IMG/VR virus record: IMGVR_UViG_3300043468_000422
DNA: 39,792 nt
From: a virus
Reading direction: 5' to 3' (one strand)
Under the pieces are notes generated by a model. It saw only the letters and a list, made by a program, of their open reading frames with translations. It was not told the DNA's origin and did no database searches. The position numbers and the translations under genes were made by a program. Numbering within the stretch: position 1 is the first letter of the stretch; the number at the start of each line of letters is the position of its first letter. Below are positions 1 through 39,792 of this stretch, in pieces.

Positions 1-127
1 TTGCAAGTTGTCCAAGCGACTTTTGCAACTGCTACTGCATCAACTTCTACAAGTTATGTAACATCGGGTTTAAGTGCATCTATTACGCCTTCTTCAAATA
101 CTTCTAAAGTTTTGGTTATGGTCACAA
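1..127. repeat. Exact copy of 39666..39792 (circularisation / assembly overlap)
   Basis: Base-by-base comparison by eye shows the two 127-nt stretches are identical, and the fibre gene frame is continuous across the junction. Confidence 0.95.
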
Positions 128-408
128 TGCCAGCAAGAACAGAAAATTCTACTGGCGGTATTTATTGCACACTTTTTAGAGGCACAGTTGCAGGAACAAA
201 CTTTTTTGGCGCGCCAGGTTTTGGGAGTGTTTACACAAGCGCATCAAACGACACTCAAGCAGGCTTATCTGTAAATTATTTGGACAGTCCAGCGACAACT
301 TCGGCTACTACTTATACGGTGGGATTTAAGTCAACCGCAGGACAAAACGCAGTTTGTCAAGTAGGTGGCGCGACTAGCAGTATCACGCTTATGGAGATTT
401 CAGCATGA
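1..408 (+). CDS. Receptor-binding / tail-fibre protein paralog 3, C-terminal part (5' part at 39501..39792; the gene spans the circular junction)
   Basis: The ORF is open at the window start. It is in frame with ATG 39501 read through the 127-nt overlap (39666-39501=165). The combined ~190-aa protein aligns end to end with the 37847..38416 product (FRGTVAGTN, LDSP, ITLMEISA terminus). Confidence 0.8.
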   Translation: MQVVQATFATATASTSTSYVTSGLSASITPSSNTSKVLVMVTMPARTENSTGGIYCTLFRGTVAGTNFFGAPGFGSVYTSASNDTQAGLSVNYLDSPATTSATTYTVGFKSTAGQNAVCQVGGATSSITLMEISA

Positions 409-653
409 CCGACTATGTAGCAGTTTTGACACGCCGTTACGCTGGCAAAGAATGGTGGATTTCTGGCAACGACTACGCAACACTTGAATGGTTGAGCGAT
501 GGTGCTAAGCCAAGCAAGTCTGTTCTTGATGGTTTGTGGGCATCGGTTCAACAAGACATCGCTGACGAAGCAGCAGCAAAAGTTGCTACACGACAGGCAG
601 TTCTCGACAAGTTAGGTTTGACAGCCGATGAGGTCACAGCACTTCTCGGCTAA
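405..653 (+). CDS. Small fibre-associated protein (possible fibre assembly/chaperone), paralog of 38413..38661 and 39301..39501
   Basis: ATGA overlap with the upstream fibre gene. The 82-aa product is about three quarters identical by eye to the 38413..38661 product. It shares a C-terminal LD+LG(L/I)TADE motif with both paralogs. Confidence 0.75.
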   Translation: MTDYVAVLTRRYAGKEWWISGNDYATLEWLSDGAKPSKSVLDGLWASVQQDIADEAAAKVATRQAVLDKLGLTADEVTALLG

Positions 654-2106
654 CCGTTGGCTGATATTTGCGCCAGTAGCAATACTCGCACTGTTCGCAC
701 AACCCGCCAAAGCAGACGTTACAGGAGACTGGACATACAGCCAATCGCAAGCATGCAACGGTTCTGTTGAAGTAGTTGGTACTTCGATTACCCTTCACGG
801 ACCTGACTACGGTGGTTGCAGCGGTCAAGCGCATTGGGTGAAAATTGAAACCACAATCCCTGCGGATGTGGACACAATAGATTTCACTTGGACATACCAA
901 ACCAACGATGGCTGGTCATACGACCCACCACAGTACGGTATCAATGGGGTTTACACGTTGATTACGCAACAAAACAATGCGACAGGTTCAATGTCAATAC
1001 CTGTTCAAGAGGGTGACATCTTTACGTTTCGTCAGTACTCCACAGACTCTTGCTGCCAGCCAGGGCATTTAACTATCAGCAATCTTTCTCTTTGGGATGG
1101 ATTAACAACCACTACAACCACGGTTCCAAATACCACTATCCCAGATACGACTACCACTATTCAGGAGACAACAACCTCATGGGAATCCACAACAACATCC
1201 ACGACTACAACGACGACCACTTCTACTATTGCACCCTCTACGACTGTGGATGTGCCACCAAACTTGACTACTACGACACTTCAAACAATCGCCACAATCC
1301 CAGTAGAGCCAACAATGCCAGAGCCGCCAGCAACGGTTCCTCTGCCACAAATAGAGCCGCCAGCCATGCCAGAGATACCACCCCTCGTACTACCAGAGAT
1401 TGAAACATATCCACCAGAAACATTAAATCTCCCACCCGACGTTGTGGACACAATGCCTTACCCTGTGGACACATACCCTACTGTTTATCCACCCGATACG
1501 CTACCGTTTGTCGGGCTACTACCAGAGCCTCCAGACACCATGCCTCTGCCACCAGACACCATGCCTCTGCCACCAGACATGCCACTAGACGCACCAGAAC
1601 CCCCTCTAATGCCCCCAATGGAACTTATTGAGGAATTACCACCTGAACTCGTAGAAGCCCTCCTAGACGCTGGCGACACAGACATCCCCCTCACCGAAGA
1701 ACAGTTCGACACCGTTGTGGACACAATCGAAAACCTAGCCCCCGAAGAAGCAGTAGCACTCATCACTCAAATCCTTGCCACCGCAGTAACAGCCGACCAA
1801 GCCGAAGCCCTCGCCTCTAACCCTGAAGTGTTGGCTGTCATCACCGAAGAACAAGCCACAGAAATCTTTGAAACCATCGAAGTCCAACAACTAGATACGA
1901 CACAGATAGCCGAACTTACAGCAGCAATCCAAGACGCACCCCTCGCAGTCCAAGAAGTATTTGAACAAACCATAGACATCTTCGGCGGATTCGACGACTA
2001 CGTACCAACAGGCTCCAATATCCCTGTAGGAGAACGACGAACCCTCATCGCCATCGCAGCAGGGACAACCCTCACAGCAGCAGGTACTAGAATGAGACGA
2101 CCATGA
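628..2106 (+). CDS. Secreted Thr/Pro-rich (mucin-like) protein with a C-terminal hydrophobic anchor
   Basis: Signal-peptide-like N-terminus MRSQHFSANRWLIFAPVAILALFAQPAKA/DV. This is followed by a Cys-containing globular region of ~150 aa, poly-Thr tracts, Pro-rich PPDTMPL repeats and an acidic helical region. The C-terminus reads VPTGS...TLIAIAAGTTLTAAGT-RMRRP. Confidence 0.8.
   Translation: MRSQHFSANRWLIFAPVAILALFAQPAKADVTGDWTYSQSQACNGSVEVVGTSITLHGPDYGGCSGQAHWVKIETTIPADVDTIDFTWTYQTNDGWSYDPPQYGINGVYTLITQQNNATGSMSIPVQEGDIFTFRQYSTDSCCQPGHLTISNLSLWDGLTTTTTTVPNTTIPDTTTTIQETTTSWESTTTSTTTTTTTSTIAPSTTVDVPPNLTTTTLQTIATIPVEPTMPEPPATVPLPQIEPPAMPEIPPLVLPEIETYPPETLNLPPDVVDTMPYPVDTYPTVYPPDTLPFVGLLPEPPDTMPLPPDTMPLPPDMPLDAPEPPLMPPMELIEELPPELVEALLDAGDTDIPLTEEQFDTVVDTIENLAPEEAVALITQILATAVTADQAEALASNPEVLAVITEEQATEIFETIEVQQLDTTQIAELTAAIQDAPLAVQEVFEQTIDIFGGFDDYVPTGSNIPVGERRTLIAIAAGTTLTAAGTRMRRP
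1531..1572 (+). repeat. 21-nt tandem repeat (two exact copies plus a partial third) encoding PPDTMPL
   Basis: ccagacaccatgcctctgcca occurs at 1531..1551 and again at 1552..1572, followed by the degenerate ccagacatgcca. Confidence 0.9.
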
Positions 2107-2270
2107 AACGCCTCGCCAACCTCATCAAAGACAACGCATGGACCTACGCAGGCACAGGTCTAGTTCTCATAACCCTCTCGGGTCCTACCTTAAGACAGGC
2201 TATATGGGTGGTTGGTGTATCATTAGTGTTACACGCAGCATTAACTCTCAGCACAAAGGAATCAGAATGA
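2103..2270 (+). CDS. 55-aa two-TM membrane protein (holin-like)
   Basis: ATGA overlaps at both ends (2103 and 2267). My translation is MKRLANLIKDNAWTYAGTGLVLITLSGPTLRQAIWVVGVSLVLHAALTLSTKESE, with two hydrophobic segments. It is below the 60-aa cutoff of the ORF track. Confidence 0.5.
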   Translation: MKRLANLIKDNAWTYAGTGLVLITLSGPTLRQAIWVVGVSLVLHAALTLSTKESE

Positions 2271-2503
2271 AAAAAGCACAAGACATCGCAGGTCGTATCG
2301 TGGCAGTATTCCTGTCCTCAGCGTTGGCTATCGTCGGCGGTAGTGCTGTAATTGCCCCTGAACTAGAAATTTGGAAGTCGGCTGTGCTTGCTGGTTTTGC
2401 TGCATGTGCAACAGTGGTACAGAAACTTGCTCAGGCTTCGCTTGATGGCAAACTTACAATGGAAGAAATCAACAGCGCGTTCGGCGCAAAATCTGAAAAG
2501 TAA
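2267..2503 (+). CDS. 78-aa membrane protein, putative holin
   Basis: Internal ATG of ORF 2138..2503, coupled to the upstream stop. It has two hydrophobic segments and a charged C-terminus, and lies directly upstream of the endolysin. Confidence 0.55.
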   Translation: MKKAQDIAGRIVAVFLSSALAIVGGSAVIAPELEIWKSAVLAGFAACATVVQKLAQASLDGKLTMEEINSAFGAKSEK

Positions 2504-2508
2504 TTTCA

Positions 2509-3036
2509 GTGGCATACCCTGTTGTACCAGTAAAACTTTGTGCGCACCTTAAAGGTGCTGTGCCTGGAAAATTGGCTGCAGATAAACTACGCAAAACTAT
2601 AGGTGGAACGTTGCATCATTGTGCTGCTGATGCTTGGGAAGCAATGGTAGATGCCGCAGAAAAAGACGGTATCAAACTGACTCCGACGAGTAGCGGTGAC
2701 ACATATCGAGATTACGAAACCCAAAAACGGGGCTTCCTCACACGCTACCAAGTGGAACCAATCGTAGGTCAAAGCACCAAAACGTTTGAAGGTAAGAAGT
2801 GGTATCTCAAAAAAGGTATGGCGATGTTGGCAACACCAGGAAAAAGCCAACACAACCTCGGTATCGCAGTCGATGTGTCCACAGCATCAGGCCCTAGACT
2901 TGCATGGATGCTCGCCAACGAACACCTCTACGGCTTCTCACACGAAGTTCAGTCAGAGCCGTGGCACATCCGCTACACCCAAGGAAACCAAGTCCCACCT
3001 GCGGTTGCAGCACATCTAGCTGCGAAAGCCGTATGA
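2509..3036 (+). CDS. Endolysin, peptidase M15 (VanY / D-Ala-D-Ala carboxypeptidase-like zinc peptidase)
   Basis: GTG start. It has the SQHNLGIAVD (H-x6-D metal site) and EPWHIRY motifs typical of M15 cell-wall peptidases, and sits next to holin-like genes. Confidence 0.8.
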   Translation: MAYPVVPVKLCAHLKGAVPGKLAADKLRKTIGGTLHHCAADAWEAMVDAAEKDGIKLTPTSSGDTYRDYETQKRGFLTRYQVEPIVGQSTKTFEGKKWYLKKGMAMLATPGKSQHNLGIAVDVSTASGPRLAWMLANEHLYGFSHEVQSEPWHIRYTQGNQVPPAVAAHLAAKAV

Positions 3037-3037
3037 C

Positions 3038-3244
3038 ATGGATGCTGTTTGGGCTGCTGTCGTTACTGGTAGTTTTGGTCTGCTAGCAATCATTATTGCC
3101 AAACTAGGCAAAGAAAACCATGCAGACCACCAAGTGGTACAAGGCATCCTGCGCACCATGCACAAATCTTTGAACCGGACAGAAGACAAAGTAGACAGAA
3201 TTGACAGTGCGCTCACAGACCATGTAAGGTCCAAGCACAACTAA
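3038..3244 (+). CDS. 68-aa membrane protein (N-terminal TM plus charged helix), possible lysis accessory
   Basis: Starts 2 nt after the endolysin stop. The N-terminal segment AVWAAVVTGSFGLLAIIIA is hydrophobic. Confidence 0.6.
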   Translation: MDAVWAAVVTGSFGLLAIIIAKLGKENHADHQVVQGILRTMHKSLNRTEDKVDRIDSALTDHVRSKHN

Positions 3245-3266
3245 ACCGATTGAAAGGTGCTTGCAA

Positions 3267-3461
3267 ATGGCGAGGGGATTCACTACCGTTGAACTCATGC
3301 TCATCCGTGACAGTTTGCTGAAGGTCACACCTTCACGAAACCAAGCTGACGAACTGTGGGAAATCATAGAAAAACTTACCAAAACAATCGAGGGGGCAAA
3401 CGTTGAGTACGCCAAAAAAGTCCGTGAAGCCAAGTCTGATGGAAGAAATAAAAAACAGTAA
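3267..3461 (+). CDS. Hypothetical small protein
   Basis: ATG 3267 is preceded by aaaggtg with ~7 nt spacing. The TTG at 3261 listed in the track is less likely to be the start. Confidence 0.55.
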   Translation: MARGFTTVELMLIRDSLLKVTPSRNQADELWEIIEKLTKTIEGANVEYAKKVREAKSDGRNKKQ

Positions 3462-3669
3462 ATCCGTTAGCGGTCGAATCCCGATGCTTTTGCAGATCAT
3501 CAACAAACTAGACACCCAAGACAAAGCCGATCTTGTCAACGCATTAAACGACTACACTATTTCTGCACCGGCAATTAGTCGGGCTTTAGAAAACCGTGGT
3601 CATCGGATCAGTGTTGGTTCGATTAACTCTTATCGCAGAGGAGAACTGATACATGTCACTGGCGGATGA
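3439..3669 (+). CDS. Small helix-turn-helix DNA-binding protein
   Basis: HTH-like stretch ISAPAISRALENRGHRISVGSINSYRRG. The start is uncertain (ATG 3439 or 3484). Confidence 0.5.
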   Translation: MEEIKNSKSVSGRIPMLLQIINKLDTQDKADLVNALNDYTISAPAISRALENRGHRISVGSINSYRRGELIHVTGG

Positions 3670-4639
3670 TTTACGGAAAGTAACTGCACCAGCATGGCCG
3701 ATCATTAAACAAGGCAAACAGTATCGTGTCCCGAAACTCTCACCTAGCGTGGTGTCAACAAACAAATATCAAACAGCAATCATCTTGCCAGACATGCAGC
3801 TCGGCTACTTCCATGCAGGCAACGAAGCGTTAGAACCAATCCACGATGAGCAAGCTATCGAGGTTGCGTTACGAATCGTTAAAGCATCTAAGCCAAATCA
3901 AATCATTTTGGTTGGTGACAACCTAGACCTGTGCGAGTTTGGTAAGTACCGTTACACGCCAGCGTTTGCGCGCACCACACAAGCAGCAATCGACCGTGCC
4001 ACAGAACTTTGCGCCCAACTACGCACGATTGCACCACAAGCCAAAATCATTTGGATTGCAGGCAACCACGAAGAACGCCTCGGCAACTATGTGCTGGACT
4101 CAGCAGCAGCAGCATTCGGGCTACGCCGAGGCAAAGTCCCGCACGAATGGCCTGTCATGTCTGTCCCATACCTGTGTCGTTTAGATGAGTCCGAGGTGAC
4201 GTATCTGAGTGGATACCCGACAGGTGCGCATTGGATCAACGAACGCTTGCACGTTATTCACGGCGACAAGGTTGCTTCCGGCGGTTCCACAGCACACAAA
4301 TATTTGTCAACAGTAAAAACCTCTGTCATCTTCGGACATATCCACAGGCGCGAATGGGCTGAACGAACCCGTGATGATCACGACGGGGCAAGAACTATCT
4401 TGGCTGTATCACCTGGCTGTTTAGCGCGTACTGATGGGGCTGTGCCTTCGACTAGGGGTGGGCATGACTTGGATGGTCGCCCGTTGTACCGTTCAGAAGA
4501 CTGGCAACAAGGTGTAGCTGTGGTGGAGTATGAACCTGGTGACGGTAATTTTAATTTAGAGTTAGTGCCAATCAGGGATGGTTGGGCTAGGTGGCGTGGC
4601 GTAGATTATTTATCAAACAACCCGAAGGGAAACAAATGA
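3653..4639 (+). CDS. Calcineurin-like metallophosphoesterase
   Basis: Ordered motifs LPDMQ, VGDNLD, AGNHE, VIHGD and FGHIHR. RBS ggagaa lies 7 nt upstream. Confidence 0.85.
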   Translation: MSLADDLRKVTAPAWPIIKQGKQYRVPKLSPSVVSTNKYQTAIILPDMQLGYFHAGNEALEPIHDEQAIEVALRIVKASKPNQIILVGDNLDLCEFGKYRYTPAFARTTQAAIDRATELCAQLRTIAPQAKIIWIAGNHEERLGNYVLDSAAAAFGLRRGKVPHEWPVMSVPYLCRLDESEVTYLSGYPTGAHWINERLHVIHGDKVASGGSTAHKYLSTVKTSVIFGHIHRREWAERTRDDHDGARTILAVSPGCLARTDGAVPSTRGGHDLDGRPLYRSEDWQQGVAVVEYEPGDGNFNLELVPIRDGWARWRGVDYLSNNPKGNK

Positions 4640-4779
4640 GTTCAATGAAAGAGATGCTATATCAGCGTGAAACAGCAGCGTTTATGATCGCTGAACGTAT
4701 GGAAGAAATACAAAAGTTGAGGTCAGAGATTGAGCGTTTGCGTCAACAGATTCGTGATGTGAGAGCGAGCCTTGTATGA
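4636..4779 (+). CDS. Small coiled-coil protein
   Basis: ATGA overlap with the phosphoesterase stop. Heptad-like EEIQKLRSEIERLRQQIRDVR. Confidence 0.55.
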   Translation: MSSMKEMLYQRETAAFMIAERMEEIQKLRSEIERLRQQIRDVRASLV

Positions 4780-4952
4780 GACTGTTCAATGTTGGTGACA
4801 GGGTAATCATTGATGACGAGTCAGGGACAATCGAATCTGTGATTGTTGACGGACAGCAAACCAAATATGATGTGCGCTACGGCCAAACCTTTATGCTTGC
4901 TGTTGATGTACCCGAAGACGAGATTGAACCGTGGATGCCAGACGAACAATGA
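4776..4952 (+). CDS. 58-aa hypothetical protein
   Basis: ATGA overlaps at both ends. My translation is MRLFNVGDRVIIDDESGTIESVIVDGQQTKYDVRYGQTFMLAVDVPEDEIEPWMPDEQ. It is below the ORF-track cutoff. Confidence 0.5.
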   Translation: MRLFNVGDRVIIDDESGTIESVIVDGQQTKYDVRYGQTFMLAVDVPEDEIEPWMPDEQ

Positions 4953-5122
4953 TTTACCAAGTTAAATGCAACGCTTGTAAAGGTGTGATCGTTCACGACC
5001 CGAAGAACGTGACCGGCTGTTTGTGCGACTCGGATGCCCCGACATGGTGCGGTATCGGCAAAGATGGCAGGCTCATACATTATTCACAATCCGATATGTC
5101 CGTGATTGAATACCCAGAATGA
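4949..5122 (+). CDS. Small Cys-rich (zinc-ribbon-like) protein
   Basis: Internal ATG coupled to the upstream stop. Cys pattern CNAC...CLC...C. Confidence 0.55.
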   Translation: MIYQVKCNACKGVIVHDPKNVTGCLCDSDAPTWCGIGKDGRLIHYSQSDMSVIEYPE

Positions 5123-5217
5123 CTATGTTCGGTCGTCGTAACAACCCTTGCCCGTGCAAGACACCCCTACCACAACAACCGTTCTGCGGTGATCGAGGCG
5201 TAGAAGATGACGACTAA
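5119..5217 (+). CDS. Possible 32-aa peptide
   Basis: Supported only by an ATGA overlap with the upstream stop. It overlaps the next gene by 11 nt, so support is weak. Confidence 0.25.
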   Translation: MTMFGRRNNPCPCKTPLPQQPFCGDRGVEDDD

Positions 5218-5476
5218 AACCATTGTTGAAATAACTTGGGCTGACACACATTCCGGTGGCATCGGTTGGACACCAATCAGCGACATAGACCAAGCCGAAT
5301 ACATCATCACCTCTTGCGGATACCTTCTATCGATAGGTGATGGCGGTAAAGAAAACCATGTCACCCTGTACCAGTCACGCACAGAAGACGACGACCTGGA
5401 TCACATCCTTCACATACCTGTAGCGATGATCCGAAACATTAAAGCTATTGATATTCCCTATATCGCAAAGACTTGA
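5207..5476 (+). CDS. Hypothetical protein
   Basis: 89-aa ORF with non-repetitive composition that fills a gap between neighbouring genes. Confidence 0.6.
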   Translation: MTTKTIVEITWADTHSGGIGWTPISDIDQAEYIITSCGYLLSIGDGGKENHVTLYQSRTEDDDLDHILHIPVAMIRNIKAIDIPYIAKT

Positions 5477-5501
5477 CATTACTCTGCAACACCCCTAGAG
5501 T
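5473..5501 (+). promoter_or_regulatory. Sigma-70/SigA-type promoter ahead of the recombination module
   Basis: TTGACA at 5473..5478, a 17-nt spacer, and TAGAGT (TANNNT) at 5496..5501. It is followed by aaggaga and ATG 5531. Confidence 0.5.
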
Positions 5502-5530
5502 AAACCTAACTGCAACGACAAGGAGAAATC

Positions 5531-6478
5531 ATGCAGAAAAGATACACAATCCCGAAACCGCCACACGGCAGCCAAGAATGGTTGAACGCACGATGGCAAA
5601 ACCATGAAGGACAAACACGGATCACAGCATCCGTAGCAGCCGTAGTACACAACGAACACCGGTTCACCACACCAGCAGACCTCGCAGTAGAACTCTTGGC
5701 CAAGACACCCCCCGTGCCAAAAGAACAAAACGATGCGATGCGTCGAGGAACAATCCTTGAAGGACCACTCATGTCGTGGGCATCAGAGATACTGAACGCA
5801 ACCATCACGGAACCACAAGATTTGTACTGCTACGAAGAAGAAGGTGTACGTCTGATGGCAACATTGGATGGCAAAGATTTGTCAGGAAAAATCTATGAAC
5901 TGAAAACCTATAACAAAAGGTGGAACGGTCAACTCCCCCCATATTGGAAATGGCAAGGAGTACAACAAGCGATCTGCGCTGATGCAAACGAAATCATATG
6001 GATCGTTTTTGACTCCGATCTTCAACTGCAATTCCATACACAAACCGTCACATCCGACGAACGCCAACAACACATAGACGCAGTACGCAAATTCTTGGGG
6101 TTCATCGACATGGGGATGATGCCGGAAGGTGCTGACCCCACCTACGACAATGCTTCGGCTTTGTACCCCGAAGGATATGAGAACACTGTTGTCTTGGGCC
6201 ATGAGGTATACAACACTTTAGAGCGTTTGTCTATTGCTAAAGAGCAAATCAAATCTGCTGAAGCAGTACGCGACCAGCTGCAAGGCGAGTTGGGGATGAT
6301 GCTCGGTGACGCAGAGTACGGATCAATTGACGGGGTGCAGGTCGTATCGTGGAAGAACTCGTCACGTACATCATTTGATGCTAAACAGTTTGAGAAAGAA
6401 CATCCAGCATTACACGCAAAGTTTAAGAAAACATCAACCTTCCGCACTATGCGGATCACAGCAAAGGAAAGCAAATGA
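5531..6478 (+). CDS. YqaJ-type (lambda Exo/RecE-like) recombination exonuclease
   Basis: GSQEWLNAR...ITASVAAVV...RRGTILEGP...ATLDG...YELKT matches the PD-(D/E)XK YqaJ pattern. An annealase gene follows it. Confidence 0.8.
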   Translation: MQKRYTIPKPPHGSQEWLNARWQNHEGQTRITASVAAVVHNEHRFTTPADLAVELLAKTPPVPKEQNDAMRRGTILEGPLMSWASEILNATITEPQDLYCYEEEGVRLMATLDGKDLSGKIYELKTYNKRWNGQLPPYWKWQGVQQAICADANEIIWIVFDSDLQLQFHTQTVTSDERQQHIDAVRKFLGFIDMGMMPEGADPTYDNASALYPEGYENTVVLGHEVYNTLERLSIAKEQIKSAEAVRDQLQGELGMMLGDAEYGSIDGVQVVSWKNSSRTSFDAKQFEKEHPALHAKFKKTSTFRTMRITAKESK

Positions 6479-7440
6479 AACTGGAAGAAATCATTGGCAA
6501 GTATGGTGTCCCCGATCCAAAGATTGTAGGGAAACTACCCAAAGCAGGAATGCAACTTGACTTCGTAGGTCACGCAGATGTCACCAAAATGTTGATCGAG
6601 ATTGACCCTGAGTGGACTTGGGAACCAACCGCGTTTGACACCAACGGTCTACCTGCGTACCGTGTTGAGAACGGCATGGCACACATGGCAGGCTGGCTCA
6701 CCGTGCAAGGTGTGCGCCGACTCGGTATCGGCTCAGTCATGCACAACAAACCTGACCTGCTCAAAGAACTCATCTCAGACTTTATTCGTAACTCGGCTAT
6801 GCGATTCGGTATCTGCCTAGCGTTGTGGACTAAGCAAGAATGGGAAGATGTATCCCACGGCACAACCAAACCGATGCCTAAAGCTGCACCAACACCCCAG
6901 GCACAACCTGTAGTACTTGCCAGCAACCCACCAGTATCAGCAGACAACATTGAACGGTTCAAAGGTGCATGTGCTGAAGCAGCATTAGATTGGCGCGAAA
7001 TTGCCAACAGTGCTGGTGTCAACCTAGACAACCTGCATGAATCCGATATGGATTTGTTACGTGCCGCATATGCCACAGCCAAAAAAGCGTTGTACGCACC
7101 GAAACCTACTGTCGAACCTGAAGTGATGGATGACTTCAACCCTGCATACAACACCGAGGAAGCATTGGCCACAGTGGTTGACCTGTTTGTGGGTGCAGAA
7201 GTTATCGAGCCATCACGGAGCAACCATCCTGCCAATGGCACACCACAAATCAAAGAACCAAACGCATCAGCCACACCGCCACAGTTGGGCAAACTTCGTG
7301 CGTTATGCAGTGGTGCAGGCATCAACAGTAAAGAAGACCAGCTTTCAATGGCATCAGACCACACGAAACGAACCATCACATCGTTCAATGATCTAACCAA
7401 AAAAGAAGCATCAGAACTCATCAGCATCCTCGCCCCGTGA
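6475..7440 (+). CDS. Rad52-like (Sak-type) single-strand annealing protein with a C-terminal extension
   Basis: ATGA coupling to the exonuclease. LDFVGHADVTKMLIEIDPEWTWE and ISDFIRNSAMRFGICLALW resemble the Rad52/Sak core. The assignment is by pattern only. Confidence 0.7.
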   Translation: MKLEEIIGKYGVPDPKIVGKLPKAGMQLDFVGHADVTKMLIEIDPEWTWEPTAFDTNGLPAYRVENGMAHMAGWLTVQGVRRLGIGSVMHNKPDLLKELISDFIRNSAMRFGICLALWTKQEWEDVSHGTTKPMPKAAPTPQAQPVVLASNPPVSADNIERFKGACAEAALDWREIANSAGVNLDNLHESDMDLLRAAYATAKKALYAPKPTVEPEVMDDFNPAYNTEEALATVVDLFVGAEVIEPSRSNHPANGTPQIKEPNASATPPQLGKLRALCSGAGINSKEDQLSMASDHTKRTITSFNDLTKKEASELISILAP

Positions 7441-7772
7441 GCAAAAACAAATCCAAAGGCACAGCCTTCGAGACACTCATCGTTGACTATCTGAAACAGT
7501 TTTATCCGAACTGTGAACGACGCGCCCTACAAGGTGCGCTTGACAAAGGTGACATCACAGGTGTAGACAACCGCCTGGTCTTTGAATGCAAATCCCACAA
7601 CACCCTCAACTTCTCTGGCTGGCTAAAAGAAGCCGAAACAGAACGGATAAACGCCAACGCAGAAGTTGGGGTTGTGGTTGCCAAACGTCGAGGCTATGGT
7701 AAAGCCGAAGATCAGTACGTGGTACTCACCGTAAAAGATTTGATCAAGCTGTTAAACATTACTGAATACTGA
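7437..7772 (+). CDS. Hjc-type PD-(D/E)XK Holliday junction resolvase
   Basis: GTGA overlap. KGTAFETLIVDYLK...DKGDITG...LVFECKSH matches the archaeal-type resolvase pattern. Confidence 0.75.
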   Translation: MSKNKSKGTAFETLIVDYLKQFYPNCERRALQGALDKGDITGVDNRLVFECKSHNTLNFSGWLKEAETERINANAEVGVVVAKRRGYGKAEDQYVVLTVKDLIKLLNITEY

Positions 7773-7824
7773 TGTAACAACAACATAAAGGGTACGCTCC
7801 CTCATAACCGGCGCGTGTAGTTGT

Positions 7825-7859
7825 CCCCTAGCCATTGTCTGATCGCGGTGGACTAGGGG
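7825..7859 (+). terminator. GC hairpin without a U-tract (candidate I-shaped terminator)
   Basis: cccctagcca pairs with tgg(a)ctagggg: 10 bp with one bulge and a 14-nt loop. It lies 53 nt after the resolvase stop. Confidence 0.35.
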
Positions 7860-7893
7860 TAAAACCCTTTACCTGTAAGGAACCCGACCTTTT

Positions 7894-7902
7894 TGCTATG
7901 AT
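7894..7902 (+). promoter_or_regulatory. Extended -10 element TGcTATGAT
   Basis: Exact TGnTATGAT lying 12 nt upstream of ATG 7914, with a weak -35. It would produce a nearly leaderless mRNA. Confidence 0.3.
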
Positions 7903-7913
7903 TGGAGACACTA

Positions 7914-8435
7914 ATGCGAAACCTTGTACGGCTATTTGCCGTTTCTATGGTAGGGATTATCACCTTCGGCAGCATCGCTTCAGCAGCCAAAGCCCCTTTG
8001 CCAACCCTTGAACCTCTTAGCGTGGCTGTCCGTGCGTCTGAGAAGGCATCTGAACCTGACATCGTGTTCCGTCACGGCGACATCTCATGGCTACCAGAAC
8101 TAGCCACCGAAGCAGGCTGGCCACCTCACACATGGAAGAAATTGGGTCACATAATCCTACGCGAATCCGGCGGCTGCCCGACCCGTATCGGCGGCTCTGT
8201 AGTGGACAAAGATTGCAACCTGATTCGCATGGCAACCATGTCGCATCCATCAGATACAGGACTCCTACAGATCAATGGAATCAACTGGGATTTTGAGCGA
8301 ACCAAACTTGCAATTGTCTGTGTCCGTATGAAAGTATGCACCCAGGAGGAACTGATGAACCCGATAACAAACTTACGTGCTGGCAAACTACTGTTTGATG
8401 TGGCAGGCTGGAGTCCGTGGAATACGACGAAATGA
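7914..8435 (+). CDS. Secreted SLT/Rpf-like transglycosylase
   Basis: ATG 7914 follows ggaga. Signal peptide MRNLVRLFAVSMVGIITFGSIASA/AK. Motifs RESGG and DTGLLQINGINW. Confidence 0.75.
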   Translation: MRNLVRLFAVSMVGIITFGSIASAAKAPLPTLEPLSVAVRASEKASEPDIVFRHGDISWLPELATEAGWPPHTWKKLGHIILRESGGCPTRIGGSVVDKDCNLIRMATMSHPSDTGLLQINGINWDFERTKLAIVCVRMKVCTQEELMNPITNLRAGKLLFDVAGWSPWNTTK

Positions 8436-8719
8436 GCCTCCTGGACAACTTCATCCTTGAATTAAAAGACAACGACTTCGGTTGGCAAAAGGATGCAAAC
8501 TGTAAAGGTGCTGACACCGAAATGTTTTTTATGGAAATAGACGAAGCAGCTATCAACCATATAAAGATTCGTGAAGCAAGAAAAGTTTGTTTTGAATGCA
8601 CAGTAAAAAAGGATTGCCTTGACTTTGCTGTAGTGAACAATATAAATTATGGGATATGGGGTGGATCAACCCCACTGCAACGTAAGGAGATACGACATGA
8701 GCAACGAAACAGAGTTTGA
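8432..8719 (+). CDS. whiB: WhiB-family Fe-S transcription factor
   Basis: ATGA coupling. Four Cys in the pattern C-x(n)-C-x2-C-x5-C (CKG...CFECTVKKDC), the GIWGG turn and a basic C-terminus. Confidence 0.9.
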   Translation: MSLLDNFILELKDNDFGWQKDANCKGADTEMFFMEIDEAAINHIKIREARKVCFECTVKKDCLDFAVVNNINYGIWGGSTPLQRKEIRHEQRNRV

Positions 8720-8912
8720 ACTTGAATACTGGCAGGATCGAGTTGACGCACTCGCTGTCACCAACCAAGCGTTACAAGAAGAACGCGACCGCTACATGGA
8801 TGCAGCTGAATCGTTAGCACAAGAACTTGACGCACTTAAAGCGACAGTGAAACAAGCCGAGTCTGTTATCTCCAGACTACGAACCCATATCGCACAAGGT
8901 ATCGAACTTTAA
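8697..8912 (+). CDS. Small coiled-coil protein
   Basis: ATG 8697 follows aaggaga. The sequence is heptad-rich. Confidence 0.55.
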   Translation: MSNETEFELEYWQDRVDALAVTNQALQEERDRYMDAAESLAQELDALKATVKQAESVISRLRTHIAQGIEL

Positions 8913-8930
8913 TAAACGCCGAGGGGCAAC

Positions 8931-9260
8931 ATGACACCAAACGAAATAGATATTTTTGTCAACCGTCTGCTAGCCATGTACCCAAATACATTTGCGCAAC
9001 GCAGAACATTAGAAGCAGCATGGCGCAGGGATCATATTCTTTTAGAAGCAACTACAGAAAAAGCTGCCGAAGTATTGGAACGGTGCGTCGCACACGGCGC
9101 ATTCCCAACCCAATTTGAAGTACGAACAATGTTTAACCCTGACCACAACAAACCAAAACAACTTGTCGGTTGCTGGCTATGCGACAACACAGGATGGTGG
9201 TCCCCGACTGAAGCCAGAGGTGTCAAACCTTGCCCATGCAGAAAAGACATTGAACAATGA
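8931..9260 (+). CDS. Hypothetical protein with a C-terminal zinc-ribbon-like CxxC...CxC
   Basis: RBS gagggg. C-terminal CWLCDNTGWW...CPCRKD. Confidence 0.6.
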   Translation: MTPNEIDIFVNRLLAMYPNTFAQRRTLEAAWRRDHILLEATTEKAAEVLERCVAHGAFPTQFEVRTMFNPDHNKPKQLVGCWLCDNTGWWSPTEARGVKPCPCRKDIEQ

Positions 9261-9502
9261 AAGACCCACAATATGATCGCAAATATTTGGCAACAGAAAT
9301 TATCAAATCCTTTGGTCCAGATACGACAAACACCAATGTTGCAGAAATCTTAGGCATCGGTCGATCAACCGTATACAAATGGATTGAAAGACAAATACGA
9401 TTTAATGCTTACGAAGCAGATCGTTACGCAATTAAATTAGGTTTACATCCCTGCGAAATTTGGGATGATTGGTTCACTATGACATTGGAGGAAACAGGAT
9501 GA
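9257..9502 (+). CDS. Helix-turn-helix DNA-binding protein
   Basis: ATGA coupling. HTH NVAEILGIGRSTVYKWIERQ. Confidence 0.65.
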   Translation: MKDPQYDRKYLATEIIKSFGPDTTNTNVAEILGIGRSTVYKWIERQIRFNAYEADRYAIKLGLHPCEIWDDWFTMTLEETG

Positions 9503-10968
9503 AAGTTTTAAGTTTGTTTAGCGGTGTTGGTGGGTTTGACATGGGGTTAGAGAACGCTGGTATGCAGACAGTGTTCCAATGTGAATGGGACAAACATGCC
9601 AACAGCATTCTGTATAAGCATTGGCCTGATGTCCCGAAATGGGATGATGTATCTACACTGACAGGCAAGCATATTCTTGCTCATGCACCCGTTGTCGATG
9701 TTGTTGCATGGGGTTCACCATGCCAAGACCTGTCCGTTGCAGGCAAACGAGCAGGGTTAGAAGGTGGCAGGTCAAGTTTATTTCACGAAGGAATCCGAAT
9801 CATCAAAGAACTACAGGAGGAAACGAATGGACAATATCCAAGAATCTCTATTTGGGAGAACGTTGTTGGCGCACTCAACTCCAACAGAGGGGCTGACTTC
9901 GGGATCATCCTCAATGAAATGGCTGAAGCAGGGGCGTTGGCAATCGAATGGAGTGTGCTGGACGCACAATACTTCGGAATACCCCAACGACGAAGGCGCG
10001 TGTTCGTCATCGCTATCTTTGATCCTGTCCTCGCCAACCGATGTCCAAACCCGCTACTACCTGTCTCCGAAAGCTTGCCAGGGCATCTTGCGAAGGGCAA
10101 ACCGGCGAGGAAAAGTGCTGCCAGAAAGACTACAGAAAGCATTGGAACAGATGGTACAAAACTTGTAGAAGGGTTTACATCATCTTCATTTGCTGGTTAT
10201 TCCGAGGGTGTTGGCACACTTCGCTCCAACGGTGGTGACTTGGGAGGTGGCAGCGAAACATTAGTTACTGAACCGTTTGTGAAGTCAAGTCGAGCGCAAA
10301 CATCAGACGATTCAGAAACATGGATACTTGGCGAAGTCAACCCGACATTGAACTCGTTTGATGTTGGTGATACCCGTGCCACAACAGCCATCGTTGAACC
10401 AATACAAATGAAAAATAACCCTGTCAAAGAAATCGTTGGCTCACTACAAGCCAGGGTAACAGCAACCAATCACGAATCCATAAGAGATGGACATGCCATA
10501 GTTGAGGAACCCATCTTCTTTCAGGCACACATGAGTGGAGAAGCACGAATCCAAGAAAAAGTTATGCACTCGCTATCAGCGATGATGGGAACAGGAGGCA
10601 ACAACGTGCCAATGCTTGCCTACGATGAATACAACGACACCCTTAACGAGGTGCATCATGCTCTCCGTGCAGGCACCAAACAATCCACAGGTGTGTTGCT
10701 TGGCAATGAAGTCGCTGCCACCTTGCGGTCAGGTGGTGATGGTGGCGTACCATCAAGCCGAGGCGAACACCTAGTTGCTGAACCAACGATGGCTGTACGC
10801 CGGTTGACCCCTCTTGAATGCGAAAGGCTCATGGGTTGGCCTGATGATCACACTCGATACAAAGCCGACGGAACAGACCAAGCCGACACTCACCGATACA
10901 AACAATGCGGCAACGGAGTCGCATCACCAGTAGCCCAATGGATCGCAAAACATATTTTGGCAATCTAA
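9499..10968 (+). CDS. DNA (cytosine-5) methyltransferase with a long variable region
   Basis: RBS ggagga. Motif I LFSGVGGFDMG, IV GSPCQDLSVAG, VI ENV, VIII QRRRRVF, IX RRLTPLECERLMGWP, X GNGVASPVA. Confidence 0.95.
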   Translation: MKVLSLFSGVGGFDMGLENAGMQTVFQCEWDKHANSILYKHWPDVPKWDDVSTLTGKHILAHAPVVDVVAWGSPCQDLSVAGKRAGLEGGRSSLFHEGIRIIKELQEETNGQYPRISIWENVVGALNSNRGADFGIILNEMAEAGALAIEWSVLDAQYFGIPQRRRRVFVIAIFDPVLANRCPNPLLPVSESLPGHLAKGKPARKSAARKTTESIGTDGTKLVEGFTSSSFAGYSEGVGTLRSNGGDLGGGSETLVTEPFVKSSRAQTSDDSETWILGEVNPTLNSFDVGDTRATTAIVEPIQMKNNPVKEIVGSLQARVTATNHESIRDGHAIVEEPIFFQAHMSGEARIQEKVMHSLSAMMGTGGNNVPMLAYDEYNDTLNEVHHALRAGTKQSTGVLLGNEVAATLRSGGDGGVPSSRGEHLVAEPTMAVRRLTPLECERLMGWPDDHTRYKADGTDQADTHRYKQCGNGVASPVAQWIAKHILAI

Positions 10969-11087
10969 TGAACAAACAAACCTGGCACTGCCCACAATGC
11001 AAACAAGTGATCACCACCTACATTAAACTTGTTGAACCACCCGTATGCGAAAACAAACACCGACCAACACCAATGGAGAACAAATGA
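10968..11087 (+). CDS. 39-aa zinc-ribbon protein
   Basis: TAATG overlap with the methyltransferase stop. MNKQTWHCPQCKQ...PPVCENKH. Confidence 0.5.
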   Translation: MNKQTWHCPQCKQVITTYIKLVEPPVCENKHRPTPMENK

Positions 11088-11407
11088 ACCTGCTGGACAT
11101 CATCGCCGCTACCGAAGCCAAAAACCAGGCAATCGCTACCGTTACCAACAACGCCGACCAAACATGGCTCACCTCCTGTTACAACGTGATCGTACAAATC
11201 GCTACCACTACCGACACCTTCACTACCGACACAATTTGGCAGGCACTAGAAAACGCAGCACTACCGACACCACACGAACCCCGTGCGATAGGTGGCGTAC
11301 TTCGACAAGTTGCCAGTGACGGACTGATCTGCCCTACCGACACTTACCAACCATCGGCGCGTGTAGCGTGTCACGCTCGGCCTATTCGTGTTTGGCGGCG
11401 CGTATGA
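11084..11407 (+). CDS. Hypothetical protein
   Basis: ATGA coupling at 11084. The product starts MNLLDIIAATEAK and has non-repetitive composition. Confidence 0.6.
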   Translation: MNLLDIIAATEAKNQAIATVTNNADQTWLTSCYNVIVQIATTTDTFTTDTIWQALENAALPTPHEPRAIGGVLRQVASDGLICPTDTYQPSARVACHARPIRVWRRV

Positions 11408-11538
11408 ACGATCAACCGTCGCTGTTCGACATCACTGACCCGTACAAGGCCGGCGATAATCCGCTGGCCGACTGGACTGATGACCAGATCGAACACTTGG
11501 TATCGATATGGAAAAAAAATATCAAAAACAATCCTTGA
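11404..11538 (+). CDS. Possible 44-aa acidic peptide
   Basis: ATGA coupling at 11404. My translation is MNDQPSLFDITDPYKAGDNPLADWTDDQIEHLVSIWKKNIKNNP. Confidence 0.4.
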   Translation: MNDQPSLFDITDPYKAGDNPLADWTDDQIEHLVSIWKKNIKNNP

Positions 11539-11563
11539 CATTGTGCCGGCGATAGGTAATACT
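11535..11563 (+). promoter_or_regulatory. Promoter of accessory cassette, part 1
   Basis: TTGACA at 11535..11540, a 16-17-nt spacer, and TAATACT at 11557..11563. Confidence 0.5.
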
Positions 11564-11587
11564 CTTGTTAGCCCCGCTTGACGGGGG

Positions 11588-11604
11588 AACAGTTGGGAGA
11601 CTGT
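11588..11604 (+). promoter_or_regulatory. Conserved palindromic leader AACAGTTGGGAGACTGT (copy 1)
   Basis: Identical 17-mer to 13660..13676. ACAGT/ACTGT arms flank the SD-like TGGGAG. It abuts ATG 11605. Confidence 0.5.
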
Positions 11605-12216
11605 ATGAAACAAGTAACGGTTACAGAAACCGTGTTTTTATTGGGCGAATTGTCTGATACGGCACGTGAAAAAGCGTTAGAAAAAATGCGTAACGTATTG
11701 TATGAATGGTTAGGCAGCAGCCAGATCACCGATCATCTGAACGGCGAGCTGTATTCCGCGCTCACTGGCACATACGACGGGGATCTAAGCAAAAAAGAAT
11801 TGTCTAAGCGCGTTGGCCTAACTATCGAATGGTCACTGTCACACTGTCAAGGTGACGGGGTAGCTATCTATGGCACACTCTATAAAGATGACGCGCCCAA
11901 CGTAGAATGGCACGGAGCAGACACCGCCACGTTCACCCGCAATAGTCACGGCCACCATTACAGCCACGAAAACTGTATGACTATCGCATTGTTCACTAGT
12001 GACGATGACGGTTGTTCGATTGACGCAGACACAGACACAACCGAAACGTTTGCCGAACAATTCCGTAATCTATGTCGCGAACTAGCACGATCAGGTTACG
12101 CGGAGATTGACAACCTAACCAGTGAACAAGCCGTATTAGAATATCTCGAATGGTCTGAGCCGCGTCGGTTCACCGAAGACGGAGATATTCACCCGACAAA
12201 ATGGTGGGGGGAATAA
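11605..12216 (+). CDS. Hypothetical 203-aa protein (SLSHCQGDG motif)
   Basis: ATG immediately follows the conserved leader. I recognise no family. Confidence 0.7.
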   Translation: MKQVTVTETVFLLGELSDTAREKALEKMRNVLYEWLGSSQITDHLNGELYSALTGTYDGDLSKKELSKRVGLTIEWSLSHCQGDGVAIYGTLYKDDAPNVEWHGADTATFTRNSHGHHYSHENCMTIALFTSDDDGCSIDADTDTTETFAEQFRNLCRELARSGYAEIDNLTSEQAVLEYLEWSEPRRFTEDGDIHPTKWWGE

Positions 12217-12374
12217 TGGCCACCACTACAGCACCGGCTTGGAATTATTACCGGTCACAATTAGCCGGTACGCCTTGCGCGGAATGCGCTATTTGCGGAA
12301 TGATCTACGTCTATTGGGAAACCGAAGACTTGGAATATCACACTCAACAACACGAAACGGAGACAGCACAATGA
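12216..12374 (+). CDS. 52-aa Cys-rich protein (CAECAIC)
   Basis: TAATG and ATGA overlaps at its two ends. It is below the ORF-track cutoff. Confidence 0.5.
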   Translation: MATTTAPAWNYYRSQLAGTPCAECAICGMIYVYWETEDLEYHTQQHETETAQ

Positions 12375-12604
12375 AAGTGAAATATGCGATACAACAACTA
12401 TCAGCACTAAAACCCGATGAAGAAATTGTTATCGCCTACTGGACTAAAGAATGGTTCATAGACGTACTTGGCAGGGAAATAAACGATGACCAATGGGATG
12501 ACATCACCGGAGAATGTGACGATGTGATCGACAATATGCCTATCGGGGATTACCTAGAAACCGCAGCCAACGAAATACTTGACAACGAGGAGACAGCACA
12601 ATGA
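12371..12604 (+). CDS. 77-aa strongly acidic protein
   Basis: GGAGACAGCACAATGAA initiation region, identical to the one at 12587. About 20 D/E against about 5 K/R by my count. Confidence 0.65.
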   Translation: MKVKYAIQQLSALKPDEEIVIAYWTKEWFIDVLGREINDDQWDDITGECDDVIDNMPIGDYLETAANEILDNEETAQ

Positions 12605-12900
12605 ACTTACGCGCATTACAACAATTCACCGACGAAATATTTGGGCAAAACCGGCATACCGACAGTATGAACGACTACTACCCGCACACACTGTACCTAG
12701 ATACCGAACAAGGCACGTATGGTGACGCGTCACGAATAGCATTGATCAGTACAACTGACTGGACACAAGATGATTGTGACGCTTGGGAGTGTATGACCGA
12801 CAGCGAGCGCAACGAATACGCGAGAGAACACAACCGTTACAACGGCCAATGCCTAAACCCATTGGAATACCAACGCGAGACTGGCAGCGACAACCAATGA
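12601..12900 (+). CDS. 99-aa acidic protein
   Basis: ATGA coupling. About 19 D/E against about 7 R. Confidence 0.65.
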   Translation: MNLRALQQFTDEIFGQNRHTDSMNDYYPHTLYLDTEQGTYGDASRIALISTTDWTQDDCDAWECMTDSERNEYAREHNRYNGQCLNPLEYQRETGSDNQ

Positions 12901-13079
12901 AGCCGCTACTGCACCGCGTTGTGGCGGTATCCAACCTATGCACAGTCACAACTTTTGTAACCGCGCACGATGACGATGAAGCCGAACTTATGGGATTGCA
13001 GCAGATAGCAGATGAGTTTGGATTTACTGATACGTCTATGTTTTTTGACATTGAGACAGAATGTGAAGAAGCACAATGA
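12897..13079 (+). CDS. 60-aa acidic protein
   Basis: ATGA coupling. About 13 D/E against 2 K/R. Confidence 0.55.
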   Translation: MKPLLHRVVAVSNLCTVTTFVTAHDDDEAELMGLQQIADEFGFTDTSMFFDIETECEEAQ

Positions 13080-13246
13080 CCGACAGCCTCATATTCCGCG
13101 CTACCGCCACCACCATAATCGTGACCGTAGGTATATGTGCCGTGACAGTAGGCGCCAACGCCGGCTATCTATGGTGGGCAACAATGCTCATCTCGATCTA
13201 CCCGTTCACCCACCTTTACTACCGACACAAACAAACTCGCCGCTAA
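13076..13246 (+). CDS. 56-aa two-TM membrane protein
   Basis: ATGA coupling. My translation is MTDSLIFRATATTIIVTVGICAVTVGANAGYLWWATMLISIYPFTHLYYRHKQTRR. Confidence 0.5.
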   Translation: MTDSLIFRATATTIIVTVGICAVTVGANAGYLWWATMLISIYPFTHLYYRHKQTRR

Positions 13247-13253
13247 CAAGTAC

Positions 13254-13292
13254 CGGTAGTGGGGTCACACTCCCAAGCTGGCACCACTACCG
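13254..13292 (+). terminator. 9-bp hairpin (candidate I-shaped terminator) between the two halves of the cassette
   Basis: cggtagtgg at 13254..13262 pairs with ccactaccg at 13284..13292. It starts 8 nt after the stop at 13246 and has no U-tract. Confidence 0.4.
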
Positions 13293-13414
13293 CTACCGGC
13301 ACCACAACCGACTACACCGCGACAGCACACGTAAGTTACCGATCAGTAATCGAACTAGTGTTCGTATAGCGTAAAGTCTTTACATTGTCAAACCCAAAGA
13401 CGCTCATATTAGGT

Positions 13415-13615
13415 ATGAAATACCTAATACAAATAGACACCGCCGCCGGCCAACTCACTATCGGCCACTTCGACACACTCACCGCCGCGCGCAGATATCT
13501 TTCCAAAGTTAGATCCGGCGTAATTGTGCCACTGATCCCCGCACACGCGGCAACAGCTCAACAGCTCACAACTTCCACCCGCGATCAAATATATTTAATG
13601 CTTGACAAAATCTAA
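13415..13615 (+). CDS. Hypothetical 66-aa protein
   Basis: ATG 13415 inside ORF 13385..13615. TCATAT lies 5 nt upstream, so the mRNA may be leaderless. Confidence 0.5.
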   Translation: MKYLIQIDTAAGQLTIGHFDTLTAARRYLSKVRSGVIVPLIPAHAATAQQLTTSTRDQIYLMLDKI

Positions 13616-13630
13616 AAAGTATGATCTAAT
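13602..13630 (+). promoter_or_regulatory. Promoter of accessory cassette, part 2
   Basis: TTGACA at 13602..13607, a 17-nt spacer, and TCTAAT at 13625..13630. Confidence 0.45.
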
Positions 13631-13659
13631 CATAAAGCGCACGAAAACAACGAGCGCGC

Positions 13660-13676
13660 AACAGTTGGGAGACTGT
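13660..13676 (+). promoter_or_regulatory. Conserved palindromic leader AACAGTTGGGAGACTGT (copy 2)
   Basis: Identical 17-mer to 11588..11604, lying 6 nt upstream of ATG 13683. Confidence 0.5.
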
Positions 13677-13682
13677 CAAACA

Positions 13683-14294
13683 ATGAGCGCATACCAAGTA
13701 GACACCGATCTAATTGACCTGATCGTATCGGCCACCACCGAGCGCGATTACAACCGCGACCACGTAAACCCGCTATATATGTATCTACCGGCAGTTACGC
13801 CCACGATATACACAGCCGAACTAATCGAGCTGACCGAACACCGCGAAGGGTACAGCGTGATCACACTGCCCAACGGCCAACCCCTAGCGCACTTGGGAAA
13901 CCGCGCAGACCGCGAGACGCTGATAGGTCGTGAACTAATAGCGGCGAATTGTGCGAGCCTTGCGGCACGATACAGCGACACCAACGCCGACAAAATCGGC
14001 GGGATGATCTCATATTTGCCAACTGATTACACGTACCGCCGCGTATGCCGCGACAGGTTCGCCGACTTCGGGCACGTGTTTGGCGCGTTGGCTTGCTTCG
14101 AGTATCAGTCGTGCGAAACCGGCCAGAGAACGCTTGCCGAAATGATCACCGAACGAACCCGCAAAAGTATCGCCGCCGGCGTAGCCGCCGAAACAGACGA
14201 AGCCCGCGCCGCGTGGGGTAGCTGGTCACGTGAATATCAACAAACCCGCCACCAAGAAACCCGCGCACAAATAGCCGAAATGATGAACCAATGA
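13683..14294 (+). CDS. Hypothetical 203-aa protein (FEYQSCE motif)
   Basis: ATG 13683 follows the conserved leader. I recognise no family. Confidence 0.7.
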   Translation: MSAYQVDTDLIDLIVSATTERDYNRDHVNPLYMYLPAVTPTIYTAELIELTEHREGYSVITLPNGQPLAHLGNRADRETLIGRELIAANCASLAARYSDTNADKIGGMISYLPTDYTYRRVCRDRFADFGHVFGALACFEYQSCETGQRTLAEMITERTRKSIAAGVAAETDEARAAWGSWSREYQQTRHQETRAQIAEMMNQ

Positions 14295-14497
14295 CCGAAC
14301 TACAAGCAATCCCACTGACCGCGCTCGTTATGGCATCACCGTTTATCGCTGGCGCCATAATTGGCCAACTAATGAGCCACCGCAAACCCCGCACACGAAC
14401 ACCAAACGCCGAACTAATCCAACGCCGGCGCGCACAAATCGAGCGCAACAGCGCACGAAAAACAACAACCCAACAGAACAGGAACAAAACCAAATGA
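14291..14497 (+). CDS. 68-aa single-TM protein with an Arg/Lys-rich tail
   Basis: ATGA coupling. Hydrophobic IPLTALVMASPFIAGAIIGQLM followed by a basic C-terminus. Confidence 0.55.
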   Translation: MTELQAIPLTALVMASPFIAGAIIGQLMSHRKPRTRTPNAELIQRRRAQIERNSARKTTTQQNRNKTK

Positions 14498-15111
14498 GCA
14501 ACGATCAGAAAACCCAACTAGGCCAAATCACCGGCACATTAAAAGACCTTGCGCAAGTGTTCGCAATCGTCACACCGTACGCCAGCACCGACAAGCAATC
14601 TCTACAACTGGCCACGATCACCGGCGCAGTGTTCGAGTGTTGCGACAGTTACGCCGCAGTAAAACACACCACAGACCAACTAACCACAGCAGCCACCCCG
14701 CAACCGTTCACACTGCCCGCCAGCGAAGTATCAAAAGCACTCACAGCAGCAGCCAAACTAGCCGGAAAACACGCCGGCCAAGTCACAGCCACATTGACCG
14801 CCACGCCGGAAGCGTGGACACTCACCACCACAGCAGGCCACACCCACACCGGAAACAACCCACAACACGAAACACCCAACACCAGCCAGATCTGGCACGA
14901 CGCACAAACCACAACGCCGGACACGTTCGAGCCGTTCAGCCTTGCCCAATGGCAGCTCGAAAGACTAGCCAAAACCACCAAACAGGCCGCCAACAACGAC
15001 CAACCCGCAACACTCACCAACTACAGCACACCCACCAAACCAGTCATCTACACAATCACAACACCCACCAGCAGCACTCTAGTGCTAGTAATGCCAACCA
15101 AAACCAAATAG
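14494..15111 (+). CDS. Hypothetical 205-aa Thr-rich protein (possible sliding-clamp-like fold)
   Basis: ATGA coupling. The suggested fold rests on pattern resemblance only (see findings). Confidence 0.65.
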   Translation: MSNDQKTQLGQITGTLKDLAQVFAIVTPYASTDKQSLQLATITGAVFECCDSYAAVKHTTDQLTTAATPQPFTLPASEVSKALTAAAKLAGKHAGQVTATLTATPEAWTLTTTAGHTHTGNNPQHETPNTSQIWHDAQTTTPDTFEPFSLAQWQLERLAKTTKQAANNDQPATLTNYSTPTKPVIYTITTPTSSTLVLVMPTKTK

Positions 15112-15185
15112 GAGACACCCACAACAGAACCACCACCACCCAGAGCGGCTAGATGTCGCTCGCCTTGCCGACAAAATCGGCCACC

Positions 15186-15218
15186 AATGCCCGCCCGCAC
15201 CCACCGCCGGCGGGCATT
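15186..15218 (+). terminator. 10-bp GC hairpin (candidate I-shaped terminator) after the accessory cassette
   Basis: aatgcccgcc at 15186..15195 pairs with ggcgggcatt at 15209..15218, with a 13-nt loop and no U-tract. Confidence 0.4.
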
Positions 15219-16002
15219 GTGCTATCCCGCCACAAGTCAAACGCCGGACAGCAACACAGCTGCACACCAACACCAGCCACCAGCTAGGCGATCGCCGCAA
15301 ATGCTTACTACTTGCCGACCCTATCCCCTATTGCCAAGCCGTATCGGGGTACCCCCACCCATTCAGCCGGCCAAACCAACCGGCAACACCAACGCCGGCA
15401 GAGATCGACAGCTCACACCAATCACCCAGCACCTAGATCACTAACTGGGGTAGTGCCTTGGCCACCGCCCCCTCTATATATCTATTATCTGTTGTGTCGA
15501 TATTTGGTTTTGTGAACGCTGTGAGTGGTCGGCTCTTTGGGTTGTGGTGGGTTGACTACTGTGTGTGGTTTCGGGTTTGTATCGTGTTGGGAGATATATA
15601 CATAAATGTGTATCTCCTGGGGTGATGGCGGCCAAAGAGTGATGGTGTTTGCTCCCCCCACGGTTCGCTCTTGGGAGCAGGTCGCCGTAGCTAAGTTCTT
15701 TTAGCCGACACCTTTATTTAATGATTTGACGTTCATCACGCTGCTTGATCTATCAATTAGATCATCGAACCACGTTTCCGTGGATGAATGTCCCGCCCTG
15801 TGCAACGAGGGTACGACCGTGATACTTGCCGGTTGTTTTGTTTGATGATACATCATGGTTTGTCTCACGCTGTCTCATGTGCAGATATTCTTCTGATATA
15901 TCAAAGAGTCAATGTTGGTGGGCGAGGGGAGAACCGGAGTTAGTAACCCGACGAAACTATCTCAACGGACACACCCACCAACAGGTGTATGATAGCACCA
16001 CA

Positions 16003-17979
16003 ATGACTGCTGGACGTTCAGGGCGACGACAAATACCGCCACAAGATGTTGCACGTTTTTGGCAGGCACGGGCATCAGGTATGTCGATCAAAGATGCAGC
16101 GAAAATCGCTGGTGTGCATATCAACACCGCACAAAAGTGGGACTCTAAGAAGCGTAAAGTTAAAGCAGAGTTAGAGTTAGCGAACCTGGATGGGGCTAAA
16201 GTACGCAAAAAAGAAGGTGGTGTACAAGCTGACGCATGGCAAAAAGTTATGGATGTGTCCGATCTGCCACCGGTTATTCCGTATGACCGTCTAAAACCTG
16301 AAGCGCAACGGGCGTTAACCGATTTCGATTATTTCCGTAGACGCTATTTGGGTCGTGTGCCTTCACCGTGGCAGGTTGATGCCGCATATCAGATTGAAGC
16401 ATGGCTTTACAACGACGATAAAGAGTTTGTGGTGTTGAACTGTCCCCCAGGTGCAGGCAAATCCACTTTGTTCCATGATGTGGCTGTGTGGCAGATTGTC
16501 AAGAACCGCAAGATTCGTGTAATGATCGGTTCCGTGTCACAAGCTTTGGCAAAGATGTATTCGCGCCGTATTCGTGAAACCCTGGAACGCCAGTTCCCTC
16601 TAGACCCTGACCCGATCCTGATAGACAAAGGGTTAGCTATCAAAGCCGAAGCATGTCTTGCCATAGACTTTGGTAGGTTTAAGCCTTCAACAAGTGGTAG
16701 TCTGTGGCGAGCCGAAGAATTTATTGTCGAACAGGAGGACATGGGTGGACTGGACAACAAAGAACCTACTGTTAGTGCTTACGGTATCGAGTCTGAGTTC
16801 ATTGGCCACCGTGCGGATCTCTGCTTATTTGACGACGTTGCGAGTCCGGAAAATGCTAAAGAAAGTGCGGCACGAGATAAACTTATTGAACGATGGGACT
16901 CCATGGCAGAAGCTCGCGTCGACCCAGGCGGCCTTCTCGCAGTTGTCGGACAAAGACTCGGACCTCTTGACCTCTACGCCCACTGCCTCTCCAAAATCAC
17001 GTACGAAGATTTCGAAGACAACTACGACGGGTCAGACACCACGGACATCTCCGAAGACAAAGAACCCCTCAAAAAGCACAAGTACCACCACCTCATCTAC
17101 AAAGCGTATTACGAAGAACTAGACACAGGTAAACTTTCTAAACGTAACAGTTCACCAGCATGGCCTGAAGGCCCACTGCTAGACCCGTACCGTCTGTCTT
17201 GGAAAGACCTATCGTATGTGAAGCACTCTAACCCTGCAAAGTTTGCTGTGGTATATCAACAAGAAGATCAAGCTGAAGGCAACTACCTCATTGAACGGGT
17301 GTGGGCTACCGGTGGTGTGGGTGCTGACGGTGTGATGTATCCAGGGTGTATTGACAATGACCGTCGCCCAGGACATATTCCACAAAACTTGCAGCCACCA
17401 CTTATTTCGATTGCTTCGGTTGACCCGTCACCAACAATGTTTTGGGCTATCCAATGGTGGATCTACCAACCTGAAACCAACCTACGGTTCCTGATTGATT
17501 GTGAGCGCGTAAAACTTACCGCTGAAGGATTGTTGGGATATGACATTTCTGGGCGCACATATTCAGGGATCATGGAAGATTGGCAGAACCGTTCATTTGA
17601 GTACGGCTACCCAATCTCCCACTGGATTGTGGAAGTAAACGCAGCTCAACGATTCTTGTTGGCACACGACTTTGTTCGCAAATGGCAGGCATTACACACC
17701 GTGAACGTGATACCTCACACCACTAGCCGCAACAAACTAGACGAAAACTTGGGTGTGGAAGCGTTGCTACCTAACTTGTGGCGTTCCGGTCAGGTGCGTT
17801 TGCCTACTATGCGCGAGAACTGGAAGACTTTGGCGTTCATTGAGGAGATGTCTTCGTGGACTAGAGACAAAAAAGCGGGTACCGACCTTGTGATGGCACA
17901 CTGGTTTGCTGAATTACATGCACCGAAACTTCGACAGGGTGTTGCCCCACCGAAACAGTGGCGACCTTCTTGGATTTAG
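16003..17979 (+). CDS. terL: Terminase large subunit with an N-terminal HTH extension
   Basis: Walker A NCPPGAGKST, Walker B-like ADLCLFDDV and a long C-terminal nuclease-size region. HTH MSIKDAAKIAGVHINTAQKW. The start is uncertain because the ORF is open from 15826; ATG 16003 was chosen. Confidence 0.85.
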   Translation: MTAGRSGRRQIPPQDVARFWQARASGMSIKDAAKIAGVHINTAQKWDSKKRKVKAELELANLDGAKVRKKEGGVQADAWQKVMDVSDLPPVIPYDRLKPEAQRALTDFDYFRRRYLGRVPSPWQVDAAYQIEAWLYNDDKEFVVLNCPPGAGKSTLFHDVAVWQIVKNRKIRVMIGSVSQALAKMYSRRIRETLERQFPLDPDPILIDKGLAIKAEACLAIDFGRFKPSTSGSLWRAEEFIVEQEDMGGLDNKEPTVSAYGIESEFIGHRADLCLFDDVASPENAKESAARDKLIERWDSMAEARVDPGGLLAVVGQRLGPLDLYAHCLSKITYEDFEDNYDGSDTTDISEDKEPLKKHKYHHLIYKAYYEELDTGKLSKRNSSPAWPEGPLLDPYRLSWKDLSYVKHSNPAKFAVVYQQEDQAEGNYLIERVWATGGVGADGVMYPGCIDNDRRPGHIPQNLQPPLISIASVDPSPTMFWAIQWWIYQPETNLRFLIDCERVKLTAEGLLGYDISGRTYSGIMEDWQNRSFEYGYPISHWIVEVNAAQRFLLAHDFVRKWQALHTVNVIPHTTSRNKLDENLGVEALLPNLWRSGQVRLPTMRENWKTLAFIEEMSSWTRDKKAGTDLVMAHWFAELHAPKLRQGVAPPKQWRPSWI

Positions 17980-18018
17980 TATGGTATCTTTGTTCTAATT
18001 CTCAAACACAGGAGTTTT

Positions 18019-18372
18019 ATGGCTACGGCAAAAAAGAAAGCACCAGCAAAGCAGGCTCCTGCAAAGAAGGCTTCTGCAAAAAAACCTAAAGGTCTTGATT
18101 CTGACGGCAACCCAATTAACCTAAGTAGCAATTCAAGCCGAAACAAGGAAGCCAATCGTGCTTTTGACGCATTGAGGTCAGGCAATAAACAATCATACAA
18201 AGTTGCTGGTCGCAACATTTCTGACTTTGCCCGCAATCAACCATCGTTACAAAGTGGAAGTATGGCAAGAAAACCTATTGCGCTAGGTGGTTCTGGTCCG
18301 TCAAGAGGTTCTGGTGGCAACATGGGTGGTCGCGGCAACATGGGTGGCGGTCTTCGCAAGCAAGGTAAATAG
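18019..18372 (+). CDS. Lys/Ala-rich basic protein with a Gly/Arg-rich tail
   Basis: RBS aggag. N-terminus AKKKAPAKQAPAKKASAKKPK and C-terminus GGNMGGRGNMGGGLRKQGK. Confidence 0.7.
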   Translation: MATAKKKAPAKQAPAKKASAKKPKGLDSDGNPINLSSNSSRNKEANRAFDALRSGNKQSYKVAGRNISDFARNQPSLQSGSMARKPIALGGSGPSRGSGGNMGGRGNMGGGLRKQGK

Positions 18373-18376
18373 TTAA

Positions 18377-20137
18377 TTGCTTACCACTGAAGAAATCGTT
18401 GCTCTCTATGAGCAGAGGCGCAGAGCGCAGGGTCCTTTGCAGGAACAAATGCGCCGTGTACGCGACCTCGCTAACGGTGATGTGATTGTTCCACTAAACG
18501 AACTAGACAAAAACGCTAAAGCATCTGTAGCAAACCTGTTAGTGCAGGGATTAGATCAAATGTCGATGCGTGTCGCATCAACAATGCCAACCCCGTACTT
18601 CCCACCAGTCAAAGAAGGCTCAGACCGTTCCAAGTCCACAGCCAAAATGCGTAAACGGGCGATGCTCTCTATTTGGGATCACAACCGTATGCAAATGAAG
18701 ATGCGTCGCCGCGCACGACACCTTCTCGGCTACTCACAGTCGGCTGTTGTACTCAAGCCTGACTTCAAAACTTTGATGCCAACATGGACTGTACGCAACC
18801 CACTAGATACCTACCCTGCGTTCACCGATGATCCAGATAACCCAGTCCCAGAAGACTGCATTTTTACATTCAAAGCCACAGCCGCATACCTGCTACAAAA
18901 CTATGGCGATCTGGTGCTAGGTAAATTGCGTATGGGCAAAGTTGATGGCTCAACCAAATACACGATGCTCGAATATGTGGCACCCGACTACATGTATCTA
19001 GTCGTTTTAGGTGCAGAAGACAACCCAACCCTCAACGCATCAGAACGCGCCGGTATTGAAGCACTCACTATTGAGATGATTCCGAACCGCACCAACATGC
19101 CGTTGGCTGTTGTAGCAAACCGCATCACCCTAGACAAGCCTCGCGGCCAGTTTGACGGTGTGATGGGCATGTACTACACACGCGCACGACTACAAGCATT
19201 AACCGAAATCGCTATCGAACGAGGCATATTCCCTGAAGAATATCTGATTGCACGACCAGGCGAAAACCCTGAAATCATGCAAGTAGCAAACGGCAAACAA
19301 GGACAGTTAGGTATTGTTAAAGGTGGCGACATTCAACAGTTGCAACTCAACCCAGGCTATAAGACCGATACCGCATTAGATCGTTTGGAGCGTCAAGAAC
19401 GCTTAGAGGGTGCAATTCCCGCAGAGTTCGGCGGTGAATCAGCATCCAATATCCGAACTGGTCGTCGCGGAGAATCAGTCCTTTCAGCAACCGTAGATTT
19501 CCGTGTTCAAGAAGCACAAGCAACCTTTGAACAATCACTGTTCGCAGAAGACAAGATCGCTATTGCAATCGAAAAAGCGTACTGGGGTAACACCACCAAA
19601 ACATTCTATATGGGTGCCAAACAGTCAGCTGGCATGGAGTCATACCAACCAAACAAAATTTGGCAAACAGACTTCCACTATGTCGCATACTCGGCAGCAG
19701 GATCAGACGTAAACAGTTTGATCGTAGGTTTAGGTCAGCGGCTCGGAACGGGCTTAATGAGTAAAGAATCAGCGCGTGAAGCCGACCCACTCATATCCGA
19801 CCCTGACCTAGAACACGACCGCATCATCGCAGAAGGAGTTGAAGCTGCGTTACTATCATCCATACAACAGCAGGCTGCGAATCCTGAAGGCCCGTATCAG
19901 CCAGAAGATTTGGCATACCTCACCAAACTTGTCGTCGAACAAGACGTACCCCTATTCGACGCTGTTAAACGGACAGACCAGCGGGCCAAAGACCGCCAAG
20001 CAGCACAAGCACCAGCAGGCGCACCAGAAACAATGCCAGGACTAGCGATGCCAGGAATGGGCGCACAACAACCTGCCGAAGCACCAGCAGGTCCACCAGG
20101 AATAGAAGGACTGTTAGCACAACTAGGGGGTAGATAA
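18377..20137 (+). CDS. Portal protein (by position and size)
   Basis: 586 aa, lying directly after the terminase block, with a TTG start. No motif-level proof. Confidence 0.7.
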   Translation: MLTTEEIVALYEQRRRAQGPLQEQMRRVRDLANGDVIVPLNELDKNAKASVANLLVQGLDQMSMRVASTMPTPYFPPVKEGSDRSKSTAKMRKRAMLSIWDHNRMQMKMRRRARHLLGYSQSAVVLKPDFKTLMPTWTVRNPLDTYPAFTDDPDNPVPEDCIFTFKATAAYLLQNYGDLVLGKLRMGKVDGSTKYTMLEYVAPDYMYLVVLGAEDNPTLNASERAGIEALTIEMIPNRTNMPLAVVANRITLDKPRGQFDGVMGMYYTRARLQALTEIAIERGIFPEEYLIARPGENPEIMQVANGKQGQLGIVKGGDIQQLQLNPGYKTDTALDRLERQERLEGAIPAEFGGESASNIRTGRRGESVLSATVDFRVQEAQATFEQSLFAEDKIAIAIEKAYWGNTTKTFYMGAKQSAGMESYQPNKIWQTDFHYVAYSAAGSDVNSLIVGLGQRLGTGLMSKESAREADPLISDPDLEHDRIIAEGVEAALLSSIQQQAANPEGPYQPEDLAYLTKLVVEQDVPLFDAVKRTDQRAKDRQAAQAPAGAPETMPGLAMPGMGAQQPAEAPAGPPGIEGLLAQLGGR

Positions 20138-20502
20138 TGGCTGCATACGCTCAACGAACCGATCTAAACTCATCTGCGATGACACCAGAATACGGTGGTA
20201 TCAAAAAGTTGGCTGACGCACAAAAAGCTGTACCAATGGGTGCATCACCAGCAGCCGCACCACAAATCCAACGCCCTGTGCCTGGAGCAGCAGGACCGTT
20301 GACACGCCCAACAGAACGACCACTAGAACCGATTACCGCTGGCGCAAACTTTGGTCCAGGACCTAACGCTATGGCCGCAGGTATTCCTATTCCGCGTTCA
20401 TCCAATGTTGTTGCTATTGAAGAACTACGCGCTATTGCACAAATGTATGCTTCGGATGACCTGCTCGACTTGTTGGATGCGTATGGAAATGATGTTCAGT
20501 GA
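20137..20502 (+). CDS. Hypothetical virion-module protein
   Basis: TAATG coupling to the portal gene. Pro/Ala-rich centre. Confidence 0.6.
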   Translation: MAAYAQRTDLNSSAMTPEYGGIKKLADAQKAVPMGASPAAAPQIQRPVPGAAGPLTRPTERPLEPITAGANFGPGPNAMAAGIPIPRSSNVVAIEELRAIAQMYASDDLLDLLDAYGNDVQ

Positions 20503-23500
20503 AACTCGGACAACAGATTCCAGCAATAAATGTTGTTAACGAAATAAACAAGCCTGCTGCCGCACCCGCACCTGCGGCGATGACACCACAGCAACTACAA
20601 AAACTTACTGAAATCAAAACCCGTGCCGGATGGCTGTCGCCAAGTGAAGTACTGTCCCTAGCCAAAGGTGATGCCACCACACAGGCTGTTGATGCTGTTG
20701 CCACAATGAAAGCAAAACAGATTGTTGACGATCAAGGCTCTGATGAACCTGGTGGTAACTGGATTGAACGCAACGTATACGACAAACTTAAAGCGACAAC
20801 ACGATACACGTTTGCAGGATTGAACTTTGTCCCAGAATTTGTGCAAGGTGGTGCGGCACAGTTTTTTGATGACAACACAGACGTTGACGGTTTCATGATT
20901 TCCACAACACTTGGTTCGTTGTTGGCAAACCCCGAACTTCAAGGCGAAGGATTTTTTGCTGGCGACAAGCTAATGGAAAAGCAGGCTGAACGCGCACGAC
21001 GTTACCGTGGAACAGTAAACGGTTCCGCTTGGACCGTGGGCCGTGGTGCAGCAAACCTGGTGTTCAAACCTAAGTCGTTGCCATACAACGTGATGTCCGG
21101 TGTGTTGGATGCGTTGGTAATGATTAAAGCCGACCCTACAGGGCCGATTGTCAAAGGTGTCAAGTTGGCTACTGCTGGCGGTTTAACTGTTGGCGGCGCA
21201 AAAGTGCTTGGCACAAGCAAAGTGCCACGACTATCCGTGGCAGCATTGAAAGCACTTCGAGAAGAACTTGCTTCAGGTATTGGCTTAACTAAAGGTCTAG
21301 CCGAATATGGTTTAGACGGAACAGCATACGATACGTTCTCTCGCACTAACCGCCGTTTCGTGACATTGATTGATCGTCTTGTGGGAGAAAAAAGTGCTTC
21401 GCGAATAGCAGAAGACATCTTTGACCACAAACTACCCAACGAAGTCGTAAACGCTTTGGCTGACGCAAACGATCCCGAAGTGGTGCGAGCCATTCTTGCT
21501 ACAGGATGGGGTATTTCGGATCAAGCATTACCACAAGATATTCGTAATATCCAAAAAACGTTGTTGGGTTCACGCACCGTTCTTGGTACCGCTATTGGTG
21601 ATATTGCTCACGAACGCATGCCAATGATCGATGGTATCCGCAAGTCACGATACTTCACTGCTATGGCAAAAGGTTTAGTTGTAGTCAACGGTGACACTAA
21701 CGACAACCGTAAAGCAGTAAAAACAATTATTTCATATTTGCGTACAGCCGGAGTTGCCCCAGAAACCGTTGACGAGATTGCGAACATGGCGATGCGTTCG
21801 TTTGTTCCGTCTGGTTCTGATGCCGCTCGTAAGTCAACAATGGAAGTTTTCGAGGGAACACTGAAAGCCGTAATGAAGCAAGACGGCGTGACTGATGAAG
21901 TAATAAATGAACTGTTTACTAGGTCGCGAAGCGGCATAGAAAAAGCCCGCATCTATTTGCAGAACAGGGCTGGACAGGCAACAGACAACGGATACCACAC
22001 ATGGTTGATGAATAAAGACCGTGGTTTTATTCCAGAAGAACAACTTGAATTGATGTTGTCCGAGTTAGGTTATCGAAATGGCGACCAAATGGCGTTTACT
22101 TCGCCAACTGAACTGGTAGAAATGTTGGACCGAGTTCAGGTGTTGCCAGATTTGCGTGATGTTCGACGTATCACAAGAAACAAACTGTTCCGTGACGTAT
22201 TGGGCGAACAAGATATTGTCGGGAAGATACCGTTGGCAGCAAAACGCGGGAAAAGACTTGTTACTACTATTACGGATCAAGCAGAATTTGATCGTTTGGG
22301 CAGAGAACTGACTCAGTTGCGTAAAGCACCAAACAAAACAGAAGACATGTTTAACAAGATAGAAGAATTGCTATTTCAGCAAAACTCGCTAAAAGTTAAA
22401 GAACTAAAAAAGGTTATTACACCAGAGCAACGTGGTGCCATAAACGCGATTGACTATGTGCAGAACCAGTTGTGGAAACCGTTGGCTTTGGCAACAGGTG
22501 GGTATGTTGTGCGTAACTCGCTTGACGCGCAGGTTCGTATGGCGTTTAGTGAATTGCCAAGTTTGATTACGCACCCGCTGCAATATATTGGTCTTGTTAC
22601 CGGCACATCAAAAAAGATGAGTCTCAAATTTGAAAACCTTGCCGCGCTTGGCACAACAGCAAGTCAAGAAACCATAAGCAAACTTGGCACCCAGATTGAC
22701 GAGCTAAGGGCAATCACAAATCGAACAGCAAAACAAGAAGCAAAACTGGCCAAACTTGTTGGCAAACAAGATGAAATGATGCTGACCAATGAAGGTTTGT
22801 TGGATGAAGGTTTGCAAGATTTGGCTCAACAGTTAGGTTTTGGTTTGGATAAACAAGGTCTTGGTGCGATGGACTTTGACGACACTATGACCAAAACAGG
22901 TCATTTCGAAAACGTGTCCAGAGGTGACGCTGGTGGTGTTGCCCGTCACACTGACGCTGTAGCACAAAACGGGTACAGAACATTCAATGATCCTTTCCGT
23001 CGTTTGGCAGCACAAACCTTTGTCGAATTTGGTGGGGTGTCACAAACATCACGCGATGCCGCAGCAAGCCGAATTGTCAACTTGATCAGAAGCAACCCAA
23101 AACTTAAAGAAGACGTTTATGCGATGCACCTTAAAGGTTTTCAAGTAACAAATGCTAGAACAGGATTGCGTAGTAGCACTGGCGCAATAGATTTGGCTGC
23201 CCTACCAGAAGATGAGATGGTTCAGGCTTTGTGGCAATACGCCCAAAGAATTTCTGTTGAAAACGCACAAACATTTACAGGCAACGTATATGAAGTTCAA
23301 TTTATGTATTCGTTTAACCGCGTACCAAAAACCATTGGAAAGAAAATTGTTCCGGCGTTTGAAACAGAAGCGGGAACTTTGGTTGATACCGAAGGTGGGA
23401 TGCTGCGTGTCGGGTCAATTGTGGAAATTTCTGACAACGAAGTTGGTGTTGTAACTAGTTTCAAAGATTCTATTTCAAGAGAAATGCTCATTGATCCGTA

Positions 23501-25532
23501 CACGGGCGGTGTGGTTGAAGCAACAGGATACGGTGATGATGCCATCGCTATAGTCCAACCGGTAGAAAATGGTGACGCTTTTGGTAACGGCGAAGGCACA
23601 CAGGCGGCGCGTCGGATAATTGGTAGCACACCAGTTTATGATGAAACCACCAAAAGGGGATTGCCTCAAACGCTAAAGCGCGAAGTATCCCAATTCGATC
23701 CAAAGGATTCAGGTAAAATCCAATCTTTTCAAAACACGATGGATACCAGTACCGAATGGTTTTTCAGCCATATTTACGGTACGGTCACACGCAAACTTGA
23801 ACGATCACCAGTGTTTCGTGAATACTATTACAAAGAAGTGAACGCGCTAATTGATCGTCTTGATCCTGCGGAAGCACAAAAGTTTTTGTTGAAAGTAGAA
23901 AAATCAGCCAAAGACGCTGGCATGACCCCAGAAAAATATGTTGGAGACAAAGAGATTATTGCTCGTATGAGAGCATCAAGTAAAACTGCTGGCGATGTGA
24001 CCATCAACGAATTAGATGAGTTTGCCAAAGTCCAAGCAGTCACCAAGATGAAAGAACTTTTGTACGATGCCTCAGAGCGAAGCAATCTACAAGACGCGCT
24101 GCGCATCATCATGCCGTTTGCTCCAGCGTGGAAAGAAGTTATCGGCACATACGCAGGGTTCCTAAAATCAGACCCGATTGGTGCAGCAAGAAACTTCCAA
24201 AGGGTTTACAGTGGTGTTGGCAACGCCGACCCAGACAACGATGGTCGAGGGTTCTTCTACAAAGACCCAACCACGGGTCAGACCATGTTTACGTTCCCAG
24301 GATCAGGGACTTTGGCTAAAGCATTGACGGGTTTGGATGCCACCCTTGAAGCACCTGTGGCGCGTTTGTCGCAAGGTATTCAGTCGTTCCCTGCGCTCGG
24401 TCCAATGGCGCAAATTGCGGCCTCTAAGCTCATCCCTGATGTTCCTGAAACAGATTTTGTTGTTGGACTGTTGTTGCCGTACGGTCGCAAAGGTATCGGG
24501 GCCGTAGCACCACTTCCACCGTATGCAACAAAACTGTATGCGGCATTTGCAGCAAATGAGGATGATTTGACAGGCATCTATGCCAACACATACATCGAAA
24601 CCTTGAGAGCGTTGTCTGCTACTGGCGACTATGACATGTCTAGCAAAGACGAAATTTTGCAACTACAAAAAGACGCAAAGTTTAAGGCACGAATTTTGAC
24701 TGGCTTCCGAGCAATCTCGCAGTTTGCTGGTCCAACAGCAGGAACCACAGAGTTCAAAATTGGAACAGAATCCGGCGACCAATTCGTGTCTGCGTTGATC
24801 AAAGAATTTTATGATATGCAAGCCGATCCTGCTATTGGATACGACAAAGCACTGCCACAGTTTTTGGCTAAATACGGCGACGAAGTGGCGTTGTATGTTG
24901 CGTCAAAAAGCCGATCCACCGTTGAAGGTTTGGAAGCAACGTCAGAGTTCCGTGAATGGGAATCAAAGAACAAAGACATTATTGCTGTGTATCCAGAGGT
25001 GGCAAGGTATTTGGCTCCTACGGGTTCAGAGTTTAACTTTGCTGTTTATGATCGTCAGCTTCGTGCAGGCGAACGAGTCAAATTAACAGATAACCAAATC
25101 ATCGAGTTGGCTCAAATCCGTATTGGTTCAGCCAATTTCCGTCATGCTCGCGAAATGGTTGGGCCATATCCTGACGCTAACGCCAAAGACATGTTGAAAC
25201 AGTATCGGACATACCTGTCTAAGAAGTATCCTGGGTTCCCTGCCGTGGCAGAGTTTCAGGTTGGTAAGTATTACAACGACATTATTGATTTGAAGCAGCT
25301 GGTGTTTGATAAGCGTGTTCAGCCTGATGGTACTGTTGATTCTATTAAACAGTATCTATCGGCACGTGAGCAGGCGATTGCTGCTTCGGGTGTTTCTGAG
25401 CAAGGTTTCCGTTCTGCGAAGTCTGCGGAAGGGTTGCGGGATCAGTTGGCTAGTATTGGTTTGGCATTATCTCAGCGTGAGCCTAATTTTGCCCGTATTT
25501 ATGATCGTCTATTAGCATCGGAAGTTGAGTAG
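20499..25532 (+). CDS. Giant 1677-aa virion-associated protein (candidate internal/ejection protein)
   Basis: GTGA coupling. One uninterrupted 5-kb ORF with non-repetitive composition. I recognise no enzymatic motif. Confidence 0.85.
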   Translation: MKLGQQIPAINVVNEINKPAAAPAPAAMTPQQLQKLTEIKTRAGWLSPSEVLSLAKGDATTQAVDAVATMKAKQIVDDQGSDEPGGNWIERNVYDKLKATTRYTFAGLNFVPEFVQGGAAQFFDDNTDVDGFMISTTLGSLLANPELQGEGFFAGDKLMEKQAERARRYRGTVNGSAWTVGRGAANLVFKPKSLPYNVMSGVLDALVMIKADPTGPIVKGVKLATAGGLTVGGAKVLGTSKVPRLSVAALKALREELASGIGLTKGLAEYGLDGTAYDTFSRTNRRFVTLIDRLVGEKSASRIAEDIFDHKLPNEVVNALADANDPEVVRAILATGWGISDQALPQDIRNIQKTLLGSRTVLGTAIGDIAHERMPMIDGIRKSRYFTAMAKGLVVVNGDTNDNRKAVKTIISYLRTAGVAPETVDEIANMAMRSFVPSGSDAARKSTMEVFEGTLKAVMKQDGVTDEVINELFTRSRSGIEKARIYLQNRAGQATDNGYHTWLMNKDRGFIPEEQLELMLSELGYRNGDQMAFTSPTELVEMLDRVQVLPDLRDVRRITRNKLFRDVLGEQDIVGKIPLAAKRGKRLVTTITDQAEFDRLGRELTQLRKAPNKTEDMFNKIEELLFQQNSLKVKELKKVITPEQRGAINAIDYVQNQLWKPLALATGGYVVRNSLDAQVRMAFSELPSLITHPLQYIGLVTGTSKKMSLKFENLAALGTTASQETISKLGTQIDELRAITNRTAKQEAKLAKLVGKQDEMMLTNEGLLDEGLQDLAQQLGFGLDKQGLGAMDFDDTMTKTGHFENVSRGDAGGVARHTDAVAQNGYRTFNDPFRRLAAQTFVEFGGVSQTSRDAAASRIVNLIRSNPKLKEDVYAMHLKGFQVTNARTGLRSSTGAIDLAALPEDEMVQALWQYAQRISVENAQTFTGNVYEVQFMYSFNRVPKTIGKKIVPAFETEAGTLVDTEGGMLRVGSIVEISDNEVGVVTSFKDSISREMLIDPYTGGVVEATGYGDDAIAIVQPVENGDAFGNGEGTQAARRIIGSTPVYDETTKRGLPQTLKREVSQFDPKDSGKIQSFQNTMDTSTEWFFSHIYGTVTRKLERSPVFREYYYKEVNALIDRLDPAEAQKFLLKVEKSAKDAGMTPEKYVGDKEIIARMRASSKTAGDVTINELDEFAKVQAVTKMKELLYDASERSNLQDALRIIMPFAPAWKEVIGTYAGFLKSDPIGAARNFQRVYSGVGNADPDNDGRGFFYKDPTTGQTMFTFPGSGTLAKALTGLDATLEAPVARLSQGIQSFPALGPMAQIAASKLIPDVPETDFVVGLLLPYGRKGIGAVAPLPPYATKLYAAFAANEDDLTGIYANTYIETLRALSATGDYDMSSKDEILQLQKDAKFKARILTGFRAISQFAGPTAGTTEFKIGTESGDQFVSALIKEFYDMQADPAIGYDKALPQFLAKYGDEVALYVASKSRSTVEGLEATSEFREWESKNKDIIAVYPEVARYLAPTGSEFNFAVYDRQLRAGERVKLTDNQIIELAQIRIGSANFRHAREMVGPYPDANAKDMLKQYRTYLSKKYPGFPAVAEFQVGKYYNDIIDLKQLVFDKRVQPDGTVDSIKQYLSAREQAIAASGVSEQGFRSAKSAEGLRDQLASIGLALSQREPNFARIYDRLLASEVE

Positions 25533-25534
25533 TC

Positions 25535-26302
25535 ATGGCAGACCCAGTTGTACCAGAAGAAACAGTTGATCCTAATGCTGGATACGACACTGGATTCAAT
25601 TTTAGTGCTTCTGTTGCGTCTGACTATAAGTTAAAGTATCGACCTGTTGCTGGTTTCGGTGCCAACATTACTGATGTAGAAAAAGCAACCCTAGATAAAC
25701 AAATCCTAAGATCACCTAAACAGGCAAGACAATACAATGGCTCATATTTGGTTGATGATCAAGGGTTGATTGCTCGCAAACCGTATGATCCAAACAGGGA
25801 TGTTGAAGCAGAAATGTACGGTCTGATGACAGACGACAATCTTCGTTCGACAGTCCAATCGTTGCTGTACTCCAGAGGGTTTTATGGTTCTTCTAAACCA
25901 TCCGCACGGGGGACACTATCTGTTGACAGGACAGCGTTCAAAGAGTTTTTGAATTATGCCAATAGTGAGGGCTATACGTGGAAGCCGTTGCTTGCCAAAA
26001 TTTCTGCTATGCCAATGGTGAAAGGTTTGGGGGGAGGAGCAAAATATCGTGTTTCCGCACCGGAAGATATTACCGAATATTTGCGTAAGGCTTCGTTGGA
26101 GAAGTTGGGTCGCACAATGTCTAAAGAGGATGTGGATAAGGCGATTGCTGCTATTCAGCAAACCGAACGTACAAAGGGTCCGAGTGCGCCGGCGTTGTCT
26201 GTGGCTGCCGCACAGCAGGTTTCTGCTGCTGATCCTGACCGTGAGAAATCTGTTCGATTCCGTCGTGGGATTGATATTGCTATGAATCTATTGGGAGGCT
26301 GA
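25535..26302 (+). CDS. Hypothetical structural-module protein
   Basis: 255-aa ORF starting 2 nt after the upstream stop. Confidence 0.7.
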   Translation: MADPVVPEETVDPNAGYDTGFNFSASVASDYKLKYRPVAGFGANITDVEKATLDKQILRSPKQARQYNGSYLVDDQGLIARKPYDPNRDVEAEMYGLMTDDNLRSTVQSLLYSRGFYGSSKPSARGTLSVDRTAFKEFLNYANSEGYTWKPLLAKISAMPMVKGLGGGAKYRVSAPEDITEYLRKASLEKLGRTMSKEDVDKAIAAIQQTERTKGPSAPALSVAAAQQVSAADPDREKSVRFRRGIDIAMNLLGG

Positions 26303-26303
26303 T

Positions 26304-27932
26304 ATGGCTACTGCGAAAGAACTTCAGTCTGGTGTTGATGAGGCAAAAAAGGTCCGCGATGCTCTGAAGGTAGCGTTGGGTCAGGAAGGTTTGACTGACG
26401 CAGAATTTACTAGTATCAACAACCAATATAAGGCAGCGATAAAAACGTTTGACAGGTTAGATGCGGCATACAAGAAAGCACTAAAATCTGAAGGGTTGGC
26501 TGTTGGTGAAAAGGAGAGAGAAACTGCTTTTCAAACACAGCAAGTACAGTTCAAGGAATCTGCAGCAATCGACGCAGCAAAGGCTTTTCAGGACAATCCA
26601 AACGACAAAACCAGAAAAGCCAAGAACACCGCGTACGAGACATTAAACGATTTCTACAACAAGGCTGATGCGGCAGGTGTCAAGTTGGCTCGCATTATCG
26701 CACCGATTGATGGTGGGGGTTTTGGTTTGGTTAATCCTGCGGCTGCTCCTGCTGCTGCGGAAACTGTGGCCACCCCAACGGTTGCTAAACCCCAAGTTTT
26801 GACCGAAGCACAATCAAGGGCTCTTGCCACAGGTCGTCGACTTCCTGTGTCAACGGCTGTGGACACGCCACCTTTGGCACCCACTGATGCCACGGGTGAT
26901 GTCAAGAAGTTGGCAGCAGATCAGAAGACGTTTGTTGATGCACAGATACTTGCACGGAAACTGAAGGACACACCTGCGAACCGCAAACTGCTTCGTGCCG
27001 AATATCAGAAAACTGGTAAACCAGCCGACGATATGGCATGGATGGAGATATTCCGTAAGGACTATCCTTCGTATTCGGACTGGACAACAACAGAAGTTGT
27101 AAACCATTTCGGTCAAGATTTCATGGACATTTTGAATAATGTTTCCGCGGGAACTATCGAATACTCTGATGAGGAAATAAAGGCTTTACTTAAAAACACC
27201 AAATACTTTAATTCCATAACGGACAAGCAATACTCTTTTGATACTCAACGCACAAGCATGCAGGACTCAATGGTTGCTGATGCTCGCAGATTGATCACTA
27301 GCGAATACGCAGATGTTGGTTTGTCTGAAACCGATTTGGCCGACCTATCAAAGACGGTTGCTCGATCAGGGCTGACCGGCACAGGACTAAAGCAGGCTGT
27401 GTATCAGTATGCGTTTCGTCGTGCGGCTGCTGCTCCTATGGCGACAGATACGAAGATGGTGACTAACGTGTTGCAGGGTGCTGATGCTGATGCGATACGT
27501 CAATCTGCCCGCGGGTACGGATATATGGTTTCGGATGCCGAGGTTCAGGCTGCGTTGACTGGTGGAATGTATAACGGTGTTGCTGTTTCGTCTGAGTCTA
27601 TTTTGCAGAAAGCACAAAAAGCAGCAAAGGGTGCGTATGGTCATTTGTCAGATCAGATTGATGCCGGTTTGTCGTTGTCAGATATTTTTGAGAACTACAA
27701 ACGGTATGCGGCGAATGTGTTAGAGCTGGATGAGTCGCAAATAGATTTTACGAAAGACCCTAAGTGGCAGTCTGCTTTCGGTACGAAGGAGTCGGGTCAG
27801 ATGGGTTTAGGCGATTGGGTTACGAAACTAAAGTCGGATGAATCGTTTGGTTGGCAGTTTACGAAGCAGGCTAATCAGCAGGCTACGGATATTGGTTTGA
27901 CTTTGGCACGGGCGTTTGGAAAGGTTAAATAA
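26304..27932 (+). CDS. Hypothetical structural-module protein
   Basis: RBS ggagg. 542-aa ORF. Confidence 0.75.
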   Translation: MATAKELQSGVDEAKKVRDALKVALGQEGLTDAEFTSINNQYKAAIKTFDRLDAAYKKALKSEGLAVGEKERETAFQTQQVQFKESAAIDAAKAFQDNPNDKTRKAKNTAYETLNDFYNKADAAGVKLARIIAPIDGGGFGLVNPAAAPAAAETVATPTVAKPQVLTEAQSRALATGRRLPVSTAVDTPPLAPTDATGDVKKLAADQKTFVDAQILARKLKDTPANRKLLRAEYQKTGKPADDMAWMEIFRKDYPSYSDWTTTEVVNHFGQDFMDILNNVSAGTIEYSDEEIKALLKNTKYFNSITDKQYSFDTQRTSMQDSMVADARRLITSEYADVGLSETDLADLSKTVARSGLTGTGLKQAVYQYAFRRAAAAPMATDTKMVTNVLQGADADAIRQSARGYGYMVSDAEVQAALTGGMYNGVAVSSESILQKAQKAAKGAYGHLSDQIDAGLSLSDIFENYKRYAANVLELDESQIDFTKDPKWQSAFGTKESGQMGLGDWVTKLKSDESFGWQFTKQANQQATDIGLTLARAFGKVK

Positions 27933-29035
27933 TGGTAATGATGCGTGACCCTAACTGGACTGGTCCAGGTCCTGGACCAATGATTGACGTTCCATCGCAA
28001 GCCGAACTACAAGCCTCTAGCGATGCACTATACGATTATCGCAATAGTTTTGTAACCGATGCTGTCACACCAGGTGAAGCCCCTGTTGTTACACCAACCG
28101 AAACAGCAGAAGAAAAGGCGACACGGTTAGCCAACGAACGTGAAACTCAACAGACAGAAGCCGAAACATTCAGAAGGCAACGAAATGCCCAATCAACCAT
28201 TAACGCCGTTTTGTCATCGTACGGTTTAGGTGATTTGGCAGATTTTGTTTACAAAGAAATTATTGTTAAAGAAACGGTAAACATCAACAACCCTGATGCA
28301 ATTATCTTTGCTATCCGTGAACAGCCTGCATATCAGAAACGGTTTTCCGCCAACAAAGAACGAGTCAAGAATGGGTTTGATGAATTAGACCCTGCTTCTT
28401 ATATTGCGTTGGAAGACCAGTATCGGGCAACCCTGTCTGCGAACGGTATGCCTGTATCGTTCTATGATTCCAAAGACGACTTTGATGCGATGATCGGTGG
28501 ATCGGTTTCACCAGCAGAACTACAGTCCCGTGTCCAAGAAGGATACCGTGCTGTGCAAGACGCTGATCCTGAAGTGAAACGCCAAATGCGTGAACTGTAC
28601 GGGGTTGCCGAAGGTGATCTTGCCGCATACTTTATTGACCCAAACCGTATGAAACCGTTGCTTGTTGCAGCCGACTACAAACGTCAAGCACAAGCAGCCA
28701 AGATCGCTGCCAGAGGATCAGAGTTAGCAGGTATCCAACTCACAGGTGGCCTTGCAGAAGACTTGGCTCGTCGAGGTATCACCGAGACAGAAGCCGAAAC
28801 AGGGTTTACCGCTATCGGCAAACTTGGTGAACTGACAACACAACTCAGTGGCGAAACAGCCCTCAGCCAAGAACAGATCATTGGTCAACAATTCGGTACC
28901 GATGTTGCAGCCGCACAAGAACTAGAGAAACGTAAGCGTCGCCGTGTAGGTGAGTTCGCTGGTGGCGGTTCGTTTGCTCGGACACAAGGTGAAACCTCTG
29001 GTGCAACAAGACTGTCGGTTGGCACAGCCGAATAG
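27932..29035 (+). CDS. Hypothetical structural-module protein
   Basis: TAATG coupling. 367-aa ORF. Confidence 0.75.
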   Translation: MVMMRDPNWTGPGPGPMIDVPSQAELQASSDALYDYRNSFVTDAVTPGEAPVVTPTETAEEKATRLANERETQQTEAETFRRQRNAQSTINAVLSSYGLGDLADFVYKEIIVKETVNINNPDAIIFAIREQPAYQKRFSANKERVKNGFDELDPASYIALEDQYRATLSANGMPVSFYDSKDDFDAMIGGSVSPAELQSRVQEGYRAVQDADPEVKRQMRELYGVAEGDLAAYFIDPNRMKPLLVAADYKRQAQAAKIAARGSELAGIQLTGGLAEDLARRGITETEAETGFTAIGKLGELTTQLSGETALSQEQIIGQQFGTDVAAAQELEKRKRRRVGEFAGGGSFARTQGETSGATRLSVGTAE

Positions 29036-29040
29036 GGTAC

Positions 29041-29071
29041 TTGACACACCGACAGTGGGTGTGTGTATACT
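29041..29071 (+). promoter_or_regulatory. Candidate promoter for the scaffold/capsid genes
   Basis: TTGACA at 29041..29046 and TATACT at 29066..29071. The 19-nt spacer is long and contains the hairpin cacacc/ggtgtg. Confidence 0.4.
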
Positions 29072-29186
29072 GAGAGAGTTCAACAGAACACCCATCGGAA
29101 GCCCCCCGTCTTCGATGCGTTAAAAGGGGTGAGATTTGCAGCCATTCTGAACCCTCCGGTCAGAGTGTGGGCAGAAGGAGTGGGTC

Positions 29187-29639
29187 ATGTCAGAGTCAGA
29201 CTTCGAGTTTGAGGATGAAGCACAAGACCAAGCAGCACGGAAAGATCCAGTACGCGCCAGAATGCGTGAATTGGAGCAACAGGTCAAGGCGTTTGAGGCG
29301 AAAGCCAAAGAAGCCGAAGCAGCCCAACGAGAGTTGGCGTTTGTTAAAGCAGGAGTTGATCCTGATTCAGCAGCAGCCAAATATTTCGTTAAAGGCTACG
29401 ACGGTGAGCTAACAGCCGAAGCGATCCGTGCAGCAGCCGAAGAAGCAAGTCTCATACCTTCACAGAAAAAAGAAGTGGCTGCCGAACAGCAGGCATGGAA
29501 TCGGGTGGCTCAGGCCAGTCGTGCAGGCGAGACAAGTGATGCACCGGTTGATTATGTGCAGCGTTTCAACAACGCTAAATCCGCAGAAGAAGTGATGGCT
29601 TTAATGGCTCAGGCTAGAGCAGAAGCAGAAAAGTACTAA
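29187..29639 (+). CDS. Scaffolding protein (by position and composition)
   Basis: 150 aa, acidic and A/E/K-rich helical, lying immediately upstream of the capsid gene. RBS aaggag. Confidence 0.6.
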   Translation: MSESDFEFEDEAQDQAARKDPVRARMRELEQQVKAFEAKAKEAEAAQRELAFVKAGVDPDSAAAKYFVKGYDGELTAEAIRAAAEEASLIPSQKKEVAAEQQAWNRVAQASRAGETSDAPVDYVQRFNNAKSAEEVMALMAQARAEAEKY

Positions 29640-29690
29640 TCACTCTCCAGTAGGCGCACTACCTTCTGGGGCTACCCCAAAGGAAACATA

Positions 29691-30659
29691 GTGGCAATTA
29701 CACAAGCAAGTTCACTCAGTGTCGACCAGGCGGCGTACGACCGGTTAGCGTATTTCGCTCTCCGTTCAGAACTGTTGTTTGACCAAGCAGCAGATGTCCA
29801 AGCAACCAATCAGGCTATGCCTGGTTCTTCGGTGATCTTCACGATTTTCTCCGAATTGGCAGCAGCTACCTCAACACTCACCGAAACTTCGGACCTCACC
29901 CCTGCAACAATGGGTGACAGCCAAGTAACTGTAACTCTTGCTGAATACGGTAACACCGTTCAGACAACTGCAAAACTTCGTGGAACAGCGTTCCTTGATG
30001 TTGATGCAACTGCCGCAAACTTGATTGGCTACAACGCTGGTCTTTCGATTGACACAGTTGTTCAAGCAGTTTTGGGTGCAGGCACAAACGTGGCTTACGC
30101 TACGGGTGGCGCAGCAGTTCCAACAAGCCGTGAGTCGGTTAAGGTTGACGCAATTTTGACTGCAAACGATGTTCGCAAGCAGACAGCAGCTTTGCGTTCA
30201 GCAAACGTTGCAACATTCAACGGCTACTACATGGGTTACATTCACCCAGACGTTTCATACGATCTTCGTCGTGAAACCGGTAACGCTGCATGGAACGCAC
30301 CTCACGTTAACGTGGACACAGCAGGTATCTACAATGGCGAAATCGGCACTTTTGAGTCGGTTCGTTTCATTGAGACACCACGCGCACCATTGAATGCCAA
30401 CGCATCAAACGGAACCAGCACAACTGGAATCATTGACGTTTACAGCACTTTGATCATGGGCCGTCAGGCTTTGGCTAAGGCTTACTCAGCAATCGATGGC
30501 AACGGTGTTGTTCCAAAGGTTGTTCGTGGTCCTGTCGTGGACAGTTTGCTCCGTTTCAATCCAATCGGTTGGTACTGGTTGGGTGGCTACGGTCGCTTCC
30601 GCGAAGCCTCGTTGCGTCGTATTGAAGGCGCATCAAGCATTGGTGCAAACGCTTCCTAA
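29691..30659 (+). CDS. Major capsid protein
   Basis: GTG start after aaaggaa. 322 aa, following the scaffold and followed by the strongest terminator in the window. Confidence 0.75.
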   Translation: MAITQASSLSVDQAAYDRLAYFALRSELLFDQAADVQATNQAMPGSSVIFTIFSELAAATSTLTETSDLTPATMGDSQVTVTLAEYGNTVQTTAKLRGTAFLDVDATAANLIGYNAGLSIDTVVQAVLGAGTNVAYATGGAAVPTSRESVKVDAILTANDVRKQTAALRSANVATFNGYYMGYIHPDVSYDLRRETGNAAWNAPHVNVDTAGIYNGEIGTFESVRFIETPRAPLNANASNGTSTTGIIDVYSTLIMGRQALAKAYSAIDGNGVVPKVVRGPVVDSLLRFNPIGWYWLGGYGRFREASLRRIEGASSIGANAS

Positions 30660-30684
30660 TAAGTTGCGTTAGTTACCCCAAAGT

Positions 30685-30734
30685 GTGGGGCGGCCCTGGT
30701 TCCCCTCGACCTCGGCCGCCCCACTTTTTTGTTT
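30685..30734 (+). terminator. Rho-independent terminator after the capsid gene
   Basis: 11-bp GC stem gtggggcggcc (30685..30695) / ggccgccccac (30714..30724), followed by TTTTTTGTTT. Confidence 0.85.
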
Positions 30735-30764
30735 GGTGTATGATGTTTTTGTCGAAAGGTTTGT

Positions 30765-31133
30765 ATGTCTATTTCTAACTATGCAGAATTGAAGATTCTG
30801 GAACACACGACTGGTAAGACTGCGTGGACTATTCCGACGAATGTTTATGTGAAGTTGCATACTGCTGATGCTGGTGAGGCTGGTACTTCTTCGGCTGCTA
30901 CTGAGACAACTCGTAAGGTTGCTGCGTGGGCTACTGCTGCTTCGGGTTCGATTGCTACTTCAGCAACTTTGGAGTGGACTAACGTTGCTGCTACGGAAAC
31001 GTACAGCCATTGGTCTATGTGGGATGCTTCTACTGCTGGTAACTGTTTGTGGACTGGTGCGTTGTCGTCTTCGGCGGCTGTGACTGCTGGCGATACTTTT
31101 CAGATCACTTCGCTCACGCTGTCACTCGATTAG
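30765..31133 (+). CDS. Conserved small virion protein
   Basis: 122 aa, Ser/Thr/Ala-rich, in the structural operon. Specific function unknown. Confidence 0.7.
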   Translation: MSISNYAELKILEHTTGKTAWTIPTNVYVKLHTADAGEAGTSSAATETTRKVAAWATAASGSIATSATLEWTNVAATETYSHWSMWDASTAGNCLWTGALSSSAAVTAGDTFQITSLTLSLD

Positions 31134-31147
31134 GTAGGTAGCCCCTA

Positions 31148-32029
31148 GTGGCTATAACTGCTGTTGCGGGGTTTACAGAACCGTTTAGGAACACTCATCC
31201 GTTTTATCGGTACGGGTATGTTAATGCCATACGCACGGCTACTGGTAGTGGTGTTGGTACTCAAATTGCTAGCGGTGCGAAAGCTGTTGTTGTTACGGCT
31301 ACAGCGTCAGGGTTGGGTACTGCGTCGTCTGTCGCACAGGTGCTACGCGCAAGGTCTGCTACGGGTAGTGGTATTGGTGATGCTGCTGCGGTAGCAATAT
31401 CTTTACGGATTCGTACTGCTACGGGTTCTGGTGTTGGAACTATGGATTCCACAGGGTTGCATATCGCGCCTCGTACAGCTTCAGGTAGCGGTATTGGCTC
31501 CGATACTACTGTCGGCAAGACAACCCCTGTTAGAACGGCTCAGGGAAGCGGTACAGGGGATTCTGTAGTCACGTTCATTCGTATCCCTATCCGTGTTGCT
31601 ACAGGTTCAGGTGTTGGTTCGGGTGACGGTGTTGATCTTGTTATCAACATTCGTACAGCCACAGGTTCAGGCGAAGGAACTTCGGTCAGTCTTGGTGGTG
31701 TCGCATACTTCCGTTCAGCCACAGGTTCCGGCACAGGAACCGATACCGCTGACTGGGTGAAGTCACGCATCTTCCGTGTCCCATACACCTACCAGTATGT
31801 TGGCGGATTCTTCAACGATTTTGATGGGGCAAACCGTTTGGGGTCTTACATTAAAAGTAATGTTCGAGCAAGAAACCTTTACAAGTTGACCGATAACAGT
31901 TACACCATTGTTGACCAACGTGATCTAGGTCAAGTAAAGAAAGTTTGGTATGGTGGGCGTGACCACTTCTTGACAGCAGCAGAAGTAGAAGAACTCACAG
32001 CAGACGGATTCGGAGCAAGTATTACCTGA
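31148..32029 (+). CDS. Structural protein with nine ~20-aa R-(T/S)-A-T-G-S-G-x-G repeats
   Basis: GTG start. The repeats are read directly from the translation. Confidence 0.75.
   Translation: MAITAVAGFTEPFRNTHPFYRYGYVNAIRTATGSGVGTQIASGAKAVVVTATASGLGTASSVAQVLRARSATGSGIGDAAAVAISLRIRTATGSGVGTMDSTGLHIAPRTASGSGIGSDTTVGKTTPVRTAQGSGTGDSVVTFIRIPIRVATGSGVGSGDGVDLVINIRTATGSGEGTSVSLGGVAYFRSATGSGTGTDTADWVKSRIFRVPYTYQYVGGFFNDFDGANRLGSYIKSNVRARNLYKLTDNSYTIVDQRDLGQVKKVWYGGRDHFLTAAEVEELTADGFGASIT
31232..31774 (+). repeat. Nine tandem ~60-nt (20-aa) coding repeats
   Basis: RTATGSGVGT..., TATASGLGT..., RSATGSGIGD..., RTATGSGVGT..., RTASGSGIGS..., RTAQGSGTGD..., RVATGSGVGS..., RTATGSGEGT..., RSATGSGTGT... 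Confidence 0.8.
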
Positions 32030-32325
32030 TGGCTATATTTCGTACACCAACCGACAACTTCGTGACCCCAGTATTGGCTGACTTTGACATCAAAGGAAAC
32101 CGTCTATCCGAGGAACAGCGTCTTGCTAACAGGCTGGCTCGACATCGCCAACCGACAGCGCGTGGTCGCAACGTGTTTCAGTTAACCGACCTGTCATACA
32201 CAGAGAACCAACCGTCTAACATGTCAACAGTGATCAAGGTGTACTACGGTGGGCATGACATTGAGGTGGATGCTACTGAGGTAGCATCGTTAACAGCAGC
32301 AGGATATGGGAGTTACATAACGTGA
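32029..32325 (+). CDS. 98-aa protein sharing the C-terminal module of the repeat protein
   Basis: TGATG coupling. VFQLTDLSYT...KVYYGGHD...ATEVASLTAAGYGSYIT parallels LYKLTDNSYT...KVWYGGRD...AAEVEELTADGFGASIT. Confidence 0.65.
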   Translation: MAIFRTPTDNFVTPVLADFDIKGNRLSEEQRLANRLARHRQPTARGRNVFQLTDLSYTENQPSNMSTVIKVYYGGHDIEVDATEVASLTAAGYGSYIT

Positions 32326-32606
32326 TTAAACATCAAGAGACACATCCTGACCTGGATGTTGAGGGTTGTTTCGGATGCAAGGTGTCAGCAGTCGGATTTA
32401 GCGCAGAACTTATGCCTACCCGTACAGGTTCTTCACGGTCAGCAACCATCGCACAGAAGGATCGTGTGCTAGAAAAGGACTTAGACGCATACAAACGGTT
32501 GCGTCAAGACGGTATCCAACCAAGAAAAATTGATGGTGCTGCAAACGTGGAATCGAGAGCAACAGAAAAATGGCAGGCAGAATCAGGGATACTTCCCGAC
32601 TTTTAA
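32322..32606 (+). CDS. Hypothetical protein
   Basis: GTGA coupling. 94 aa. Confidence 0.55.
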   Translation: MIKHQETHPDLDVEGCFGCKVSAVGFSAELMPTRTGSSRSATIAQKDRVLEKDLDAYKRLRQDGIQPRKIDGAANVESRATEKWQAESGILPDF

Positions 32607-33694
32607 GTGTTGAAGGTGTAAACATCCCGCATATTGGTTACGGGAAAATGGTGCAAGGATTGAAGACAGCGTTATCTGAAAAGGTAACACTTGATGATCG
32701 CGCCGAAACTGTAATGTTCGCGTTACGACCTAACCTGATTGCAGGGTGGTTTGATGACCAGCGTGTATCGGTGTTAACCATGTGGGAAACAAACTGGTTG
32801 CCACCACAGTTTTATGAATATATCCCGCTGATAGAAACGATCATTGTGCCATCTATGCACAACTATGATTTGTTCTCACAGTTCCACGACAATGTTCATA
32901 TGATCCCGTTGGGTGTTGACCGTACAGTTTGGTGTCCATCTGAAGATAAACCTGATGGCAAGTTCCGGATCATGTGCGGCGGTTCAGAGTGGTATCGCAA
33001 AGGCTTAGATGTGGTACTGGAAGTGTTCAACAAGTTGCAACTACCTGACGCTGAACTGCATATCAAGATTGTGCCACCTCACCTGTCTGCGCCAAAGAAC
33101 TTGGATTACCCAAATGTGGTGATTCATCGTGAATGGTTAACTGTTGAACAGGAACGTGATTTGGTTCGTTCTATGGATGGGTTTGTGTCGGTGTCCCGTG
33201 GTGAAGGGTTCGGTCTCATGCCGTTGCAGGCTGTCTCAGCGGGTATCCCAACGATCCTGTCTAACGCTCATGGGCATCGAGAGTTCGCTGATCTTGCCAC
33301 CCATCGCATACCAACCACCAGTGTCCCGACCGCTAAAGGTGTTTGGCAGGACATGGGCAACTGGGATGAACCAGACGCAGAAGCATTAGCAGAAGCCATC
33401 AAAGACTTATACAACAAACGTGACAAGTACCGTCGTCAGGCGTTCCTGACAGCCCCACAAACAGCAGCGTTCAACTGGGACACAGCAGCCGAACAAGTGC
33501 TACAGATCGTTCAGCCAACCATCAACAGGTCTACTGGGGTGTGGAAACCGTTTGAACCTACATGCGAAATCGAGGTATCTAAACGGGTGCAAGCCACCAT
33601 CGGTCAACATCGTGTGGAACTGTTACCTGGAATGAAGCATCGTGTAGTGTTAAATGTCAGAGATGTCCTATTAAACGCAGGAGTATTGGCATGA
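32570..33694 (+). CDS. Glycosyltransferase (GT-B fold, GT4-like)
   Basis: SVSRGEGFGLMPLQAVSAGIPTILSNAHGHREF matches the E-x-F-G...E-A-x-A-x-G-x-P signature of group 1 glycosyltransferases. The start is uncertain because it overlaps the upstream gene by 37 nt. Confidence 0.8.
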   Translation: MAGRIRDTSRLLSVEGVNIPHIGYGKMVQGLKTALSEKVTLDDRAETVMFALRPNLIAGWFDDQRVSVLTMWETNWLPPQFYEYIPLIETIIVPSMHNYDLFSQFHDNVHMIPLGVDRTVWCPSEDKPDGKFRIMCGGSEWYRKGLDVVLEVFNKLQLPDAELHIKIVPPHLSAPKNLDYPNVVIHREWLTVEQERDLVRSMDGFVSVSRGEGFGLMPLQAVSAGIPTILSNAHGHREFADLATHRIPTTSVPTAKGVWQDMGNWDEPDAEALAEAIKDLYNKRDKYRRQAFLTAPQTAAFNWDTAAEQVLQIVQPTINRSTGVWKPFEPTCEIEVSKRVQATIGQHRVELLPGMKHRVVLNVRDVLLNAGVLA

Positions 33695-33852
33695 TGAAAC
33701 CTAAAGCAGTTTGGGATACACCAAACCCTAAAAAGAAATCTAAGAAGTTGTCCCCAAAGAAGAAGACTGCTGCGAAGGCTTCGGCTAAAGCTGCTGGTCG
33801 CCCGTACCCTAATTTGATTGACAACATGAAGGCCGCAAAGAAGCGTGGCTAA
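33691..33852 (+). CDS. 53-aa Lys-rich basic protein
   Basis: ATGA coupling. MMKPKAVWDTPNPKKKSKKLSPKKKTAAKASAKAAGRPYPNLIDNMKAAKKRG. Confidence 0.5.
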   Translation: MMKPKAVWDTPNPKKKSKKLSPKKKTAAKASAKAAGRPYPNLIDNMKAAKKRG

Positions 33853-34105
33853 GACTGCTGCCTGGCAACGCAAAGAAGGCAAGAATCCTGCTGGCGGTTT
33901 GAACGCTAAAGGTCGTGCATCTGCCAAAGCGCAAGGTATGAATCTGAAACCACCTGTGTCGGCGAAGCAAGCAGCGAAGTCACCTAAAGCGGCTGCTCGA
34001 CGTAAATCGTTTTGTGCGCGTATGGGTGGCATGCCAGGTCCGTTGAAGGACAGCAAGGGAAAGCCGACTCGGAAGGCTTTGGCGTTACGCAAATGGGATT
34101 GTTGA
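33845..34105 (+). CDS. 86-aa basic protein
   Basis: GTG start overlapping the upstream gene by 8 nt. Lys/Arg/Ala-rich, with an SFCARMGGMPGP core. Confidence 0.55.
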   Translation: MAKTAAWQRKEGKNPAGGLNAKGRASAKAQGMNLKPPVSAKQAAKSPKAAARRKSFCARMGGMPGPLKDSKGKPTRKALALRKWDC

Positions 34106-34146
34106 TGTGTGGTAATCTGTTTTTCTAAACCTTGAAAGGAACGATT

Positions 34147-34260
34147 ATGCCTAAAGTTGGAAAAATGAAATTCCCTTACACCGCCAAAGGTAAGGCTGAC
34201 GCAAAGAAAATGGCCAAGAAGATGGACAAACCGATGATGAAGGCCAAGAAAAAGAAGTAA
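34147..34260 (+). CDS. 37-aa Lys-rich peptide
   Basis: RBS gaaagga. MPKVGKMKFPYTAKGKADAKKMAKKMDKPMMKAKKKK. Its stop abuts ATG 34261. Confidence 0.45.
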   Translation: MPKVGKMKFPYTAKGKADAKKMAKKMDKPMMKAKKKK

Positions 34261-35145
34261 ATGTCTACTGCTGGTGCGCTCATCAACAGGGTGTCACGGC
34301 AACTGTTATCTGGAACGATTGAGGAACGGAACAAGTTAGCAACAACCGTTACATCGTCAGATACTTCTATTGTCATGTCTTATGACTTGGCTGGTTTGCG
34401 CGCTGGATCGGTGTTTGAGATTGATTCGGAACTCATGTATATCTGGGTTGCTGAGTCAGGTTCTAAGACTTTGACTGTTGAGCGAGGCTATTTGGGTACG
34501 ACTGCTGCTGCACATACGGCTGGCGCACTTGCTATTTTGAACCCACGTTTCCCACAACAACAACTGTTGGATTCGTTCAACCAGGAACTAGATGATTTGT
34601 CTAGCCCATCTAACGGTTTGTTTCGGGTGGTTGCAGCGAATGTTGATTACAACGGTTCTGACCGTCAGGTTAACTTGACTAGCGCAACCACGATTATCGA
34701 TTTGATTGATGTGCGTTTACGCTATTTATCTTCTGATTATCCGGTGTTGCGTGGGGTTCGTTTGTCAAGGGATTTGCCTACATCCGATTTTGCGTCAGGG
34801 TTTGCTTTAACTTTTGATGAGGTGTCTATGGCAGGTACTTTGCGTGTTCGATATAAGGCACCATTTGTTCGTGCGTCTAGTACGTCGTCAGATATTCAGT
34901 CGGTTTGTTTGTTGCCGATAAACATGGAAGATATTGTTGAGATGGGTGTGATGGCTCGCATGTTGTCTGTGCGTGAAGTAAAACGTAACTTCATTGAATC
35001 GCAAGGTGACACTCGTAGATCAGATGAGGTTCCTGCTGGTTCTATTGCTAATTCGGTTACAAACATTTTGAGGTTGCGTCGTGATCGCATTATTGCTGAG
35101 GCTTCTAAACTGGCTCGACAATATCCGTTAACCATTAGGGTTTAA
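34261..35145 (+). CDS. Virion structural protein (adaptor/tail, by position)
   Basis: 294 aa. Motif TLTVERGYLGTTAAAHTAGA is shared with the 36989..37498 product. Confidence 0.75.
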   Translation: MSTAGALINRVSRQLLSGTIEERNKLATTVTSSDTSIVMSYDLAGLRAGSVFEIDSELMYIWVAESGSKTLTVERGYLGTTAAAHTAGALAILNPRFPQQQLLDSFNQELDDLSSPSNGLFRVVAANVDYNGSDRQVNLTSATTIIDLIDVRLRYLSSDYPVLRGVRLSRDLPTSDFASGFALTFDEVSMAGTLRVRYKAPFVRASSTSSDIQSVCLLPINMEDIVEMGVMARMLSVREVKRNFIESQGDTRRSDEVPAGSIANSVTNILRLRRDRIIAEASKLARQYPLTIRV

Positions 35146-35146
35146 C

Positions 35147-36979
35147 GTGGCATACGTTTTAGATTTTAGTAGCCCGTTTCTTGGTGGTGCATCGTTTTAT
35201 ACGGGTACTGGTACAACGCAACTTGTTCCGTATGTTTTCCCTGTGGCTGTTAACGGTCGACCATATTTGATTGATATTAAATCTAATGATTTCACACGGC
35301 AGTTTGATGCGCGTGTGCGTGATTCGGTTGACCAGTCGGCTGAACCTGGTGAGGCTGCTATCAACCCGCAAGGTTTGTGGAGGCGTTCACAGTCGTCTTG
35401 GCATTATGGTGCAGGTCAAAACTATTCGGATACCGCTGACGCTGAGGCATACCGTTTCCGTTCTAGTAAGGGTGTAAATGTTTGGGATCGTGGCAAGTTG
35501 TCGTTATTGAAAGACACTACCCAAATCCTGGCTGATGCTGCTGCGACATTAAAATCTATTGTTGCTGGCACACGCTTGTATGTGGCTTCGGGTGGCAATG
35601 TCACGTTCTATACGAGCCTTACTGCTAGCCCTACATCGTGTACTTCTGAACCTGCTGGCAATGTTAGTTCAATGACAAGCGACGGTTACAACGTATGGGT
35701 TGGTTTTGCATCTCACGGTATTCATGTAACCAACACCTCTACGGGTGCGTTCAGTTCATACATCTCAGGCACAGACACGTTCACCAAAATCAAATACACT
35801 AAAGGCCGTTTGATGGCTGCTGCTGGTGCCACGATCTACAACTTTATTAGTTCGGGCGGTCCAGGCGCAGGGTTGTTCACTCACGGAAACAGCACTTGGT
35901 CATGGGTGGGGTTTGCTGGTGGACAAAATCATATTTATGCAGCAGGGTACGCAGGTCAAACATCGTTGATTTACAAGACAACTATCAAAACAGATGGATC
36001 GGCTCTGGATGCACCAACTGTGGCAGCCGAACTACCTGAAGGCGAAATCGTCACAGCAATAGATTCGTATTTGGGTTATGTGCTAATCGGTACAACCACA
36101 GGGTTCAGGTTTGCGTCATCAGATGACAACGGCAACCTTGTTGTAGGACCATTGATCGAGGTTGGACAGGTGGATGCGTTTGCTTCACAAGGTCGGTTTG
36201 TTTGGTTCTCATACAAGAACCTTGATGCGACATCTACAGGCTTGGGGCGTATGGACATCAGTTCACAGGTTGCCACCAACCAGCCTGCTTGGGCAGCAGA
36301 TTTGATGGTCGCAGGTCAAGGTGCTGTGCCTTCGATCAGTTTGTACGGTACACGCCCAGTGTTCACGGTTACAGGACTTGGTGTTTATTGTGAGCATGCC
36401 ACCGATCTTGTTGCGTCAGGGACATTGGATTCGGGTATTTACCGTTGGGGTGTACCGGACAGCAAGTTTGTTCCTAAATGGGATTTGCGTACCGAACAGT
36501 TGAATGGTTCTATTTCGTTGGCGGTGGCTTCTGATGGTGGGTCGTATGCCACGGTTGGCACACAGTCAATTGCTAACAGTTTGGAATCCACGTTTGATGG
36601 GTTTGAGACAAGAGTTTTTGAGGCTGAAGTTCGGCTTACGATGACACGTTCGGCTTCTGCCACAGTAGGTCCTGTGTTGACAAGGTGGATGGGTCGGGCG
36701 TATGCAGCCCCATTGCGTTCCCAAATTTTTAGTGTTCCTTTGTTGTTGCACCACAAAATCAACGTAAAAGGTCGAGACTACTTTTTTGATGTGGATGATG
36801 AATTGTTCCGTTTGCGATCTTTGGTGGAAACCCCTTCGGTCATCACCTATCAGGAGAACTTGGATACCTATTCGGTGATTGTTGAAGATGTGCGCTGGCA
36901 ACCTGTGGACTCGGCTCATTCCCATAACGAATGGGATTGGGATGGCACATGTACGATAATTATGCGTAGTGTAAGATAA
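35147..36979 (+). CDS. Large tail structural protein (nozzle/tubular-type, by position)
   Basis: GTG start. 610 aa with beta-rich, Gly/Ser/Thr-rich composition. Confidence 0.75.
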   Translation: MAYVLDFSSPFLGGASFYTGTGTTQLVPYVFPVAVNGRPYLIDIKSNDFTRQFDARVRDSVDQSAEPGEAAINPQGLWRRSQSSWHYGAGQNYSDTADAEAYRFRSSKGVNVWDRGKLSLLKDTTQILADAAATLKSIVAGTRLYVASGGNVTFYTSLTASPTSCTSEPAGNVSSMTSDGYNVWVGFASHGIHVTNTSTGAFSSYISGTDTFTKIKYTKGRLMAAAGATIYNFISSGGPGAGLFTHGNSTWSWVGFAGGQNHIYAAGYAGQTSLIYKTTIKTDGSALDAPTVAAELPEGEIVTAIDSYLGYVLIGTTTGFRFASSDDNGNLVVGPLIEVGQVDAFASQGRFVWFSYKNLDATSTGLGRMDISSQVATNQPAWAADLMVAGQGAVPSISLYGTRPVFTVTGLGVYCEHATDLVASGTLDSGIYRWGVPDSKFVPKWDLRTEQLNGSISLAVASDGGSYATVGTQSIANSLESTFDGFETRVFEAEVRLTMTRSASATVGPVLTRWMGRAYAAPLRSQIFSVPLLLHHKINVKGRDYFFDVDDELFRLRSLVETPSVITYQENLDTYSVIVEDVRWQPVDSAHSHNEWDWDGTCTIIMRSVR

Positions 36980-36988
36980 AGGACAACT

Positions 36989-37498
36989 ATGGCTGCTGTA
37001 ACTAGACGACAATACAAAGGTGCTGCTGCACCCACCACGACCTCTAGTGGTTTAAGTACTTCCGACACATCGGTTACTTTGACTGCGACTACAGGCTGGC
37101 CTTCTACTGCTGGTGTTCCGTTTTATGTGGTGATTGATCCAGGTACTTCGTCTGAGGAGAAGTGTTCAGCAACGATTTCGGGTTCTACTTTGACGTTGAC
37201 TCGCGCTCAGGATGATACGACTGCTGTAGCACATAGTTCTGGCGCAACGATCTATCCGGTGTTTACGGCTGATGATGCTGATGAAGTGAACAATATGGCT
37301 GCGACGATGACAACTAAGGGTGACTTGTTGGTTACTACTGGGTCGGCGTTTAATCGTTTGGCTGTTGGAACTAACGGCTATGTCCTCACTGCTGATTCGA
37401 CTGCTACGAACGGTGTAGCATGGGCTGTTACTGCTGCTGCTGGTGGGTTGAATACGTCTACTGAAGGAGCATTTTTCACTATGGATATAGGAGTTTAA
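36989..37498 (+). CDS. Tail fibre / minor tail protein
   Basis: TLTLTRAQDDTTAVAHSSGATIY and KGDLLVTTGSAFNRLAVGTNGYVLTADS...GVAW are patterns common in actinophage minor tail proteins. Confidence 0.75.
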   Translation: MAAVTRRQYKGAAAPTTTSSGLSTSDTSVTLTATTGWPSTAGVPFYVVIDPGTSSEEKCSATISGSTLTLTRAQDDTTAVAHSSGATIYPVFTADDADEVNNMAATMTTKGDLLVTTGSAFNRLAVGTNGYVLTADSTATNGVAWAVTAAAGGLNTSTEGAFFTMDIGV

Positions 37499-37499
37499 T

Positions 37500-37844
37500 A
37501 TGGCATCAGGCGACAGAACAGAATCACGACTTTCGGGTGGTACAGCCCCCGTACAGTTGGGTACTACTTCGACAACGTTGTGTACGGTAACAGCAGGTCA
37601 TACGTTTGTGGTGAAGCAGATTATTATTGCTAATACGGATACGGTTGACCGTACTGTGACTTTGGCTATTGGTACTTCGGCTACGGCTGCTAACAGGTTG
37701 ATGTCGAATTTGCCGATTGGTGCGAATGATGTGATGATTTGGGATACGGCTTTGGTGTTGTTGACTACGGAGACTTTGACTGGTTTGTCGGATACGGCAA
37801 GCAAGGTGAATGTGACTGTTGTTGGTTGGGATAAGACAAACTAG
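37500..37844 (+). CDS. Small tail-associated protein
   Basis: RBS taggag. 114 aa, lying between fibre genes. Confidence 0.65.
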   Translation: MASGDRTESRLSGGTAPVQLGTTSTTLCTVTAGHTFVVKQIIIANTDTVDRTVTLAIGTSATAANRLMSNLPIGANDVMIWDTALVLLTTETLTGLSDTASKVNVTVVGWDKTN

Positions 37845-37846
37845 TT

Positions 37847-38416
37847 ATGGGCATTGATTCTGGCTACGGTGTTGGTTCGTTAAAGACTGGTGTTTGCACT
37901 AGTACTACTCGCCCTGCTGTTCCTTTTGACGGGCAAACAATTTATGAGACTGACACCGATTTAGTAAAAGTTTACAACGGCACAGCGTTTGCTCCTGTTA
38001 GCAGGGTATTGCAAGTTGTTCATTCGCAATACACAACAGCGACCACAACGACTAGTGCAAGTTATGTAACAACAGGTGCTACAGCAACCATTACCCCGTC
38101 ATCTACTTCATCAAAAATACTTGTGATTGCTACAACCACTGCATGGAATAACGGCACAGGCACAGCATGTCATTGGACAATGTTTAGAGGAACTGTGGCT
38201 GGCACAAACTTAGCCACAGGTACAACAGTGGCTGGTGCTGCTTTTATTTATCCACTTATTTATACAAGTGTTGCTATGAACTTTTTAGATAGCCCAAGTA
38301 CTGTATCCGCACAAACTTACACGATGGGTTTTAAGACTGGTAACGGCACAGTTACTGCAACTTCGCAAGTAGATACAACATCGGCACTTATTACACTGAT
38401 GGAGATTTCAGCATGA
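37847..38416 (+). CDS. Receptor-binding / tail-fibre protein paralog 1
   Basis: N-terminal RPAVPFDGQTIYETDTDLVKVYNGTAFAPVS is shared with paralogs 2 and 3. The C-terminal domain is homologous to paralog 3. Confidence 0.8.
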   Translation: MGIDSGYGVGSLKTGVCTSTTRPAVPFDGQTIYETDTDLVKVYNGTAFAPVSRVLQVVHSQYTTATTTTSASYVTTGATATITPSSTSSKILVIATTTAWNNGTGTACHWTMFRGTVAGTNLATGTTVAGAAFIYPLIYTSVAMNFLDSPSTVSAQTYTMGFKTGNGTVTATSQVDTTSALITLMEISA

Positions 38417-38661
38417 CCGATTACATCGCAGTATTAACACACCGTTACGCAGGCAAAGAATGGTCTATTAGCGAAAACGATTACGCAACTCTTGTTTGGC
38501 ACAGTGAAGGAACAAAGCCAAGCAAGGCAACTCTTGATGGTTTGTGGGCGTCAGTTCAACAAGAGATTGCTGACGAAGCAACCGCCAAACTTGCAGCCAA
38601 GCAAGCCGTACTGGACCGTTTAGGCATCACAGCCGACGAAGCAAGGATGTTGCTGTCATGA
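38413..38661 (+). CDS. Small fibre-associated protein, paralog 1
   Basis: ATGA coupling. Paralog of 405..653. Confidence 0.75.
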   Translation: MTDYIAVLTHRYAGKEWSISENDYATLVWHSEGTKPSKATLDGLWASVQQEIADEATAKLAAKQAVLDRLGITADEARMLLS

Positions 38662-39299
38662 CAATTTCTGCTACAACACAAGGTCTACGCATGGGTGTAG
38701 CCACATCTTCGTCTCGACCTACAGTTCCGTTTGATGGTCAAGTTATCAGCGAGACTGATACCGACACGTTGCAGGTGTATAAGGGTACGGCATGGGCACC
38801 AGTTAGCGGACTGACTTTTATTACTGGTGGAAGTTTTACTGCATCAGCAACAGCAAGTTTGCCCACAAATAGTTTTACTTCAACTTACAAAAATTACAAA
38901 GTTATTTACCAGTTAAGCGCTGTATCTGGTGCTAATGCGTTGCGTATTCGTTTTAGAACAGCAGGCACAGACAATTCAACATCTAATTATGAGTTTGCGC
39001 AATTTGGTTACCAGTACGGTGCAACAGCAACAGCAAACAACCAATCTACTGGAGCAGATAATTTGTATCTTGGAAGTTCAATAAGTTATAGCGCATTATC
39101 TATGGATGTTTTGACCCCACAAGCAACGGCGCAAACAATTATGCAAGCAAATGTGAACGGCAATAACGGGTCAGCAGACGCAGCATTTATTTATGATGCA
39201 AGGTTTGTAGCAACTACATCGTTTGACTCTATGACTCTTTATGTGAGTTCTGGAACTATTACAGGTACTTATCGCGTGTACGGATATGGGGACAGTTGA
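38658..39299 (+). CDS. Receptor-binding / tail-fibre protein paralog 2 (different C-terminal domain)
   Basis: ATGA coupling. The N-terminal RPTVPFDGQVISETDTDTLQVYKGTAWAPVS is conserved, but the distal ~160 aa are unrelated to paralogs 1 and 3. Confidence 0.8.
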   Translation: MTISATTQGLRMGVATSSSRPTVPFDGQVISETDTDTLQVYKGTAWAPVSGLTFITGGSFTASATASLPTNSFTSTYKNYKVIYQLSAVSGANALRIRFRTAGTDNSTSNYEFAQFGYQYGATATANNQSTGADNLYLGSSISYSALSMDVLTPQATAQTIMQANVNGNNGSADAAFIYDARFVATTSFDSMTLYVSSGTITGTYRVYGYGDS

Positions 39300-39300
39300 T

Positions 39301-39501
39301 ATGACAACAAAGCCAATTGTTTTTGATGGTGCGGAACATCGTGAAATGACTGATGCGGAGTTTGCCCAATATGAGGCAGACAAAATTACAAACGCAGCAC
39401 AAGCCGATGCTCTTGCTGCTAAAGTCTTAGCCCGTGAAGCGTTGCTCGACCGTTTAGGTATCACCGCTGATGAAGCACAACTATTGTTGGGAGGTTTGTA
39501 A
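39301..39501 (+). CDS. Small fibre-associated protein, paralog 2 (66 aa)
   Basis: ATG 39301 lies 2 nt after the fibre stop. The C-terminal LLDRLGITADEAQLLLGG matches the other two paralogs. Confidence 0.7.
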   Translation: MTTKPIVFDGAEHREMTDAEFAQYEADKITNAAQADALAAKVLAREALLDRLGITADEAQLLLGGL

Positions 39502-39792
39502 TGCCGTTGTCTACTGTTTTGGGTGCGCAGTCGTTGGTTCAGCCTGCTGTTTGTACTACTGCTACTCGTCCTGCGTCACCGTACACAGGTCAAGCAATTT
39601 ATGACACCACTGTTTCGCAGGTGTTGGTGTATAACGGCACAGCGTTTGCTCCTGTTAGCAGAGTATTGCAAGTTGTCCAAGCGACTTTTGCAACTGCTAC
39701 TGCATCAACTTCTACAAGTTATGTAACATCGGGTTTAAGTGCATCTATTACGCCTTCTTCAAATACTTCTAAAGTTTTGGTTATGGTCACAA
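39501..39792 (+). CDS. Receptor-binding / tail-fibre protein paralog 3, N-terminal part (continues at 128..408)
   Basis: TAATG coupling. My translation is MPLSTVLGAQSLVQPAVCTTATRPASPYTGQAIYDTTVSQVLVYNGTAFAPVSRVLQVVQATF... It runs off the window end and is absent from the ORF track. Confidence 0.8.
   Translation, partial: MPLSTVLGAQSLVQPAVCTTATRPASPYTGQAIYDTTVSQVLVYNGTAFAPVSRVLQVVQATFATATASTSTSYVTSGLSASITPSSNTSKVLVMVT
39666..39792. repeat. Exact copy of 1..127
   Basis: Identical by direct comparison. Confidence 0.95.

Follow-up and report, generated by a model that had tools for sequence, protein, structure and literature searches.

In bacteriophages T7 and T3, gene 0.3 comes first behind strong promoters read by the host polymerase and encodes either Ocr, a DNA mimic, or a SAM hydrolase; the two alternatives are non-homologous, and both defeat type I restriction. 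The acr-aca loci of Pseudomonas Mu-like phages combine a conserved promoter and variable small cargo with conserved downstream genes, and new anti-CRISPR inhibitors were found in these loci by position. ArdA inhibits type I restriction enzymes by mimicking DNA. In the anti-defence islands of conjugative-plasmid leading regions, ArdA, orphan DNA methyltransferases and uncharacterised small genes are clustered, and genes for orphan methyltransferases and ArdA are considered hallmarks of anti-defence in mobile elements (Samuel et al. 2024, PMC11541004).

The window, which is the whole stretch of DNA analysed, is the complete genome (∼ 39.7 kb) of an uncultured actinobacterial phage that carries a WhiB gene. 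At the far end of its non-structural arm, just 5′ of the terminase gene, lie eleven + strand ORFs (g1–g11; 11404-15111), and all features described below are on this strand. Other genes recognised in the non-structural arm encode a VanY-type peptidase, a nuclease, a metallophosphoesterase, a RecE-like exonuclease, a single-strand annealing protein, a RusA-like resolvase, WhiB and a C5 cytosine methyltransferase, the last of which adjoins the cassette. The best explanation of the region, to which we assign a probability of about 0.5, is that it comprises two accessory operons with a swappable anti-restriction slot, and that g9 encodes an alternative counter-defence protein, probably acting against restriction.

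An earlier note on this DNA had described a run of tightly coupled ORFs. Indeed, start/stop overlaps are seen at 11404, 12216, 12371, 12601, 12897, 13076, 14291 and 14494, and an independent public gene call reproduced all of the ORFs except g7. When compared with relatives, g1-g5 and g7-g11 gave pN/pS values of 0.15-0.47, against 1.1-1.3 for overlapping alternative frames; g6 is without a relative for this comparison. The same note could place none of the ORFs in a known family, and this holds: a Pfam/NCBIfam scan of g1–g11 returned zero families above threshold and no curated family of known function, and g2 matched only phrog_5162 (function unknown). The content it listed is also present, including the motifs SLSHCQGDG and FEYQSCE, a CxxCxxC protein and small acidic proteins (pI 4.05-4.3).

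Both operons are headed by TTGACA elements at 11535 and 13602, as had been noted; a -10-like hexamer follows each after a 17-nt spacer. In promoter P1 (11535..11563) the hexamer is AATACT (CATACT in relatives), and in P2 (13602..13630) it is TCTAAT, preceded by TGA in the manner of an extended -10. Matches to the promoter consensus are not enriched in the region (10, compared with 9.3 expected from shuffled sequence), and it is therefore conservation on which the promoter calls depend. P1, P2 and both leader hairpins are kept in all relatives, even where g11 identity is 53-57% and where the spacers and the sequence of the first hairpin differ; in distant relatives P1 retains both hexamers with a different spacer.

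Each leader is predicted to fold into a 5′-proximal GC hairpin, at 11572..11586 behind P1 (CCCCG/CGGGG, kept in all relatives) and at 13637..13657 behind P2, where distant relatives form a hairpin at the same place from another sequence, GGCC/GGCC. There follows a Shine-Dalgarno hairpin with a 6-bp stem and a GGGA loop (11589..11604), which ends directly before the g2 ATG and has an identical counterpart in the P2 leader (13661..13676). This corresponds to the common 17-nt element of the earlier note, AACAGTTGGGAGACTGT, which occurs exactly twice in the genome (0.11 expected; 0/100 shuffles gave two) and constitutes a 6-bp hairpin presenting the Shine-Dalgarno sequence in its loop. The hairpin is backed by compensatory changes across 24 distinct leaders: 92% of cells are paired, four of the six pairs have changes on both sides, and the covariation score is 0.487, compared with 0.140 in shuffles (0/500 reach it) and ≤ 0.076 with slid partners. 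None of the candidate sites failed a stem filter, and a smaller leader set gave the same outcome.

The operons are most likely transcribed by host RNA polymerase from the sigma-70-type promoters P1 and P2, presumably early. Each transcript is predicted to start with the short GC hairpin, followed by the 6-bp hairpin directly 5′ of the first start codon, in the loop of which the sequence GGGAG would be held. Promoter and leader may thus form a portable expression unit, in which the ribosome-binding site would be accessible whatever gene comes next.

Stable GC hairpins that are kept in relatives were found at both places where the earlier note had put the ends of the sub-operons. The hairpin closing the P1 operon (13250..13296; -22.2 kcal/mol, z -2.5) is kept in all close relatives; that closing the P2 operon (15185..15219; -27.2 kcal/mol, z -4.1) is an inverted repeat with 14-nt arms and shows one compensatory change in L001. 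Neither is a textbook Rho-independent terminator, as no T-run follows either hairpin and a terminator scan called neither. The T-run is often missing from actinobacterial terminators, so termination at both hairpins stays plausible but unproven. The proposed division into two sub-operons is borne out by both promoters, leaders and closing hairpins; it does not extend to g8 (13415..13615), which is outside the second sub-operon because it lies upstream of the second promoter. This gene encodes a 66-aa basic protein, sits between the P1-operon hairpin and P2, and holds the P2 -35 in its 3′ end; only four relatives (L001, L005, L008 and L025) carry this DNA segment.

The cassette combines stable and variable genes. 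A backbone of g1, g2, g3, g5, g7, g10 and g11 is kept in nearly all relatives, whereas g4, g6, g8 and g9 come and go between flanking genes that are 95-100% identical. The block is thus variable among relatives, as the earlier note had expected; the single coherent system that it proposed is not what is seen, since conserved backbone genes are interleaved with independently swapping cargo. The region is an accessory mosaic that includes an anti-restriction slot. In the backbone, g1 (11404..11538) encodes a 44-aa acidic protein, its ATG overlapping the stop codon of the gene before it (11045-11407); pN/pS is 0.32 over 11 relatives, and a 44-aa gene appears in the public annotation too. The 52-aa product of g3 (12216..12374) is a C2H2-like zinc-finger protein (PF13878, E 3e-5, under the family cut-off) that is kept in all relatives at 85-94% identity, with a pN/pS of 0.30. 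The product of g7 (13076..13246) is a 56-aa small membrane protein, likewise kept in all relatives (77-91% identity, pN/pS 0.47). It had been described as having two transmembrane segments; one hydrophobic segment, residues 4-32, is clear and the second is weaker. The 68-aa product of g10 (14291..14497), by comparison, has the single transmembrane segment and basic tail reported for it.

Three consecutive genes encode small acidic proteins: g4 (12371..12604; 77 aa, pI 4.05) is variable and was found in four of the eight distinct contigs of relatives that were compared; g5 (12601..12900; 99 aa, pI 4.27) belongs to the backbone; and g6 (12897..13079; 60 aa) is a putatively coding ORF restricted to this genome and near-identical contigs. 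These variable acidic proteins may, like g2, be weaker counter-defence candidates, and g3, g7, g10 and g11 are conserved backbone genes.

The evidence for a swap slot comes from the P2 operon. Likeness to relatives stops at 13686 and restarts at 14289-14291, such that the DNA exchanged lies between the start codon of the second leader and g10, which forms the conserved right-hand border. At least 12 unrelated first genes occupy this position among relatives. A fixed position, conserved flanks and unrelated alternatives identify the slot as an accessory-gene hot spot, and the interval is likely to be a hot spot for recombination. The commonest cargo, and the sole recognisable one, is ArdA (PF07275), which is found in eight contigs from relatives and in two diverged lineages. 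The scores are 45-74 bits against a Pfam cut-off of 27 (L001, 71.2; L003, 73.6; L032, 46.6; L034, 44.8). The first type comprises L001 and L003, with L040 identical at the N-terminus, and the second L032 and L034, with which L035 and L058 align. In a comparison of the relatives' ArdA profile with PDB sequences, 2w82 was the top but weak match (E 0.37). An anti-defence family established by experiment is therefore among the slot alternatives.

Here the slot is occupied by g9 (13683..14294), a 203-aa protein of a family known only from metagenomes. It is under purifying selection (pN/pS 0.15) and its predicted model is confident (pLDDT 86.7), yet a Foldseek search of the PDB found nothing at E ≤ 0.001 (best E 2.8), and 2w82 was absent among the listed matches. 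Membership of the ArdA family was rejected for g9, with no PF07275 match at E ≤ 1, as for every other window protein, and an hhalign probability to the relatives' ArdA of < 1%. The protein is mildly acidic, with a net charge of -8 as against -21 to -26 for the relatives' ArdA. The slot carries ArdA or one of at least 11 unrelated proteins in relatives and g9 here, where g9 would be made from a strong host-recognised promoter; g9 is therefore proposed as an alternative counter-defence protein. It can reasonably be counted among the candidates for new proteins of this kind.

A possible but less likely explanation is that the region is a generic mosaic of ‘moron’-like or host-takeover genes of mixed, unrelated functions, for example superinfection exclusion, host shut-off or metabolism, with ArdA a mere passenger and g9 and g2 unrelated to defence. 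ArdA alone can be recognised among the many cargo families of the slot, and co-occupancy is guilt by position, as accessory hot spots can host many functions. The g7 and g10 products are small membrane proteins, of a sort typical for exclusion or lysis timing, and comparison of the window proteins with known anti-defence families and solved structures gave no match. On the other hand, ArdA is the most frequent single cargo and is found in two lineages that have diverged, the neighbouring C5 methyltransferase is itself present in some relatives and absent from others, and a fixed slot with a strong conserved promoter and non-homologous alternatives is the pattern of T7 0.3/T3 0.3 and of anti-CRISPR loci. 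The counter-defence reading offered in the earlier note thus gains positional support from the presence of ArdA in the P2 slot of relatives.

We infer counter-defence functions for both g9 and g2, and the acidic g2 is the weaker candidate. The g2 gene (11605..12216), the first behind P1, encodes a 203-aa protein (net charge -20) from a large, uncharacterised family of 1271 clusters, which includes phrog_5162 (E 7.9e-18) and the ‘NgrC’ protein of IncC plasmids (283 aa in pKPHS3; hhalign probability 99%, E 3.6e-18); the core motifs QGDGVA..YG and TRNSHGHHYSH are invariant in the family alignment. Members occur in large Bacillus phages and on 760 plasmids, of which 743 are conjugative; an ArdA-like ORF lies near a g2 homologue in only one of 25 bacterial or plasmid loci. 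The g2 model (pLDDT 83.6) matched nothing in the PDB at E ≤ 0.001 in Foldseek, with 2w82 again absent among the listed matches, and g2 was rejected as an ArdA member by the same tests as g9 (no PF07275 at E ≤ 1; hhalign < 1%).

It is more doubtful that g2, g3, g7, g10 and g11 perform core replication, regulation or DNA-handling functions and have diverged past recognition. These genes are kept in nearly all relatives under purifying selection, and for most genes of the block core phage functions fit better than arms-race cargo. Moreover, genes for a polymerase, primase, helicase or initiator were not recognised in this phage genome, the cumulative GC skew has its global minimum directly after g11, and two small genes separate the g2 homologue of an IncC plasmid from a primase gene ∼ 1 kb downstream. 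However, g2 is replaced by another protein, of 138 aa, in L025 and is missing from L032, so it is dispensable, and neither g2 nor g9 matches a solved replication protein. The conserved core gene g11 (14494..15111; 205 aa, 21% Thr) was considered as a beta sliding clamp (DnaN), but no clamp was found by profile against PDB sequences or Pfam (25 members), and hhalign to E. coli DnaN gave a probability of 0.5%. Neither g10 nor g11 has a helix-turn-helix or other family match.

The earlier note had also treated an A+C skew of the cassette as the mark of a horizontally exchanged island. The skew is a real outlier at 13.1-15.46 kb and not across the whole cassette: A+C is 0.558 (z 0.6) at 11404-13254, a usual value in the non-structural arm, and 0.661 at 13683-15111. 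It reaches 0.718 in g11, where A+C is higher than in any other part of the genome; the top nine 600-nt windows by A+C content all begin at 14101-14901, and the reported count of 53/60 A+C at 14821-14880 was reproduced. The skew runs on through a C-rich, G-poor non-coding tail (15112..15460, A+C 0.668) to ∼ 15460 and then flips abruptly to G+T-rich DNA (A+C 0.415); an ORF at 15187-15444 has a pN/pS of 0.84 and is probably not coding. The anomaly therefore falls on the conserved genes g10-g11 and downstream non-coding DNA and not on the variable genes. Peak and flip recur at this position in every relative, even those with g11 only 53% identical, and so represent a lineage feature, not evidence of recent horizontal transfer; composition does not mark out an exchanged island. 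Despite tight ORF coupling, twin promoters and a real compositional extreme at 14.1-15.5 kb, it is very improbable that the region is one horizontally acquired, A+C-skewed island working as one multi-gene system, as yet undescribed, for takeover or anti-defence, as the skew peaks on conserved genes and non-coding DNA, the first sub-operon is ordinary in composition and the genes vary independently.

Two accessory operons with an anti-restriction slot can thus be set beside the described systems. As at gene 0.3 of T7 and T3, a DNA mimic, here ArdA, alternates with unrelated proteins behind one promoter. The P2 slot differs in having at least 12 alternatives rather than two, in its location, where the non-structural arm ends beside the terminase gene, rather than at a known leading end of the genome, and in a structured leader with covariation; early timing is here a conjecture. 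The acr-aca loci share the conserved promoter, the variable cargo at a fixed position and the conserved genes downstream. Here, however, no Aca-like helix-turn-helix repressor was recognised 3′ of the cargo, g10 being a membrane protein and g11 without a family, and the only known P2-slot cargo is anti-restriction, not anti-CRISPR. With regard to the ArdA family itself (PF07275; Tn916 Orf18, PDB 2w82), g9 and g2 are not members by sequence, profile or fold, whereas true members occupy the P2 slot of relatives; these are ∼ 195 aa long and strongly negative, and g2 is similar in size and charge. Finally, the plasmid leading-region islands are defined by oriT and use single-strand (Frpo) promoters, unlike the double-strand, sigma-70-type promoters of this phage, but they are linked to it by the g2 family, which is itself carried on 743 conjugative plasmids.

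The block at 11404-15111 of the window comprises eleven + strand open reading frames (g1-g11, in order), with the overlaps of 1 or 4 bases described in the earlier note; public gene calls on identical contigs contain the same frames, g7 alone being missing. When compared with up to 11 relatives, g1-g5 and g7-g11 gave pN/pS values of 0.15-0.47. For two long alternative frames that overlap these genes (13012-13374 and 14637-15152) the values were 1.1-1.3, and an ORF in the downstream spacer (15187-15444) gave 0.84. No relatives were found for g6, which is accordingly treated as a candidate ORF. Both TTGACA promoters (P1 at 11535 and P2 at 13602) are present, the 17-nt palindromic element shared by the two operons occurs exactly twice against 0.11 occurrences expected, and the two closing hairpins are real, with folds of -22.2 and -27.2 kcal/mol (z -2.5 and -4.1). 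The protein descriptions were likewise borne out, as was the absence of a known family: searches of Pfam, PHROGs and NCBIfam returned no family of known function for these ORFs, g3 giving a C2H2 zinc-finger match below threshold. One correction concerns g8, which lies upstream of P2 and so falls outside the second sub-operon.

The window, at 39,792 bases, is a complete phage genome. Its ends are identical (an exact 127-nt direct repeat at 1-127 and 39666-39792) and position 1 lies inside a tail-fibre-like gene (phrog_6942), which together identify a circularly assembled contig; the repeat probably reflects overlapping assembly of a genome that is circular or circularly permuted, and not a pair of true terminal repeats. 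Almost all genes are on the + strand. The non-structural arm encodes a VanY-type peptidase, a nuclease, a metallophosphoesterase, a RecE-like exonuclease, a single-strand annealing protein, a RusA-like resolvase, a C5 cytosine methyltransferase and a WhiB-type regulator (8417-8719), the last of which suggests an actinobacterial host. The terminase, portal and structural genes follow from ∼ 15.8 kb onward, and neither known RNA families nor tRNAs were found in the window. The C5 cytosine DNA methyltransferase (9469-10968; PF00145, E 9e-56) apparently has no partner nuclease and is present in only some of the close relatives (L001, L002 and L007), a patchy distribution that fits a self-protection accessory gene. 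Megablast revealed no GenBank phage closely related to the block at the DNA level; metagenome assemblies contain the same genome and many relatives, and the group consists of uncultured actinobacterial phages, apparently from freshwater.

Among the close relatives the flanking genes are 95-100% identical, and g4, g6, g8, g9 and the methyltransferase are variably present. Using blastn, the region 13241-13324, which includes the closing hairpin, was found to be common to all close relatives, the g8 segment to four of them, and P2 with its leader (about 13601-13686) to all. Similarity then ends at the start codon of the gene behind the leader and returns at 14289-14291, where g10 starts. The DNA between these borders is thus a swappable slot, and its first genes, or cargo, are of at least 12 unrelated kinds across ∼ 25 distinct contigs. 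The most frequent slot gene, and the sole recognisable one, encodes the known anti-restriction protein ArdA (PF07275), which is present in two diverged lineages scoring 45-74 bits against a Pfam cut-off of 27; the top PDB sequence hit of the slot-ArdA profile, a weak one, was the solved ArdA 2w82. The remaining cargoes, including g9, which occupies the slot in the window, gave no Pfam or PHROG match. Behind P1, g2 is found in nearly all relatives, the exceptions being one that carries a different 138-aa protein and one that has no g2. The block is therefore two promoter-leader units and a backbone (g1, g2, g3, g5, g7, g10 and g11) with recombining cargo positions, and the proposal that it forms one coherent system did not hold for this conserved scaffold.

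For both transcripts the predicted start lies a few bases past the -10 element. In the predicted fold each leader opens with a small GC hairpin; behind it stands a 6-bp hairpin (stem ACAGUU/GACUGU, loop GGGA) that carries the Shine-Dalgarno (SD) sequence GGGAG at its tip. Both promoters and both leader hairpins are kept in all relatives; the promoter spacers vary, and the first hairpin differs in sequence, being CCCCG/CGGGG for P1, GCGCACG/CGAGCGC for P2 and, in distant relatives, GGCC/GGCC for P2. The SD-hairpin stem displays compensatory pairs (ACAG/CUGU, ACAC/GUGU, ACCG/CGG, CAGC/GCU, ACGC/GCGU and GCAC/GUGC). In a set of 24 distinct leaders, pairing was seen in 92% of cells and four of the six pairs had changes on both sides, giving a covariation score of 0.487 compared with 0.140 in shuffles, none of 500 of which reached it; slid partners scored at most 0.076. 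The stem filter applied to leader sites removed no candidate, and a smaller leader set gave the same result. One genome can carry different SD stem sequences at P1 and P2, so that RNA structure fits better than a protein operator. The operon-closing hairpins are also conserved in relatives, one with a compensatory change. Within IMG/VR the leader motifs were found only on contigs of this phage group. With its ribosome-binding site displayed on a hairpin that covariation supports, the leader offers a simple candidate for a translation element independent of context.

Base composition had been taken as a sign that the whole run was horizontally acquired. The A+C skew stands for 13683-15111 (0.661) and not for 11404-13254 (0.558, unremarkable within the non-structural arm), the genome-wide value being 0.522 with a standard deviation of 0.063 in 600-nt windows. 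In g11 the A+C content reaches 0.718; the genome's nine most A+C-rich windows have their starts within 14101-14901, and third codon positions are 0.80-0.82 A+C in g10-g11 compared with 0.15-0.65 in late genes. Moreover, the skew extends past the genes into the 888-nt non-coding spacer (15112-15999) ahead of the terminase gene until ∼ 15460, where it flips abruptly to 0.415 at the point at which cumulative GC skew reaches its global minimum; the spacer is C-rich and G-poor up to the flip and G+T-rich beyond it. The same peak and flip are found in every relative, the flip lying ∼ 900 nt past the g11 start, even where g11 is only 53-57% identical. The profile is therefore an old positional feature of the lineage on conserved DNA, which rules it out as evidence for a recent horizontal acquisition. 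A Rho loading site has the look of such a C-rich, G-poor untranslated tail, and an origin that of a skew minimum; the spacer could be either of these, or a packaging region. The g11 product itself is a conserved core protein with no assigned function and gave zero matches to GenBank phages by tblastn. A β-clamp-like identity, to which the C-terminal ‘LVLVMP’ and the N-terminal pattern had pointed, failed every sequence test.

Several further features of the genome were recorded. The large-terminase ORF (15826-17979; 664 aa in relatives) has an N-terminal extension of ∼ 90-200 aa ahead of the terminase homology, which resembles a helix-turn-helix segment, possibly a small-terminase-like part that has been fused on. 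Directly upstream of the terminase gene is a second variable spot (15822-15911 in the window, 12284-12719 in contig L003 and 8348-8833 in contig L006), at which L003 and L006 carry extra ORFs of up to 272 aa that are absent from the window and had no Pfam match. A 1677-aa protein with no PHROG match is encoded directly past the portal region (20499-25532). Repeats of 22-26 nt at multiples of 60 nt (31236-31621), within the gene for a 293-aa protein (31148-32029), indicate a 20-residue periodic Gly/Ser/Thr-rich protein repeat. Near the tail-fibre region, diverged duplicates of gene 3′ ends (381-635, 38009-38643 and 39418-39477; 63-76% identity) suggest paralogous fibre or chaperone cassettes.

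The g9 family is confined to metagenomes, where it forms 57 clusters with strongly conserved motifs; in GenBank phages only marginal matches, to spring-water metagenome phages, were obtained. The g9 model is confident (pLDDT 86.7) and matched no PDB fold (best E 2.8). Analysis with hhalign rejected g9 both as a diverged ArdA and as a relative of the other 135-204-aa slot cargo, and a paralogous relationship with g2, suggested by equal length and the same leader, was rejected by BLASTP (E 0.30).

The g2 protein is strongly acidic, with a net charge of -20 (ArdA, -21 to -26), and matches phrog_5162, of unknown function, with E 8e-18. Its model is also confident (pLDDT 83.6) but had no PDB match, the BFVD matches being uncharacterised phage proteins only; the core motifs QGDGVA..YG and TRNSHGHHYSH fall in adjacent loops of a β-sheet. 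A profile search placed 1271 clusters at 50% identity in the family, 246 of them below E 1e-10, and ten remote homologues that were scanned contained no Pfam domain, fused or otherwise. Homologues are encoded on 760 plasmids, of which 743 are conjugative and mostly of IncC-type backbone, in large Bacillus phages, and in genomes of Pasteurellaceae, Brevibacillus, Planctomycetes and others. On the plasmids the gene in some cases bears the label ‘NgrC’, a name for which nothing relevant was found in the literature. On the IncC plasmids pS468M_P1 and pKPHS3 the ‘NgrC’ homologue (283 aa) belongs to a run of hypothetical genes, and a Toprim/zinc-ribbon primase gene lies ∼ 1 kb downstream of the homologue; in pS468M_P1 this run follows genes for a DNA cytosine methyltransferase, a PAPS-reductase-like protein and a 5′-deoxynucleotidase. 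One Planctomycetaceae MAG has at least six separate copies on different contigs. A search beside g2 homologues in bacterial genomes for ArdA or C5 methyltransferase found one ArdA-like ORF in 25 loci, and there is thus no real association. A strongly acidic family of this size that lacks both a Pfam model and a solved structure resembling it is noteworthy, all the more so as it is carried by hundreds of IncC conjugative plasmids, which are clinically important.

Anti-defence proteins are usually discovered by position, beside something known. In these phages ArdA flags a single slot with precise borders, which turns about a dozen orphan families, g9 included, into a short, testable list of candidate inhibitors of bacterial immunity, for a host group about which almost nothing is known. 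The reading of the block as an anti-restriction slot, argued from position, is given a probability of about 0.5. A generic mixed accessory region, in which the variable genes would share no common purpose, is a possible account, less probable than the slot. It is unlikely that the block serves mainly core functions; equally, though, the conserved genes may have core roles that are too diverged to recognise. A single acquired system is highly improbable, given that the skew lies on conserved DNA in all relatives and that the cargo positions recombine.

On this positional reading g9 is most likely an alternative counter-defence protein, with g2 and the variable acidic proteins as weaker candidates; no protein of the block has a homology-based function. 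More tentatively, the promoter-leader unit could be a portable ‘plug-in’ expression cassette, whose SD-presenting hairpin would shield translation from whichever gene is brought in next to it by recombination. The g9 and g2 products, and those of at least ten other orphan cargo families of these slots, might be new anti-restriction or anti-defence proteins with folds absent from all solved structures.

That mobile elements carry ArdA is already known, as are orphan methyltransferases and anti-defence hot spots (PMC11541004). New here are an anti-defence-type hot spot, with exact borders, in uncultured actinobacterial phages, a structured, covarying leader common to two slots, and a list of orphan families, two with confident predicted models unlike any solved structure. 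The candidacy of g9 follows from the likeness of its slot to known counter-defence positions and from the presence there of a known restriction inhibitor. As with gene 0.3 in T7 and T3, the P2 slot would be a fixed, strongly expressed position with non-homologous alternatives, one of them a known inhibitor of restriction, and anti-CRISPR loci similarly hold non-homologous alternatives at a fixed, strongly expressed position.
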